Below are positions 1 to 64,000 of a stretch of DNA of 64,000 bases, one piece after another; position 1 is the stretch's first letter, and each line of letters begins with the position of its first letter. A program made the translations under genes and the position numbers. The stretch comes from Salinivirgaceae bacterium. GTDB lineage: Bacteria; Bacteroidota; Bacteroidia; Bacteroidales; SZUA-534. The DNA is taken from NCBI GenBank assembly GCA_016284875.1, contig JAEEPS010000003.1:21579-85578 (forward strand). Reading direction: 5' to 3'. The notes below the pieces were generated by a model. That model did not search any database and was not told the DNA's origin. It saw only the letters and a list, made by a program, of their open reading frames with translations.

Positions 1-3000
1 TATGGAACATTATTGTCAGAAGACCAACTGAACGCAAGCGTTAGTGATGTTAATGGTGAATACACTTATACTCCTGCATTAGGCACCAAACTCAATGCTG
101 ACGAAAATCAGGTACTCACTGTTGTATTCACTCCAACAGGAGCAGATGCTGATAATTACTTATTCGAGCCCAAAACGGTTACTATTAATGTTGATAAAGC
201 TACTCCCAAAATTAATTGGAACAATACTGATGTCATTACATACGGAACACCGTTGACTAATGCAACGGCTAATGTCGGTGGTTCATTCGTTTATAAAGAA
301 GGTACTACCGAAATTCCAAACCAAGCAACATTAAACGTTGGTAATCATACAATTACAGTTGAATTCACTCCATCGGATGGGGAAAACTATAATTTTATTT
401 CAAATAATTATACTATTTCTGTAACAAGCGCTACCGCAAACTTAACATGGACGCCAGTAGTTACTGAAATTACCTACGGAGATCCACTCTCAGCCGTACT
501 TAACGCAAATACTACAACAGGCGATAATGGTGCTATTATTTACAAAGAAGGCGAAACTATTGTGACTTCAGAAACTATTCTCAATGTCGGAAGCCACAAT
601 ATCACAGCCATTCTGCCTGCAGCTGGCAATTACAACGAAGCTACGGTTAATCGCACAATCACTGTAAAAAAAGCCGATCCTATAATCTCATGGACTCAGC
701 CCGCACCAATCACTTACGGAACTGCATTAAATGCTGATGATCATCTGAATGCATCATCCGAAGCACCAGGAACTATCACCTATAAAGAGGGTGGCAATAA
801 TGTTAAAATTGGAGATATACTTAATGTTGGAGAACACACCATTACTGCAACTTTGCCTGAATCTGACAATTACAACGAAGGTACTGAAACGGCTATTATT
901 GTGGTGAATGCAGCTGACCCGAACTTGTCATGGACACCTGTTGTTACTGAAATCACTTATGGGACAGCTCTTTCTGATGCCCAACTTAATGCTGTCACTC
1001 CTACTGACGGCACAATCACTTACAAAGAAGGCGAAACTGTTGTGACTTCAGGAACAATTCTCGATGCAGGCGACCACACCATCACGGCCACACTGCCAGC
1101 TTCGGGTAACTACAATGAATCCACTTCTCAAGCTGTAATCAAGGTGAAAAAAGCAGATCCTGTTATCTCTTATGAAGTGACGGAAGACCTCTCATATGGT
1201 GCAACTGCCACAGATATTGAAAACAGCATTAATGCCTCAGCAACATTCAATAATGTAACATTAGATGGCGATTTCAGCTATAGCATTCCTGCAACATTGA
1301 ATGCTGGTTCAAAAACTGTCACTATTACGTTTACGCCAAATAATACAAATAATTTCAACGTGGCAACCATAAAAGCAAACATCACTATTAACCAAGCATC
1401 ACCAGTTGTTACGTGGGACGTTCCTGCAGAAATTACCATTACCTACGGAACGGTTTTGACGAAAACTCAACTGAAAGCCACAACGAATGCCATCGGTCAA
1501 TTCAGCTACCTTCTGGCTGAAGGCGGAAATGCACTGGATACCATTATTGATGCGGGTACATATGTTGTAAAAGCTGTCTTCTCTGGTTCTATTAACTACG
1601 CTCAATGGGAAGATTCGAGAACAGTAATTGTTGAACAAGCCGTTCCTGCAATCACTTGGGAGCCGAATGCTGTTGCTTGGGGCGCATCGGCAGAAGAGAT
1701 TGACAGCAATGTCAAGAATGCTGTGGCGAAAGACTCGAAAGGCAACGTGCTTGAGGGTGAGTTCACATACATTATTCCTGAACTTACGGCTGTTGGCGAG
1801 GCTGAGGTTAGCGTGACATTCGAGAACAAGAATTACAAATCCACTTCTGCGACAACCAAGACTCTAAATGTCACAAAGGCCAATCCTGTCATTGCTTGGA
1901 CACCGCAAAATATCACCTTCGGGGCATCAGTTTCTGAGATATTGAGCAAAATTGATAATGCCCAAGCATCATATAACGGCGAAGAAGTGAAAGGCGCGTT
2001 CGAATACGACACTAACATTCCGAACCTGAATGCAGGAACACATGTCGTCACTGTTAAGTTTACGCCACAAGACGGCGAGAAATTCAATGATGTGGAAGAA
2101 ACTGCAGAACTCACAATTGAAAAAGCCACCCCGACAATCGTTTGGGAACCGAAAAATGTCACTTATGGCGCTTCATCAGAAGAGATTGCCGCTGCATTGG
2201 AGAATGCCGAAGCACAATTCAATGGTGAAACTGTGAGCGGAGACTATGAATACATTCTTCCTCTTACAACCGATTTGCAAGTTGGCTTGGAAGAAATGGA
2301 TTTAATTGCCGTAGTCACATTCACTCCGACAGGCGATGATACTACTAACTTTGAGGCAGTCTCAACAATTGTAAATGTAGTTGTTGAAAAAGCAACTCCA
2401 GTAATCACTTGGAACACTCCAGAGGATATTACTGTCGGAACAGCCTTGAGCGCTGCCCAACTGAACGCGACAGCAAATGTTGAAGGCGACTTTGTTTACA
2501 CTCCTGCCGCTGATGCAGTTTTGGAAGTTGGCGAGCACCAGAAACTCTCGGTTGTGTTTACCCCGACTGATGCTGTTAACTACAACAGTGCCAGCGACTC
2601 TGTCTTCATCAACGTCAAGGTAGCATCTGCTGATACAACTCAAATTGACTCGACTGCTGCAATCGTCTGGGCACCAAGCGCCATTGTATATGGCACACCT
2701 GTTGGCGAGACATTCAACGCCACAGCCAAAGTGGAAGGTGAAATTACCTACTCGCTGGCAGCCGACTCTATCCTGAATGCTGGTGAATATAAAGTTACAG
2801 CAAAACTGTCGCCTGTGAATGGCAACGTCACCACAATTGAAAGAATTGTCAAGGTAGCCAAAGCCGAACTGACAGCAACTGCTGCCAACGACACCATCAT
2901 GCAAGGTGACACAATGCCGAAGTTTGAGATTAACTACACTGGTTTTGTTGGTAACGACAACGCAGCCAGCCTTACCACCGCTCCTACTGCCACTTGCAGT

Positions 3001-4242
3001 GCTTCGACCGACACGGTCGGCTCATTCGAGATTGTGGTTTCGGGCGGCGAGGCCATCAACTACGACTTCAAACATGTCAATGGTTTGCTGACAATTCTGG
3101 CCAAAGGCGACACTCTGCCGAAACCAAATGACACAACAGGTGTTGCAATCATCACTTGGACACCAGCCGTCAGAATAATTACTTATGGCACGCTCATCGA
3201 TTCAACAATCCTGAACGCAACAGCAAATGTTGAAGGCACATTCACCTATGCGGCAAGACAAGAGATCATGACTGTATATGATACAACTCCGGGAGAAATA
3301 GTCTACGAATACATCACTCGCAGTCTGGCCATTGGCGACACTCTGAATGTTGGCAAATACGACCTAATTGCTACATTCACCCCTGCTGATTCAACAATAA
3401 AGGCTGTTAACGACACCATTACGCTGATTGTCAACGAGGTGAATGGTTCTATCATCTCTTGGGCACCAGCCGTCAGCACAATTACCTATGGCACGCTCAT
3501 CGATTCAACAATTCTGAACGCAACAGCAAAAGTTGAAGGCACATTCACCTACTTGGCTGTGAAAATTGAAATCAACGAAATAGTATTCACTCCAGAGGAT
3601 GCTCCTACCGAGCCAGTATTCGACACTGTTTACACAACTCGCAGCCTTGCCGTTGGCGACACTCTGAATGTAGGCACATACGGACTGATTGCCACATTCG
3701 TTCCTGCCGATTCAACAATAAGTGCTGTTAACGACACTACTGCACTGATTGTGAACAAAGCGGTGCTGAAGGTTTCGGTTGCCGATGCCACAATAAAGCA
3801 AGGCGATAACATGCCATCGTTCAATATTGACTACGAAGGCTTTGTATTAGGTGAAAACCCCGCCAATCTGAAATTTGCTCCCAATGCGAAATGCGATGCC
3901 ACAACCGCCAATGCAGGAACGTTCGACATCACCCTATACGGCGGACTTGATGACAACTACGAGTTCGAGTACAAGAACGGCAAGTTGACCATTCTCAAAG
4001 ATGAAGATGTTGCCATCAACGAGTCAGCCGCAATATTCGAAGTGTACCCGAACCCGTCGAACGGAGCATTCTTCGTCAATGCTGGCGACGACGCACAAGA
4101 GGTTCGCATCTTCAACTCAACTGGCAAACTTGTGAAGGTTGAGAACATCGAGGGCGTTACCCGCATCGATATCAGCGAGTATGCCAACGGAATGTACTTT
4201 GTCAAAGTCGGCAACCAGACAAAGACTATCATCAAGCAATAA
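1..4242 (+). CDS. Large cell-surface repeat protein (about 14 MBG-like repeats) with C-terminal T9SS sorting domain; N-terminus lies outside the window
   Basis: The frame is open from base 1. The first residues, YGTLLSEDQLNA, are themselves the repeat motif, so the track start at 13 is artificial. There are recurrent ~90-aa units with (I/V)TYGTxL..LNA..G.F.Y...L..G.H.(I/V)T..F.P....NY. The last ~80 aa (VYPNPSNGAFFV...GMYFVKVGNQTKTIIKQ) fit the Bacteroidetes por/T9SS C-terminal domain pattern. Confidence 0.75.
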   Translation, partial: YGTLLSEDQLNASVSDVNGEYTYTPALGTKLNADENQVLTVVFTPTGADADNYLFEPKTVTINVDKATPKINWNNTDVITYGTPLTNATANVGGSFVYKEGTTEIPNQATLNVGNHTITVEFTPSDGENYNFISNNYTISVTSATANLTWTPVVTEITYGDPLSAVLNANTTTGDNGAIIYKEGETIVTSETILNVGSHNITAILPAAGNYNEATVNRTITVKKADPIISWTQPAPITYGTALNADDHLNASSEAPGTITYKEGGNNVKIGDILNVGEHTITATLPESDNYNEGTETAIIVVNAADPNLSWTPVVTEITYGTALSDAQLNAVTPTDGTITYKEGETVVTSGTILDAGDHTITATLPASGNYNESTSQAVIKVKKADPVISYEVTEDLSYGATATDIENSINASATFNNVTLDGDFSYSIPATLNAGSKTVTITFTPNNTNNFNVATIKANITINQASPVVTWDVPAEITITYGTVLTKTQLKATTNAIGQFSYLLAEGGNALDTIIDAGTYVVKAVFSGSINYAQWEDSRTVIVEQAVPAITWEPNAVAWGASAEEIDSNVKNAVAKDSKGNVLEGEFTYIIPELTAVGEAEVSVTFENKNYKSTSATTKTLNVTKANPVIAWTPQNITFGASVSEILSKIDNAQASYNGEEVKGAFEYDTNIPNLNAGTHVVTVKFTPQDGEKFNDVEETAELTIEKATPTIVWEPKNVTYGASSEEIAAALENAEAQFNGETVSGDYEYILPLTTDLQVGLEEMDLIAVVTFTPTGDDTTNFEAVSTIVNVVVEKATPVITWNTPEDITVGTALSAAQLNATANVEGDFVYTPAADAVLEVGEHQKLSVVFTPTDAVNYNSASDSVFINVKVASADTTQIDSTAAIVWAPSAIVYGTPVGETFNATAKVEGEITYSLAADSILNAGEYKVTAKLSPVNGNVTTIERIVKVAKAELTATAANDTIMQGDTMPKFEINYTGFVGNDNAASLTTAPTATCSASTDTVGSFEIVVSGGEAINYDFKHVNGLLTILAKGDTLPKPNDTTGVAIITWTPAVRIITYGTLIDSTILNATANVEGTFTYAARQEIMTVYDTTPGEIVYEYITRSLAIGDTLNVGKYDLIATFTPADSTIKAVNDTITLIVNEVNGSIISWAPAVSTITYGTLIDSTILNATAKVEGTFTYLAVKIEINEIVFTPEDAPTEPVFDTVYTTRSLAVGDTLNVGTYGLIATFVPADSTISAVNDTTALIVNKAVLKVSVADATIKQGDNMPSFNIDYEGFVLGENPANLKFAPNAKCDATTANAGTFDITLYGGLDDNYEFEYKNGKLTILKDEDVAINESAAIFEVYPNPSNGAFFVNAGDDAQEVRIFNSTGKLVKVENIEGVTRIDISEYANGMYFVKVGNQTKTIIKQ

Positions 4243-4263
4243 TGCAAGATTAAATATCACATA

Positions 4264-4296
4264 AACGGTCAATGTTCAACATTGGCCGTTTTTGTT
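4264..4296 (+). terminator. Rho-independent terminator candidate after the surface-protein gene
   Basis: Inverted repeat AACGGTCAATGTT / AACATTGGCCGTT (one G-U pair), followed by a T-rich run TTTTGTTTTATTTT. Confidence 0.5.
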
Positions 4297-4309
4297 TTAT
4301 TTTGCACTG

Positions 4310-5596
4310 ATGGAATCCGCGGTAAAATATATTATTGATTTTCTGCTGAAGGGGAACAGCCATTTGGCTTCGCGTGTCGGTTACACAAAAAACGAATCGC
4401 TGTTCGCAAACTACAGCGTTGTCATTGTGCCATCGGGCTTTTTCGATGCGGAAACCTACGGAACACTGGCATCGGAACCGCAACTGCCGCTCAAAGAATT
4501 CAACGGCACCCCTATCCTATTCGGCACCGAGGAAATCAAGAGGCAAGAAAGCACCATAGTTATCCATGCCGACCTGGTTGCAAGCGCCTTTTTTCTGCTT
4601 TCGCGATACGAAGAATTCATCCATCCTGCCGACAACCGCGACGCTCACGGCCGCTACGTGGGGAAAAATTCGCTACCATGCCGCGCCAAATTCATCAACC
4701 GCCCGATTGTTGACGAGTACGCCGACATACTGCTGAAATGCCTGTCGGAAGCGGGTTGCGATGTCAAGTTTCCGCCTGCAGCCTATAGAAACATCTATCT
4801 CACTCACGACATTGATTTCCTGACAAACTATCGGCATTTGCGCGGTTTTTTAGGTGGAATAAAGCGTAATTTATTGTCGCCGAAAGGCTTATGCCGAATT
4901 GCAAAATCGGTATTCAGTTTAGAGAAAGACCCTGCTTTCACATTCCGTTGGATTTTGGGGCAAGACAGTAAAGTGGCTGACGCTCAACAGGTTTACTTTG
5001 TAAAATCTGCTGTCAGCCAAGCCGCCGCCGACTATCCTGGCTACAATCTGAACGGAAAAGACTTCAAAAAACTTTCGCAACTGCTGAAGGAGAACAACTG
5101 CAAACTTGGTCTGCATACCAGTTACAATTCGGCTAACCATCTGGAATACATCAAGATGGAGAAGGTAAAATTGGAGCAAAGTTTGGGGATGACTGTAACC
5201 GCCAGCAGATGGCACTTTCTTCGAACCACACAACCATTTGATTATAAAGAACTTATATCAGCAGGAATAACCGACGATTTCACAATGGGCTACGCCGATA
5301 CAGCAGGTTTCCGTTTGGGAACATCGCGCGCAGTGCAATGGATAAACCCTGAAAATCTTGAAGTTACGAATCTAACGATACATCCGCTGACGGCCATGGA
5401 CTGCACGTTCAGCAATCAGGAATACATGAATCTGACAGAAAGCGAAGCCGAAGAAAAAATCGTCAGTCTGCTGAATCAGACGAAAAAACATAATGGCGAA
5501 GTGGTACTTTTGTGGCACAACACCGTTTTTTCAGAATTAGACGGAGGTTATCATAAATCGCTATATACCAATATCATAAAAGAATTGGCAAGATGA
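4310..5596 (+). CDS. Polysaccharide-deacetylase-like protein (putative)
   Basis: The track start at 4292 is a TTG inside the terminator T-tract. The first ATG is at 4310 (MESAVKYII). Motifs LTHDIDFL and LGLHTSY resemble the metal-binding D/H motifs of CE4-type deacetylases. It lies in a cell-envelope sugar gene cluster and overlaps wecB by 4 nt. Confidence 0.4.
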   Translation: MESAVKYIIDFLLKGNSHLASRVGYTKNESLFANYSVVIVPSGFFDAETYGTLASEPQLPLKEFNGTPILFGTEEIKRQESTIVIHADLVASAFFLLSRYEEFIHPADNRDAHGRYVGKNSLPCRAKFINRPIVDEYADILLKCLSEAGCDVKFPPAAYRNIYLTHDIDFLTNYRHLRGFLGGIKRNLLSPKGLCRIAKSVFSLEKDPAFTFRWILGQDSKVADAQQVYFVKSAVSQAAADYPGYNLNGKDFKKLSQLLKENNCKLGLHTSYNSANHLEYIKMEKVKLEQSLGMTVTASRWHFLRTTQPFDYKELISAGITDDFTMGYADTAGFRLGTSRAVQWINPENLEVTNLTIHPLTAMDCTFSNQEYMNLTESEAEEKIVSLLNQTKKHNGEVVLLWHNTVFSELDGGYHKSLYTNIIKELAR

Positions 5597-6681
5597 GGAT
5601 TCTCACAATCATCGGGGCAAGGCCGCAATTCATCAAAGCCGCAGCCGTCAGCAGCGCCATAAACGCGCACAACAAGCAAGGCGGCAACCGAATCGATGAG
5701 TTCATTCTGCACACGGGCCAGCACTACGACCACAATATGAGCCAGATATTCTTCGACGACCTTGCGATTCCGAAACCCGCATGGCAACTCAACTGCAGCG
5801 CCATGATGCCCGAACCGATGTCGGAAGAAATCATTGCAACGGTAAAAAGCGAAAAGTTTGATTGTGTGCTACTTTACGGCGATACCTACTCAACTCTGGC
5901 GGGGGCTTTGGCAGCCGAAAAACTGCAAATTCCAATAGCGCACATCGAGGCTGGACTGCGCAGTTTCAACAACGCTATGCCCGAAGAACACAACCGCATT
6001 GAGACCGACCGACGCGCCAATTGGCTGTTCTGCCCCACCCGCACCGCCGTGAAAAATCTTGCGGACGAAGGACTTACACACGGAGTTCATCTGGTTGGCG
6101 ATGTGATGTACGACGCCGCACTCATGTTTGCAGGCATTGCCAGCAAAAAATCGGACATCCTGACACATCTGAACCTTCGCGAAAAAGATTTTTATCTAGC
6201 AACAATCCACCGCGCTGAAAACACAAACAGTGATAAGTTAACAGATATATTTTCAGCACTTTCCGATGTTGCAACAGTTGAAACGCCGATTGTTCTGCCT
6301 CTGCATCCGCGAACACGAAATGTGATTGAAGGCGATGCTTGTCTGAAAGCGCTGGCATTTGGCAATAATGCGATAAATATCATTGAACCAGCCAATTACT
6401 TGGATATGATTATGCTTGAAAAAAGTGCCAAACTGATTCTGACCGATTCGGGCGGCATTCAGAAAGAAGCATATTTCCACCAAACACCTTGCGTCACACT
6501 GCGCGAAGAGACCGAATGGGTGGAAACCGTCAGTGCTGGGTGGAACAAGATTGTGGGAACCGATGCCGAAAAAATCAAATCTGCAATAAACTCGCCATTT
6601 GCCAAACTGGCAATAACCGATTATGGTTCAGGCGATAGCGCACAAAAAATCATCAAGATACTATGCAACGGAAACTATTGA
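5593..6681 (+). CDS. wecB: UDP-N-acetylglucosamine 2-epimerase (non-hydrolysing)
   Basis: N-terminus MRILTIIGARPQFIKAAAVS, HTGQHYD, GDTYSTLAGALAA, HIEAGLRS and LILTDSGGIQKEA are the canonical WecB/MnaA epimerase motifs. Confidence 0.85.
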   Translation: MRILTIIGARPQFIKAAAVSSAINAHNKQGGNRIDEFILHTGQHYDHNMSQIFFDDLAIPKPAWQLNCSAMMPEPMSEEIIATVKSEKFDCVLLYGDTYSTLAGALAAEKLQIPIAHIEAGLRSFNNAMPEEHNRIETDRRANWLFCPTRTAVKNLADEGLTHGVHLVGDVMYDAALMFAGIASKKSDILTHLNLREKDFYLATIHRAENTNSDKLTDIFSALSDVATVETPIVLPLHPRTRNVIEGDACLKALAFGNNAINIIEPANYLDMIMLEKSAKLILTDSGGIQKEAYFHQTPCVTLREETEWVETVSAGWNKIVGTDAEKIKSAINSPFAKLAITDYGSGDSAQKIIKILCNGNY

Positions 6682-7865
6682 TAGTGTGCGACGCCTTTCC
6701 GCCCGATTTTGCTCCGAGGGTTGGTTACCTATGCAAATTTCTCGATTCCGACTACGATATAACTGTTGTAACCGAAGAAACAGGTCATAACTCGTGGCCT
6801 GTGAGTTTCGAACGGCAGAATTTCTGCATTCACAAGTTCGCACTGACATCTGCTAACCCGCTGATTTGCAATTTTCAAGCCATTGGCGACTATCTGTTTT
6901 CACGCAAAGACCGCAAACTATATAAACAAGCCATCAAAATATTGAATGACAGCCGTTTCGATATGGTTTGGTGCACAAGTTATTACATTTTCCCGCTCCT
7001 TTGCGGCAAAAAACTTGCACAACACTTCAACATTCCGCTCTGCATCGATTTGCGCGACATCAAGGAACAGGAAGCAAAACCCATTGGTTTGCATAGAATT
7101 AGACATTTCTTCCGTCTGCAATGGCTGAACATTTGGCGCCGAAATCGGATACTGAAATCGGCCCAGAGCGTGACAACCATTTCGCCATGGCATGTTGAAA
7201 CGCTGTCGAAATTCCACAACAATGTCCACCTTGTTTACAACGGCTACGACGACGAGGATTTCCGATACAAAGAGACCAAAACCGACTATTTCACAATCAC
7301 TTACACAGGTCGAATACTCGATTTGAGTTTGCGGAATCCGATTCTGCTTTTTGAGGCGGTGCGGGATTTATGCAAGAACGATGATTTTGCCAAAGCATTA
7401 AGAATCAAATGGTTTCTTGATGATGCAAGCATGAAGCAAATCGGCGGACTGACCGCAAACTATGGGTTGACAGCGGTCACTGAAATGCACCCCACAATAT
7501 CAGCCAAAGAGATGCCTGAAGTGCTGAACAACAGTTCGATAGCACTTGTTCTGACCAACCTGTCGACCCCCAAAGGCCCGCACGGCATCATGACCACAAA
7601 ATTCTTCGAAGCCCTGGGCTGCGAAAGACCTATTTTGTGCGTCCGCAGCGACGAGAGTTGCCTTGCCGCTGCCATTGCCGAAACAAACGCAGGACTTGCA
7701 GGACGCGATGTTGAAGAAGTTAAAAACTTCATTATTAGCAAATTCCACGAGTGGCAGCAAAATGGTTTCACGCATCAGAATGTCCGACTGAAAGAACAAT
7801 TCACCCGACAAACGCAAGCCGTTCAATTCAAGGAAATCTTTGAACAAACCATACAGAAGCAATAA
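6663..7865 (+). CDS. Glycosyltransferase, GT-B fold (GT4-like)
   Basis: N-terminus KLLIVCDAFPP. The C-terminal nucleotide-sugar binding region is GIMTTKFFEALGCERPIL, an E-x7-E-like region. It overlaps the end of wecB by 19 nt, consistent with an operon. Confidence 0.6.
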   Translation: MQRKLLIVCDAFPPDFAPRVGYLCKFLDSDYDITVVTEETGHNSWPVSFERQNFCIHKFALTSANPLICNFQAIGDYLFSRKDRKLYKQAIKILNDSRFDMVWCTSYYIFPLLCGKKLAQHFNIPLCIDLRDIKEQEAKPIGLHRIRHFFRLQWLNIWRRNRILKSAQSVTTISPWHVETLSKFHNNVHLVYNGYDDEDFRYKETKTDYFTITYTGRILDLSLRNPILLFEAVRDLCKNDDFAKALRIKWFLDDASMKQIGGLTANYGLTAVTEMHPTISAKEMPEVLNNSSIALVLTNLSTPKGPHGIMTTKFFEALGCERPILCVRSDESCLAAAIAETNAGLAGRDVEEVKNFIISKFHEWQQNGFTHQNVRLKEQFTRQTQAVQFKEIFEQTIQKQ

Positions 7866-7963
7866 CTCTATTGCATTGCAGGACACCACAATGTTTCTTT
7901 TCTGTTGATAAAATGCTGTCGGCAATCAACGCTCGCCGATTACCTTTGCCAAAAACAGCGATT

Positions 7964-8986
7964 ATGCCACAGATTGTTGAAAACGCACGACTTAAAGAGT
8001 TGAATTCGTTCGGGTTAGATGTGACAGCCAAACAACTTTGCATCTACCATTCGCCCGATGACATCCGTCAACTCATCAGCCAGATTGGCGCATTGACCGA
8101 CAAGCGGATTTTGATTCTCGGCGGCGGATGCAACATCTTGTTTGTCAACAATTTCGATGGCATTATAATCCATCCTAACAATTCGGGCATCAGCATTGAG
8201 AGCGAAACCGACGATTACTGCCTTGTGAAGGCTGGCGCAGGAACCGTGTGGGATACGCTTGTAGAATGGGCTGTTGAGCGTAATTTGGGCGGAATCGAGA
8301 ACTTGTCGCTTATTCCAGGAACTGTGGGCGCATCGCCAGTGCAGAACATTGGGGCGTACGGGTGCGAAGCCAAAGACGCAATTGAGCGTGTGAATGTTGT
8401 GAGCCTGACCGATGGCTCAACCTCCACTCTAACCAATACCGAATGCCGTTTCGGCTATCGCGACAGCGCGTTCAAGCATGAGTTGAAAGATAAGTATCTG
8501 GTTGATTCTGTGGTATATCGACTATCGAAAAAGCCGCAGTTTGTGACTCACTACGGCAGTTTGAGCGGCGAGATTGAAAAACTTGGCGGACCATCGCTAC
8601 GCACTATCCGTCAGGCAATTATCAACATCCGCAACAGCAAACTGCCCGACCCGAAAGTGCTTGGCAATGTGGGCAGTTTCTTCAAAAATCCGACTGTTGA
8701 TGCTGCTGTAGCAGAAAAACTTCTAGCCAAGTTTCCCGACATGGTCACCTATCCTGCTGGCGAGGGCCGAATGAAGATTGCCGCTGGCTGGATGATTGAC
8801 CATTGCGGACTGAAAGGCTACACAAACGCTGCAAAAACGGCTGGTGTGCATACGCAGCAGGCTTTGGTGCTCGTCAATCTGGGCGGTGCCACAGGTCGCG
8901 ACATTATTGATGTAGCGCACCACGTACAAAACGCTGTGTATGAAAAATTTGGCATAAAAATCGAGCCTGAAGCAATTGTTATTTAG
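7964..8986 (+). CDS. murB: UDP-N-acetylenolpyruvoylglucosamine reductase
   Basis: LKELNSFGLDV..., ILGGGCNILF, GGIENLSLIPGTVGASPVQNIGAYG, FGYRDSAFK, GSFFKNP and AAGWMIDHCGLKG are type I MurB motifs. I place the start at the ATG at 7964 (MPQIVEN), not the track start at 7871. Confidence 0.85.
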   Translation: MPQIVENARLKELNSFGLDVTAKQLCIYHSPDDIRQLISQIGALTDKRILILGGGCNILFVNNFDGIIIHPNNSGISIESETDDYCLVKAGAGTVWDTLVEWAVERNLGGIENLSLIPGTVGASPVQNIGAYGCEAKDAIERVNVVSLTDGSTSTLTNTECRFGYRDSAFKHELKDKYLVDSVVYRLSKKPQFVTHYGSLSGEIEKLGGPSLRTIRQAIINIRNSKLPDPKVLGNVGSFFKNPTVDAAVAEKLLAKFPDMVTYPAGEGRMKIAAGWMIDHCGLKGYTNAAKTAGVHTQQALVLVNLGGATGRDIIDVAHHVQNAVYEKFGIKIEPEAIVI

Positions 8987-9075
8987 ACTACAGACTTCGG
9001 ACAATGGTCGTAATTCGTAATTCAAAATTCGTAATTAACTAATACCCAAAACCTAACATCCAATCCCCAACTTCC

Positions 9076-9717
9076 ATGACTTTCACCATCATACTCGACT
9101 ACATCGGAACTTTCGCTTTCGCGATAAGCGGAATCCGCATGGCGGCGGCGAAGAAATTCGACTGGTTTGGCGCCTACGTTGTCGGGTTGGTGACGGCTGT
9201 GGGCGGCGGCACCATCCGCGACCTTTTGCTCGGTGTCACACCTTTTTGGATGCTTCAGCCTTCGTATTTGATTGTCACTGGGTTTGCGCTTCTGGTAGTG
9301 ATAATTTTCGGCAAACAATTGGTGCGTATGAACACCACAATGTTCCTGTTTGATGCCATCGGATTGGGCCTATTCACTGTTGTGGGATTCGAGAAAAGCC
9401 TTGCCGCGGGATTCCCCATCTGGGTGAACATCATCATGGGTACGCTCACTGGCGCAGCGGGAGGCATTCTGCGCGACACGCTCATCAACGAAGTACCACT
9501 CATATTCCGCAAAGATGTTTATGCAACTGCCTGCATATTAGGAGGTTTCATTTTCTTTGTCTGCCAAAAAACGGGGATGGGCAATGCCATGTGCGAGATT
9601 TTGAGCGCATCATCGGTTATTCTGATTCGCATTTGGGCCGTACGAAAAAGTGCCAGCCTACCGCTGATGAAAGACGACTCCGCCGATGAAGACGAAGCGC
9701 TGAAAGGGCGAAGTTGA
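9076..9717 (+). CDS. Trimeric intracellular cation channel (UPF0126/YicG-like) membrane protein
   Basis: Two internal UPF0126 repeats, each ending in a glycine-rich G(G/A)GG(T/I)(I/L)RD motif (GGGTIRDLLLG and GAAGGILRDTLIN). The protein is hydrophobic throughout. Confidence 0.7.
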   Translation: MTFTIILDYIGTFAFAISGIRMAAAKKFDWFGAYVVGLVTAVGGGTIRDLLLGVTPFWMLQPSYLIVTGFALLVVIIFGKQLVRMNTTMFLFDAIGLGLFTVVGFEKSLAAGFPIWVNIIMGTLTGAAGGILRDTLINEVPLIFRKDVYATACILGGFIFFVCQKTGMGNAMCEILSASSVILIRIWAVRKSASLPLMKDDSADEDEALKGRS

Positions 9718-9733
9718 GTATCAAATGTATTGG

Positions 9734-10699
9734 TTACTTAACCAACTTAGTATCAAGTGTATAACTAAAATTTGGTTTTTGCGACTTGGGACTAAAAACG
9801 AAAGCGTAAGAAAAAAGATTCTCTGAGTTAAGAATGCTCATATTGCTTCCCGCACAACGGTGATCAATATTATAATCTCCTTTATAGATCTTATACTTTT
9901 GGGGTAATGTCAAATCCATTCCCATTATTCTGCATATAACGGAATTGTAATTATTGACCTTGACAAGCATATTGCCTTGATCATCAGTTATATCCTTAAA
10001 TGCGCCATCAATTCCATCGCACCCCAAAGCCTTAAAGAAGTAACCTATTATTCTTTTGCACTCATCCGCTCTTTTGATATCTAAAGAATTAATATACTGC
10101 ACCATACATTGTATTGCCGGCGTTTTTTTTGACGGGTCGAGCCAATGCCACCAATCCAAAGCGTTATCTCTATACGGACCTTGAGTTGAATACAAAGCGT
10201 CATCGGCCCTTAACAATACTTGGCCTGCCGTTGTAACATGTTTTTTGCCTTTAATAATGAAGGCATATTTGGTGGACAAATTACCAAAATCGACATTAAT
10301 GCCCTCTTTGGCCATCAAATAAGCCAAGTAGTGGCAAGTGCCGAAAGGATACTTGTGGTAATAATCGCTCTGCATATCACCCAGAAAAGTCCTTTCACGA
10401 TCTAAATTCGGATTCATTTTTGAACACGTGGCTTTTATCTTTTCGTGATGCTTTCTGTCAAAGGCAATAATGTGTTGTTCGATACATACAACATCAGGGC
10501 GGTTAACATACAAGTCAATATAGATAGGGTCGTATATCGATTTTACTTCCGAAGAAACCCAAACTGTCTCTCGACTATTGCTGAACCCCACCACTTTGCA
10601 ACCATAATATTTCTGCAGCAACATGCCTGAAAGGAAACCATCAATGTCAGTATTGATGATAATATTCGGATTTTCAGAAAATAAACCTTTAAGTGTCAT
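9734..10699 (-). CDS. Hypothetical protein; candidate restriction-endonuclease partner of the adjacent C5 methyltransferase
   Basis: A 321-aa ORF, co-directional with and 105 bp downstream of the methyltransferase gene. I recognise no family. There are weak DHH-like strings (NTDIDGF, FDRKHH). The assignment is by position only. Confidence 0.3.
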   Translation of the reverse strand: MTLKGLFSENPNIIINTDIDGFLSGMLLQKYYGCKVVGFSNSRETVWVSSEVKSIYDPIYIDLYVNRPDVVCIEQHIIAFDRKHHEKIKATCSKMNPNLDRERTFLGDMQSDYYHKYPFGTCHYLAYLMAKEGINVDFGNLSTKYAFIIKGKKHVTTAGQVLLRADDALYSTQGPYRDNALDWWHWLDPSKKTPAIQCMVQYINSLDIKRADECKRIIGYFFKALGCDGIDGAFKDITDDQGNMLVKVNNYNSVICRIMGMDLTLPQKYKIYKGDYNIDHRCAGSNMSILNSENLFSYAFVFSPKSQKPNFSYTLDTKLVK

Positions 10700-10804
10700 G
10701 TCTTTATTTTTAGCGCTTAAGTTCCTGTCGCTTTGTTTTTCCCGGTTAGTAAAGATTTATCCGCGTCGATTGTCTAACTAAAATGTTGATAATCAATTAT
10801 AAAC

Positions 10805-12037
10805 TTAAAACTTATTACTTTTCGAATATTTTTCCCGCAATTCCTTATCACCAAACATGAATCGTGCAAAGAAGTTTACCAAGCCGACATTGATACTATT
10901 GCCAAATTGCTTATATGCTTGCGACTCTTTGCTGTCATATTCAAAAGAATCAGGAAAACTCTGTAATCTGGCACATTCCCTTGGTGTAATGAATCGTTTT
11001 CTTTTTCCCACAATGCTTGTCTGAGTAATTGCAACCAGAGCGGGAAAATATGTTCCGGACTTTACACGCAATCCCGATGGCCGTATCTGCATAATATTAT
11101 CCCAAATATTGGGATTATTGCCGTTCCCTGCCTGCCATTCCAATTTTGCTTTTGCGCCGAAAAACAACTTGTTTTTTCTTGCTTTGGGCAACCATGTTGC
11201 AAGAAAATCCTTGTTATTGTTCCACAGTTCATTGTTCTTGACAACGAAATTCTGCAGCCACTTAGGTTGCTCGTTGAATGTTTCATAATATGGATTCTCT
11301 TCAAACGGGCAGAGACAATCAGCCCAAACAGGGAAGCCTGGCAACTTATCACATTTGATATTTTGGATAAATACATTCCAATTATCAATCCATTCAATTT
11401 GATCTACGGTCAACTTATATTTGTCCAAGTTGGGTATCTCGTTATCATTCAAGAGAATATCCTCAACCGAGCATTGTGGTATCTTATTTATGTCAAAATA
11501 GAATTCGGGCAACTCGCCAACATCTTTTCTAACACACATGATAAAAACCCTCTCCCGATGTTGCGGTACCCCTATATAATGCGGGCTAAATATCACTGGC
11601 TCATCAATGACGTTGTACCCCAATTCAACCAAACTATCGTGAATCACCTTCCAGGTATTGCCGTGGTCGTGCGTCGCCAGGTTTCTAACGTTTTCCAATA
11701 ATGCATATCTGGGTTGATGATACTTCAAAATTCTGCAAATATCGAAAAACAGAGTTCCTTTAGTCTCATCAGCGAAACCAAGCCTCTTACCCGCCTTCGA
11801 AAATGCTTGGCAAGGAAAACCACCACATAGAACATCGTGAGGCGGTATGTCTTTGGCATCAACTTTAGTAATATCGCCATCGGGAACTATTCCATAATTT
11901 CTTTCATAAGTCTTTCTGCAGTCCGCATCAATATCACAAGCATAAACACACTCTCCTCCAAGATCTGTCATTGCTTGATGGAACCCTCCTATTCCACAAA
12001 ACAAGTCAATAAACTTAAAACCTTTTTCTATATTCAT
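10805..12037 (-). CDS. dcm: DNA (cytosine-5)-methyltransferase
   Basis: Motif I FIDLFCGIGGF, motif IV GGFPCQAFS, motif VI ENV, motif VIII QHRERVF, a long variable region, then C-terminal RECARLQSFPD and GNSINV. Confidence 0.9.
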   Translation of the reverse strand: MNIEKGFKFIDLFCGIGGFHQAMTDLGGECVYACDIDADCRKTYERNYGIVPDGDITKVDAKDIPPHDVLCGGFPCQAFSKAGKRLGFADETKGTLFFDICRILKYHQPRYALLENVRNLATHDHGNTWKVIHDSLVELGYNVIDEPVIFSPHYIGVPQHRERVFIMCVRKDVGELPEFYFDINKIPQCSVEDILLNDNEIPNLDKYKLTVDQIEWIDNWNVFIQNIKCDKLPGFPVWADCLCPFEENPYYETFNEQPKWLQNFVVKNNELWNNNKDFLATWLPKARKNKLFFGAKAKLEWQAGNGNNPNIWDNIMQIRPSGLRVKSGTYFPALVAITQTSIVGKRKRFITPRECARLQSFPDSFEYDSKESQAYKQFGNSINVGLVNFFARFMFGDKELREKYSKSNKF

Positions 12038-12331
12038 TTCTCTATTGTTGCAAAGGCCAAAATAATAAAAGGATAATTACACCGCAAATCTCAAATGAGT
12101 CTTATGCCACTTTTGCGTGCATTTGATGCTCTGTAGAAAATGAAAGAATCATTACTACCTTTCTTAAAATACTGAACACCAAGTAATTATAACAGTATAT
12201 TCAGTCGCACTTTTTGAAAATTTCCAGTCACAAATTTGGAACGGATTTATGCCATTTTAGTGGTATTTTCCAAAAAACAAGAAACCCCAATCCATTAAGA
12301 ATCAGGGTTTTAACTTTTTGCCATTTTTGCT

Positions 12332-12346
12332 TTGCGGAGAGAGAGG
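12332..12346. repeat. attL core: partial copy of the tRNA-Ser 3' end
   Basis: TTGCGGAGAGAGAGG is identical to 50567-50581, which covers the last 12 nt of the intact tRNA-Ser plus 3 nt of trailer. Confidence 0.8.
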
Positions 12347-12460
12347 CTCTATCACCATTGGTAAAACTGGATATCATTATTATTAAATAATTCATTAATT
12401 ATCTGCATTTTATTGTATTTTATAATAAAGGTTACTATCTTTGTTGTGTGAGTTTAAAAT

Positions 12461-12489
12461 AAAAAGCGTGTGTAAAAGCGTGTGTAATT
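12461..12489 (+). repeat. Arm-type repeat (left end), 18 bp upstream of the integrase start codon
   Basis: AAAAAGCGTGTGTAAAAGCGTGTGTAATT, an internal tandem of GCGTGTGTAA. It is repeated with one mismatch at 50510-50538. Confidence 0.6.
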
Positions 12490-12506
12490 TTTAATATCAG
12501 TTTTGT

Positions 12507-13817
12507 ATGTACGATTACATTAAAAGGTGCATAAGTTTTGTCATTGAAAACCGGAAGAAAGATGGCGCCACGATAAACAAAAATGTTCCAATCAGAATGA
12601 TTGTCCGCTTTCAGGCGAAAAGAATTGATTTTGTTACCGGGTACAGAGTCGACTCGAATAAATGGGATGGCGACAAACAGCTTGTCAAAAATGGCACAAT
12701 CAATAAAGATGGATTGTCGGCCAGCGAGATAAACCAGAAATTAAGAATGCAAGCGAATGCCGTAGAAAAAGTCTTTTCTCTTCTTGAAGAAAAAGGTGAG
12801 TATAGACCTTCGGTTGATATTGTAAAGAAACTTGTTTTGGCCGAAATCGATAAGACCAAAACAGTGGACGAAATAGATAAGGTAATTAAAAAGACCGATA
12901 TCGCTTCCGTCTTTTCCGAATTTGTTGAAACAGCAAGTAAGGAAAACCATTGGAGTGCGTCGACCAAAGAAAAATTTCACGGCGTGAAAATGCATATTGA
13001 AGATTTTGCACGAAAACACCGCCTCGCTTGTCCAAGTGATTTCAAAACAAAAGAACTAAAACAGTATGTCGACTTCCTCCAGGATGATTGTGACATGTGC
13101 AATAGAACAATAAGCAAGCAGGTGGGATTTCTAAAGTGGTTTTTGAGGTGGGCCTTCTCGAATGGATATAGCAACAATAAAGACTTTGATTTGTTCAAGC
13201 CTAAATTGAAAGTCGTTCCCAAAAAAGTCATATTTCTCACTCCTGACGAATTGAAGAAATTGGAGGATTGCTATATCCCTGACACACAACAATATTTGGC
13301 AAGAACTCGTGATGTCTTCCTATTTTGTTGTTATACAAGTCTTAGATACAGCGACGCATATAATTTGAGGAAGAGCGATATTAAAAACGGACACATAGAA
13401 ATAACAACTATTAAGACTGCCGACAGCATTCGCATTCCTCTTAATAACGCTGCCAAGGCAATACTCGCGAAGTATCAAGATATACCATTTGAATATGATA
13501 AGGCGTTGCCAGTTGTGTCTAACCAAAAAATGAACGATTATTTGCAGATTTTGTGCAAAATGGCCGAAATAGATGACCCTGTTCATGAAACATATTATCA
13601 GGGCGAGGTAAGAATGGAAAGAACAACACCGAAGTGGCAGTTGATAAGTACTCACGCCGCAAGAAGGACGTTCATTTGTCGTGCGCTTTCGTTGGGGATA
13701 CCCCCGCAAATAGTCATGAAATGGACCGGGCACTCCGATTACAAAGCGATGAAGCCTTACATTGACATTGCTGACCAAGACGTTGATAATGCAATGAATA
13801 AGTTTCATTTTAATTAA
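12507..13817 (+). CDS. Tyrosine recombinase / element integrase
   Basis: Bacteroides-type integrase architecture with N-terminal arm-binding and SAM-like domains. The catalytic region has LRYSD (Arg I), HAARRTF (H-x-x-R) and GHSDYKAMKPY (His/Tyr). Confidence 0.85.
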   Translation: MYDYIKRCISFVIENRKKDGATINKNVPIRMIVRFQAKRIDFVTGYRVDSNKWDGDKQLVKNGTINKDGLSASEINQKLRMQANAVEKVFSLLEEKGEYRPSVDIVKKLVLAEIDKTKTVDEIDKVIKKTDIASVFSEFVETASKENHWSASTKEKFHGVKMHIEDFARKHRLACPSDFKTKELKQYVDFLQDDCDMCNRTISKQVGFLKWFLRWAFSNGYSNNKDFDLFKPKLKVVPKKVIFLTPDELKKLEDCYIPDTQQYLARTRDVFLFCCYTSLRYSDAYNLRKSDIKNGHIEITTIKTADSIRIPLNNAAKAILAKYQDIPFEYDKALPVVSNQKMNDYLQILCKMAEIDDPVHETYYQGEVRMERTTPKWQLISTHAARRTFICRALSLGIPPQIVMKWTGHSDYKAMKPYIDIADQDVDNAMNKFHFN

Positions 13818-13824
13818 CAAACCT

Positions 13825-15384
13825 ATGATAAAGGAAAACAACCGTCTTTATTACGACGTAAAAGAGATTAGAGATGACGTGATTAAAAGTTTTCAAGGCA
13901 CAACAGAAAACTATGATAGTTACTATTTAGAGTTTTGGGAAGAAATTGGGAAAAAATGTTATGATTTCTGCGAAAAATACAAACTCTCCGATGAAAGTGG
14001 CTATGGTAAAAAAGTTGAAGAATTCATATCAGAATGCGACAATGTATCTAATGTTAAAAAAATAGCTGATGAAGTATTAGTTAAATTAGAAAAAATCGGT
14101 GATAATAACCCATCATTAGATGCATTTTTCTCTCGTATACGGGATAAAAAACGCGTCATGCTTCAAGCGGAAATTGAAGTGGTGTTGAAAAATCCTTCAA
14201 ACAATAATATAGGAATTGATGAGATTGTGATTAAACATCCAGAATTAATTGACCTGCAAAAAAGAAAAGACAACATTGCTCACTATTACTTCAATCATTT
14301 TCCGATGATCAAGAAAATATGTGAATTTATTCGCTCAGAAATAGCCAACACTACTGAAATTCCCCAAAAGACGCACAAAAAACAGAATGACACGTTCATA
14401 AACCAAAACAATACCACAATTCAAAACAACACTGCGATTCTAAACAACAACCAAGTTCTCGCGGAACAAAACCTGCGAAATTTTGTAACACAAAATATTG
14501 CAAGCATATCTGGTGACAAAGAGAATGTTTGCCCGTTGAATAAAAAGTGTGCAATAAACTATTTTGGAGAGAATCTGCTTAGAAAGATAAAGCAAAGTGT
14601 TGTAATTCAGGATATGATTGTCAACTATGATGAAACCAGTCTGATTAAATCCATTAACCTTCGTCCCGATGCTTATGTAGAAATAAAGCGAGGATATACC
14701 CCCCAATTGTTTGCATTTATTAATATATTGGAATGTGAGTTAGAAAAAAACGAAAGATTGAAAAAAGACCAAATTGAACAATGGGGCCGTAAAGTATTTG
14801 AACATATTGAGTGGCAAACGAAAAAGAAAAAACAAACTCCTCAAGAAAGATTCGACCAATACTATTATAAAAAAAGCAAGTACTTAATAAAACAAGACGG
14901 CAGGTTAATACTCCGATTAAAAAATGAACAAAAGAGAGACGAAATTATCGCTCTCTATACCAGCCTTTTGGGTGAACCTTATTTCAAAGGTGAAAAAGTA
15001 GATAGAATATCATCCATGAATGGAATAGGTAGGTTGTTTAAGAATTACAGCAGTACAAAATTGGTTAGATGCCTTAATCTCGCGCCTAACGAATCGATGC
15101 AATTTGCCAAGAACTATTTAGAATTGGGATTTGTGCTTATTTACCTGCTGGATAATTGGCTTTCGAATAGTATTAATGATATAGATAAAAATGAATGGGC
15201 AGAATTGCTATTTAAACATATAGGTTGTGAAGGAGCTAGTGACCGGGAGTTATTCATGAGATATAAAAATACAATCGGTAAATTATTTAATCCTGATGGC
15301 GTACTAAAACAAGATGGTTCAATTCTTAAAGAGACAAAATCGTTTCATGATGAAATAACAAAGATACTAAACGACAATAAATAA
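13825..15384 (+). CDS. Hypothetical protein (element backbone)
   Basis: A 519-aa ORF starting 8 nt after the integrase stop. It has an N/Q-rich low-complexity centre and no motif I recognise. Confidence 0.4.
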   Translation: MIKENNRLYYDVKEIRDDVIKSFQGTTENYDSYYLEFWEEIGKKCYDFCEKYKLSDESGYGKKVEEFISECDNVSNVKKIADEVLVKLEKIGDNNPSLDAFFSRIRDKKRVMLQAEIEVVLKNPSNNNIGIDEIVIKHPELIDLQKRKDNIAHYYFNHFPMIKKICEFIRSEIANTTEIPQKTHKKQNDTFINQNNTTIQNNTAILNNNQVLAEQNLRNFVTQNIASISGDKENVCPLNKKCAINYFGENLLRKIKQSVVIQDMIVNYDETSLIKSINLRPDAYVEIKRGYTPQLFAFINILECELEKNERLKKDQIEQWGRKVFEHIEWQTKKKKQTPQERFDQYYYKKSKYLIKQDGRLILRLKNEQKRDEIIALYTSLLGEPYFKGEKVDRISSMNGIGRLFKNYSSTKLVRCLNLAPNESMQFAKNYLELGFVLIYLLDNWLSNSINDIDKNEWAELLFKHIGCEGASDRELFMRYKNTIGKLFNPDGVLKQDGSILKETKSFHDEITKILNDNK

Positions 15385-15733
15385 AAACGGAGATAGTCTT
15401 ATCCCATATTGTGTTTATTCTCGTAAGAGAATAATAAGGGAAAAAACATAAAGACACTTTTAAAGCAAAAAAAAGTCTTGGGACAATAATCTCCCACTCG
15501 TAGCATATTAGTTGATACTGATAATGCACAAATCTTCTTTTCCCCCAAAACTCATTGCTGAGCATATGCCTCACTAATTCATATTTATGTGGAATGACAC
15601 TGCTGTAATAGGAATTTCACATAATCTTCACCTCGTCTTTTCATAGAGCATTGCTATAAGAGCCTTTAAGCATTTATTGTCACTTATAACACCTATTATA
15701 TAAAATAATGGCACAATTTGCTAATAAGGCGGC

Positions 15734-15801
15734 AAAAAATAACCAAAAATAAAATGTATTTAGTTATTGATTAGTCATTTACACAAGTTTGGTTATTTTT
15801 T
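15734..15801. promoter_or_regulatory. Perfect 14-bp inverted repeat upstream of the HTH gene (operator or oriT candidate)
   Basis: AAAAAATAACCAAA (15734-15747) and TTTGGTTATTTTTT (15788-15801) are separated by 40 bp. The repeat ends ~80 bp upstream of the 15884 start codon. Confidence 0.35.
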
Positions 15802-15883
15802 GGTTAGGACGGGATTCGCATAAAATTGCAATGCTTTGCAAGGCAAACAGTTTTTTATTTTTTAATTTTTTAATTTTTGACAT

Positions 15884-16159
15884 ATGATAATAGACTATCA
15901 ACAAAAACTGGCCGACCTGACGGTAGCGGAGTTTGCCAATTTAATGAATGACGTATTGACGAAAGAAAAACAGATTTGTCAGAATGATTATGTATTTGGT
16001 TTGTACGGCCTCGCCAACCTGTTAGGTGTTAGTTTGCCTACTGCTCAGCGCATAAAAAATACGGGAGCGATAGACGATGCGATCACATACGCTGGACGAA
16101 AGATGGTGATTAATAAGCAAATGGTTTTTGACAAATTAAAGGGGAGAATGATAAAATGA
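15884..16159 (+). CDS. Small helix-turn-helix protein (excisionase/regulator-like)
   Basis: 91 aa. LANLLGVSLPTAQRIKNTG is a typical MerR/Xis-type HTH. It sits between the integrase and mob genes, as in NBU-type elements, and shows ATGA overlap with the next gene. Confidence 0.5.
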   Translation: MIIDYQQKLADLTVAEFANLMNDVLTKEKQICQNDYVFGLYGLANLLGVSLPTAQRIKNTGAIDDAITYAGRKMVINKQMVFDKLKGRMIK

Positions 16160-16908
16160 GCACAAACATAAATAGAAAGAAAGATTCAATTCTATTATTT
16201 CTTTCAGATTACGAGGCAATTAAAGATATGCCTGATGATGTTTTTGGGAAATTGATGCGGAGCATATTCGAATTCCATCTCCGTGGCAAAGAACCAGATG
16301 ACCCCACGCTTATTTATGCTTTTAAATTGTTGAATGGCAAGGTTTTACGAGCCAACCTCGTTTACCAGCAAATATGCGACGAAAGAAGCCGAGCGGGCAA
16401 AAAGGGCAATATAATAAGATGGTCACAAAAATCGCAAAGTATCGCTAAAATCGCTGATGGTGATGGTGAGAGTGATTTGGAAAGTGATAAAATAAAAATA
16501 AAAGAAATATTTTTATTTAATAAGGGCATTTGCCCTGTAAATCAGGAGTTTGAACGCTTTTGGTCTCACTACGACAAAAACGGATGGCATGCTGGTAATG
16601 GAGTGCTTATCACTAATAAAATAGCATGTGCCCAAACCTGGAGCCCAGACGAAAAAGCATTAGCTCGCAAAGTCGATGACTTCTTTATTAAAGCCTGGGA
16701 GAAAACTTATATTTTGCTTAAAGACAAGGAAGACAGCAAGTTGATGGTAACGGATTTGCGCGGATTTAAAAAGAAAGCGAACAATCTTGTTATATACTGC
16801 AGTAAAGCATTGTTTGAATTTCTCGAGTCAAATATAAGCAAGGAAGTTGAAGCTGCAATAAAGACAGGTTTTGGTTGTGAATATGTTGAGTATGTGGTTC
16901 CCAAGTAG
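16156..16908 (+). CDS. Hypothetical protein (element backbone)
   Basis: A 250-aa ORF translationally coupled to the HTH gene. No confident family. Confidence 0.4.
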   Translation: MSTNINRKKDSILLFLSDYEAIKDMPDDVFGKLMRSIFEFHLRGKEPDDPTLIYAFKLLNGKVLRANLVYQQICDERSRAGKKGNIIRWSQKSQSIAKIADGDGESDLESDKIKIKEIFLFNKGICPVNQEFERFWSHYDKNGWHAGNGVLITNKIACAQTWSPDEKALARKVDDFFIKAWEKTYILLKDKEDSKLMVTDLRGFKKKANNLVIYCSKALFEFLESNISKEVEAAIKTGFGCEYVEYVVPK

Positions 16909-16914
16909 CTTGAC

Positions 16915-17289
16915 ATGAACAATCGTTCCAAGGGCGGTCGACCGCCCAAAAAACAGGGAAAAAAGGACCATATCGTTCAGTTTTTGGTAACGGCCGACCA
17001 ATTCCTGGTTCTGCGGGGTCTACTAAGGACCTCGCACTACCATGGGATGGGGGAAATGCTGCGAGCCATGGTTTTTGACAAGAAAATTAATGTCTTAACA
17101 GAAAACGCCAATGCTCGAGATTTGCAATTCGAACTGTCAAAAATTGGTGCAAACATTAATCAGATTGCCAAGAGGTGCAACACCGAAGCAATCGAAGGAA
17201 AGTCATCTACGCTTAAAGCATGGGATAAGTATATCCTAACTCGAGCGTGCAATATTATTGAGAAAGCATTGAAAAACAAAACATTATGA
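16915..17289 (+). CDS. mobC: MobC-type relaxosome accessory protein
   Basis: ELSKIGANINQIAKRCN matches the L..IG.N.NQIA+..N signature of the MobC family. It overlaps the relaxase gene by 4 nt. Confidence 0.7.
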   Translation: MNNRSKGGRPPKKQGKKDHIVQFLVTADQFLVLRGLLRTSHYHGMGEMLRAMVFDKKINVLTENANARDLQFELSKIGANINQIAKRCNTEAIEGKSSTLKAWDKYILTRACNIIEKALKNKTL

Positions 17290-18737
17290 TTCCCAAAATT
17301 ATACCAGGTAAATCATTTGGCGGCCTTGTCGGCTATAATGAGAAGAAAGTTGCTAAGGGCATGGCGGAACTTATTGGCATCGAGAATATTCCGTCGCCAA
17401 ATGTCATAAAACAAACATTGGAACAAGTCGCATCATTTAATTCCCTTTGTCGGACCCCGACCTTCCACGTTTCGCTGTCTTTTCCTCCAAACGAAAGGAC
17501 GCTTGACAATGCAACTCTGCAAGCGATTGCCAATGAGTTTATGCAAGGCATGGGCTATCAAGACAATCCATATGCCATATATAGACATTATGATACTGAC
17601 AATCAGCATATTCATATTGTATCGACAAGAATTGACTGGCACGGCAAGCGTGTAAGCGATTTTCAGGAACGGCGCAAGGCTGGCAAACTTGCAACGGAAA
17701 TCGAAAGGAAATACGGACTAGTTGAAGTTGAGCGGAACAAAAAAAGCAAGAAGGAAACGCAGGCTCGTAGAATAAAACCAGGGCCCGCCGACAAGGCTAA
17801 TGCCAGGCAGCACATTATAAATGCGATTGCCACTTGTCTGGAAATGAAGAATATAACTTCTATTGACGATTTTGGTGAACGCCTTAAAGATTATAGTGTC
17901 GGCATAAGAATTAGCGAGAAAAAGGCTGTCTGCTATTTCATCGTTGACGAAAACGGGCGGCAGGCAACGCCAGCTGTATCAGCATCGTCAATACCGTTCA
18001 AGCCAACATATCGAAGGCTGGGCAACGTAATCGGAAGAAACAAAAAACTAATCACGCTGCGGCGGAACGAACTAAAGCGAAAATTCAACTGGCTTCGTAA
18101 TTATTCTGTAGTTCGGTTAGAGACATTCGGTAAATTTCTTTCTGATAACCATCTCAAAATCAAGTGTGTGGAGAATTCTGGCGGGATATATGGAGTCAGT
18201 TTTATCGACACAAAAAACGGAGTTGTTTTCAAGGGCAGCGATTTAGATTGTCCATACGCTTTTTTGCGAGAAATACTTTCGGGGAGGGCAACGATAAAGA
18301 AGGGCAATGAGCAAGCTTTCATTGAGAAATGCTACTGGGCTTTGATTGAAGCGAACAATCACCTTGACGAAAATGATTTGCTTATAAAAGAAGAGTTTAG
18401 GGATTTGTTCTACGAACAGATAAGGCAGTCTGCCAATGATATTTTTGCCCTTTCATATCAGAAAGCGGCTGACGAATTTATTGATAGCCGTAAAGCGGAA
18501 ATCGATAAGACTGAGAGGCAAAAAAATGGCCGCACAGGAAAAGCCCTTAAAGAATCCCGTCATACTTCAATAGTTGACACCATCGCTGATTCAGTTCAGA
18601 AGACTGGTGGCGGCTTGTTGCGCGATTTAATGTCAGCGGCTCCTGCTCCGCAAAAAGGCGTTGTACAGAATGACGATGATGAAGATGAAGATGAAGAAAC
18701 GAAAAAGAAAATATTGTCAGGCAAACTAATCAGATGA
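17286..18737 (+). CDS. Relaxase / mobilization nuclease
   Basis: The N-terminal relaxase domain has FHVSLSF and the histidine triad HYDTDNQHIHIVSTRID. The C-terminal tail is acidic. Confidence 0.8.
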   Translation: MIPKIIPGKSFGGLVGYNEKKVAKGMAELIGIENIPSPNVIKQTLEQVASFNSLCRTPTFHVSLSFPPNERTLDNATLQAIANEFMQGMGYQDNPYAIYRHYDTDNQHIHIVSTRIDWHGKRVSDFQERRKAGKLATEIERKYGLVEVERNKKSKKETQARRIKPGPADKANARQHIINAIATCLEMKNITSIDDFGERLKDYSVGIRISEKKAVCYFIVDENGRQATPAVSASSIPFKPTYRRLGNVIGRNKKLITLRRNELKRKFNWLRNYSVVRLETFGKFLSDNHLKIKCVENSGGIYGVSFIDTKNGVVFKGSDLDCPYAFLREILSGRATIKKGNEQAFIEKCYWALIEANNHLDENDLLIKEEFRDLFYEQIRQSANDIFALSYQKAADEFIDSRKAEIDKTERQKNGRTGKALKESRHTSIVDTIADSVQKTGGGLLRDLMSAAPAPQKGVVQNDDDEDEDEETKKKILSGKLIR

Positions 18738-18756
18738 TTACCAATTATTTAATCGG

Positions 18757-19185
18757 TTACCAACGACTTGGATAATCATCCTCAAACGGCTCAAGGTCTT
18801 CCTCTTCAATAAAGCCCGTTCCGTCACACAGTTCGCACTCGCAGAAATCTCCGTTACGCATATTAAGAAGGCCTTCGCCAAGGCACCTGTTGCAAGTCAC
18901 CAAGCGGTATCCTGGCTTCGGAAGGCGGTAAATAATATACTTCTTGTTCGGTTCGTGTAATTTCTCGTGGCAATCTACACACAGCGTTTCAACCAGTTCT
19001 GGCGGATAATCCCAGGGATCTTTCCCTTCAATGTACATTTTGGGTTGTACTAGCAGTTCGTTCTCCGATTTCTTCTGGTGACAGATTTGGCAGGTGTAAT
19101 TGTCCCGCTCTAAAATGGTTTTACTGTACTCACGCCATTCAGGTGTGTTCAGTAATCTTTTGTAGTTAAAATGTTTATTTACCAT
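18757..19185 (-). CDS. HNH-like / DnaJ-type zinc-finger protein
   Basis: CQIC-H...CVDCHEKLH (cysteine pairs with His, HNH-like), followed by CNRCLGEG and CELCDGTG (CxxCxGxG). Confidence 0.45.
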   Translation of the reverse strand: MVNKHFNYKRLLNTPEWREYSKTILERDNYTCQICHQKKSENELLVQPKMYIEGKDPWDYPPELVETLCVDCHEKLHEPNKKYIIYRLPKPGYRLVTCNRCLGEGLLNMRNGDFCECELCDGTGFIEEEDLEPFEDDYPSRW

Positions 19186-19418
19186 GTTTTAGATAATTTT
19201 TTCCGCCCCCGATAACGCAGCCTGCATTTAAGCGAGCATGAAGGTTTCCCTTTATAAAACAAGAAACGTACTTTCACAAAAGTAAAAAATGTTTGGGTTG
19301 TGGATGATGGGTGTGCAGCATTTTTGATAAAAAAACAAAAGATAGAATAAGTAGCGAAATGTTCACATTTCAAATGTGGTGTTTTTTATTTTCGTGGTTC
19401 TTTATGCTCTTTTGTTTC

Positions 19419-19426
19419 TAATTTTG
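19419..19426 (+). promoter_or_regulatory. Bacteroides -7 box (TAATTTTG) in front of the truncated umuD copy
   Basis: Matches the TAnnTTTG consensus, 5 nt upstream of the ATG at 19432. Confidence 0.35.
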
Positions 19427-19431
19427 ACCGT

Positions 19432-19848
19432 ATGAAAAAGAAGCAGATTTTCGAGTTTTACCCCCTCGCCACTGATACAAAGCCGTCGGTGCCAGTGGTT
19501 GAAGGCTCAGTCCACGCTGGCTTTCCGTGCCCCGTAGATGATGCCTATTTGCAGCAGCCAATCGACCTGAACAAGGAACTCATAAAGCACGCCGCGTCGT
19601 CGTACCTTATTCGTGTGGTAGGCGATTCGATGATTGATGAAGGCATTGAAGAAGGCGATTTGCTTGTGGTTGACAGGGCTTTGTTGCCAACCGAGAAAAC
19701 GCTGTCAGTCTGTATGTTTCGTGGTGAGTTTGCGTTAAAGCGCATTGTTCAGTCCGAAGGCCGCGTTTCTCTAATGGCAGGCAATAAAAAGTTTTTCTGT
19801 TTACGCCTTGCGACTGCAATCCTCTTCAATTTCGGGCAACAACATTAG
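19432..19848 (+). pseudogene. umuD-like S24 peptidase copy with replaced C-terminus
   Basis: About 19450-19700 is nearly identical, with a handful of mismatches, to the intact umuD at about 22226-22480. After residue ~112 the sequence diverges (KKFFCLRLATAILFNFGQQH). No umuC follows. Confidence 0.6.
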
Positions 19849-19922
19849 TTGATTTCTGTTCGGACTGGCAAGAGACTTATACTTGCTAGTTTTCTTTATA
19901 TTTGCAATAAAAAACACAAACT

Positions 19923-20180
19923 ATGTCAACGACAGAACTCAACATACAAATCTGGAAAAACATCGCTGAAATAGCCGATGACGAAAAACTCATGACACAA
20001 TTGAAAAACTATCTCAAAAAACTTGTCACCAAAAAACACGATGACACTCTGATGACCAAAAAAGAATTCTTCACAAAATTAGATGAAGCAGAAGCTGAAT
20101 ACAAACGCGGAGAATTCACTACACTACTGCCTGGTGAATCAGTCTCTGACATGCTAAAAAGATGCGGATATGCCATATAA
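19923..20180 (+). CDS. Small antitoxin-like protein (partner of the Txe/YoeB-type remnant)
   Basis: 85 aa. It overlaps by 11 nt the start of an ORF whose N-terminus looks like Bacteroides Txe/YoeB-family toxins. Confidence 0.45.
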   Translation: MSTTELNIQIWKNIAEIADDEKLMTQLKNYLKKLVTKKHDDTLMTKKEFFTKLDEAEAEYKRGEFTTLLPGESVSDMLKRCGYAI

Positions 20181-20274
20181 GATAATTTTCACAACTAAAG
20201 CCAATATAGATTTGGCAAAACTTCAAAAAAACGAACCAAACGCCTTTAAAAAAGCAACGCACTGCCTAAAGTGA
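20170..20274 (+). pseudogene. Txe/YoeB-family toxin remnant (first ~34 codons only)
   Basis: MPYKIIFTTKANIDLAKLQKNEPNAFKKATHCLK then stop. This is the typical N-terminus of ~90-aa YoeB-like toxins, and the catalytic C-terminal half is missing. Confidence 0.5.
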
Positions 20275-20298
20275 AATTTGAATAACTGTTTTGGCAAT

Positions 20299-20385
20299 AT
20301 GAAGAAGCCGCAACCGCCCTTCGAGTTCTTCCCTCTCGCCACCGACACCAAGCCGTCTAATTGCATTTATAATGGTGCCGAATGA
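20299..20385 (+). pseudogene. Third umuD 5' remnant (28 codons)
   Basis: MKKPQPPFEFFPLATDTKPS parallels MKKQSPFEFYPLATDTKPS of the intact UmuD, then diverges and stops. Confidence 0.55.
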
Positions 20386-20419
20386 GTGTAAAGATTCAGA
20401 ATCTTAGCACCAATATGCC

Positions 20420-21676
20420 TTACTCAATCGAGCGCCTGTACACTTGTTCGAACATATCCTGTTCCCGCTTGGTTATACCAAGCCGTGTGGCTATCGATTT
20501 CCACTGTGCAACGGCCGACTTGACTTCGGCAACGATACGTTGAGCATCCTGCTTGCCAATCATATATTCTTCCGATGAGTCGAGAAGTGCGCCAAGGTCG
20601 GAGTGGTTGGTTGATGAGTTGATGAGCAGGGCCTGATATTCATTCATTGTCGGATTCATATCGTATGCAGGTGAAAGCGTCCACCCACGAGGTGTAAGCA
20701 AGAATCCGTGGTTGCGGAAATGGTCATCGCTGTTCCCGATGGCTATATTGAACGCCACACGTCGATATAGCTGGCGAAGGTTGTTTTCCACATCACAGCA
20801 GTTTTGTACAATGAAATCCACAATATCCAGATAGCCGTTACCTGTTTTGGCATCACTGCCATCGGTCAGTCCCAGCAATGTCATAGCCGATGCGAAATGC
20901 TTTCTGCGGCCGTCAGAAGTCCTGTCGAAACGAGTTGAGAGCAAGGCGTGGTATTTGCCGCCAGACTCAACAACATTGGTCTCCGCCGCCGACACACCAG
21001 CCGCCTTTGCCAAAAGGTGACTGTGGTGCTCCCAAAGAGCGACATCGTAATCATCGTTCCGCGAAGGGAATTTGGCCACACAGAGTTGTCCACTGCCATT
21101 CACTACGCCAGCTTTCGGACGGGCGCCACCCAATGATGTGCCAGGATGAACAAGTTGCAGAAGCCACTTCTTCTCTGGCAACAGGTTCGCTTCCTCGCTT
21201 TTCTCAATCTCCATACTGGCTGTCACCAACTCTCTTATATCGGTCAAAGGCGGAATGCGCAGTGACTTCTCACAATTGATAAACTCTCTACCAATGGTAT
21301 CTTTGAACCGAAAACCGCCCATACGCGAGAAATCATCGATTCCGATAAGATAATCGTAGGAAGACAGTTTGCGTATAGGCCGATTCTCTTCAGCCGCCAG
21401 TATTTGCTCCCGTCTGTTCAGCAGCAGACGTCCCCAACGGTCGGGCAAAGCATCACTGAAGCAACCGAAAATGTCTCTGTTTGGTTGGGTGTATTGTTGT
21501 CCTGGATAGTTGTTGATGTCGGCGCTCAAGAAAAGACCGCCATATTGCCGAAGCCAGTCGTTATCGAATTTGAACGAATAAGAATCGGCGCCGCGAAGCG
21601 ATTCGTAGCCCAGTTCGCCAATCAGCAGTGGCTTTTCAAGCCAGTCAAAATCCGCATATACAAATAGTGTCCGCAT
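20420..21676 (-). CDS. hipA: HipA-family serine/threonine kinase toxin
   Basis: N-terminal coupling domain; GTSLGGARPK; the catalytic region GNSDDHFRNHGF; YDMNP. Confidence 0.85.
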   Translation of the reverse strand: MRTLFVYADFDWLEKPLLIGELGYESLRGADSYSFKFDNDWLRQYGGLFLSADINNYPGQQYTQPNRDIFGCFSDALPDRWGRLLLNRREQILAAEENRPIRKLSSYDYLIGIDDFSRMGGFRFKDTIGREFINCEKSLRIPPLTDIRELVTASMEIEKSEEANLLPEKKWLLQLVHPGTSLGGARPKAGVVNGSGQLCVAKFPSRNDDYDVALWEHHSHLLAKAAGVSAAETNVVESGGKYHALLSTRFDRTSDGRRKHFASAMTLLGLTDGSDAKTGNGYLDIVDFIVQNCCDVENNLRQLYRRVAFNIAIGNSDDHFRNHGFLLTPRGWTLSPAYDMNPTMNEYQALLINSSTNHSDLGALLDSSEEYMIGKQDAQRIVAEVKSAVAQWKSIATRLGITKREQDMFEQVYRRSIE

Positions 21677-21679
21677 AGT

Positions 21680-22000
21680 TTATACTTTTTTCGATGCGCG
21701 TTCGCGATGTTTGAGAGCAAGGTCTTGCAAGGCTCGCCCCATCTCATCTTTCTGCGCCAGAAGCAAGATGTCGTCGTCGAGTTGCAAGGCGTAGAGCACA
21801 CGCAGATAAATGCCAATGGCGACTGTCGGGACACCTTTCTCGATTCTTGTTATGGTCACAGTCGAGCAGGTGGCGCGTTCCGCCACTTGAGCCACACTTA
21901 AGTTGCGGCGCAGACGTGCAAGCCTGATTTGCTCGCCTACAGTCTGCATTTTCTGCTCCAGTTTCCGAGGCAGCTTATTGCCCATCGTTGTTTTACTCAT
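21680..22000 (-). CDS. hipB: XRE-family HTH antitoxin (HipB-like)
   Basis: 106 aa with IRLARLRRNLSVAQVAERATCSTVTITRIEKG. It ends 3 nt upstream of the hipA start. Confidence 0.75.
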   Translation of the reverse strand: MSKTTMGNKLPRKLEQKMQTVGEQIRLARLRRNLSVAQVAERATCSTVTITRIEKGVPTVAIGIYLRVLYALQLDDDILLLAQKDEMGRALQDLALKHRERASKKV

Positions 22001-22181
22001 ATCAGCACAACATTACATTACAAGTGCAAAAATAGCATTTTTTATATATTTTATGATATGTTATGAATACAAAGCGCTTCGTTTCGAGTTAAAAACGTGA
22101 ATGCAAATTCAGATAGGTGTTGATTTGATAATTCTTTGTTATTCGATTCTTAAGGTGGTGTACTTTCTTGACATTAGTTTC

Positions 22182-22189
22182 TACCTTTG
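22182..22189 (+). promoter_or_regulatory. Bacteroides -7 box (TACCTTTG) for umuDC
   Basis: Matches TAnnTTTG, 19 nt upstream of the ATG at 22208. Confidence 0.4.
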
Positions 22190-22207
22190 GCAGGTAAACG
22201 AGATGAT

Positions 22208-22648
22208 ATGAAAAAGCAATCGCCTTTCGAGTTTTACCCCCTCGCCACTGATACAAAGCCGTCGGTGCCAGTGGTTGAAGGCTCAGTCCACGCTGGCTTT
22301 CCGTGCCCAGTCGATGATGCCTATTTGCAGCAGCCAATCGACCTGAACAAGGAACTCATAAAGCACGCCGCGTCGTCGTATCTTATTCGTGTGGTAGGCG
22401 ATTCGATGATTGATGAAGGCATTGAAGAAGGCGATTTGCTTGTGGTTGACAGGGCTTTGTTGCCAACCGAAAAGAACCTGTCAATCTGTATGTATAACGG
22501 TGAGTTTGCGCTGAAACGTATTGTGCAGCAGGAAGGCAAGTTGTTGCTAATGTCAGGCAATAAAAAGTACAAGCCAATCGAGGTTAGCAATCCAAACGAA
22601 CTGTCCATTTTCGGTGTCGTTACGTGGGTGATGAAAAAGAAAGTCTGA
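22208..22648 (+). CDS. umuD: UmuD-like S24 peptidase (translesion polymerase accessory subunit)
   Basis: GDSM (Ser nucleophile) and ALKRIV (Lys) motifs, and a full-length C-terminus. I place the start at the ATG at 22208 rather than the TTG at 22187. Confidence 0.8.
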   Translation: MKKQSPFEFYPLATDTKPSVPVVEGSVHAGFPCPVDDAYLQQPIDLNKELIKHAASSYLIRVVGDSMIDEGIEEGDLLVVDRALLPTEKNLSICMYNGEFALKRIVQQEGKLLLMSGNKKYKPIEVSNPNELSIFGVVTWVMKKKV

Positions 22649-22649
22649 A

Positions 22650-23924
22650 ATGATTCTGCATATCGATTGCAACACGTTCTACGCCTCGTGCGAGGTTTCT
22701 CTGCGGCCAGATTTGCGCGGCAAGCCTGTTGTTGTCGCCAACTGCAACGAGGCTGGCGGCGGAATCATTCTCGCACTCACAAAAGAGGCAAAAGCCATAG
22801 GTCTGAAGCGTGGGGACCCAGTGTTCAAGGTAACCAAATTGCTGAATGATAACAATGTGGCCGTGTTTCCAGCCAACCTGCCAAAGTACGTTGATATTTC
22901 TCGCCGCTTGATGCAAGTTGTCCGTGATATGGAATTGGTTCTGAACTTTCAGCAATATTCGGTTGATGAATTTTTCGGCGAGTTGCCAATCGAGGATAAG
23001 GAACAGTTGCACGATACGGCTCTAAAAATCAAACACCACATTGAGCAATGCACAGGCATACCAGTTTCGTGTGGCATATCGCTGACGTACACACTGGCAA
23101 AGGTAGCTACCCGCTATGCCAAAAACGTCAAAGGCTATAAGGGCGCCTGTGTGCTTCCAAAAGACAAAATCGAAGTGGCATTGGCAAAGGTTGATATTGC
23201 CGATGTGTGGGGCATAGGCCGACGCACAGCACCAAAACTGCAATCTAGAGGTATCAGCACTGCGCTCGATTTCTTCAATGCAAGTGAGGCGTATGTCCGC
23301 CGATTGCTCAATATCAACGGTGTGCGCACCTGGCGCGAGTTGCACGGCATTCCGTCAATCGACATTAGCAACCCCGAGCGCCAGCAGTCCATTTGCCATT
23401 CTCGCACATTCACCTATATGACAAGCGACTTCGCCACACTTGAATCTTACATTTCTGATTACGCAGTGGCCGTCGCTCGCAAACTTCGTGCGCAGCACTC
23501 TGTTTGCCTCGCGGTCAGCACGTTCTTGTCAACCAATCCATTCCGTGATGATTTAGACCAATACAGCAACTTCGCCACCACAAAACTGAATGTCGCCACT
23601 GCCGACAGTCGGGAAATCTGTGGTGCCGCAATTGATGCACTGAACGGCATTTATAAGCCTAATTTGCAGTATAAGAAGGCAGGCGTGATTTTGTCTGAAA
23701 TCACAAGCGATGAAAGCATTCAGTTATCGTTGTTCCAGGATTCAAGCCAAAAAGCCAAGTCCGAGAAACTTATGGCTGCGATTGATTCTCTGACTGACAA
23801 ATATGGTATGGACAGCGTTAAACTCGCAACGCAAGGATTCAGCAAGCCAGAAATGAATCTCACCAACTTTCAGCCCTCGCTCAATCAAACTACCAATATC
23901 AACGACATTATCACTGTCAAATGA
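22650..23924 (+). CDS. umuC: Y-family DNA polymerase (UmuC-like)
   Basis: ILHIDCNTFYASCE, SVDEFF, and the little-finger region. It starts 2 nt after the umuD stop. Confidence 0.85.
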   Translation: MILHIDCNTFYASCEVSLRPDLRGKPVVVANCNEAGGGIILALTKEAKAIGLKRGDPVFKVTKLLNDNNVAVFPANLPKYVDISRRLMQVVRDMELVLNFQQYSVDEFFGELPIEDKEQLHDTALKIKHHIEQCTGIPVSCGISLTYTLAKVATRYAKNVKGYKGACVLPKDKIEVALAKVDIADVWGIGRRTAPKLQSRGISTALDFFNASEAYVRRLLNINGVRTWRELHGIPSIDISNPERQQSICHSRTFTYMTSDFATLESYISDYAVAVARKLRAQHSVCLAVSTFLSTNPFRDDLDQYSNFATTKLNVATADSREICGAAIDALNGIYKPNLQYKKAGVILSEITSDESIQLSLFQDSSQKAKSEKLMAAIDSLTDKYGMDSVKLATQGFSKPEMNLTNFQPSLNQTTNINDIITVK

Positions 23925-24150
23925 AATGCTTCCCGTTTAGGGAAAACATTGTTTGACATCTCTAAACCTTTACATCTTTCGTAACCGTTGTTGCAGTTCT
24001 GCCATTCTCGACATCAATGCGTCAAAGTCCAGCGACTGGCCGTAAATGAAGAATCGTCTCATATCTGCATAGCCCGACCGCCACGCTTCTATCGATTGTT
24101 CGGGAATCATAAAATTGATTCATTGTTAAGCCAAAGTTTTCCCATATCAA

Positions 24151-24759
24151 TTAAGCAATCATCGGTTTAACTACTCGTTTCATCCACGCAGGCATCATAT
24201 CCACATCTTTTGCCAAAGCAGTTTTGTCTTGCTCTTTGGTTATAAGAGAGCGAATTGTTTGCAAATCACTGTCTTCTATATTTCTTTGCTGAAGTGCTTT
24301 GAGGGCCTGAACTAGAAGTGCTATGAGCCGTGTGCCATAGCAAAAGTTCTTAGGTACTCCACGCTTAAGTGCTACTTGCTGGTTTTTCAGTTTGACTATT
24401 CGCTCGCTGCCTGTGGTCAGATATGTGTAATTCATTGGCACCTGAGTAGACAATCCCAATGCATTTAGAGCCGTCATTCCTGATGGTATTATTTCGGCAT
24501 TGTCTCGCAAGGCAATTGCCTGAACAACTTTGTCTACCGAAGGCAGCACAACTCCGAACCGACTCTTGCGTGGTTTCGCATATATGCCCTGCGACAGTTT
24601 AACCAAAACGCCGTCATTGGTCAATTCAGCAAGCACACTGCCCACATATTCGGAGTGATATTGGGGGAAATCAGACCGAAACAGGATTGTGTCTTCAGGC
24701 ATCGCTTCAATGCGTTCTTTAAGCGTAATATTATCCGTTGTTGAGTACTTCTCGTTCAT
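24151..24759 (-). CDS. AbiEi/DUF6088-like antitoxin-type protein, no cognate toxin gene present
   Basis: 202 aa. The pattern FRSDF...VLAELTNDGVLVKLSQGIYAKP is typical of the winged-helix N-terminal domain of AbiEi-type proteins. Downstream there is no AbiEii-size ORF. Confidence 0.5.
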   Translation of the reverse strand: MNEKYSTTDNITLKERIEAMPEDTILFRSDFPQYHSEYVGSVLAELTNDGVLVKLSQGIYAKPRKSRFGVVLPSVDKVVQAIALRDNAEIIPSGMTALNALGLSTQVPMNYTYLTTGSERIVKLKNQQVALKRGVPKNFCYGTRLIALLVQALKALQQRNIEDSDLQTIRSLITKEQDKTALAKDVDMMPAWMKRVVKPMIA

Positions 24760-24763
24760 TACA

Positions 24764-24792
24764 CCTTTGAAATTTTGTCAATTTTTCAAAGG
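24764..24792. promoter_or_regulatory. 9-bp perfect palindrome just upstream of the AbiEi-like gene (operator candidate)
   Basis: CCTTTGAAA - 11 nt - TTTCAAAGG, located 5-33 bp upstream of the minus-strand start codon at 24759. Confidence 0.4.
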
Positions 24793-24983
24793 CAAAGATA
24801 GGATTTTTTTACAATAGTTTAGATAAATCTTTAAAAGATGAGTAAATACTCATATCATTCCACTTAACCTATTAGGTGCGATTTTTCTCTGTGAAAATAC
24901 CCATCGATAGAGTAATTTGCTGTTTTCCTCCTATCGTAAATAGACTAGCGTGCACTATTGTTGTATGGCCATTATAGCCGTCA

Positions 24984-27911
24984 TTAATAATACATCTCAA
25001 TATAACTGTAAGCCTTCTCAAAGACATCGTTGTCCTTAATCTGGTATTTCAGCCAAAGGATTGAACGTAGTTTCTTCTTTATCTCGCGGCGTGCGGTTAC
25101 GCTTTGGAATGCATCGTTGAACTGACGAATAATGTTTACCACCTCATTGTCGATGTCGTTGACAACTTGCTCCACTATGATTGGCGTTTCCTCTGATTTT
25201 ATACTCTGGAAAAGGTCGGTAAGTGCGGCCCTTGCTTGTGCACGTTTATCGGCAGGTTTTTCAATTTTCTTTTCTTCTTCAAGTATCTCACGAGCCATCT
25301 GCAGCAACTGTTTCAGGAAGTCGATGCTTGAAATCAGGCTTTGTTCCATACGCTCGCGCAGTTCATCAAGTTTCTCAGCAAACTTCTTGAACTTTGGGTC
25401 GCCATTGTGCTCGCCGAGACGAATCTTCAGCATTTTCTCAACTTCAACAATCTTTTTCTGACGCTTCTTCTCATCTTCCAACACCGAGTCGATAATGCCT
25501 GCATCCACCACCAAATCTTCGAGCGGGGTGCCAATGTCGATTGTATCGATGTTGTTGTGGATAATCTCAATGGTTTTGGCACCGAGCAATGTCCAAATAA
25601 GGTTTCCTCCGCTCAACGGACGGACACTCTGGTACACTTGTGCCATCCATGTGTAATCACTTGAATACGGCCCCAGGAATTCGTCTGGTGAGACAATTTC
25701 CCACGCTTTAGCCAGTCGTGCAAAGTGTCGTGCGAAGTTGGTTTTTACGCCTTCATCCTTCAGACATTGTTGGGCGGCAGTCAGGCCTTCCCATCCACCG
25801 ACTGTGCGGTCAACACCAGGGAAGAATTGCAGGCAATCTTGCATATATGTTGGAATAAGCGCCTTTATCTCATCCATATTTTTGATGATGGTCTTAACGC
25901 TCTCTTCGTCAAAGGCAAGGCTCTTGGCCACATCTTCGAACACGCCGACAAAGTCAACAATCAAACCGCACTTTTTGTTCTCGTTGTAGGTACGGTTGGT
26001 GCGGCAGATTGCCTGAAGCAATGTGTGATTCTTCATAGGCTTGTCGAGGTACATACACTGCAGAATAGGTGCGTCGAAGCCCGTGAGTAGTTTGCTTGTG
26101 ACAATCACGAATTTCAGCGGCGACAGTGGGTCGCGGAACTGGTCGAGTAGTTTCTTCTCCTCATCGCGGGTGCGCTTGAAGGCTTTATAATCGTCGGCCT
26201 TATCGCCCGAAGTATGCATCACAATGGTTGTCTGGTCGTCGGTGCCGAGCAAGGCGTCGATTGCCTTTTTGTATTTGACGCAGCAAGCACGGTTATAAAC
26301 CACCACTTGCGCCTTCATTCCTGTCGGCTCAATGAACTCGCGGAAATGGCTGACAATGTATTTGCAAACATCGTTGATACGTTTGTCGGCTGTAAAGAAT
26401 GCTTCGACTGAAGTGCGCCGAACAAGTTCCTGCTTGTCTTCCTCGCTTATCTGGTCGGTAAGTGCGTCAAATTCTGCCTGCAGTTTTTCTTCGTCGAGGT
26501 GCATTTCCACAGGAACGGTTTTGAAGTTGAGTTCCAGCGTAGCACCATCGTCAACAGAGTTCTGGAAGGTGTATTTTGAGATATAACCATACTCATCCTC
26601 CTCGCTGCCGAAACAAGCAAAAGTGTTGTGGTCGTTGCGGTTGATAGGCGTACCTGTCAATCCGAAGAAGAACGCATTGGGCAATGCAGTACGCATTTTC
26701 TTGCCAAGGTCGCCTTCCTGGGTTCGGTGTGCCTCGTCCATCAACAGAATAATGTTGTCGCGGTCGTCAATCACTTCGCCATCGTTCAGGTCGCCGAACT
26801 TGAAAATGGTTGTAATGAGAATCTTGCGCTGGTGTATCTTGGTTTCCAACTCTTCTTTCGAAGTAATGTTGTCCACATTGGGTATCTCGGCACGGGTGAA
26901 GTCGCCAGTTATCTGGTCTTCCAAATCAATGCGGTCGTCAACAATGACCACAGTGGGTGCCTTCAAATCGTTCTGGCGGCGCAGTTTCTGTGCAGCAAAC
27001 ACCATAAGCCACGACTTGCCTGAACCCTGAAAGTGCCAGATAAGGCCTTTGCGCGGTCCTTTTCCTGCTCTGTAGGTGCCAAGCACACGCTGAACAATGG
27101 CTTCGCCACCGAGGTATTGCTGATAGCGGCAGACAATCTTAATCTTACGTCCGCCAGTAGTGCCTGTGAACACTGTGTAGTAGCGGTAAATGTCGAGCAC
27201 GCGTTCGGGTGTGAGCAACGACAGATAGTTGTGCTCCACATCCTCAAGTGTGCCGTGGCGACGTTCCTCATCGGCATACCACGGGCCCCATTTATCGACA
27301 GGACAGCCCACACTGGCATATTGCAGTTCGCGACCTTCGCTGGCAAATGCGAATATGTTCGGCACAAACATTTCGGGAATGCTTTTCTGATAGTGCATTA
27401 TGTCGGTTGCACCATCGGCCCAGGTGACCGACGATTTGACGGGTGTCTTGGCTTCGCCCACAATCATTGGTATGCCGTTGATTATGTAAACCAAATCGAG
27501 ACGTTTGCCGCCTTCCTTGCTCGGACGCGGGAATTCCCATTGGTTGGTAACCACACAGCGGTTTTCGGAAGGGTTATCACTGAAGAAGCGAATGTTGATA
27601 TTCTCGCCATCGTCGCCGAAAGGATATGAGTTCTCCTCGAACAGAAGGCTGCGGAAGCGGTCGTTGGCGTTTATGAGTTCCTCGTGGTTGTTGCCTATAC
27701 TGCAAGCCGCACGCAGTTTGAATATCACTTGCGACGCTTGGTCGTCGGTAATGTTGTTGAATTTCTTCAGGGCTGTCAGAAGCCAATCGGTTACCAGCAC
27801 CTCATCGGGCAGACGTGGCACGTTTTGTGGCTCAACATATATCCAGCCACACTTGCCCGCGGCGTTAATGAGCATTTGCTCCACAGTGTTTTCTTCGTTA
27901 AAATATGCCAT
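24984..27911 (-). CDS. hsdR: Type I restriction enzyme R subunit
   Basis: An HsdR N-terminal nuclease region, helicase motif I HFQGSGKSWLM, DEAH box LLMDEAHRTQ, motif VI QAICRTNR, and a long C-terminal helical domain. Confidence 0.9.
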   Translation of the reverse strand: MAYFNEENTVEQMLINAAGKCGWIYVEPQNVPRLPDEVLVTDWLLTALKKFNNITDDQASQVIFKLRAACSIGNNHEELINANDRFRSLLFEENSYPFGDDGENINIRFFSDNPSENRCVVTNQWEFPRPSKEGGKRLDLVYIINGIPMIVGEAKTPVKSSVTWADGATDIMHYQKSIPEMFVPNIFAFASEGRELQYASVGCPVDKWGPWYADEERRHGTLEDVEHNYLSLLTPERVLDIYRYYTVFTGTTGGRKIKIVCRYQQYLGGEAIVQRVLGTYRAGKGPRKGLIWHFQGSGKSWLMVFAAQKLRRQNDLKAPTVVIVDDRIDLEDQITGDFTRAEIPNVDNITSKEELETKIHQRKILITTIFKFGDLNDGEVIDDRDNIILLMDEAHRTQEGDLGKKMRTALPNAFFFGLTGTPINRNDHNTFACFGSEEDEYGYISKYTFQNSVDDGATLELNFKTVPVEMHLDEEKLQAEFDALTDQISEEDKQELVRRTSVEAFFTADKRINDVCKYIVSHFREFIEPTGMKAQVVVYNRACCVKYKKAIDALLGTDDQTTIVMHTSGDKADDYKAFKRTRDEEKKLLDQFRDPLSPLKFVIVTSKLLTGFDAPILQCMYLDKPMKNHTLLQAICRTNRTYNENKKCGLIVDFVGVFEDVAKSLAFDEESVKTIIKNMDEIKALIPTYMQDCLQFFPGVDRTVGGWEGLTAAQQCLKDEGVKTNFARHFARLAKAWEIVSPDEFLGPYSSDYTWMAQVYQSVRPLSGGNLIWTLLGAKTIEIIHNNIDTIDIGTPLEDLVVDAGIIDSVLEDEKKRQKKIVEVEKMLKIRLGEHNGDPKFKKFAEKLDELRERMEQSLISSIDFLKQLLQMAREILEEEKKIEKPADKRAQARAALTDLFQSIKSEETPIIVEQVVNDIDNEVVNIIRQFNDAFQSVTARREIKKKLRSILWLKYQIKDNDVFEKAYSYIEMYY

Positions 27912-27916
27912 TGGTT

Positions 27917-30028
27917 TTATATTTGATTACTCGTACTTGTATCGTCAATAAATAACAATCGAAGTTTATCTTCTTCAGATATGAATTTCAAATTCCATCG
28001 GCTTTCCATAAACGAAAGAAGTTTTAATCCTCTTTCTTTTATGGTTTCGGGTGTCCAATCTGCATTATTGGCGACTTCATTCTCAGAGTAAGAACCGTTT
28101 GAATAGCCCTGCCGAATTATATTATTTTGAGCATCCGTTTTAACCTTTTTCTTATCTGGGAAACTGTCATTCTGCAAACTTGAATTTATACTTTGATTAA
28201 GTAACAACAAGTTGCCTAACGTCCCTTGATAATATTTCATCTTTCCATCCGCGATATTTTGAAATTTATCTTTCCAATAATCGTTATCGGGTGTTTGTGG
28301 CAAAATATGTTCAATGGATATATAACCCTTTGCCAATCCTTCGGAATCGAACCAGTTGGGTGCGGTTCTGCGAGAACCGTTAGTCTTCCATAGAGAGAAT
28401 TCATATTCAAACAAGAAGTAGCGCAAACCTCCCCAAGAGTAGAAACCCTCTGCCGACTCAAACTTTCGGTTTAATGCGTTATATAAATAATCGCTATTAT
28501 AATACACACCAGTATCTGTGTGTTTAAACGTATGTTTAAGGTGCTCATTTAATCTGGTTATAACGTCATTTATGGTTATCTCACCTTTCAAAATACGGCG
28601 TGCGGAACCAGAAAATTCAGAACTCTTATAGTTTGATATAACTGACATACAACGGAAAGCCAAGAAGATAAAGCGTTCTATTGTTTTGAAAAGTTCAACT
28701 CGTTCTGAACTTTGAATATCAGCCCGCAAAAGAGAAGCGGTTACCAAAGGTCTGAAATATGTGATACCGATTCTGTTGAGTCGGTCTAACCAAAGACGCT
28801 CTTCTGGGTCTAAATGTGCAGTAGTATCTGTCGGGAACCAAGTTTCATACCATTTTACAGAGGCATCTTTCAAACTTATCACATAGTCCTTTATGTCTTG
28901 TGGCGTCAATGCTGATACAATTGGTTGTGGTGCTTCTTCAACATCATCGTCTTCTTCTTCAAACAAGTCATCATCTTTCAGTGTTTGAACTGATTCCAAG
29001 CCGTCAACATTAGCGGAAAGTCGTTGAATTTTCTTTGTTGAGAAATAATCGTCTAACAAGAACCTGACATAAGCGCTTGCACCCTTACGAGAAAAAGTGA
29101 AATTCATAACCCAATGAGCATACAAAAACTCATCATCATCCAAGGGGCGATTCTTGTTTCGGCCTAATTGAGCGTACACCACCTTCCAAGCATCATTAAT
29201 ATCATCGCGCAACGATTTTCTCGATATGGAATTTAATTCTTGTTCGGTGTAGAGAGTGGTTAGATAAATAAGTCTGTTTTTTAGCAACTCAAGGGTTGAT
29301 AATTTTTTTCCTCGGTTATTCATTGACTCAAACGCCGCAAACACATCAAATTCATCTTGATTCTTATTATCTATCTCGAACAGATTGAATTTCATTTGTT
29401 TTGTCAGCACCCTGAAAACTCTTTCAATGCCATTTATGTTTTCCTGGTCATACAATAACTGAAGATTGTGAATGAAAAACTTCTGCGCATTTTCAAGATT
29501 CAGTGTATAGTAGGTCTCGCTTTCTTGTGCGGCTGTATGTGCGTGGAATACCCTATTTTTCAAAAATGTAAAACTTGGATTATCTTGCTCATAGCCGAAC
29601 AAATACACTTTCGTAATTTTTTGAAAAACTCTAACAAGATAGCGTTCCTTTATTTTATCAAGTGTTGTATAATCAAAGTTTATGTCATCGTCGGGGGTAT
29701 TGGGATATTTGTTGTTCAGGAAATCACAAATGCATTGAACCAAGATTACCGAAGTTGTAAGACGCTGCTGGCCATCAACTATATACATCGGTTTATACAT
29801 ATCTCTTATCAGAAACAACTCATCATTCCAAGATTTACTAATGGCATCGGGTACTTTCTCTAACGTAATCTGACCAGTATAATGTGATTTTGTATCATCC
29901 AAATTCACAATATCTTCCCAAAATTCCTTCACTTCCTTGTCGGCCCGCCAGGCGTATCCTCTTTGGTAATCGGGGATTCTGAAAAAGCGTTTTTCAAATA
30001 TTTCGTTCAGCGAATATAATTGGTCCAT
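27917..30028 (-). CDS. DUF262 + DUF1524 (GmrSD-like) nuclease
   Basis: N-terminal FRIPDYQRGYAW and VDGQQRLTT (DUF262/ParB-like). C-terminal SIEHILPQ...GNLLLLNQSINSSLQN (His-Me finger, DUF1524). Confidence 0.8.
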   Translation of the reverse strand: MDQLYSLNEIFEKRFFRIPDYQRGYAWRADKEVKEFWEDIVNLDDTKSHYTGQITLEKVPDAISKSWNDELFLIRDMYKPMYIVDGQQRLTTSVILVQCICDFLNNKYPNTPDDDINFDYTTLDKIKERYLVRVFQKITKVYLFGYEQDNPSFTFLKNRVFHAHTAAQESETYYTLNLENAQKFFIHNLQLLYDQENINGIERVFRVLTKQMKFNLFEIDNKNQDEFDVFAAFESMNNRGKKLSTLELLKNRLIYLTTLYTEQELNSISRKSLRDDINDAWKVVYAQLGRNKNRPLDDDEFLYAHWVMNFTFSRKGASAYVRFLLDDYFSTKKIQRLSANVDGLESVQTLKDDDLFEEEDDDVEEAPQPIVSALTPQDIKDYVISLKDASVKWYETWFPTDTTAHLDPEERLWLDRLNRIGITYFRPLVTASLLRADIQSSERVELFKTIERFIFLAFRCMSVISNYKSSEFSGSARRILKGEITINDVITRLNEHLKHTFKHTDTGVYYNSDYLYNALNRKFESAEGFYSWGGLRYFLFEYEFSLWKTNGSRRTAPNWFDSEGLAKGYISIEHILPQTPDNDYWKDKFQNIADGKMKYYQGTLGNLLLLNQSINSSLQNDSFPDKKKVKTDAQNNIIRQGYSNGSYSENEVANNADWTPETIKERGLKLLSFMESRWNLKFISEEDKLRLLFIDDTSTSNQI

Positions 30029-30051
30029 AAGCGTTTATATTAAATTGTTAT

Positions 30052-30525
30052 TTATTCATCAAATGAGCGTGCGGCGTTTCCGACGGGAAAAGACCTATAT
30101 TTTTGATAGAATTGGTTTAGGAAAATTGACTCAAGAGTCTTGGATTCCTGACTGCCACGGCACTTGAACACATCGACGTGACTGCCGTTATAGAGCATAT
30201 ACTGATAGCGTGACGACATTTGAATGTTGTCGTCAATGCCATAGTCGGGGTTGTCAAGCAATAGTTTCAAATGCTTGGTGTAATGCTCATCTCGCAAACG
30301 GCGCAATAACTTGTCTGATTTGCCTATGTAGATAATCGGGCTCTTTTTACCGTTGGCATAAGTGTATTTTGTGCCGTCGGTGGCAGAGATAATGTAAATG
30401 CCGACATCGCGATTGGTGACAGGACAATCGAAATCTTTGTCTGCGAAATCACGCAGGTCGAAACTGGCGTCAACTCCTCTGACGGTGCGGAAGTCTGGCA
30501 TAAATGCTTTTATGTATCTTACCAT
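30052..30525 (-). CDS. GIY-YIG-like nuclease domain protein
   Basis: VGIYII ... IIYIGKS ... LRRLRDEH ... LESIFLNQF ... PVGN reproduces the GIY / YIG / Arg / Glu / Asn order of the GIY-YIG superfamily. The GIY-YIG spacer is longer than usual. Confidence 0.45.
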   Translation of the reverse strand: MVRYIKAFMPDFRTVRGVDASFDLRDFADKDFDCPVTNRDVGIYIISATDGTKYTYANGKKSPIIYIGKSDKLLRRLRDEHYTKHLKLLLDNPDYGIDDNIQMSSRYQYMLYNGSHVDVFKCRGSQESKTLESIFLNQFYQKYRSFPVGNAARSFDE

Positions 30526-30535
30526 ATCTTAACAC

Positions 30536-31675
30536 TCAATTGTTTATCAAACTCTTTATCACGGCATCAATTGCGTCGATTGATTTACGAAGTTCAAATT
30601 CTGATTTATCGGCCTGATGAGCTATGGAGACAAATTTCATTTGTTCTGACATTGGAGGAAGAATGACCTTAATGCTTTGGATATGTTTCAAGTTTAATCC
30701 ACCTCTTCCGTCAACATCTCCAGACATTGAGCGCAATTCCCTATATCTGCCCCTCAGATTATGAAATAGATATTCATAATTTACTTCCTCATTTGGTACG
30801 ATAGCACATAAAGATTGGTTCGTACAAAGCTCTATATCGTTAATAGCGACCGTTCCTCGTGTTTTCCCTTGTCCTGCAAGAGCTACAACAATGGAATGAA
30901 TTGGAACCATTTTAGTACTACAGCCATCATAGCCTTGTTGTGTAATTTTTGCGTCTGTATCTTGCACTCTCCCTTTATGTACTTCACCAGAACTCATCCA
31001 AGGAATAATACCATTATCCCAGTAAGACGAAATCTTCGTACTGGGGGTTGCACCAGCAAAACATTCAGCAAAATCGCCAACCTTTTTAACATCGTAGGAT
31101 TTTGGATTATCATCCACACTCCCAAACATCTCGATAAATTGCGATTTCACCATTTCTTCAGTGGCGGTCAAAAGTTTCTTATATGATTCTTTCAGGCGGT
31201 AGGCGGCCCAGAGTTTGTCGGCAAGGGCTTTCTGCTCGGGAAGTGAGGGAAGTGAGAATTCGTAGTCGGCAAGTGTACTCCAGTTAAGAAAATAATTTAC
31301 TCCACCACTCTTGTTTTCTTCGCAATAATCCCAAAAATCATCGGTTTGCATAACCAATGCTAAATATTCTTGAAGTAGGACGTTTCGGTCTTTTGTCTCT
31401 ATAACAAATGTTTTTTCCGAACATATACCATCAAATTCGGCAACTCCACATTTTTTCAAGTGAGGATTCCGAGTAACAAACAAAATTTGACCTGATTTAA
31501 AGCCACAATAAAACATTGGACCAATAGTTGAACCCTTAATCAGTCCCTTGTCGTGAATTATCAGTTCCTCGGATTCAATATGTTCACCGCCAACATAATA
31601 TATTTTGTCGGTATTGAATCTATCTTCTTTTGTATTTGCTCTATGCGCTACTTCTGAAAATTTAACAATACTCAT
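30536..31675 (-). CDS. hsdS: Type I R-M specificity subunit
   Basis: Two target-recognition domains, each followed by the conserved helix (LPSLPEQKALADKL and LPPMSEQMKFVSI). ATGA overlap with hsdM. Confidence 0.85.
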   Translation of the reverse strand: MSIVKFSEVAHRANTKEDRFNTDKIYYVGGEHIESEELIIHDKGLIKGSTIGPMFYCGFKSGQILFVTRNPHLKKCGVAEFDGICSEKTFVIETKDRNVLLQEYLALVMQTDDFWDYCEENKSGGVNYFLNWSTLADYEFSLPSLPEQKALADKLWAAYRLKESYKKLLTATEEMVKSQFIEMFGSVDDNPKSYDVKKVGDFAECFAGATPSTKISSYWDNGIIPWMSSGEVHKGRVQDTDAKITQQGYDGCSTKMVPIHSIVVALAGQGKTRGTVAINDIELCTNQSLCAIVPNEEVNYEYLFHNLRGRYRELRSMSGDVDGRGGLNLKHIQSIKVILPPMSEQMKFVSIAHQADKSEFELRKSIDAIDAVIKSLINN

Positions 31676-33210
31676 ACAATGCTTTCAATTAATGTTTTAT
31701 AACAATTATGCACGGCTTGTGATTCTTTTTCCCAATTTTGGATAAGTACATTTATATCTTCTGATTCTTTCGTATCACTTGATTTTACATAGTACTTGGG
31801 GGAAATTGTATAATTCTTATCAGGAATGCTGTTTGCATCTATTACACAGGTGCGACCATCTATTGTACTATAACTGTTGTAAAGCGACAAAATCATATTT
31901 ATATGATTTTCCGAAAGATAACTCTCCGTGTTTTTGCGCTCGACAAAATCTGTTGCTTTAATTAGCAAAATCTTTCCTTTTTTCTTTTCTTCTTTATGCT
32001 TGCGACAAATAAGAATGCACGCTTCCATTGGTGAATTGAAGAATAAGTTTTTGCCAATGCTTATTACAGCATCAATTAAATCAGCCTCAATAAGATTCTT
32101 CCTAATATCTTTTTCTATTAGCCTATTCAGTATCCCGTGTGGTAAAAGAATGGCACATCTTCCATTAGTATCATTCATAGAAGCCAAAATATGCTGTATA
32201 AATGCATAATCGGCTTTTGATTGCGGTGGTGTGCCAAGGAAATTGCGTCCCCATCGGTCGTTCTGGAAGGCTTCGCGGTTCCAAGTCTTAATGCTGTATG
32301 GCGGATTGGCGAGCACAATGTCGAACTTGCGCAGTTGGCTGCCATCGACAAAGGCGGGGTGGGCAAGCGTGTCCTCGCGCACAATGCTGAAGTCTTCAAC
32401 GCCATTCAGATAAAGGTTCATACGGGCAATAGAAGCGGTGAGCGCGTTAATCTCCTGCCCAAACACCTTCACGCCCTGCCAGGGCTGGCCTTTCTGGCGC
32501 AAATAGTCGAGACACTTCACAAGCATTCCGCCACTGCCACAGGTGGGGTCGTAAATGCTCTCATCGGGCTGTGGCTGCAGAATCTTGGCCATCAGCGTTA
32601 CCACGGTGCGGTTGGTGTAGAACTCCTGCGCGGTGTTGCCTGCATCGTCGGCAAACTTACCAATAAGGTATTCGTAGGCTTGCCCCATCTCGTCGGCTGG
32701 GCACGCGGCAAGGCTCAAGTTGTAGCGCGAGAAATCCTCAATGAGCGAAGTGATTATGTGGTCGGGCATTTTGGCTTTGTTGGTCCAGCCGTCTTTGGGT
32801 CCGAAAATGCCTTCCAGTCCGCCAATCACGCGTCCGTCGGCCTCCTCGCCAGGGTTGGCCTGCTCAATGGCGATAAATGCCTCGACAAGGCGCTGCCCGA
32901 CGTTTTCGGTCACTTCGCGCACATCGCGCCAGTGGGCTCCGTCAGGAATGCGTATTGCCAGTTCCTCGGCCTGCATACCAGCGTATTCGGCACCGCCTTC
33001 GCGCACAAAACCTTCGAACTGCTCGTCGTACACATCGCCAATGCGCTTGAAGAAGAGCAACGGGAAAATGTACTCTTTGTATCCTGCGGCGTCAATTTGT
33101 CCGCGCAGACGTGTGGCGGCTCCCCACAGGAAGGTTTTGAGTTCGTCCAATGAAATGGGCGCGTCGGCTTGGCGGTAATTATGTATTTTGTCTTCTTCTT
33201 TCATACTCAA
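31672..33210 (-). CDS. hsdM: Type I R-M N6-adenine methyltransferase subunit, copy 2
   Basis: HsdM N-terminal domain (LWGAATRLRG), FYT, motif I DPTCGSGGML, catalytic LANPPYS, and a C-terminal NYTISPKYYV tail. Confidence 0.85.
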   Translation of the reverse strand: MSMKEEDKIHNYRQADAPISLDELKTFLWGAATRLRGQIDAAGYKEYIFPLLFFKRIGDVYDEQFEGFVREGGAEYAGMQAEELAIRIPDGAHWRDVREVTENVGQRLVEAFIAIEQANPGEEADGRVIGGLEGIFGPKDGWTNKAKMPDHIITSLIEDFSRYNLSLAACPADEMGQAYEYLIGKFADDAGNTAQEFYTNRTVVTLMAKILQPQPDESIYDPTCGSGGMLVKCLDYLRQKGQPWQGVKVFGQEINALTASIARMNLYLNGVEDFSIVREDTLAHPAFVDGSQLRKFDIVLANPPYSIKTWNREAFQNDRWGRNFLGTPPQSKADYAFIQHILASMNDTNGRCAILLPHGILNRLIEKDIRKNLIEADLIDAVISIGKNLFFNSPMEACILICRKHKEEKKKGKILLIKATDFVERKNTESYLSENHINMILSLYNSYSTIDGRTCVIDANSIPDKNYTISPKYYVKSSDTKESEDINVLIQNWEKESQAVHNCYKTLIESIV

Positions 33211-34736
33211 ATGTTTATCACATTCCTGAACTCCGCCTCACGCATTTTCACTTCCTCGTAAGCCGCCTTGAATTCGGCAAGCACTTCGGCATAGGGGCGA
33301 GTTTCCTCTTTGTGGTACTGCACATATTTGTTTGGCGAGAGGTCGTAGTTCTTTGCGGCAATCTCGTCGAGCATAACCACTTGCGAGTAGTCCTCAACAT
33401 TCTCGTAGTTGGCATAGAGTTCGTAGAGGCGGTCAACATCCTTTGCTTCGAGAATGTTCTGTGCACGTTTCTGGGTGAGGATTTTAGTGCCGTCAATCAT
33501 CAGAATGCGTGCGCTGTGGGCGGCGGGTTTTACCTTGCGCAGAATGAGGAAACAAGGCGAGAGTCCTGTGCCGTAGAATAGTTTGTCGCCAAGCGTGACA
33601 ACGGCCTCCACAAGGTCGCTCTTTACCAGTTTCTCGCGTATGCGGCCTTCCTCGTTGCCACGGAAAAGAACTCCCTGCGGCATCACCACCGCCATACGGC
33701 CTTTGCCTGGCGCCATCGACACTATCATATGCTGAATCCAGGCATAGTCGCCGCACGAGTCGCTTGGCGTGCCCCAAATGTTGCGCCCGAACTTATCCGA
33801 CGACCATTCAACCGAGCCCCATTTCTCAAGCGAGAAGGGCGGATTGGCAATCACGCAGTCGAACTTGGCCACTTCGCCGCCTTGCAGAATCTTCGGGTTG
33901 CGAAGGGTGTCGCCCTGCATAATGTTGAAGTCGCTGGCACCGTGCAGAAAGAGGTTCATCTTGGCAATGGCCGAGTTAACCACATTCTTCTCCTGTCCGA
34001 AGATACTGCCGCAACACAGGCTGCTGTGGTGCATATGGTGGACAGCCTCGATAAGCATACCTCCACTGCCGCAGGCGGGGTCGTATACGGTTTCGCCAGG
34101 TTGTGGGTCGAGTATGCGCACCAAGAGTTGTACTACAGGACGCGGTGTATAGAACTCTCCAGCCTGGGCTTTTGAGTCGTCAGCAAATTTTTTGAGCAAA
34201 ATCTCGTAGGCGTCGCCCATCAGGTCGGAAGGGTAATCGTTGTTGCCCAGATTCTTTGTACTCAAATGCTCAATCAGGTCACGAATCTTTCCGTCGGAAA
34301 GGTTTTTCTTGTCGGTCCACTTTTGCGCGCTGAACATACTCAACACGCCAAAAAGGGTATCGGGGTTGGCTAGTTCTATTCCGCGCATAGCACCCACTAT
34401 GGCAGCGCCGAGGTTTTCGGTCCGCTCGCGCACATCGTTCCAGTGGCAACCGTCGGGAATGACAAATCGGTGCTGCTCGGGCAGGGCGGCATATTCCTCA
34501 TCGCCGCCGCTGTCGGCCAGCGCTATCTGTGTCTCCTCGTCATAGACATCGGAAATGCGCTTATAGTAGAGAATTGGGGTGATATAATCTTTGAAGTTGT
34601 CCTGGCTGACAGGTCCGCGCAGAATGTTGCACGCCTCGAACAGGAAGTTATACAGGTTCTGCACTCCTTCGAGCCGTAATTCTTGCGGTGTCTTGGCAAC
34701 ATCAGCCGAATCCTTTTTATTGTTTTTCTTCGCCAT
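33207..34736 (-). CDS. hsdM: Type I R-M N6-adenine methyltransferase subunit, copy 1
   Basis: HsdM N-terminal domain (LFEACNILRG), GEFYTPR, DPACGSGGML, catalytic IANPPFS, and a C-terminal NYDLSPNKYV tail. ATGA overlap with copy 2. Confidence 0.85.
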   Translation of the reverse strand: MAKKNNKKDSADVAKTPQELRLEGVQNLYNFLFEACNILRGPVSQDNFKDYITPILYYKRISDVYDEETQIALADSGGDEEYAALPEQHRFVIPDGCHWNDVRERTENLGAAIVGAMRGIELANPDTLFGVLSMFSAQKWTDKKNLSDGKIRDLIEHLSTKNLGNNDYPSDLMGDAYEILLKKFADDSKAQAGEFYTPRPVVQLLVRILDPQPGETVYDPACGSGGMLIEAVHHMHHSSLCCGSIFGQEKNVVNSAIAKMNLFLHGASDFNIMQGDTLRNPKILQGGEVAKFDCVIANPPFSLEKWGSVEWSSDKFGRNIWGTPSDSCGDYAWIQHMIVSMAPGKGRMAVVMPQGVLFRGNEEGRIREKLVKSDLVEAVVTLGDKLFYGTGLSPCFLILRKVKPAAHSARILMIDGTKILTQKRAQNILEAKDVDRLYELYANYENVEDYSQVVMLDEIAAKNYDLSPNKYVQYHKEETRPYAEVLAEFKAAYEEVKMREAEFRNVINI

Positions 34737-34876
34737 TATTGTTCAACTACGCAGTGATATGCTTATCAGTCAGCACTTTTTATTCGCTCTTTTTATCCTT
34801 ACAATGATAAGGAAAAAAGGAACAATATAATCATTTTTGGAGGCTGCGCTTGGTTTGTTTATAAGTATTGCTGGTG

Positions 34877-36691
34877 TCATTGGACTTTTCCCGCAATATA
34901 CTCTCTCAAATACTTAAACGGGAACGGAACCACAGTCAGTTGGCCGTTTCGCACGAAAGTGACAGCCATTAGTTTTAACATATCGACAAAAAACAAATCG
35001 CTGTATCTGTAAGCATCAACCATTCTGATATTTGCTGCAGTAGGAATCACTCTTCGCATACCTGCTCCTATTATACCCGAAAAATAGCACAGCGAATGGT
35101 CGTTGTCAGAAAAGCACTTGATGTCTGTTATTGCAGGGAACAATTCTTCACGGCTTTCAATGTTTCGAAGTTTATTGTCACCGCTTTCTAATCGGTTCTT
35201 TATAAGTTCAATTTCGGGAATCGTTCTTAATTTGGTATCATAGATAACATTAATATCATTTCCTTTTTTTACCACGCCCACCACATCTTCATTACTAAAT
35301 ATATCAACACATTCCTGATACTCATTCTGCTCAAACAGAGTGTTTTCTTGTTCCGCTATCGAGAAATCGCCATCGTGTGAGATTGTCATAAAGTAGAAAT
35401 GCTTTTTCTCGTCATCGTCTTTATGGCACACCCCGAATATTAGGTTGTCTGGATAATTGTAATCTTGCCAATTAACCATTGATATGCGCTTTGACACAAG
35501 GTCTTCTTTGATGAGTGCTTCTTGCATTATGTTATCTAACAATGAATTCAATTCTGTTTTTTTGCTATCATCATCAGAGTTCATCAAGTGCGCTATGGTT
35601 TCAATTGTGACGTGTTGTAAGGCGCAGCCTTTGTACACCAAGTCGTGCGGGTCTGCCTTATTTTCGTATTCTTCCTCTTTGTGAATAAGAATAATGTTGA
35701 TTGCATCTTTTTTGGGGCTTTTTAGAACCGACACATCGCAATTAAAATGTTCTAATAGTTCTTCCTTTAGAAATTCAATATTTAATGATGATGTCGAATC
35801 CTGCACTTTGTCAACCAATACTATTCTGCGCAAAGAAGCCATTTCTTCAAATCGTTTCTCCATTTCTTTGACCATTTTGGTAGAAACAGATAACTCTTGA
35901 TATTCGTCAAAGAAGTCGAATTCAATGTGAGCCATCTTGCCAAATGCCGTGTTGAATTTGTCGATGCAGTCACATACGACTCCCATTTTTGTTTTTTGGA
36001 AGTTCTCCAACGAGTCGATTTCGAGGAATTTGATGTTGGATTTCTTATTAGCGGTTTGTCGCATAATATAGGCGTCAGGGTCAGCACCTTTCTCGATTCT
36101 CTTCAAGATATTGTCTTTGCCGAGAACATATTCAGGATATTCGTTGAATTTCTTCTTGCCGAATTTGATATCGTTTTTCTTTGTGACGGACGTGAATGTT
36201 CTTACACTCCAGTCCAAAAGCAATTCCTTTGTTACTTTTAATTCCAAAGTGATTAGTTGTTTGCCTTTCGATTTAGTCCAAGATGGATGATTAATATAGA
36301 AATGCCCAGTAACGTTATGGAATCCAAGGATTTTGCCTTCGTATGTTCCCAATGAATTGAGCAATAACTGAACAACAATATTTTGTGGCACCGTGCTTAT
36401 TGCAACATTTTCAAAAGATATTTTCTCTGTTCCAGGCAGTCTGTCTATGGCCTTACCAAGATTTATTCTGTTTTCGGCAGACTTCTTGAGCATCATATAA
36501 AACGAATTGCCACGCTCGTAAACAACCGATAATACAAATTTTTCATTAGTCAAATCGTCCACCAATTTGGCAGCGCTGTTTCCTTTCCCGAAATGCGTGT
36601 CGGAAGTCTTAACGTTAAAAAACTCGTATGTATCAGACAACAAACCTAATTCAAGATTCGCAATCAATTTGTTAGTTTGTATTCTGCTCAT
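34877..36691 (-). CDS. Unknown 604-aa partner of the helicase-nuclease; possibly Argonaute-like (DdmE-like)
   Basis: Overlaps the upstream helicase-nuclease gene by 20 nt. No catalytic motif is recognisable. It has a weak MID-like string IILIHKEEEYENK...LQHVTIETI and a hydrophobic C-terminus (VVPFPFKYLREYIAGKVQ). The assignment is by architecture and is an inference. Confidence 0.35.
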   Translation of the reverse strand: MSRIQTNKLIANLELGLLSDTYEFFNVKTSDTHFGKGNSAAKLVDDLTNEKFVLSVVYERGNSFYMMLKKSAENRINLGKAIDRLPGTEKISFENVAISTVPQNIVVQLLLNSLGTYEGKILGFHNVTGHFYINHPSWTKSKGKQLITLELKVTKELLLDWSVRTFTSVTKKNDIKFGKKKFNEYPEYVLGKDNILKRIEKGADPDAYIMRQTANKKSNIKFLEIDSLENFQKTKMGVVCDCIDKFNTAFGKMAHIEFDFFDEYQELSVSTKMVKEMEKRFEEMASLRRIVLVDKVQDSTSSLNIEFLKEELLEHFNCDVSVLKSPKKDAINIILIHKEEEYENKADPHDLVYKGCALQHVTIETIAHLMNSDDDSKKTELNSLLDNIMQEALIKEDLVSKRISMVNWQDYNYPDNLIFGVCHKDDDEKKHFYFMTISHDGDFSIAEQENTLFEQNEYQECVDIFSNEDVVGVVKKGNDINVIYDTKLRTIPEIELIKNRLESGDNKLRNIESREELFPAITDIKCFSDNDHSLCYFSGIIGAGMRRVIPTAANIRMVDAYRYSDLFFVDMLKLMAVTFVRNGQLTVVPFPFKYLREYIAGKVQ

Positions 36692-39600
36692 TTTTAAATT
36701 CTTGTATTTTGGTTAAAGCATTATGTGATATTTGGGAATTGCATATTAACGACAACTCAATGATTTCAAAACCATTTTCTGGCGTTGTTGTTATTGCGTC
36801 ATTCTTTGTATCTCTAACATTTGCAATTATCACAGTCCTTACTTCCTTGCACCTTTGGGCTTTTTCAACGACTTTCTTGTGATATTCTTTAGCATCGAAG
36901 CGTGTTGTATCTTTCCAATACTTGAAATCGACATATATGGGTTTCCCTGTTACCTTAAAATCAAATAATTCGTGTTCTTCATTGTTTAATTCTTCCAATG
37001 GGATGCCAAAACCTTCGAAAAGGAACTTCCCGATTGCTTCGCCAAGTGCTCCTTTATAGACATTCTGATAAAGTGGTGGCGACATAATATAATCGCCTTC
37101 TCTAAATTCTGTTGCATATCCATTATCAAGAAAGAACGATTTTAAATTGGGTATACTCTCCAAAAGATTGTAAAGATTAACGTCTTCCTGCGAAACAGAT
37201 GCCGAATCTTTAAATCTTTCTTCTGCTATATTCTCAATTTTGTCAAAATCCTCACTTTGTTTGTAGAAGTATTTGCTGATTGGTTTGCCAAACGTAATAT
37301 AATAGTTGCAATTGAATGGGCGTTTTTCCCATTCTTCCATTGTCAGGGTTGGATGTTTTAATACATATTCACGTATATTTTTCCATTTTTTAATTTCATC
37401 ATTATTCCAAGAGTTTTCAAAACATCTAGTGAGAAATCTTGAAATGCGTTTGTTCGTCAATAACGAATCGCTAATAGCAATTTCGATAACTCTGCTTTGA
37501 GAAGGTTCTTCTGAGAATTTTATTTTTTTCGCCAGCTCCACCATCTCGTGATTTAACAATCTGTCTTCTTCCAATAGAGTGGTTCTGTCCAATGCATCAC
37601 CGAGTTCAGAGTCTGCCAAAACATAAACATTCTTACTGCGATAATTGGTTCGGCATTTTCTACCCATTGCCTGAACAATGATTTTAGTCGCATATATTTT
37701 TACATCACGCAAATTCGATAGTTTTTTCACGACACCAGTTGTTCTCTCTTTGTCGATGTTTATATATGTTCTCTTTATTTCCGCCATTTTTTCGTTTGGA
37801 GTTATTTCTCTTTTATGACCAAGGTATTCCAATTGGAATATTCTGTTTATCGCAGATTCTTCATTGCCACCGCACTGATTAACAAGAGATGTCGGTTTGT
37901 CCAAATAAATGCCTTCTATATCCATCTCTAATTTATTCCTTCTAGTATTATTGATTTTTACGACCTCATCCTTTTTGCTATTTGGTATAGTGTATTGTAA
38001 ATTTTGACCAGCACCGATTGTGGCATAAGTAGATATAATGAACCTTCGCTCGCCTTTACTCAAGTCACCGATTAATTCATTTTTCTTTTGTTCAAAATTG
38101 TCAGAATCCAGAACCACACACATTTTATCTTCAAACTGGACACCTTTTTCTTGTGATAGATATTGAAAAAGTTTAAAAAGCGTTTTTTGGTCAAACTCCC
38201 AATCTCCATTTCTTAAACTTCTTGAAAACAAAGCTAAGTATGACTGAATATTGTTGTCTAAGAATTGTTTAAATGCCAACACGGCTTTGTAATATCTGAC
38301 CTCCTTATAATGATTATTATCTTTATCATATTTACTTGTAAGCGTATGTGCAGCATTTACGATATCAATATCGGTCGTAAATATGTTTGACCAATTAGGA
38401 GCAACATTTGCAGATGTCTTAGTCAATTCTACAATTGTATTTACATTCTCAAATCCTGTTGTTTGGCTTTCAATGACCTTTTTTATTCTTTCTTTATCTT
38501 CTGCTGTCGGTTTCACAAACCTATCGCCCAATTTCCATTCCAGATAGTCAATGTCATAATTGCCCAATACGGTTTTAAATGTTGCTGTGGCAGATATTCC
38601 GATTACTTTTGAAAGAGAACAAATCGAATACATTATACTTTCAGGGGTGTCCTCAAAAACATATTTTTTAATAACCGTTGTGTTATCGTGCGAATAATCG
38701 TCACAGAAATCGTAATGGCTGAATCCGCTTGAGTAAAAGCCGAAATCATCTTTTATTTCAGCATTGTTTGACTGTATCTTCAACGTGTTGTTATATGACA
38801 AAGCCATATTTCTAATAACCCTGTAACTCTCTCCTTGCAGGTGTAATGAGTCAAGTATCGTATCAAGAGCGTGTAATTCTGTAAATTCACCATAAGACTT
38901 GCCTGGCTCTTTCTTTTGGTTTTTGTTTTGATAGTAACTATAAGCCAATATGCAGACAAATCGTGTGAAATGAGAAATTGCACCCTTTATTTTGTCTAAC
39001 GCTTCATACAGAGTCGTGTCCGATTCACCTTTCGAAATGAGTTCCAGGGTATTGATATTTTCATTTTTGATAAATCTTGTTGTTACATTTTCTTCGCTAG
39101 TTGTATAATTATTGTGAGTTAAATCGGAAAACAAAACAATGCGTTTTTCTTCAAAGCCAACAGATTTATGGTGTTGTAGCAAGTGATATTTATCGGAGAT
39201 TTCATTAAAGATTCTAATGTTTTTTTCGAGAGCGCGTTTATGAGACGGCTTGTTTTTGACGTTATCCCATATATTCGATGGTATTGATTCCTGGTTGTCA
39301 AGGCATATTTTGATATTCCTAAAAAGGTCAATATAGTCTATACCATTGTTCAGACCGTTTTGAACAATCACATCTTGAATCTCTTTTTTCGTCGCATCAA
39401 ACTCGTCAATGAACACTATGGAATTTTTGAAAAAGGAAGTTTCATAAAGTCTGACGCCTTTTTCAATGATTGTGTCGAAAGGAAGAACTAATTTCTTCAT
39501 CGTCACGAAAAAAACACTTTTCTCTTCGGAGAAAACGGCAGGGTACAAATCTCCCACCCATTGCCAACTTTTGTCATTCTTGATGGCATTTATTTTGTCT

Positions 39601-40055
39601 ATTCTCTTCTTGAATTTTCGAGAAAGAGTTTTGCTTATCAATCCTCTGAAATCCCGTTCAATATCAACGTATGCTTCAGGATTCTTAACACCTGCCATTA
39701 TTAAGGCTTCAAACTTTTTATACTCTTCCGAGTATCGTATGTCTTTGTCTTTAATGTTTTCCTTGACTTTCTCAAAGTTTTCAATGGCAGAATCTTTATT
39801 GGAAAGTGCTCTGAAAACTAAATCCCGCAGTTCGTCATCTTTATCTAAATCGTCCAATAGTTCCTCATAAGGGTCATCCACATTTTTTATTAATGATGTA
39901 ACGAAGAATATCTTTTTGTCCTGATTTTTTTTAAGATATTGCTTGATGAATTGTAAAACATTAAAGGTTTTTCCCGTTCCTGTTGGCATATCTAACAGTA
40001 ACAATCCAGTATTCTTTGTTTTATCCAGACAATATTTGCTAATTAATTCCAACAT
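36672..40055 (-). CDS. SF2 helicase fused to a C-terminal PD-(D/E)xK-like nuclease (DdmD-like)
   Basis: Walker A LLDMPTGTGKTF, motif II VFIDEFDATK, motif VI-like VQAMGRKCRT. C-terminal GALGEAIGKF ... ELFDFKV ... YVDFKYWK (D...D/E-x-K). Confidence 0.6.
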   Translation of the reverse strand: MLELISKYCLDKTKNTGLLLLDMPTGTGKTFNVLQFIKQYLKKNQDKKIFFVTSLIKNVDDPYEELLDDLDKDDELRDLVFRALSNKDSAIENFEKVKENIKDKDIRYSEEYKKFEALIMAGVKNPEAYVDIERDFRGLISKTLSRKFKKRIDKINAIKNDKSWQWVGDLYPAVFSEEKSVFFVTMKKLVLPFDTIIEKGVRLYETSFFKNSIVFIDEFDATKKEIQDVIVQNGLNNGIDYIDLFRNIKICLDNQESIPSNIWDNVKNKPSHKRALEKNIRIFNEISDKYHLLQHHKSVGFEEKRIVLFSDLTHNNYTTSEENVTTRFIKNENINTLELISKGESDTTLYEALDKIKGAISHFTRFVCILAYSYYQNKNQKKEPGKSYGEFTELHALDTILDSLHLQGESYRVIRNMALSYNNTLKIQSNNAEIKDDFGFYSSGFSHYDFCDDYSHDNTTVIKKYVFEDTPESIMYSICSLSKVIGISATATFKTVLGNYDIDYLEWKLGDRFVKPTAEDKERIKKVIESQTTGFENVNTIVELTKTSANVAPNWSNIFTTDIDIVNAAHTLTSKYDKDNNHYKEVRYYKAVLAFKQFLDNNIQSYLALFSRSLRNGDWEFDQKTLFKLFQYLSQEKGVQFEDKMCVVLDSDNFEQKKNELIGDLSKGERRFIISTYATIGAGQNLQYTIPNSKKDEVVKINNTRRNKLEMDIEGIYLDKPTSLVNQCGGNEESAINRIFQLEYLGHKREITPNEKMAEIKRTYINIDKERTTGVVKKLSNLRDVKIYATKIIVQAMGRKCRTNYRSKNVYVLADSELGDALDRTTLLEEDRLLNHEMVELAKKIKFSEEPSQSRVIEIAISDSLLTNKRISRFLTRCFENSWNNDEIKKWKNIREYVLKHPTLTMEEWEKRPFNCNYYITFGKPISKYFYKQSEDFDKIENIAEERFKDSASVSQEDVNLYNLLESIPNLKSFFLDNGYATEFREGDYIMSPPLYQNVYKGALGEAIGKFLFEGFGIPLEELNNEEHELFDFKVTGKPIYVDFKYWKDTTRFDAKEYHKKVVEKAQRCKEVRTVIIANVRDTKNDAITTTPENGFEIIELSLICNSQISHNALTKIQEFKNEQNTN

Positions 40056-40084
40056 AAAATGTTGTTTTTTATCAAATTAGACCA

Positions 40085-40092
40085 CAAAAATA
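40085..40092 (-). promoter_or_regulatory. Bacteroides -7 box (TATTTTTG on the minus strand) for the helicase-nuclease pair
   Basis: Plus-strand CAAAAATA is TATTTTTG on the minus strand, about 30 nt upstream of the start codon at 40055. Confidence 0.35.
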
Positions 40093-40144
40093 TTTGAACA
40101 GCAAAAAGCATTGTCACCTTTTGACGTGTTTTGGCACAACTTTT

Positions 40145-42484
40145 TTAAGAACCCTTCATTTTTTTCATTGCTTCTATGAAATAACCATCGATTTTTTCCT
40201 TTATTAAATATTCTTCATACTTATCATTAGAGCCATCGGTTGGCAAACGCAACACCTCTATTCCGGCTTTTTTACAAATCCCATCTCTTATTTTATCGTG
40301 TATCCTATGTTGCTCATCATTGCGGTGGTGTGCCCCATCTACTTCAATTACAAGTTTTTCTGCTTTGTTTATTTTTACAATAAAATCAAAACGTCTATTA
40401 CCATTATTGTAATATTCTAATTCTTCTTTGGATAATTGTGCTAATTCTTTTCTGTCTTTGAATAATTGTGAAATACATTCACATTCACTCCATTTCCTTT
40501 CTTTATCTATCGTTACACAACCATTATATTCTTTAATATTAATTATGTCATTCAGTACTTCTCCGCACCTTTTTTCGTAGCCAGAAGACCTGTCTAAATA
40601 ATCAGACTCATCATAATCTTCTGGTCTATTGTATTTCTCGTCATTATGAAATGGTTCCGCCGTGTCAAAAATTGACTTGGTTTTTGATTTATGGAAACCA
40701 TAAATACCATTTTTGAAATCTTCATAGTCCTTAAAATGTTTATATACATAGTCTGTCAGTTTCTGAATAAACAACTGGTCATCTTCAAAATTTGTTTTTT
40801 TTGTCTTACGCTTTTTTTGGTATCTTTCCCGGTATCTTTCTATTTGTAATTGACGCCATTCCCTATCTCTTTGTTTGTTGCTCTTCCTTGGTATATATTT
40901 TTTTTCTATCATTTTCCTCTCGACCAATTTATCTTGTACATTTTCGTTCATCAAATGCGTTGAAGTAATAACTATGAGTTCCTCCTTTGCTCTTGAAACC
41001 GCAACGTTTACCAATCGTTTTTGTTGGCTCCATGGAAATTCCCAAGTATTGTCTTCAACAGGCATAAGATACACAACATCATATTCAGAACCTTGAGACT
41101 TGTGTATTGTCTGTATTGTCAATAAATTTACGTCACCATGCCCGTCAATTAACTTCGTTTTGAGACTATTGTTTTTATTTTTAATTTTTTCTTCCAACTC
41201 TTCCAATTGTCCTCTAAAAGGGGACATAATGCAAACCGTCTTCCACTTATTTATACTATTAACAAATCCTTCCCACTCCTCATTGAGGAAAATGTTGATT
41301 TGCTTTCTGTTGACTTTACTATTGTTGCCATCTGGCATTTTTATACTTTCACAATAGTTCCCTTCAAAATAAACAAGCCTTATTGGGCAGTTTTCCTTTA
41401 TTGTCGCTATTTGCGTATTATTTTCGACTGGTTCTAAATCCAAATCCTCTTCCTCTTTTTTATATACATAATCCTTGCAAAATCCGATTATCCCAGGGTG
41501 GCATCGATAATGTTTCCTTAAATATATTGGTTTAATGTCAAAAACAGTCTGACAAACTTTCATAAAACTTTTATCAGTCGTCTGTTTGTAAATATCATCG
41601 TCATTTATTATGAATCGTTCATGCACTTTTTTTAACGCGTCTTCTTTAACTATTGGCGGCAACTGATTGTCATCTCCCACAATAACAAGTTGTTTTGCGG
41701 TAGTCATTGCAATTATTCCCAAGTCAATTGTTATCAACGAAGCCTCATCAATAATAATGTAATCAAAACATGATTTTTCTCCATCGCTAAAAAGTGTTTT
41801 TAGGGATTGAATAGTGCTGGTAACTATAGGCCAAGCCCCCAGAAATTCCCTTTCGTCCCCATTATACATTTTAACAATTTCTTCTTTGAAATATTCATAT
41901 TCTTTGTTTTGGTATTTATACGTTAGTTTTTCCCTATTATTAAAAAAGCGGTAACCATGCGTATCATTGAAAGTGTCTCGTTTAGACTCGTCCCCTAAGA
42001 AAGCCGCACAATAATTAATATCATTGCATTTTTCTATTTTTGTTTCCACATCTGACACTGCAAGATTATTTGAAGATACCATTGCCACAGTTCGCCCCAA
42101 CCCATTTATGCAGGCAATTAGATTAAAGATTGTTTTAGTCTTACCTGTTCCTGGAGGTCCTTGAATAATTGTTACTGGTTTTTCTAATGCAGCTTTAATG
42201 GCACTTATTTGTTTGGCATTTAAATCGGTGTCTATTAAATACTTTTCATAATCAATGGCTGTGCTTTCTGAGAGTTCTCCTACATTTTCACCCAAAAAGG
42301 TTTTCGTTAATTTGTTAAGGTCGGCATAATTGGTAGTAGCAAAGTACCAATGATTACTATAGGGCGCTTGTTTTGTATCATCATTATTGTCTTTTCCAAA
42401 TTCATACGCAAGAGCTGCAAAGTACTTGAATCTTTCCTCTGGCGTTTGCACGGCACACTGATTTTGGGGATAGTTTGTGTTCAT
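40145..42484 (-). CDS. SF1 (Upf1/DNA2-like) helicase fused to a C-terminal DUF559/Vsr-like endonuclease domain
   Basis: IIQGPPGTGKTKT (Walker A), IIIDEASLI, VIVGDDNQLPP, HYRCHPGIIGF, TIHKSQGSEYDVV, VAVSRAKEELIVI. After a K/R-rich linker comes RRFDFIVKINKAEKLVIEVDGAHH...IEVLRLP. Confidence 0.7.
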   Translation of the reverse strand: MNTNYPQNQCAVQTPEERFKYFAALAYEFGKDNNDDTKQAPYSNHWYFATTNYADLNKLTKTFLGENVGELSESTAIDYEKYLIDTDLNAKQISAIKAALEKPVTIIQGPPGTGKTKTIFNLIACINGLGRTVAMVSSNNLAVSDVETKIEKCNDINYCAAFLGDESKRDTFNDTHGYRFFNNREKLTYKYQNKEYEYFKEEIVKMYNGDEREFLGAWPIVTSTIQSLKTLFSDGEKSCFDYIIIDEASLITIDLGIIAMTTAKQLVIVGDDNQLPPIVKEDALKKVHERFIINDDDIYKQTTDKSFMKVCQTVFDIKPIYLRKHYRCHPGIIGFCKDYVYKKEEEDLDLEPVENNTQIATIKENCPIRLVYFEGNYCESIKMPDGNNSKVNRKQINIFLNEEWEGFVNSINKWKTVCIMSPFRGQLEELEEKIKNKNNSLKTKLIDGHGDVNLLTIQTIHKSQGSEYDVVYLMPVEDNTWEFPWSQQKRLVNVAVSRAKEELIVITSTHLMNENVQDKLVERKMIEKKYIPRKSNKQRDREWRQLQIERYRERYQKKRKTKKTNFEDDQLFIQKLTDYVYKHFKDYEDFKNGIYGFHKSKTKSIFDTAEPFHNDEKYNRPEDYDESDYLDRSSGYEKRCGEVLNDIINIKEYNGCVTIDKERKWSECECISQLFKDRKELAQLSKEELEYYNNGNRRFDFIVKINKAEKLVIEVDGAHHRNDEQHRIHDKIRDGICKKAGIEVLRLPTDGSNDKYEEYLIKEKIDGYFIEAMKKMKGS

Positions 42485-42535
42485 CTACGTTTTGCCTTTT
42501 CAGCGTCAGCAACTTACCCGTGATGCAGATTCACA

Positions 42536-42700
42536 AACAAATACCTCAGGACATAAAGAAAGCGTGGACATTCCTTATGTGCTCCGAGGTATTTGGCGTG
42601 ACCCGACCGTCAAATAAGTTCCGTCCACGCCAAAGGCGTGAACATTTACTGAACTTATCTAATGATGGTCTCTTTCTATCGCCAAATTTTCGGAGCACCC
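42536..42700. other. Repeat-rich, strongly self-complementary intergenic segment (structured RNA or recombinase/regulator binding array)
   Basis: A 10-bp perfect stem CAAATACCTC (42538-47) / GAGGTATTTG (42586-95), with inner stem ACATAA/TTATGT. Direct repeats GCGTGGACATT (42562-72) and GCGTGAACATT (42636-46). An inverted copy GTCCACGC (42623-30). Hairpin CACGCC-AAA-GGCGTG (42626-40). Long-range pair GTGCTCCG (42579-86) / CGGAGCAC (42691-98). Confidence 0.4.
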
Positions 42701-42893
42701 AGATAGTAGCAAACGCTATGATTAATAATATGTTAAGTCAAATAATTCTTTCTGTTTCTTATTCGTGTTTTATGTTTTATGATGTCAAAGATAAATGAGC
42801 GAGCGAAAAATGAAAAGAAAAAAAAGAAGATCGGGATTTACAGCCAAGTCCGCCGTGTTGTGAAATAATAAATGATGAATAAATACTTTAAGC

Positions 42894-44108
42894 TTACAAA
42901 TCCCTGTTATACACCCTTTTTATCCCCAACTTTTTCGGTATTTCCGCTTTTTTCTTTTGCATTTTCATTCTTGCCTTCAGCGACTCACGAAGCATTTGGG
43001 GATTAACGCCATAAAAACCAGCCTTTTCGGCACGTTCTTTTACTATTTTGAAAACGCTGATCCTTGAAATCCGCTTTCCGTTGGCTGTAATAAAGAAATC
43101 TTCGAGTTCAGGAAAAGCAAAAGAGAATTCCGCTCCGTCAAATCCGAACCTTTCGTTTTCACGGTCAAGATATATGACCAAATTCCACCATCTGCTATAA
43201 TTGAAATAATTACGCAATGCCAGCCTGGTTTGAGAATCAATAATTTGTCGGCGTTCACGCCTCGTACCACGTCCGACAGTAATAATATAATTATCCCAAT
43301 CAATGTCGCTGACTTTCAAATTAATCAGTTCCGAGACAGTTAGTCCAATATTGCTTAAAGCCATGATTATCGCCTTGTCTCGATAACCGACAAATGTGCC
43401 GATACGCTTTTTGTTGGTGTTAATCCTATCGACTATTTTTTCAATGTCGCGAGTGGTAATTGTCCTTTTTGGCGAATGTTTGTCTGTCGGCTTAATTACA
43501 TCGGGGAATGAATTGTCATCACCGTAATGAAACCCATATTTTTCGTTCAAGAACTTGCAGAACAACCTGATTGACTGAACCTTGCGACGAATCGTCGGTG
43601 GTTTATATGTTGAGTTCGGCTGTTGATTTCTTTTTTGTATTTTTGATAACCTTTCCGACTTGCTCATCATTATTTCTAACGTAGGCAAAGGTTGTGACTT
43701 TACATGTTTCTGTATATAATCCATCCAATTGCAAATTGCTTCTGACAAGTCGTATTGGAAAGAAAGAATCCCATTGCTCATATTCTCAAAAATCATTGGC
43801 ACAAAATCACTTATGTCAGTATATTTGGCGCGAATTGTGCCGATAGAATTGCCTTTGTTTATGTTTTCTTGCAGATAGGATTCAAATATCACTTTCAATT
43901 TTTCTATGGCATAATTGATTATATCTTCCATTATCAGTCCCTCATATACGTCAGATATTTCAGAAAAATGGAACACAAATAAATTCTCTCCCAAACGACC
44001 ATAATAGTACGATTCCAACCAGTCCTGACACAACATAATTTTATATTGCGCTTCGGATATCTCTTCCCTGTCCGTTCCAGTTTGTCTTAATTTATTTTCT
44101 TCTTCCAT
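42894..44108 (-). CDS. Second tyrosine recombinase (divergent, long N-terminal extension)
   Basis: The C-terminal ~200 aa carry YRDKAIIMAL (Arg I), LTVSELINLKVSDID, NPQMLRESL (box II, with Q in place of the usual H) and LGIKRVY near the C-terminus. The first ~190 aa match nothing I recognise. Confidence 0.6.
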   Translation of the reverse strand: MEEENKLRQTGTDREEISEAQYKIMLCQDWLESYYYGRLGENLFVFHFSEISDVYEGLIMEDIINYAIEKLKVIFESYLQENINKGNSIGTIRAKYTDISDFVPMIFENMSNGILSFQYDLSEAICNWMDYIQKHVKSQPLPTLEIMMSKSERLSKIQKRNQQPNSTYKPPTIRRKVQSIRLFCKFLNEKYGFHYGDDNSFPDVIKPTDKHSPKRTITTRDIEKIVDRINTNKKRIGTFVGYRDKAIIMALSNIGLTVSELINLKVSDIDWDNYIITVGRGTRRERRQIIDSQTRLALRNYFNYSRWWNLVIYLDRENERFGFDGAEFSFAFPELEDFFITANGKRISRISVFKIVKERAEKAGFYGVNPQMLRESLKARMKMQKKKAEIPKKLGIKRVYNRDL

Positions 44109-44354
44109 AATAATTCAAAATCCAACACAAAATTAGTTAACAATATCCACCATAATTGCAATGTTGAAAAATTTTTTCAACCTCTATTAACCTGACAATA
44201 AACCAAATAACTAACCTCATTCAAAAAATGTAAAACCAAACTTGTTTCTGTCAATATATTTGCTGTAGGAGAAATCCGACTAAATTTGCAGTTAACTCAT
44301 TAAATATCAATAAATTAAACCCTATTTTTGTTTGTTTTTTTTGGTGTGGTTAGT

Positions 44355-44362
44355 TATATTTG
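44355..44362 (+). promoter_or_regulatory. Bacteroides -7 box (TATATTTG) for the plus-strand ORF block
   Basis: Matches TAnnTTTG, with T-rich/TTTG sequence ~20 bp upstream, and 28 nt before the ATG at 44390. Confidence 0.4.
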
Positions 44363-44389
44363 CCAGCACGAAACCAAACAAAAAAAACT

Positions 44390-45805
44390 ATGGACAACAC
44401 CAATTTTGGAGAGAAGCCAGAAGCAATTGAATTCGCGGAGCACGACAACACCGACTGGGTGAACTATTTGCCAGAAGACACTCTGCGTGAACGAATAGTG
44501 AAGCGGGTGCTAGTGCAAAATATGAAATATGGTTTAAAAACAATATACATTCTTACTGGTGAAGTTGTTAAAGATGACACGGATAGTTCTTTTGCTAATG
44601 TGACTAATAGCCTAAAACTTTTTTCACTGTCGGTGGCAGAACCAGGAATGCACAGGGCTAGGATAATCAGAGTATTTAAAGATGCGTATAGTAAATCTGA
44701 CGGAGTTGCTCGTATTGACATTACCGATGAATATGATGAGGTAAAGACGAGTTTGCATTTTTCAGATAACGAGCAACGTATAGAGTTTTATGAAGGCGAA
44801 CAATTATCACATAAATATCCAGTTGACAGTGTTAAAAATGTATTCTACAATATACAGAAGAAACCTCGCCTATCTGATGATATTTACGGTTTTATAGATG
44901 TATGGCGCCCGATTATGAAGCAAATGGGCAGATGTATGATTGAAGACTGGAAAATAGATAAAGTGTATTTCCTGGACAGCGATGAATCTTTTGAAAAATA
45001 CGACATACGATTCAACATATTCGTTAAAGGAAACATGTATGTGGAATTGCATATTCTGAAACGCAATAAGTTTTGGCTTGCGGCGGGACGAAGTTGGGAT
45101 TATGTTTACCGTGAATGTGAAAATGACGGTGAGTTAATTATTGCGATAAAGGAGTTGGTGTCCGAATATCTTTTGCGCAATATAGGCCGTAGCATAATAA
45201 AATTTATAGAGAATACTGAAAATTACACAGTTGTGCTGGCGGAAATGCCTGATTATGTATTTGATTTAGACGAAAACCAAATGAAAAAATTTTACTATAT
45301 GGTTTACGAACAATCAATTGCAAATGGCGAAACTTCAATAGAAAACAATCGGTGGGATAATTATAATTTAACCATTTTGGAGTTAAACGGCAATCTGGAT
45401 TCGTTGTTCTATGAGTTGCTGCCCATGTTTGATACCGAAGAGAATTTCCGTGAACGGTGGGGTGTGGAAGATATTTTTTGCACACGAAAGTTATCGAATG
45501 ATTCTGGTATTCTTCAGTTTGAGCCAGCATTCACTTTTGTTGTAAGAGGTTATTTGTTCGATGGCATTATAAGTATCACTGTAAGCGCACCAAATAAATA
45601 TACTATTTACCTTTTTGATTTTGCGCACGTGTTCATGTCGAAATGGGAATGTGACATCACAAAATGCCGTTTGGAGTCAATGCTGGACTTGATAATTAAT
45701 GGTGGTTATTTGGGCGATGATGTGCGGGAACTAGTTGATGCAAAATTTGAAAAGACTATGTATAGCATTAAATATTATAGAAGCGCAGGGGCAATTAACG
45801 ATTAG
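44390..45805 (+). CDS. Hypothetical protein (471 aa)
   Basis: A long ORF. The start is placed at the first ATG after the promoter box (the track start at 44360 is a TTG). No recognisable motif. Confidence 0.45.
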   Translation: MDNTNFGEKPEAIEFAEHDNTDWVNYLPEDTLRERIVKRVLVQNMKYGLKTIYILTGEVVKDDTDSSFANVTNSLKLFSLSVAEPGMHRARIIRVFKDAYSKSDGVARIDITDEYDEVKTSLHFSDNEQRIEFYEGEQLSHKYPVDSVKNVFYNIQKKPRLSDDIYGFIDVWRPIMKQMGRCMIEDWKIDKVYFLDSDESFEKYDIRFNIFVKGNMYVELHILKRNKFWLAAGRSWDYVYRECENDGELIIAIKELVSEYLLRNIGRSIIKFIENTENYTVVLAEMPDYVFDLDENQMKKFYYMVYEQSIANGETSIENNRWDNYNLTILELNGNLDSLFYELLPMFDTEENFRERWGVEDIFCTRKLSNDSGILQFEPAFTFVVRGYLFDGIISITVSAPNKYTIYLFDFAHVFMSKWECDITKCRLESMLDLIINGGYLGDDVRELVDAKFEKTMYSIKYYRSAGAIND

Positions 45806-45856
45806 TAGGCTGATACATAATTAATTATTAAATATCGACAGTATAATAAAGAACTT

Positions 45857-46648
45857 ATGAACGAATATTACTTGAACAATCCCGAAAACCGTCACCTCGT
45901 AAAGGCAGACTTCCCGAACGCCGAACATATGTTTGTTTGCGGCGACATTCATGGAGAGTTCCGCTCGTTGGTGTTCACTATATGCAGCAAATACAACCTT
46001 AACAACGCCGTAGTGATTGTTGCTGGCGATTGTGGGTTAGGGTTCCACTCGCCGAAGTATTACGAGAGCGAGTTTAAACATTGCGGCCAACAACTTCGCA
46101 ATCATAATGTAACAGTGGTGTTGCTGCGCGGCAACCACGACGACCCCGCATGGTTTATAGAGCAACGGCAAGCAGCTGATGGCTTCTTGATAATTCCTGA
46201 TTACACTGTGATACGTTGTTGCTGGCATAATGTGCTGTGCATTGGCGGCGCAATAAGCATAGACCGACGAGTGCGTAAGAACTGGCAGGCAGCCGATGGC
46301 CATACCTACTACTGGCCCGATGAACCACCATTCTATTCGCCAGTATTGCTCGACGAACTGCGACAACTGCAATTGCCAATTGACACAGTGGTCACTCACA
46401 CCGCGCCTTCGTTCTGCATGCCAACCGATAAGAACGGCATTGAGTCATGGCTGGCTCGCGACAATGCACTATTCCTTGATTGCGAGATGGAACGCACCAC
46501 AATCGACAAGATACACGAGCACCTTCATGCCGACAAACACCCACTTCGGCAGTGGTTCTATGGGCACTTTCACCTGCACAACGAAGCTTCTATTGATGGC
46601 ATTGATTACACGGCGCTCAACATTATGGAATTCAATGATATACGTTGA
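45857..46648 (+). CDS. Calcineurin-like metallophosphoesterase
   Basis: VCGDIHGEF, VAGDCGLGF, LRGNHDDP and a later VTHTAP / GHFH: the ordered metal-binding motifs of the family. Confidence 0.7.
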   Translation: MNEYYLNNPENRHLVKADFPNAEHMFVCGDIHGEFRSLVFTICSKYNLNNAVVIVAGDCGLGFHSPKYYESEFKHCGQQLRNHNVTVVLLRGNHDDPAWFIEQRQAADGFLIIPDYTVIRCCWHNVLCIGGAISIDRRVRKNWQAADGHTYYWPDEPPFYSPVLLDELRQLQLPIDTVVTHTAPSFCMPTDKNGIESWLARDNALFLDCEMERTTIDKIHEHLHADKHPLRQWFYGHFHLHNEASIDGIDYTALNIMEFNDIR

Positions 46649-46746
46649 TTAAGGATTAGAACTGTAATATAATATTGACCGATGAACCTGATTGGTTCAT
46701 TATCAACTCATAACAACAAGAATCTTAACATTAAAACAATATTAAT

Positions 46747-47322
46747 ATGGGTCGTTTTTTAGGTATAGGCATTGATTATGAATTAATTGTATCAGAAAAA
46801 GAAGCAAAAAGAGTATTCTCGAGTTTAGAAGAAGTTACCCAAAAAATTCTTGACGAATACAATGTGGCCGATGTTTACAACATAGAAAAAATCGAGACCG
46901 ATAAAGATACACTCAATGTGTTCACGCTTAAATCGGAAATTATTGAAACAGAGTTGTATCCGTTTACAAAAGATTTTTTCAGTTGGCGTTTTCCGCACGG
47001 GTGGGACGGATTGATTGCCGATGCCCTTTCGTCGATAAAGCCAATAAAAACCTTGGATGAATTATTAGAATATGCAAAACACAGTGATAGAGACGATTAC
47101 CTTTTTCAAAATGATGAATTTGGTGACAACAAGACAGTTCTTCTGAATGAAAATAATGGAAAACGATTCTATTTCAGGCGCAACAGTTTTCTTCTTTCCG
47201 CCGATGGCAAGATTTTTATGGAGTGTTACAATGAAATATTTTACCGTATAGCTGAACTCTTGAAAGAAAAATATCGGAACTACAAGATTTCAAAAGCCAT
47301 TGATGTTTACATAACAGGGTAA
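46747..47322 (+). CDS. Hypothetical protein (191 aa)
   Basis: ORF only; no recognisable motif. Confidence 0.35.
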   Translation: MGRFLGIGIDYELIVSEKEAKRVFSSLEEVTQKILDEYNVADVYNIEKIETDKDTLNVFTLKSEIIETELYPFTKDFFSWRFPHGWDGLIADALSSIKPIKTLDELLEYAKHSDRDDYLFQNDEFGDNKTVLLNENNGKRFYFRRNSFLLSADGKIFMECYNEIFYRIAELLKEKYRNYKISKAIDVYITG

Positions 47323-47543
47323 TTATACTTAAAGAATTGGAGGCACGGGATATAAAACTCATTTATAAATGAAGCAGTAAGGCTGGAAAAAGAAAAAATG
47401 AAACGCCGCCTTAAAAACGAGTCCAACCACATGAGATTTTGGACTTCGATATTGTAAAAAAAGCTAGTAAATGGGGCTCTGCCACCCTTTATACAAACGA
47501 GTGATAATGATATTTGAAATGTTTAACAACAAATAATTAGAGT

Positions 47544-47957
47544 ATGAAACTATTTAAAGGTATTTTCAGCAAGAAACAGCAATCGGAGGAATCTGCCGAA
47601 GTAGAGCAGCAACAGCAAACGATAAGTGAGCCGCCATTCTATTCGCCTGCATTGCTCAATGAACTGCGACAAATGCAAATCCAGATTGACACTGTGGTTA
47701 CTCATACCGCGCCTTCGTTCTGTGTGCCGACCGACAAGAACGGCATAGAGTCATGGCTGGCTCGCGACAATGCGCTATTTCTTGACTGCGAAATGGAGCG
47801 CAACACAATCAACAAGATACACGAGCACTTGCTTGCCGACAAACACCCGCTGCGTCAGTGGTTCTATGGACACTTTCACCTGCACAACGAAGCCACTATT
47901 GACGGCATTGATTTCACTGCGCTTGACATTATGCAAATACGAAATGCGAATTATTAA
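47544..47957 (+). pseudogene. Metallophosphoesterase C-terminal half fused to a novel 28-aa leader (duplicated fragment)
   Basis: Residues 29-137 parallel the C-terminal ~105 aa of the 263-aa phosphoesterase (EPPFYSP.LL.ELRQ...DTVVTHTAPSFC.PTDKNGIESWLARDNALFLDCEMER). The N-terminal GDxHG / GNHD motifs are absent. Confidence 0.55.
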
Positions 47958-47988
47958 TTTATTGTATAACCCTTAAAACCAAATAACT

Positions 47989-48609
47989 ATGAAAAAGTCA
48001 AGATTCGTAGATGTAATCGTGGACTTAAACAAAATAAAATTTGACCCTTCAAAATCCAACATGTCAGTAGAAGAACTAAAAAAAAGGGTGACACTTCATA
48101 TAATAAAAAGCCTTTACGAAGAAGCGTTAAAGCAAGGCAAAACAAGTAAATGCAGCCTTAAAAAACGAGCCCAACCATACGTGGATTTCGATATTATCAT
48201 AGACAAAGACGAGAAAAGCGGCTGGTATATGGGCCAGTGCTACCATTTACCCGAGGCCATGAGTCAGGGCAGAACCATTGATGAGTTGTATGACAATATT
48301 GAAGAAGCCATACAACTTGTGATTGAAAGCAATCGCGAAAAGGTTGATGCTGACAGCGGTCCAGATTGCAAGATTCACAAAACACCACACGGATACACCG
48401 TTGCTGTGAGGAAAGACGAAAAAAACGGACGTTACGCTGGGCAATGCCGCGAAATACCCGAAGCCACAGGCCTAGGCAAAACCATTAAAGGGTTGTTAGA
48501 TAATATAGACTGTGCTGTCGGAGATGTTTATGTAAGCAATCGGGAGAAAGTTGACGCCAACTACAAAGGCAGAAAAACAACATGGGATATCGTATTGGTA
48601 CAATGTTGA
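47989..48609 (+). CDS. Protein with two tandem HicB-like (UPF0150) domains
   Basis: Internal repeat KDEK(S/N)G(W/R)Y(M/A)GQC..(L/I)PEA..G(R/K)TI..L.DNI..A......SNREKVDA, at aa ~64-121 and ~134-190. No DNA-binding tail, and no hicA nearby. Confidence 0.5.
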   Translation: MKKSRFVDVIVDLNKIKFDPSKSNMSVEELKKRVTLHIIKSLYEEALKQGKTSKCSLKKRAQPYVDFDIIIDKDEKSGWYMGQCYHLPEAMSQGRTIDELYDNIEEAIQLVIESNREKVDADSGPDCKIHKTPHGYTVAVRKDEKNGRYAGQCREIPEATGLGKTIKGLLDNIDCAVGDVYVSNREKVDANYKGRKTTWDIVLVQC

Positions 48610-48688
48610 ATTAGAAAATGAATCAGAATGCGTTAATGACCAACTGCTTAGGTGTGCATTGCCTTTCTGATTAAGTCCATTAGTTGAC

Positions 48689-48733
48689 GTTGCGCCTGCG
48701 ACCACACCAAACCACTCACTAATGGGCGATTTT
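48689..48733 (+). repeat. Conserved 45-bp element, copy 1 (ends in ATGGGCGATTTT)
   Basis: GTTGCGCCTGCGACCACACCAAACCACTCACTAATGGGCGATTTT; 39/45 identical to 49401-49445. Confidence 0.6.
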
Positions 48734-49318
48734 TTAGTAACTATAATAAAAAAACATATGGCATATTTTAGTAAAGAAATTTATGAAAGAAAGGCGAATC
48801 ATGCTTACACAATATCAATGGAAGGCATACGAGCCATAGCACAATATTTTGTCAAAAAAGATGGTTACTCGGAAGATGACGAAGAGTATGAAGATATGAT
48901 TGATAATTATGCTGAAATTTTCGAGCCTGTTGCTAGGCTGTCGCATCTGCGGCATGAAATACATTCTAATACTCAATACCGTTTATTGGAATTTTGGGAT
49001 TCATCGTTTGATAGATTGATAGATGAAGTTAATGAACTGAATCGAAAATACGATTTAGCACCAGTAGCTGTAGAAACAATGGAATGCGACTCGTTTGTCG
49101 ATTTAATTATGGGAAATGAAATAGTTTTGGAATCATTAGGCATTGAAAAAGAACAATGGGATAAATATCTTGATGAAAATGGTGATTGGAAAGATGATAA
49201 TGAAATTGGTGATATGATTGATAGAAAGATGGATGAAAATATAGATAAATGGTCAGAATCGATCAGAAATTGGTTTGGATATATCAATGAAAAATTTGGT
49301 TCGGATTTTCCACATTGA
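48722..49318 (+). CDS. Strongly acidic hypothetical protein
   Basis: ORF; an alternative start is the ATG at 48758 (MAYFSKE). It has D/E-rich runs (YSEDDEEYEDMIDNY, DENGDWKDDNEIGDMIDRKMDENID). Confidence 0.4.
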   Translation: MGDFLVTIIKKHMAYFSKEIYERKANHAYTISMEGIRAIAQYFVKKDGYSEDDEEYEDMIDNYAEIFEPVARLSHLRHEIHSNTQYRLLEFWDSSFDRLIDEVNELNRKYDLAPVAVETMECDSFVDLIMGNEIVLESLGIEKEQWDKYLDENGDWKDDNEIGDMIDRKMDENIDKWSESIRNWFGYINEKFGSDFPH

Positions 49319-49400
49319 AAAACAATGATTTTGCGATGAAACGCGACGGAGTATTTCTTCGGACACGCCTGAAATAGAAATCAATGCAAAATGTGTACTT

Positions 49401-49445
49401 GTTGCGCCTGCAACAGCCCCCAACCACTCACCAATGGGCGATTTT
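49401..49445 (+). repeat. Conserved 45-bp element, copy 2
   Basis: GTTGCGCCTGCAACAGCCCCCAACCACTCACCAATGGGCGATTTT, 47 nt upstream of the start at 49492. Confidence 0.6.
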
Positions 49446-49491
49446 ATAAAATATAGTTCAATACAGAATAACAAACCTAAAACACAGAATC

Positions 49492-50031
49492 ATGACACCA
49501 CAATTATTTACCAAAATCTTCTGGAAACAGTATCTTTTGCTTGAAAAAGATTTTCTTGAAACGGAAGAATATGTTGCTATTGACAAAAGCAACTACAAGA
49601 CATTTTCCCATCGCTACATTTATTTGTTTTTGAATATTTGCAGCGAGGTCGATTCTGTTGCCGAGGAATACTGCAAGATTGTCAAAACTTCGCCCAAAGC
49701 AAAGAACATATTACAAAAGATGGCCATAATTGTTGACAATGAACCTTCGATTAAGAACCAGAAAGTATCCACAAGATACCCCTATGAAAAAATCAATTTG
49801 GTTCCGTTTGCTGGGTTCGACAGCGAGTCTGCCGCTGGGTGGTGGCATGAATACAATCTTGTCAAGCATTTCAGGGCAGACGTACCAGAGAACAGCATTC
49901 CTAACCATCAGCGTGCAAACCTGAAAAATGTGATGCTTGCTCTCTCGGCGCTATACATACTCTGCCATAATTATTACAAACTACTTGGCGAATCTGATAC
50001 CGCACTTGAGCAGTCCCAGTTGTTCGAGTGA
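49492..50031 (+). CDS. Hypothetical protein (possible HEPN/Abi-like helical protein)
   Basis: 179 aa. WWHEYNLVKHFRA loosely resembles the (R/N)-x4-H region of Abi-C/HEPN-type proteins, but the Arg is not conserved. Confidence 0.3.
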   Translation: MTPQLFTKIFWKQYLLLEKDFLETEEYVAIDKSNYKTFSHRYIYLFLNICSEVDSVAEEYCKIVKTSPKAKNILQKMAIIVDNEPSIKNQKVSTRYPYEKINLVPFAGFDSESAAGWWHEYNLVKHFRADVPENSIPNHQRANLKNVMLALSALYILCHNYYKLLGESDTALEQSQLFE

Positions 50032-50509
50032 TTTATGAGCATTGCCTAATTGGCACCAGCCAATAGTTGACAAGCAACATCAAAAATGAAAAATCGCTGT
50101 TATTACAAAAAGTATCTGATTCAAAACAACATGGACAAGCAATTCAAAAACGAAGAAGAGAAAATAATCTACAACATCTGGCATCAATTGACTGACGGCT
50201 TCGACCCGTCAAGGTTTATTGAGGTGTGACTATAGTTGAGTTCGCTCTATTCATATTTCATAAAACAGCAACCGACGGAACGGAAAGTTGCTTTACTCAT
50301 GAGTCTGTCATGTGCTTATGCGGTTGCCTTGTCCGCAAGTTTTCCTAATAGGAAAACCCACCTTGCTAAATAAACATTATTGACAAGTATAAATGATAAT
50401 TATCAAATACAATGTTTGTTTTGCTGACGCAAAAAAGTATTTTTAGAAAAATAACTATCGAAAAAAAATGTCTTTCAAATAATCCACACAAAAAAACGGT
50501 TTTACACTC

Positions 50510-50538
50510 AAAAAGCGTGTGTAAAACCGTGTGTAATT
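50510..50538 (+). repeat. Arm-type repeat (right end), 29 bp inside attR
   Basis: AAAAAGCGTGTGTAAAACCGTGTGTAATT. In addition, ACGGTTTTACAC (50496-50507) is an inverted copy of GTGTAAAACCGT (50519-50530). Confidence 0.6.
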
Positions 50539-50566
50539 GTTGTAATCTATTGATTATCAACTCTCA

Positions 50567-50581
50567 TTGCGGAGAGAGAGG
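50567..50581. repeat. attR core overlapping the tRNA-Ser 3' end
   Basis: TTGCGGAGAGAGAGG, identical to 12332-12346. Confidence 0.8.
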
Positions 50582-50654
50582 GATTCGAACCCCCGGTAGT
50601 GTTACCTACGTCGGTTTTCAAGACCGGTGCATTAAACCGCTCTGCCATCTCTCC
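50570..50654 (-). tRNA. tRNA-Ser (anticodon UGA), class II with long variable arm
   Basis: The minus strand reads GGAGAGA-UG-GCA..UGC-A-CCGGU-CUUGAAA-ACCGA-CGUAGGUAACACUACCG-GGGGG-UUCGAAU-CCCUC-UCUCUCC-G. Acceptor, D, anticodon, variable and T arms all pair. CCA is not encoded. Confidence 0.9.
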
Positions 50655-50877
50655 AAGGCGCGACAAAATTAGAAAAAAGTTCATTTCGCACAACATCAGC
50701 CGGCAAAAAATGGCACATCTTTATATCGCTGATTTTCAAGGGCCAACGCAAAAGTTACAATATAACAATCATATTAACCGCATATTAAAGATGGCATTTA
50801 CGATATCACAAACCTACTTATTACAATTATTTATGGAGGGATAAAAGATAGAATTGTGTTGATTATTCAGCACCAAA

Positions 50878-52494
50878 CTATTTTTTCGATTGTTTTCGCA
50901 TTTTTTTTGTGTCGCCTGTCGGTATGGGCATTGCAGAACGTCGGTTAACTTCAGCCGCATCTATATTTGGCCAAGTAAAAATGTCGGCGGGCGATTTTGG
51001 CTGAATGTTCTCCAACCACACAAAACCACCTAGACGCATATCGGATTCAGAAACATTCTCAATTGGGAAAATGTCGGAATGCGGTTGCGAACGATAGACA
51101 AGACGCTTTATTGCCTTGTTTTTCAAGTAGATAGTCAAATCAGTACTCTCACCTTTGTTCACACCAACAATCTGATTGTCGTCGACTGGGAAGTAGAGTG
51201 TCTGCGCACGCTTGAAGACATCGACTTTGTAAAGGTCGTTATTGCGCAGATAGCCAGTCATTTGTGCACCTTTTATCTGATTGTAGTGAATGCTGTCGTG
51301 CGGAGCAATAATCATTCCGGTTTTATAGAGCATGAATTTCTCTAACAGATTGTCTTTCACATAGGCCTCCATGTATTCGGTGGTAATCTGGTTACCTTGA
51401 ACCCAGAAAATCGGATTGCCGTAGAAGCGTGCAATACTATCGGCCATTGAGAAGAAAATGGAATCGGTCTGGAGTTGAAGGTCCGATTTGTAGGCGCGAA
51501 CATGCCAGTAGGCGCTGAAGGTGCGGAACTGACCCGATGTGTCGCGGCAGGCTTTGAGCGTATCGGCATGCAGGTAGAGCGAATCGCCCATTGCCACATA
51601 AATCATCTGCGCACTATCGGTAACTATCAGCAATTCAGGATCTTTATGTATCTCCACATAATTGCCTTTCACCACCAATTGCTGCACCGTATCAATAGCC
51701 ACCACGTTTGAATAGGCCGTACCGCTCTCATTCAGACGGTCGAACGACATGCTGTCGCAAGTAACTGTCTGATTGGGATTTCGGAACAAAGCGTCATACT
51801 TGAACATCGAAAGTTCGGTCTCCGTGTTGTACCAACCGTAGCGGGCATACATGTAGTTTGTGTCGTTGTAGAACTCTGTTGGACCGAAAAAGTCGATGAT
51901 TTTTGTGTCAAGGCCATATCTGATTGTATCGGTAAACATCTGGTATTCAGACGAATTGTGGTCTATCACCACATCTTTCCGAAAATAAACCTCGCGCTGA
52001 TGATGATAATAGTAGCCCTTGAGACTTGTGAGCACTGTCAGACTGTCGACTATGCGGCCATTGTGCTCATAGAAACCGATGTCGGACTGCAAGTCGTAAT
52101 CGAGAGAATCGGTGGTGAGCACAATCTGGCTGTCGCGAAGCACCACATTGTTGCGGAAATGAGCAATCTTCTGGTCACCGTCGTGCCGCAGAAAATCAGC
52201 ACGGACATCAATATTCTTGTTGTTAAGTTTGTATAGATGAACATGTCCGAAAGCATCGAACATATTACGGTCGGAATAGAAGTGGGCGCTATCGCACTCC
52301 ATAATGGAACTGTCCTGCTTGAATCTGACATTGCCAATCAGCCGTCGCGCACCATTGTATAAGTTTACGTCGGAACGGATTGTGTTGGCACGAATCAATT
52401 CCACTTTGGTCTTTTTCTGCGCAAACGACTGATTTGCAGCCAATAGCGCAAACAAAAGCACACAAAAACCAATCAGCGACCGATGTGTCAGCAT
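50878..52494 (-). CDS. OstA-like (LptD/LptA-fold) outer-membrane-associated protein
   Basis: Signal peptide (LLFALLAANQSFAQ) and repeated OstA-like beta-jellyroll segments. Gene context is MoxR and SurA-type genes, as in Bacteroides. Confidence 0.5.
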   Translation of the reverse strand: MLTHRSLIGFCVLLFALLAANQSFAQKKTKVELIRANTIRSDVNLYNGARRLIGNVRFKQDSSIMECDSAHFYSDRNMFDAFGHVHLYKLNNKNIDVRADFLRHDGDQKIAHFRNNVVLRDSQIVLTTDSLDYDLQSDIGFYEHNGRIVDSLTVLTSLKGYYYHHQREVYFRKDVVIDHNSSEYQMFTDTIRYGLDTKIIDFFGPTEFYNDTNYMYARYGWYNTETELSMFKYDALFRNPNQTVTCDSMSFDRLNESGTAYSNVVAIDTVQQLVVKGNYVEIHKDPELLIVTDSAQMIYVAMGDSLYLHADTLKACRDTSGQFRTFSAYWHVRAYKSDLQLQTDSIFFSMADSIARFYGNPIFWVQGNQITTEYMEAYVKDNLLEKFMLYKTGMIIAPHDSIHYNQIKGAQMTGYLRNNDLYKVDVFKRAQTLYFPVDDNQIVGVNKGESTDLTIYLKNKAIKRLVYRSQPHSDIFPIENVSESDMRLGGFVWLENIQPKSPADIFTWPNIDAAEVNRRSAMPIPTGDTKKMRKQSKK

Positions 52495-52495
52495 A

Positions 52496-53473
52496 TCAGA
52501 ACTTTACGTTGTTCAGGATTTCAGAAATGATGATGTCGTCGGTCACATTTTCGGCTTCGGCCTTATAGTTGCGCACAATGCGGTGGCGCAAAACTGATGG
52601 CGCCACAGCCTTAACATCCTCAACATCAGGCGAATACTTGCCCGAAACGGCAGCGTGGGCTTTCGCACCAAGAATCAGATATTGCGAAGCGCGTGGACCT
52701 GCGCCCCATACCAGATATTTGCTTGCCAGAACCGATGCCGACGGAGTGTTGGGGCGAGTCTGTGCCGCCACATTCACTGCGTAACGAACCACATTCTCGT
52801 TGACCGGAATGCGACGGACAAGTTGTTGGAAATCAATCAAGTCGTTGGCCGAAATCACAGTTTCGGCTTTGACCGTGGCTGATGATGTGGTGGATGTCAC
52901 AATGCTTATCTCATCGTCAATTGACGGGTAGTCGAGATTCACCATAAACATAAAGCGGTCGAGTTGCGCCTCGGGCAGCGGATAGGTTCCCTCCTGCTCT
53001 ATCGGGTTTTGAGTTGCAAGCACAAAGAACGGCTCGGGCAGTTTATTGCGTGTGCCCGAGACTGTTACGCTTCGCTCCTGCATGGCCTCAAGCAACGCCG
53101 ACTGCGTTTTTGGCGGTGTGCGGTTAATCTCGTCGGCCAGAATGATGTTGGCAAAAACGGGACCTTTTATGAATTTGAATTCGCGTTTCTCGTTCAGAAT
53201 TTCAGAGCCGGTGATGTCGGACGGCATCAGGTCTGGTGTGAACTGAATGCGGCTGTACTGCAAGCCCAAGGCATCGGCTATAGTGTTCACCAGCAAAGTT
53301 TTAGCCAATCCCGGCACACCCACCAGCAGACAGTGTCCGCCGCTGAAAACCGACAGCAGCACCGACCGCACCACATCGTCCTGACCAATAATCACTTTCG
53401 CAATTTCGGCGGTTATCTTGTCGAAATTCATCTTCAAGGCATCAACAGCCTTCACATCGTTCTCGTAAATCAT
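52496..53473 (-). CDS. MoxR-family AAA+ ATPase
   Basis: GHCLLVGVPGLAKT (Walker A), ILADEINR (Walker B), and typical MoxR length and C-terminus. Confidence 0.85.
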   Translation of the reverse strand: MIYENDVKAVDALKMNFDKITAEIAKVIIGQDDVVRSVLLSVFSGGHCLLVGVPGLAKTLLVNTIADALGLQYSRIQFTPDLMPSDITGSEILNEKREFKFIKGPVFANIILADEINRTPPKTQSALLEAMQERSVTVSGTRNKLPEPFFVLATQNPIEQEGTYPLPEAQLDRFMFMVNLDYPSIDDEISIVTSTTSSATVKAETVISANDLIDFQQLVRRIPVNENVVRYAVNVAAQTRPNTPSASVLASKYLVWGAGPRASQYLILGAKAHAAVSGKYSPDVEDVKAVAPSVLRHRIVRNYKAEAENVTDDIIISEILNNVKF

Positions 53474-54855
53474 TGCGCGTCAGTTTTTAACCATTCCTTG
53501 TTGTGGAACTTGCATTTTTTGAAATCGTCGTCAATCTTAATGTAGGTGGCTTCGATGGTTTTTGCCAGCCAATCCTCCAAGACGTCGCCCTTTTTCCTCT
53601 CAATTGCCAGATTCTGAATGCGTTGGTAATCTTGCGACAGATTGGCCTTGTGCGGTTTTGTTTTCGACCTCAGCAATACAATCTTGCACACGGTGCGTTC
53701 TTGTTCATCCTTAGTTTCAAAAGGTTGCGACACATCGCCAACCTCAAGGTTGCGGATGGCTGTGGCCACTTTCGGGTCGAGTTGTTCGGCCTCAAATAGC
53801 GATGTGCCTGTGTAGGGGTTAATCATCACGCCGCCATTGAGCCTGGTGTCCTCGTCATCAGAGAACATCCAGCAGGCTTCTTTGAATGTAACTTCTTTAT
53901 CCACAATCTTCTGACGGATCGTATCTAATCGCATCATGGCGTTTTTCTTTTCGGTTGCCGATATCTGCGGTTTGAGCAGGATGTGGCGGCAATTCATGCG
54001 CTCGCCGCGTTTCTCGATGAGTTGGATGATATGGTAGCCGAATTCGGTTTTCACAACCTTCGAAACCTCGTTCGGGACAAGGTTAAATGCCACGGCCGAA
54101 AACTCCGGTACAAGTTCGTCGCGGGTCATGAAGCCCAGTTCGCCGCCCTTCATTGCAGATCCTGGGTCCTCGGAGTAGAGCACAGCCAAAGTTGCGAAAC
54201 TCTCGCCTTTGGCCACACGTTCTTTAAACTCACGCAGACGGTCCTTAATTCGCAGAATCTCAGTTTCTTCAATCTTTGGGAACACCGACAGTTGCTCAAT
54301 CTCAAACTCAGTGTTGATAATGGGCAAACTGTCTTTTGGCAGTGCCTTGAAGCAGTCGCGCACCTCTTGCGGTGTCACAGTCACTTCGCGCGTCACTTCG
54401 TCTTCCATGGTTTGCGCCGTAAGTTGCTCTTTTACAATATCAAGCAAATCTTCGCGGATGTCGGCTATCGGCTTTTTGTAGTATTCCTCAAGTTTTTCCT
54501 CGCCGCCAATTTGCGACACGTAGTAGTTCATTCGGCGGTCGGTTTCAGCGTTCACCTGCGCCTCGCTCACCTCCACAGTATCATTTATTGCCTGATTGAC
54601 AAGCAATTTCTGATACATTCCTTGTTCAAGAATCTGACATTCGATGTCGTCGTCCATCATATAACTTTGGGCGCGCATCTGCATTTTCTGGTTCTGTATG
54701 TCGCTGTACATCACAATTTGGCGCCCAATGATAGCGACAATCTTATCAATCACCATGCCGCCTTCTTCCTGTGCTGCTGACGAACCGACAAGCAGCATTA
54801 ACGATGCCGACAAGCAGACGGCTTTTTTAATGGTTGGTCTTATATCAATTAACAT
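53470..54855 (-). CDS. SurA-like peptidyl-prolyl isomerase (parvulin type)
   Basis: Signal peptide, a SurA N-terminal chaperone region, and a parvulin domain with GGELGFMTRDELVPEF and FGYHIIQLIEKR. Confidence 0.8.
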   Translation of the reverse strand: MLIDIRPTIKKAVCLSASLMLLVGSSAAQEEGGMVIDKIVAIIGRQIVMYSDIQNQKMQMRAQSYMMDDDIECQILEQGMYQKLLVNQAINDTVEVSEAQVNAETDRRMNYYVSQIGGEEKLEEYYKKPIADIREDLLDIVKEQLTAQTMEDEVTREVTVTPQEVRDCFKALPKDSLPIINTEFEIEQLSVFPKIEETEILRIKDRLREFKERVAKGESFATLAVLYSEDPGSAMKGGELGFMTRDELVPEFSAVAFNLVPNEVSKVVKTEFGYHIIQLIEKRGERMNCRHILLKPQISATEKKNAMMRLDTIRQKIVDKEVTFKEACWMFSDDEDTRLNGGVMINPYTGTSLFEAEQLDPKVATAIRNLEVGDVSQPFETKDEQERTVCKIVLLRSKTKPHKANLSQDYQRIQNLAIERKKGDVLEDWLAKTIEATYIKIDDDFKKCKFHNKEWLKTDAQ

Positions 54856-55735
54856 AGTTCGTGAATCTCTGTTTGTTTACTGCATCAACGTATATTTTTA
54901 TCTCAAGATTGCGAATAAGGTCGTTTTTTCGGTGATTGAGCAGAATCTCGCGGATTTTTTCTTTTGCAAACACCAAAGGAGCCTGCTCATTGACATCGCG
55001 GAACTCCTTCACCATGAAATAATAGTTGTATAGCGAATCTCGCCCCTCAACAAAACGTCCGTTCTTGGCAACAGCCTTCGGGTCGGTAATAGAGCCCTTA
55101 GGCATCTTACTGACTGCATCAGAAAGGTAGCACCAGTTGGCACCCATATCGAATTCGTGGGCTTCTTTGTCACAAAATTCCTCAAGTTTGGGCATATCGT
55201 CGGGGCGGTTGTTGCGCACCAGACTGCGGATTTTGTTTGCATTGGCCGATGTGTTGGGTATCTGCACAAAGACAACTTTTACCGCACAACTGTCGAGCAG
55301 AAAATTGTTTCCGTATTTCCCATAATGATCGGCTATCTGCGAATCAAGTATCAGTGTATCAAGATTTTGTTCAATGTAAAGTTGTTGGTACTTATAGACC
55401 AGCAGAGCCGTACGATAGTCGTTCACCATGTTCTCGACGCTCGCGTAACCATCAGCATCAATATTTGTGATGGCTTTCTCAAGCATAAGGCGATTATGTA
55501 TCCACTTGTCAACGTAGTTTTGCACAAATTGCACACTATCAGCCCCTTTCAGATTGCCAGGCATAAGTTTGCTCACTTGTTGCAACGTCAGTTCTGCGCT
55601 GCTGGTTTTGGCCAGAATCATGTCATCGGTCGCGTTTTTCGCCCAAAATTGGCAACTTACCACCAATGACAATGCCGACACTGCAATCAAGCCAATGCTC
55701 AGCACCAATCTGCGTGAGTCCTTGTTTCCAATCAT
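54845..55735 (-). CDS. Hypothetical lipoprotein/periplasmic chaperone-like protein in the PPIase cluster
   Basis: N-terminal signal/lipobox-like sequence (SLVVSC). Overlaps both flanking PPIase genes. Confidence 0.4.
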   Translation of the reverse strand: MIGNKDSRRLVLSIGLIAVSALSLVVSCQFWAKNATDDMILAKTSSAELTLQQVSKLMPGNLKGADSVQFVQNYVDKWIHNRLMLEKAITNIDADGYASVENMVNDYRTALLVYKYQQLYIEQNLDTLILDSQIADHYGKYGNNFLLDSCAVKVVFVQIPNTSANANKIRSLVRNNRPDDMPKLEEFCDKEAHEFDMGANWCYLSDAVSKMPKGSITDPKAVAKNGRFVEGRDSLYNYYFMVKEFRDVNEQAPLVFAKEKIREILLNHRKNDLIRNLEIKIYVDAVNKQRFTNYVN

Positions 55736-57744
55736 TTCTTTATCATTGAATTAAACACTGCTTCATTGATTTTCACGGTATGCTTCGATCTCAGTTGCTC
55801 AAGCCATTCTGCTTCCAATTTGTTCTGATAGTCAGAAATAACCAGACCTCGGCACTCGTTGAGAGTTTTCGGCATTGGCGGAACGTTGCGCACTAAATAA
55901 AAGACGTATGACCGGCCCTCATGGTTCATGACTTTAGTTTTGGTCTTTCCCCACGCATCCTTGTCGATACGGATTCCGTCAATATCACACCATTTGCCAT
56001 CCACAATATTGTATTTCTTCGCGTCGCCACCCATTCCAATGCTGTCGGGCTCAACACCTATTTTTGCCATCGATGCTCTGACTTGCTTTTCATAGTCGCC
56101 TTTCTTTGAGCCCGCCTTCAATGCTGCAGCAATCTTGGTATCAGCGTTTTTCTTATCAGCATCGGAGAACGCGTTACCATTGTATGAGCACGATGCCACT
56201 TCTACCCTATCGCCCCACATATAGTTCTGCTTGTTGGCCTCATAGTATTTTTCGAGTCCTGCGGAGTCGGTTGCGGCTTTGGTCCAAACCATCTTGTCCA
56301 TCAGCGCAAAAAGAAGGATTCCGTCGTGGTACTCCTGAAGCAAATATCTTAATTCAGGATACTTACGAGGCAACTGCTCTTTAGCATAATCAGTAACCAT
56401 ATCCTCAACAATACGATCATATTCTTGTTTGAGCAGAATTTCGACAGGCTGTTTGGGCGCAGCACCACTGCTTTCCACTAGTTTTGCATAATCACCTTGC
56501 GTAAACTTCACAGTATCATTAATTGAAAAGATAACTTTATTGTGCCCTTTGATTTTGTCGGCCGTCCAACTTCCACTCCAAACCGATGTGTCGACCAGAT
56601 TATTGAACTCATATAAAGCCGCCTTGTCTTCTGTGAAATGATATTCTCGTTTAAGACGCTCTAGCACAACTTTTTCTGCATAGTCGCTTCGAACATCACG
56701 CGAAAGGAGTTTCATGATTTGGGGTTTCATGCTCTCATAATCGTCAAACGGTTTCACTTCTAATAGTTTGATAATGTGCCATCCATAAGATGTGTGAACA
56801 GGTTGAGAAATGTCACCTACATTTTTAAGAGAGAATGTTGCTTCTTCAAACTCCGGTACCATCATACCCGCAGCGAACCATCTCAGATCGCCTTGCTGGT
56901 CACGTGTTTTGTCATCGTCGGAGTAGCGAGTTACCATCTGTGCCCAATCAGCACCTGCTTTCAGTGAGTCGGAAATCATTTTCACCTTGTCGGCAGCAGC
57001 CTTTTGTTTTGCTTTGTCGGCATTTGGATCCACCTTAATCAATATGTGCGCCACATTAAACTTTCCTGGATTGGGACGGCGACTGTTTATTTTCAGAATA
57101 TGATAGCCGAAACGTGTGCGAAAAACTGGTGAAACTGCACCAACTTTAGTCTGGAAGGCAACTTTCTCGAATTCATAAATCATTGAAAACGCAGAAAAGA
57201 AGCCCAAATCACCGCCATTCTTCGCTACCGACGGATCATCAGAAGTTTCACGGGCAAGTTTTGCGAAATCCTCTCCTTTCAGTGCACGTTTACGAATACT
57301 CTCGGCTCGATTGTATGCCTTTAGAGAGTCGGCAGCACTGACATCCGGCTTGCAATTAACTATAATGTGCGATGCCCGGAGAATCCATTGAAGGTGCTCG
57401 TATGCCTCACGCGCTAGCGAGTCGTCGACTGACGGGTCTGTGAAATACGGCTTTTCGAGTTGTGAGCGGTAACCATCAAACTCGCGGCGGAAATCGGCTG
57501 TTGTATCCATTCCGGCAGCCTCTGCTTCATACACTTTGAGTTTATAGTCGATAAATAGACTCATATATCCGGACAGCGATGCGGAGTCGAATGTAACGTC
57601 AGTATTGTTCTTTTGGTAAAGACGAACAAACTCGTCTTTGCTAATTTGTTTATTATCAATAGTCAGCAATATATCTTCGCTGGCTGTTTGAGCGACGGCT
57701 GACATTGTGGCCGCCATGACAATTGACAGAAAAAAACTTCTCAT
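55732..57744 (-). CDS. Peptidyl-prolyl isomerase with two parvulin domains (PpiD/SurA family)
   Basis: Signal peptide, GGDLGFFSAFSMIYEFE...FGYHILKI and QGDLRWFAAGMMVPEFE...YGWHIIKLLE. Confidence 0.8.
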   Translation of the reverse strand: MRSFFLSIVMAATMSAVAQTASEDILLTIDNKQISKDEFVRLYQKNNTDVTFDSASLSGYMSLFIDYKLKVYEAEAAGMDTTADFRREFDGYRSQLEKPYFTDPSVDDSLAREAYEHLQWILRASHIIVNCKPDVSAADSLKAYNRAESIRKRALKGEDFAKLARETSDDPSVAKNGGDLGFFSAFSMIYEFEKVAFQTKVGAVSPVFRTRFGYHILKINSRRPNPGKFNVAHILIKVDPNADKAKQKAAADKVKMISDSLKAGADWAQMVTRYSDDDKTRDQQGDLRWFAAGMMVPEFEEATFSLKNVGDISQPVHTSYGWHIIKLLEVKPFDDYESMKPQIMKLLSRDVRSDYAEKVVLERLKREYHFTEDKAALYEFNNLVDTSVWSGSWTADKIKGHNKVIFSINDTVKFTQGDYAKLVESSGAAPKQPVEILLKQEYDRIVEDMVTDYAKEQLPRKYPELRYLLQEYHDGILLFALMDKMVWTKAATDSAGLEKYYEANKQNYMWGDRVEVASCSYNGNAFSDADKKNADTKIAAALKAGSKKGDYEKQVRASMAKIGVEPDSIGMGGDAKKYNIVDGKWCDIDGIRIDKDAWGKTKTKVMNHEGRSYVFYLVRNVPPMPKTLNECRGLVISDYQNKLEAEWLEQLRSKHTVKINEAVFNSMIKK

Positions 57745-58009
57745 TCCAATAATCTATATGTATTTGACATACATAATTCCAACATTCCATCATGCAAACA
57801 AGAATATATTTACCTGATAACAAGCATGATACAACTATCGAAACAATGCGTCATAATCGCGGCAAAATACAAAAAGAAAAAGATATACGAAATAGGTTTT
57901 CGGTGACGGGTTTTGATGTTAATAGATAGAGTTTGCTTGATTTTGTCCTCCAGTCTTGTAACACACCCGCAACCGCCGCGTCTCTTTCGGTGTGTTAAAT
58001 TTAAAGATT

Positions 58010-58735
58010 ATGAAAAAGACATTTTTACCGATTCTTATTTTTGTGATGCCGTTATTGTCTGTGGCACAGAACGATACCAATGACGGCAAACTTCAGGATT
58101 ACAAGATTATTACGGGCCGTTTCGAGGGCGGCTCGGCTGAGCAGCAGGGCGCATACGCCCAATTGTTCGGCGCCGACGACACGCAGCGCAAGTTCGATTT
58201 GTATTTTCATTGGTACAACATTGCGCACGAGTACAGCCACTGCCTTCTCGACTTTTACGGCAAGAGTGTTGGCGGCGTTGAGGAAGAGATGCTTGCCAAC
58301 AAGTTCGCGGTTGCCTATTGGCGGGCCGCTGGCTTTGCCGACGAACTCTCAACTCTGAAAAGCATACTCGACGGCGCGCTGTCGGCTTTTCCGAATCCTG
58401 TGCCCGATGGCAAGACGTTTACCGATTGGTACACAGAGATTTGGGGTACCGAGCAACTTATGAACGCCGCGGTTTACGGCTATTTTCAGTTCAAAAGTGT
58501 GCTCATTGCGATGGACGATGCCGACGACCTGACGCAGTGGTTTGCCAATGTCGGAATCGATGGTTTTTCACTGCCAAACGGTTGCCAATCAAAGAAATAT
58601 CCCATCAAGGCGGAGTCGGCATCCGATGTTCTGAACGATTTGCAGCAGTTCTTCAAGGCATCGGGCATTGAGCCTCCAACCGTCGGCCTTAATCTGACCA
58701 ACGACCCGATGACCCATCGCTCACAAAAGATGTAA
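58010..58735 (+). CDS. Secreted hypothetical protein
   Basis: The ATG at 58010 gives MKKTFLPILIFVMPLLSVAQ (signal peptide). No further motif recognised. Confidence 0.45.
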   Translation: MKKTFLPILIFVMPLLSVAQNDTNDGKLQDYKIITGRFEGGSAEQQGAYAQLFGADDTQRKFDLYFHWYNIAHEYSHCLLDFYGKSVGGVEEEMLANKFAVAYWRAAGFADELSTLKSILDGALSAFPNPVPDGKTFTDWYTEIWGTEQLMNAAVYGYFQFKSVLIAMDDADDLTQWFANVGIDGFSLPNGCQSKKYPIKAESASDVLNDLQQFFKASGIEPPTVGLNLTNDPMTHRSQKM

Positions 58736-58756
58736 AAGGTAGGGCGCAATCCTTCC

Positions 58757-58788
58757 GTCATTCAATTAATCAGTCATTCAGTTAATCA
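58757..58788 (+). repeat. Tandem 16-bp repeat upstream of dnaK
   Basis: GTCATTCAATTAATCA followed directly by GTCATTCAGTTAATCA. Confidence 0.6.
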
Positions 58789-58969
58789 ACCCTTAGTTTC
58801 CGCCATTCTGTCATACAACACTGACACGTTTCGGGCCGAATCGCTCTGCGGACTGACAAAAATTCGGACAGCGGCGGCCAAAAGCGGGCAAAAAACGTCT
58901 GGCACAGAGATTGTCAATCGTTGGGCAATCAATTTTAAAAATTGAACAACAATTTAAAATTTAAATATT

Positions 58970-60883
58970 ATGGGAAAGATAATTGGAATCGATTTAGGAA
59001 CCACAAACTCTTGCGTTGCCGTGATGGAAGGCAACGAACCTGTGGTTATTGCAAACAGCGAAGGCAAACGTACAACGCCTTCGGTAATCGGCTTTATTGA
59101 CGGCGGCGAGCGCAAAGTGGGCGACCCTGCAAAACGTCAGGCCATCACCAACCCGCAGAAGACCGTCTTCTCAATCAAGCGGTTTATGGGCGAGCGCTAC
59201 GACAATCTGACAAACGAAATCAACCGTGTGCCTTACAAGGTTGTGAAGGGCGACAACAACACCCCGCGTGTCGACATCGACGGCCGCCTGTACACACCGC
59301 AGGAGATTTCGGCCATCATTCTTCAGAAAATGAAGAAAACAGCCGAAGACTATCTGGGACAGGAAGTTACGGACGCCGTAATCACCGTGCCCGCTTACTT
59401 CAACGACTCACAGCGTCAGGCTACCAAAGAGGCTGGCGAGATTGCGGGCCTGAACGTCCGCCGTATTGTGAACGAGCCTACCGCGGCTGCCCTGGCTTAC
59501 GGCCTTGACAAGACCAACAAGGATATGAAGATTGTCGTTTTCGACTGCGGCGGCGGCACCCACGACGTGTCGGTGCTTGAACTTGGCGACGGCGTGTTTG
59601 AGGTGAAGGCTACCGACGGTGACACCCACCTGGGCGGTGACGACTTCGACCACCGCATTATTGAGTGGCTGGTTCAAGAGTTCAAAGACGAGAACTCTGG
59701 CGCCGATTTGAGCAAGGACCCAATGGCTCTGCAACGCTTGAAAGAGGCTGCCGAGAAGGCGAAAATCGAACTTTCGAACACCACATCGACCGAAATCAAC
59801 CTGCCTTACATTATGCCTGTCGACGGCGTTCCACGTCACTTGGTTCGCACGCTGACCCGTGCAAAATTCGAGCAGTTGATTGACGACCTTATCCAACGTA
59901 CAATCGCACCTTGCAAATCGGCTCTGCAAAACGCTGGTTTGACAGTTAACGATATCAACGAGGTTATTCTGGTGGGCGGCTCAACACGTATTCCTGCCAT
60001 CCAACAGGCTGTGGAGAAATTCTTCGGCAAGGCACCGTCGAAGGGCGTGAACCCCGACGAGGTGGTTGCCATCGGCGCTGCAATCCAAGGCGGCGTTTTG
60101 ACTGGCGACGTGAAGGACGTGCTGCTGCTCGACGTTACCCCGCTTTCGCTCGGCATCGAGACTATGGGCGGCGTGATGACCAAACTTATCGAGGCCAACA
60201 CCACCATCCCGACAAAGAAATCGGAAACCTTCACAACGGCTGTCGACAATCAGCCATCAGTTGAGATTCACGTGCTTCAGGGCGAGCGCTCAATGGCGAA
60301 GGACAACAAGACCATCGGCCGCTTCCACCTGGACGGCATTATGCCCGCACCGCGTGGTGTGCCGCAGATTGAGGTTACGTTCGACATCGACGCCAACGGC
60401 ATCCTGAACGTGTCGGCCAAAGACAAGGCCACTGGCAAGGAGCAGAAAATCCGCATCGAGGCATCGTCGGGTCTGTCTGACGACGAAATCAAGCGTATGA
60501 AGGCCGAAGCCGAGGCCAACGCCGAAGCCGACAAGAAGGAGAAGGAGCGCATCGACAAAATCAATCAGGCCGACTCAATGATTTTCCAAACCGAGAAGAA
60601 CCTGAAGGAGTACGGCGACAAACTGCCTGCCGACAAGAAATCGGCCATCGAGAGCGCGCTGAACAAACTGAAAGACGCTCACAAGGCTCAGGACATTGCC
60701 GCTATCGACGCCGCAATGAACGAGGTGAACACCGCCTTCCAAGCCGCTTCGCAGGATATGTACAACGCTCAGGCCCAAGCCCAACAGGCTCAGCCAAACG
60801 CTGGTCAGCAACAGCAAGCCAACAATGGTGGCAAGAACGGCTCAGACGAGGTGACGGACGTGGACTTCGAAGAGGTTAAATAA
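58970..60883 (+). CDS. dnaK: Molecular chaperone DnaK (Hsp70)
   Basis: [21 protein letters not shown]-equivalent [28 protein letters not shown] and a C-terminal EEVK-type tail. The match runs over the full length. Confidence 0.95.
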
Positions 60884-60920
60884 TTTTGAGACTCTGATTA
60901 GAGTTTAGATAAATGAAAAA

Positions 60921-60949
60921 GGCTACCCATTGAGGGTGGCCTTTTTTTG
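60921..60949 (+). terminator. Rho-independent terminator of dnaK
   Basis: GGCTACCC-ATTGA-GGGTGGCC stem-loop (one G-U pair) followed by TTTTTTTG. Confidence 0.7.
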
Positions 60950-61031
60950 TTATAAACATAGTTAAACGCGTTTATGTTATTATTCAGAAGAAATGGCAAA
61001 AAATAGTTATACTTGTTTCAGTAAATGATAA

Positions 61032-64000
61032 ATGACGGATGTAATGGGGCTGTACGAGGTTATAAAAGATAGTTTGTTTGGGAAAAAGGATGCCAAGCCA
61101 ACCATTGCGTTTATTGATACAGAAGTTGGTGTGCAAGACAAGAAGGTGCACGATATTGCGGCTATTGTCGGTAATAAGCAGTTTCATAGTTCGTTACAAC
61201 CTGAATTTGCGCAATTTGTGGCTGATGCCGAATACATTTGCGGGCACAATATTATCCACCACGACCTGGAATATCTACCAAAATTAGAAGGGAAGAAAAA
61301 CATTGACACACTTTATTTCTCACCATTGCTTTTTCCGAAGCGCCCCTATCATAAACTGCTGAAAGACGATAAAATAGATACTGAAGAGTTGAACAATCCG
61401 CTGAATGATTGTCAGAAGGCGCGTGACTTGTTTTATGATGAGGTGAATGCTTTCGAAGAATTGGATGATAATTGGAAATCAGTTTATTGCAATTTGCTTT
61501 ATGGCCAAAAGGAATTTTGCGGATTCTTCGATTATTTGGGAATAAAACCTGATGACACAAATATCGACCAATTGATAAAACAATTGTGTGATAGCAGAAT
61601 ATGCATTCATTCTCGAGTCGATTTAGTTGCGTACAAATATCCTGTTGAACTGGCTTATACACTTGCGCTAATATCAACTGGTGATAGTTTTTCGGTAACA
61701 CAGCCTTGGCTGATGCGCAATTACCCGAACATTGAAAATGTTATAAAATTCCTGTGCAATACACCTTGTCATACTGAAGATTGCAAGTATTGTAATGATA
61801 AACTCGATATACACAGGGGATTGAAAGAGATATTCGGCTACGAAAAGTTCAGACTTTTCGATGGGGAACCGATGCAAGAAAAAGCCGTTCAGGCGGCAGT
61901 TGATGGAAAATCGCTGTTGACGATTTTTCCGACTGGTGGCGGCAAATCGCTTACGTTTCAACTGCCAGCTTTTTTAGCAGGACACGCGGTTCACGGTCTC
62001 ACGGTTGTAATTTCGCCGTTGCAATCGCTTATGAAAGACCAAGTTGACAACTTGGCAGAACGAGGAATTACCGAGGCTGTGACCATTAACGGATTGCTCG
62101 ACCCGATAACACGGGCAAACGCCATTGAACGTGTAGCAAACGGAAGCGCAACAATGCTTTACATATCGCCCGAAATGCTGCGGTCAAAAACCATAGAAAA
62201 ATTGCTGGCTTCACGCAATGTGGTGCGTTTTGTTATTGACGAGGCGCACTGTTTCTCTGCTTGGGGGCAGGATTTCCGTGTTGATTATCTCTATATAGGC
62301 GATTTCATAAAAAAACTTCAGGAAAAACGTGGTTTCAAACAACCCATACCTGTGTCTTGTTTTACAGCAACAGCCAAACAAAAGGTTATCACCGATATAC
62401 GAGATTATTTTCAACGAAAATTAGACCTGAAACTTGAAACCATAGCATCGTCAGCAGCAAGGCAAAACCTGCGATATTCAGTTATTTACGCTGAAACGGA
62501 TAATGAAAAATACAACTTGCTGCGCAATCTGCTTCTTGCCGAGAACTGCCCGTCAATAGTCTATGTGTCGCGAACAAAAAAGACCACCGATTTGGCGGCT
62601 AAACTGAAAAAAGACGGCATTAACGCATTGCCTTTCAACGGAAAGATGGAAGCCAATGATAAAGTTCAAAACCAAAATGCGTTTATAAGTGGTGATGTGG
62701 ATGTTATGGTGGCTACTTCGGCTTTCGGAATGGGCGTTGATAAAGACAATGTCGGGCTGGTTATCCACTACGACATTTCCGATTCGCTTGAAAACTACGT
62801 GCAGGAAGCGGGTCGCGCTGGCCGAAATCCTAATATGAACGCAAAATGCTATGTTCTGTATAGCGACCACGACCTTGACAAACATTTCATTCTGCTAAAC
62901 CAAACCAAAATCAGTATCAGTGAGATACAACAAGTTTGGTCGGCAGTGAAAGCATTCACAAAGCAACGGCCGAATGTGAGTTGCTCGGCACTCGAAATCG
63001 CCCGACAGGCTGGTTGGGACGATGAAGTCTCTGATATTGAAACCCGTGTGCGCACTGCCATTGCCGCATTGGAAGAAGCTGGATATTTGAGCCGCGGCAA
63101 CAATGTTCCACAGGTGTTCGCAACTGGAATTATGGTCAAGAATATGGACGAGGCGCGGCAGCGGATAACCCATTCAAAATTGTTCTACGACGAAAAAGAG
63201 CAGCAGAACGCCATAAGAATCATTAAATCACTCATTTCGCAAAAAAATATTTACACGGCAACCGATGGCGATGCAGAATCGCGAATCGACTATCTTGCTG
63301 ATATTCTTGGCTTGACAAAAGAATCGGTGATTTCATCGGTGAATATGATGCGGCAGGAAGGCATTTTGGCCGATATGTTTGATATGTCGGCTTTTATCGA
63401 TTATTCTGCCAACAAATCGAAGCAGATTCTTGAAAACTTTGCCCGATTGGAATTGTTTGTAATTGAGACAATTGCCGATGCCGACACATTGTTTTCATAC
63501 AAAATGATAAACGAGCAGGCGCTTGCGCAAGGCATTCCGTCCACCATAAAGAACATTCGAACCTTGCTTTACTTCCTTACCATAAAGTCATACATTAAGA
63601 AAAAAGAGAATAGGCAAGCAGATTCTGACGAGGACAAACAAAGCGGTGTTGTGCGAACAGTATTGTGCCAAAGCAAGGAACAGACAATTAAAAAATACAA
63701 CAAGCGCATCGATATATGCCGTTTTGTGATTGACCGATTATACAAACTGGTGCAAGCAAAAAACGCCGAATCAAACGCGGCGAAAGCGGCCGTCACCTTT
63801 TCGGTTGTTTCTCTTCTCAATGACTATAAACAGCAGAATAACAATCTGTTTCAACAAGAAGAAGATACTACTATCGATGAAATCGAAGATGCGTTGCTCT
63901 ATTTGTCGAAGATTGATGCGATGAAACTTGAAGGCGGTTTTATGGTGCTATACAATGCTATGGAAATCCGCCGATTGAAAGAAAGTCGCTTTCAATACAA
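61032..64000 (+). CDS. Large RecQ-family helicase with N-terminal DnaQ-like 3'-5' exonuclease domain; C-terminus outside window
   Basis: Not in the supplied ORF track because no stop codon occurs before the window end. Reading from the ATG at 61032: FIDTEV...HNIIHHDL (exonuclease motifs), FPTGGGKSLTFQLPA (motif I), VIDEAHCFSAWGQDFR (DEAH), ATSAFGMGVDK, QEAGRAGR (motif VI). Confidence 0.8.
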   Translation, partial: MTDVMGLYEVIKDSLFGKKDAKPTIAFIDTEVGVQDKKVHDIAAIVGNKQFHSSLQPEFAQFVADAEYICGHNIIHHDLEYLPKLEGKKNIDTLYFSPLLFPKRPYHKLLKDDKIDTEELNNPLNDCQKARDLFYDEVNAFEELDDNWKSVYCNLLYGQKEFCGFFDYLGIKPDDTNIDQLIKQLCDSRICIHSRVDLVAYKYPVELAYTLALISTGDSFSVTQPWLMRNYPNIENVIKFLCNTPCHTEDCKYCNDKLDIHRGLKEIFGYEKFRLFDGEPMQEKAVQAAVDGKSLLTIFPTGGGKSLTFQLPAFLAGHAVHGLTVVISPLQSLMKDQVDNLAERGITEAVTINGLLDPITRANAIERVANGSATMLYISPEMLRSKTIEKLLASRNVVRFVIDEAHCFSAWGQDFRVDYLYIGDFIKKLQEKRGFKQPIPVSCFTATAKQKVITDIRDYFQRKLDLKLETIASSAARQNLRYSVIYAETDNEKYNLLRNLLLAENCPSIVYVSRTKKTTDLAAKLKKDGINALPFNGKMEANDKVQNQNAFISGDVDVMVATSAFGMGVDKDNVGLVIHYDISDSLENYVQEAGRAGRNPNMNAKCYVLYSDHDLDKHFILLNQTKISISEIQQVWSAVKAFTKQRPNVSCSALEIARQAGWDDEVSDIETRVRTAIAALEEAGYLSRGNNVPQVFATGIMVKNMDEARQRITHSKLFYDEKEQQNAIRIIKSLISQKNIYTATDGDAESRIDYLADILGLTKESVISSVNMMRQEGILADMFDMSAFIDYSANKSKQILENFARLELFVIETIADADTLFSYKMINEQALAQGIPSTIKNIRTLLYFLTIKSYIKKKENRQADSDEDKQSGVVRTVLCQSKEQTIKKYNKRIDICRFVIDRLYKLVQAKNAESNAAKAAVTFSVVSLLNDYKQQNNNLFQQEEDTTIDEIEDALLYLSKIDAMKLEGGFMVLYNAMEIRRLKESRFQY

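What the first reader, a model, noticed from the sequence alone, without database searches (positions are those of the whole stretch)
34877..40055. Two-gene helicase-nuclease plus putative Argonaute-like partner (DdmDE-like architecture) on a mobilizable element
- **Seen in the sequence:**
  - A 1127-aa SF2 helicase (MPTGTGKTF, FIDEFD, QAMGRKCR) carries a C-terminal PD-(D/E)xK-like motif (ELFDF...YVDFKYWK).
  - It overlaps by 20 nt a 604-aa protein with no recognisable catalytic motif.
  - The pair has its own TAnnTTTG box.
- **Inference:** gene order, relative sizes and domain logic mirror Vibrio cholerae DdmD and DdmE. From memory, DdmD is a helicase-nuclease of roughly 1,200 aa and DdmE a catalytically inactive pAgo-like protein of roughly 700 aa. 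The weak MID-like stretch (IILIHKEEEYENK...LQHVTIETI) is compatible with this but not diagnostic.
- **Why it matters:** either outcome is interesting. One is a compact, divergent Bacteroidales DdmDE, a plasmid-elimination module riding on a mobilizable element. The other is an undescribed helicase-nuclease system with a novel sensor subunit.
Basis: partly seen in the sequence, partly recalled or inferred. Interest (0 to 1): 0.8.

Follow-up and report, generated by a model that had tools for sequence, protein, structure and literature searches.

The report
Compact DdmDE plasmid-defence gene pair
The two genes are a real but divergent relative of DdmDE, the Argonaute-guided helicase-nuclease system that destroys plasmids in Vibrio cholerae; this gut-anaerobe version lacks the Argonaute insertion domain that holds the helicase in the two studied systems.

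Summary

- **DdmD.** The 1127-aa protein matches the PADLOC DdmD model (1.3e-42) and solved DdmD structures (phmmer 2e-53; Foldseek 2e-58, TM up to 0.77). The Walker A lysine (K29), DExD, SAT, motif VI and all five nuclease residues (E1006, E1029, D1032, D1043, K1045) are invariant in 50 relatives.
- **DdmE.** The 604-aa protein is a DdmE-type ("long-C") Argonaute (family profile vs Lactobacillus casei DdmE 1.2e-41 over the full length; Foldseek 4e-32). The guide 5'-end pocket is conserved, with one Tyr-to-His change, and there is no catalytic tetrad.
- **Gene pair.** The genes overlap by 20 nt. They recur as a self-contained pair in all 52 loci from Bacteroidales, Clostridia, Fibrobacter and Treponema that kept DNA just upstream of a well-covered ddmE, with no conserved third gene.
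- **Setting.** The pair sits in a defence cluster on a roughly 38-kb integrative mobilizable element beside tRNA-Ser.
- **What is new.** The PIWI insertion domain (INS/DID) is cut from about 110-130 to about 27 residues. It contacts DdmD in both solved complexes and is essential in V. cholerae. Among 137 full-length representatives the length is bimodal (99 short, 38 long).

Verdict: a new structural variant of a known system. Function is inferred, not tested.

The parts
36672..40055 (-). ddmD homologue, 1127 aa: SF2 (XPD/DinG-like) helicase fused to a C-terminal PD-(D/E)xK nuclease
   Evidence: ORF. PADLOC DdmD 1.3e-42. PDB DdmD 2.2e-53. AF2 model pLDDT 85, pTM 0.85. Foldseek 9ix4_B 2.3e-58 and 9ezx_A TM 0.77.
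37515..40055 (-). DdmD helicase part (about residues 1-847): HD1 with a Cys-free insertion (about 57-178) and Arch (about 237-468), then HD2 (about 528-847). Walker A K29 is the codon at 39969-39971; DEFD is at 39396-39407.
   Evidence: Domain limits were transferred from L. casei DdmD through the alignment. Motifs I, II, III and VI are invariant in 50/50 relatives. There is no Cys in residues 57-178.
36675..37514 (-). DdmD nuclease domain (about residues 848-1127). Catalytic residues E1006, E1029, D1032, D1043 and K1045 (K1045 codon 36921-36923).
   Evidence: These align with V. cholerae DdmD E1059/E1082/D1085/D1100/K1102 and are invariant in 33 and in 50 relatives.
34877..36691 (-). ddmE homologue, 604 aa: catalytically inactive long-C-type prokaryotic Argonaute, compact form
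   Evidence: ORF. PADLOC DdmE 3.8e-10. PDB DdmE 1.6e-14. Family profile vs L. casei DdmE 1.2e-41 over positions 3-591 / residues 6-704. AF2 pLDDT 82, pTM 0.82. Foldseek 9iw3_A 4e-32.
35471..35878 (-). DdmE MID domain (about residues 272-407) with the guide 5'-end pocket: H349, Q359, E391, K395. It is completed by C-terminal K593 and E597 (34901-34915).
   Evidence: These map onto V. cholerae Y363/Q376/E401/K405/K674/E678 and L. casei Y339/K395. Conservation is shown.
35135..35215 (-). Vestigial PIWI insertion (residues 493-519, two short helices) where L. casei and V. cholerae DdmE carry the 107-aa (L. casei) INS/DID domain that contacts DdmD
   Evidence: HMMER and MAFFT alignments both show gaps of 71-86 aa here. 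The P492-to-Y536 distance is 44 aa against 129-130 aa. The AF2 helices 494-502 and 511-517 have pLDDT 86-95.
36672..36691 (-). 20-nt overlap of the ddmD stop and the ddmE start (operon, probable translational coupling)
   Evidence: The two genes overlap in 45 of the 52 related loci that carry both genes, by 1-71 nt in 44 of them (mostly 4-26 nt).
40085..40092 (-). TAnnTTTG box (TATTTTTG) 30 nt upstream of the ddmD ATG; possible Bacteroidetes -7 promoter element
   Evidence: The motif is not enriched in the window, so this is weak evidence.
12461..50541 (.). About 38-kb integrative mobilizable element carrying the pair. It is bounded by 32-nt direct repeats (12461-12492 and 50510-50541) and lies next to tRNA-Ser (50569-50654). 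It holds an integrase (12507..13817) and a relaxase (17286..18737). Its defence cargo is hsdR, gmrSD, hsdS, two hsdM, ddmE, ddmD and an SF1 helicase-DUF2726 gene.
   Evidence: Repeats, tRNA, Pfam, PADLOC.

Best explanation
The two genes encode a DdmDE-family defence module.

**Shown here**
- The first gene product is a DdmD homologue with a complete ATPase/helicase core and a complete PD-(D/E)xK active site.
- The second is a DdmE-type Argonaute with an intact guide 5'-end pocket and no slicer residues.
- The genes form an overlapping, self-contained, horizontally mobile two-gene operon.

**Inferred from the V. cholerae and L. casei systems**
- DdmE loads short 5'-phosphorylated DNA guides and base-pairs with invading plasmid (or other mobile-element) DNA, opening a D-loop.
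- It hands the displaced strand to DdmD.
- DdmD translocates 5'-3' on ATP and nicks or degrades the DNA, so the replicon is lost.

**Difference from the studied systems**
- This DdmE lacks the INS/DID insertion domain.
- Recruitment of DdmD must therefore rest on other surfaces. The likely ones are the L1/C-APAZ side of DdmE and the HD2 segment of DdmD (about residues 551-579, with invariant W555). Alternatively the exposed non-target strand itself could recruit DdmD.
For: **DdmD identity**
- PADLOC DdmD 1.3e-42.
- phmmer vs PDB: 2.2e-53 to L. casei DdmD, covering residues 54-1083, and 2.3e-39 to V. cholerae DdmD.
- Foldseek: top 21 hits are all DdmD, TM 0.71-0.77; DinG and XPD follow at 1e-11 to 1e-8.
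- K29 corresponds to Vc K55. E1006/E1029/D1032/D1043/K1045 correspond to Vc E1059/E1082/D1085/D1100/K1102, and alanine substitutions of those abolish plasmid elimination. All are invariant in 50 homologues.

**DdmE identity**
- PADLOC DdmE 3.8e-10.
- Family profile vs L. casei DdmE 1.2e-41 over the full length, and vs V. cholerae DdmE 3.7e-25.
- Foldseek: top 6 hits are DdmE (4e-32, TM 0.68), then eukaryotic and Thermus Argonautes.
- Pocket residues: K395 and K593 are invariant in both sets (60 and 137 sequences). Q359 is invariant in the 60 and Q in 129 of the 137. E597 is invariant in the 60 and E in 134 of the 137. Position 349 is H or Y.
- No conserved Asp/Glu/His in the PIWI region apart from E597.

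**Operon**
- 20-nt overlap.
- A DdmD gene lies directly upstream, on the same strand, in all 52 related loci that kept DNA just upstream of a well-covered ddmE.
- DNA homology to relatives ends at the borders of the two genes.
- No flanking gene family occurs in more than 6 of 56 loci.
Against:
- The INS/DID domain, whose deletion abolishes activity in V. cholerae and which makes the main DdmD contacts in L. casei, is reduced to about 27 residues. The hand-over step therefore cannot be identical.
- The stacking Tyr of the 5'-end pocket is His here (H349), so guide preference (5'-P vs 5'-OH, DNA vs RNA) is not certain.
- Identity to the characterised proteins is only 15-20%.
- Dimeric auto-inhibition of DdmD was not assessed.
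- Whether the target is plasmids, phages or other integrative elements is unknown.
Confidence: 0.8

Rival explanations
1. This is the same protein family but a mechanistically distinct subtype. Without INS/DID, the compact DdmE does not bind DdmD stably. It only marks or opens target DNA, or it uses another guide type (5'-OH DNA or RNA) because of the Tyr-to-His change. DdmD then loads on the exposed single strand on its own.
For: - The INS is 34-56 aa in 99 of 137 full-length representatives and 106-126 aa in 38, with none in between. These are two discrete architectures.
- The L. casei interface residues E519, R522, D524, R564 and P565 have no counterpart in the window protein.
- L. casei DdmD W897, which stacks on INS P565, aligns with S848.
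- V. cholerae DdmD alone degrades ssDNA.
Against: - Tight gene overlap and strict co-occurrence argue for a physical partnership.
- The second interface, L1/PAZ with HD2, could be enough, and its regions exist in both models.
- The rest of the 5'-phosphate/Mg pocket is intact.
- H and Y alternate at position 349 among close relatives, which suggests they are equivalent.
Confidence: 0.3
2. The unit is a three-gene system that includes the upstream 779-aa SF1 helicase-DUF2726 protein (40145..42484).
For: - The gene is on the same strand, only 89 nt upstream of ddmD.
- It resembles Mokosh MkoC/MkoA helicases (7.7e-40 and 5.9e-37).
Against: - Homology with the 96%-identical relative L009 stops at 40125, before this gene.
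- None of the other loci has a homologue next to ddmDE; the largest flanking family occurs in 6 of 56 loci and is unrelated.
- The pair stands alone between housekeeping genes in L001.
Confidence: 0.04
3. The large protein is a type III restriction Res-like or generic DEAD-box helicase, and the partner is an unrelated protein of unknown fold.
For: - Pfam reports only ResIII (5e-07) for the 1127-aa protein and nothing for the 604-aa protein.
- NCBIfam reports nothing for either.
- Public names are 'DEAD/DEAH box helicase family protein' and 'hypothetical protein'.
Against: - The ResIII hit covers only residues 14-70.
- Full-length sequence and fold matches are to DdmD and DdmE.
- No Mod methylase is paired with it.
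Confidence: 0.01

Closest known systems
Lactobacillus casei DdmDE (PDB 9IX4, 9IW3, 9IXM)
   Same: - It is the closest solved relative of both proteins (DdmD 2.2e-53; DdmE 1.6e-14, or 1.2e-41 with the family profile; Foldseek 2.3e-58 and 4e-32).
- It has the same gene order, the same helicase and nuclease motifs, the same N-L1-short PAZ-L2-MID-PIWI order, the same 5'-end pocket (K395 in both) and no DEDX tetrad.
   Different: - Identity is only 17-20%.
- The L. casei INS domain (residues 510-616), which binds DdmD HD2 and the DNA duplex, is replaced by about 27 residues.
- The pocket Tyr (Y339) is His (H349).
- DdmD is about 65 aa shorter.
Vibrio cholerae DdmDE (VC1770-71; PDB 8U3K, 9EZY, 9BGK)
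   Same: - The two-gene operon, the catalytic residues (K55 = K29; E1059/E1082/D1085/D1100/K1102 = E1006/E1029/D1032/D1043/K1045) and the MID pocket (Q376/E401/K405/K674/E678 = Q359/E391/K395/K593/E597) all correspond.
- It is also carried on a genomic island next to a type I R-M locus with an embedded GmrSD-type enzyme.
   Different: - Identity is 15-19%.
- The INS/DID domain (four helices, essential in V. cholerae) is missing.
- Y363 is His here.
- There is no WYL regulator gene upstream; an SF1 helicase gene sits there instead.
- The host is an anaerobic Bacteroidales bacterium.
Type I CRISPR Cascade-Cas3 (an analogy, not homology)
   Same: A guide-bearing sensor opens target DNA and hands the displaced strand to a helicase-nuclease. 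The authors of the L. casei study draw this analogy.
   Different: There is no CRISPR array or crRNA. The sensor is an Argonaute. DdmD is an XPD/DinG-like 5'-3' helicase with a PD-(D/E)xK nuclease, not an HD-nuclease Cas3.
Long-A and long-B prokaryotic Argonautes (e.g. Thermus thermophilus Ago)
   Same: They share the overall bilobed Argonaute fold (Foldseek 1e-8 to 1e-5).
   Different: The match is far weaker (TM 0.28-0.38). This protein has no canonical PAZ and no slicer tetrad, and it has an obligatory DdmD partner.

Membership tests
DdmDE: DdmD | Full-length homology and fold match to experimentally characterised DdmD | tested here: met
   PADLOC DdmD 1.3e-42. PDB 9ix4 2.2e-53 and 8u0u 2.3e-39. 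Foldseek top 21 hits all DdmD, TM 0.71-0.77.
DdmDE: DdmD | SF2 XPD/DinG-like helicase core with ATPase motifs (Walker A Lys equivalent to Vc K55) | tested here: met
   GTGKT (K29), DEFD, SAT and QxxGRxxR are invariant in 50/50. DinG and XPD are the next fold hits.
DdmDE: DdmD | C-terminal PD-(D/E)xK nuclease with the E-E-D-D-K site | tested here: met
   E1006/E1029/D1032/D1043/K1045 align with Vc E1059/E1082/D1085/D1100/K1102 and are invariant.
DdmDE: DdmD | HD1 insertion resembling the Fe-S domain of DinG but without a cluster | tested here: met
   No cysteine in residues 57-178.
DdmDE: DdmD | Auto-inhibited homodimer released by DdmE and ssDNA | not testable with these tools
   No multimer prediction was available. 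It needs SEC or cryo-EM.
DdmDE: DdmE (long-C pAgo) | Argonaute fold N-L1-C-APAZ-L2-MID-PIWI, closest to DdmE | tested here: met
   Profile vs 9iw3 1.2e-41 over the full length. Foldseek DdmE 4e-32 to 4e-21 and other Argonautes 1e-8 or weaker.
DdmDE: DdmE (long-C pAgo) | MID pocket for the guide 5'-phosphate/Mg2+ (Vc Y363, Q376, E401, K405, K674, E678) | tested here: met
   Q359, E391, K395, K593 and E597 are present and conserved. Y363 is replaced by H349, and H or Y alternate in the family.
DdmDE: DdmE (long-C pAgo) | No DEDX slicer tetrad in PIWI | tested here: met
   No invariant or near-invariant Asp/Glu/His in residues 400-604 except the Mg ligand E597.
DdmDE: DdmE (long-C pAgo) | INS/DID domain inserted in PIWI that binds DdmD HD2 (said to be conserved in long-C pAgos; its deletion inactivates Vc DdmDE) | tested here: not met
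   27 residues (493-519) against 107 in L. casei. The P492-Y536 distance is 44 aa against 129-130 aa. The length is bimodal in the family. The requirement in V. cholerae is.
DdmDE system | ddmD followed by ddmE in one operon, self-sufficient | tested here: met
   20-nt overlap. The same arrangement occurs in all 52 related loci that kept DNA just upstream of a well-covered ddmE. There is no conserved third gene.
DdmDE system | DNA-guided plasmid elimination phenotype | not testable with these tools
   It needs plasmid-loss and in vitro nicking assays.
Type III restriction (Res/Mod) | Res helicase-endonuclease paired with a Mod methylase | tested here: not met
   ResIII covers only residues 14-70. 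The partner is an Argonaute, not a Mod.
Mokosh-like or three-gene helicase system | Conserved linkage with the upstream SF1 helicase-DUF2726 gene | tested here: not met

The most novel reading that the evidence does not exclude
INS-less 'compact' DdmE proteins define a separate, numerically important DdmDE subtype in gut and rumen anaerobes (Bacteroidales, Clostridia, Fibrobacter, Treponema). This subtype recruits or activates DdmD through a different interface than the V. cholerae and L. casei systems. It would be a minimal Argonaute-helicase-nuclease hand-over machine, and it would show that the 'essential' DID domain is dispensable in nature.
Probability: 0.35. Interest if true: 0.6.

Novelty: new variant of a known kind. 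Interest (0 to 1): 0.45.

Why it matters
- **Wider distribution than described.**
  - This window and the related loci show the family is widespread in strict anaerobes of gut and rumen.
  - A profile search found 1235 DdmE clusters at 50% identity with E <= 1e-3.
  - NCBIfam has no model for either protein, and Pfam has only a short ResIII hit on DdmD and nothing for DdmE. Public names are 'hypothetical' or 'DEAD/DEAH helicase'.
- **A natural deletion experiment.** The compact form removes the domain thought to be needed to dock the effector, so it can show which contacts really drive the Argonaute-to-helicase hand-over.
- **Practical relevance.** A plasmid-destroying module on a mobilizable element of Bacteroidales bears on plasmid ecology and on the genetic tractability of gut anaerobes. 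A smaller DdmE is also a more convenient scaffold for DNA-guided tools.

Tried and rejected
- **Pfam and NCBIfam.** Almost uninformative: only a short ResIII hit. The Res-like reading was rejected after the full-length DdmD matches.
- **Three-gene hypothesis with the SF1 helicase-DUF2726 gene.** Rejected by synteny.
- **DdmD indel that co-varies with presence or absence of the DdmE INS.** None of 5 aa or more was found in 50 sequences, so no compensating structural change in DdmD could be shown.
- **Neighbour-joining tree of 137 DdmE representatives, to ask whether INS loss happened once.**
  - INS-bearing sequences fall into 7 pure clades (the largest has 25) and INS-less ones into 12.
  - The tree is crude, so this is inconclusive. 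It shows either several gains or losses, or tree noise.
- **TAnnTTTG box.** It is not enriched over shuffles, so it was not used as evidence.
- **Plasmid and phage collections searched with DdmE.** Two distant megaplasmid hits and no phage hit. Nothing indicates the compact pair is plasmid- or phage-borne.
- **Literature.**
  - No held paper links DdmDE substantively with Bacteroidota.
  - The original 2022 discovery paper is not held, so its statement on distribution is quoted second-hand.
Full report
**1. Observation**

- The two ORFs exist exactly as described. One is 36672..40055(-), 1127 aa; the other is 34877..36691(-), 604 aa. They overlap by 20 nt.
- All quoted peptide motifs are present.
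- An 89-nt gap upstream of the large gene holds TATTTTTG at 40085-40092(-), 30 nt before the ATG. The TAnnTTTG pattern occurs 68 times in the window against 61 expected, so it carries little weight.

**2. The large protein is DdmD**

- PADLOC's DdmD model matches at 1.3e-42.
- phmmer against PDB sequences gives L. casei DdmD (9ix4) at 2.2e-53, covering residues 54-1083, and V. cholerae DdmD at 2.3e-39.
- An AlphaFold2 model built on 33 homologues has pLDDT 85 and pTM 0.85. Its 21 best PDB matches are all DdmD chains (E down to 2.3e-58, TM 0.71-0.77). DinG and XPD follow at 1e-11 to 1e-8.
- The alignment puts K29 on V. cholerae K55. It puts E1006/E1029/D1032/D1043/K1045 on E1059/E1082/D1085/D1100/K1102. 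Alanine substitutions of those residues abolish plasmid elimination.
- These residues, and motifs II (DEFD), III (SAT) and VI (QxxGRxxR), are invariant in 33 and in 50 homologues.
- The HD1 insertion (about residues 57-178) has no cysteine, as in DdmD, which lacks the Fe-S cluster of DinG.
- Pfam sees only a ResIII fragment at residues 14-70, and NCBIfam sees nothing.

**3. The small protein is a DdmE-type Argonaute**

- PADLOC DdmE matches at 3.8e-10.
- phmmer against PDB gives L. casei DdmE at 1.6e-14 and V. cholerae DdmE at 5.6e-08.
- A profile of 24 family members aligns with L. casei DdmE over the whole length at 1.2e-41, and with V. cholerae DdmE at 3.7e-25.
- The AlphaFold2 model has pLDDT 82 and pTM 0.82. 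It matches the six DdmE chains best (4e-32 to 4e-21, TM up to 0.68), then human Ago2, a Piwi protein and Thermus Argonaute at 4e-08 to 4e-05.
- The guide 5'-end pocket known from the structures maps as follows:

| V. cholerae DdmE | Window DdmE |
|---|---|
| Y363 | H349 |
| Q376 | Q359 |
| E401 | E391 |
| K405 | K395 |
| K674 | K593 |
| E678 | E597 |

- In 60 full-length proteins from genomes, Q359, K395, K593 and E597 are invariant. Position 349 is His in 41 and Tyr in 19.
- In 137 cluster representatives K395 and K593 are again invariant, and position 349 is Tyr in 75 and His in 59.
- The PIWI half has no conserved acidic residue apart from E597, so there is no slicer tetrad, as in DdmE.

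**4. The pair is a unit**

- Relatives of DdmE at 36-39% identity sit behind an overlapping 1120-1158-aa gene in unrelated contexts: between clpB and tex in one case, and next to tnpV and IS21 in another.
- A scan of one genome per species returned 79 loci. The taxa are Bacteroidales and Paludibacteraceae (66-99% identity), then Lachnospiraceae, Oscillospiraceae, Ruminococcus, Clostridium aminophilum, Waltera, Erysipelotrichaceae, Fibrobacter and Treponema. Single MAGs labelled Alphaproteobacteria and Methanomassiliicoccales also appear. More distantly there is Limosilactobacillus.
- All 52 distinct loci that kept DNA just upstream of a well-covered ddmE carry a DdmD gene there, on the same strand. 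The genes overlap in 45 of these, by 1-71 nt in 44 of them and mostly by 4-26 nt.
- DNA similarity between the window and seven Bacteroidales loci starts and stops at the borders of the two genes. The exception is the near-identical L009, where it also covers the two hsdM genes but ends at 40125.
- No flanking gene family is shared by more than 6 of 56 loci. The upstream SF1 helicase-DUF2726 gene is therefore a neighbour, not a component.

**5. What differs from the studied systems**

- L. casei DdmE has a 107-aa insertion in PIWI (INS, residues 510-616). It makes the main contacts with DdmD HD2 and also holds the DNA duplex.
- V. cholerae DdmE has the same domain. One group calls it INS and another DID, a four-helix module. 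It is described as conserved in long-C Argonautes, and deleting it abolishes plasmid elimination.
- In the window protein both HMMER and MAFFT place a gap of 71-86 residues there.
- Between the invariant P492 and Y536 there are 44 residues, against 129-130 in Lactobacillus-type proteins and 118 in Oribacterium and Lactimicrobium relatives.
- What remains, residues 493-519, is modelled with confidence as two short helices.
- Among the 137 full-length representatives closest to the family profile the length is bimodal. It is 34-56 residues in 99 and 106-126 in 38, with none in between. That list is biased toward the compact query.
- L. casei interface residues E519, R522, D524, R564 and P565, and most of its DNA-contacting residues in the INS, have no counterpart in the window protein.
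- I found no DdmD indel of 5 aa or more that tracks the INS state.
- A crude neighbour-joining tree does not make either state monophyletic.

**6. Mechanism**

- Shown here:
  - Both enzymatic centres of DdmD and the guide pocket of DdmE are intact and under strong conservation.
  - DdmE cannot slice.
  - The genes are coupled.
- Inferred from the V. cholerae and L. casei work:
  - DdmE, guided by short DNA, binds complementary invader DNA and exposes the non-target strand.
  - DdmD is loaded onto that strand, translocates 5'-3' and nicks or degrades the DNA, so the replicon is lost.
- My inference: without INS, docking must use the second interface seen in L. casei (DdmE L1/PAZ with DdmD HD2). 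It may also use the HD2 segment equivalent to V. cholerae S603-A633, which maps to about residues 551-579 here and contains the invariant W555.

**7. Setting**

- The pair lies in an element of about 38 kb.
  - It is bounded by 32-nt direct repeats (12461-12492 and 50510-50541, 30 of 32 identical).
  - One repeat is 28 nt from tRNA-Ser.
  - The element holds a Bacteroidetes-type tyrosine integrase right after the left repeat and a MobA/VirD2 relaxase.
  - No conjugation genes were seen, so it is an integrative mobilizable element.
- Its cargo is a defence cluster: an AbiEi-like gene, hsdR, GmrSD, a 157-aa ORF, hsdS, two hsdM paralogues, ddmE, ddmD and the SF1 helicase-DUF2726 gene.
- V. cholerae VPI-2 likewise places ddmDE next to a type I R-M locus with an embedded GmrSD-like system.
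- DdmE has only two distant hits in 72,556 plasmids and none in phages.

**8. Comparison and novelty**

- By sequence, fold, active sites and operon structure this is a DdmDE-family system.
- It fails one feature that the literature treats as characteristic and functionally required, the INS/DID domain. I therefore call it a new variant of a known kind rather than a plain new member.
- I found no held paper that describes DdmDE in Bacteroidota or an INS-less DdmE. The 2022 discovery paper could not be read.
- The family is large: 1235 clusters at 50% identity with E <= 1e-3 and 545 with E <= 1e-30.
- Interest is moderate. The identification itself is what current defence-finder models would give. 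The compact architecture and its wide spread in gut anaerobes are the parts worth following up.

Noticed in passing
window 40145-42484 (-): A 779-aa SF1 (Upf1-like, AAA_11/AAA_12) helicase with a C-terminal DUF2726 domain. It resembles Mokosh MkoC/MkoA (7.7e-40 and 5.9e-37) and lies directly upstream of ddmD. It is not linked to ddmDE in any other locus, so it is probably a separate single-gene defence candidate.
   Followed up: partly
window 24151-34736 (-): A type I R-M locus with two tandem hsdM paralogues (509 and 512 aa, 40% identical, 4-nt overlap). A GmrSD type IV enzyme (703 aa) and an unannotatable 157-aa ORF are embedded between hsdR and hsdS, and an AbiEi-like gene (1.3e-58) lies beyond hsdR. 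The layout (type I R-M with embedded GmrSD next to ddmDE) parallels the defence region of V. cholerae VPI-2.
   Followed up: partly
window 12461-12492 and 50510-50541; tRNA-Ser 50569-50654: 32-nt direct repeats (30 of 32 identical) bound an element of about 38 kb beside tRNA-Ser. It holds an integrase (12507..13817), a relaxase (17286..18737), HipA (20420..21676) and UmuD/UmuC (22187..23924). A second integrase (42894..44108) lies inside it, which suggests a nested or composite element.
   Followed up: partly
window 19431-19730 / 22207-22506 and 46321-46620 / 47627-47926: Two pairs of 300-nt direct repeats (94% and 87% identical). One copy of the first pair lies inside the umuD-like ORF. Their origin is not examined.
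   Followed up: no
window 44360-50031 (+): A low-GC run of ORFs inside the element (481, 263, 191, 206, 198 and 179 aa), mostly without Pfam or PADLOC matches. The only clear hit is a metallophosphatase at 45857..46648; the rest have at most hits below Pfam's cut-off. This is uncharacterised cargo.
   Followed up: partly
L012 and L027 (contig JAILLP010000036.1, Paludibacteraceae MAG): One contig carries two divergent ddmDE pairs (67% and 36% identity to the window DdmE), about 90 kb apart.
   Followed up: no
L073 (Methanomassiliicoccales MAG) and L070 (Alphaproteobacteria MAG): ddmDE pairs at about 26% identity on contigs binned to an archaeon and to an alphaproteobacterium from gut samples. 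This is either cross-domain transfer or mis-binning.
   Followed up: no
window 13-4242 (+): A 1409-aa ORF with several internal direct repeats (periods of about 240-320 nt; repeat families D3-D6). It is probably a repetitive surface protein.
   Followed up: no
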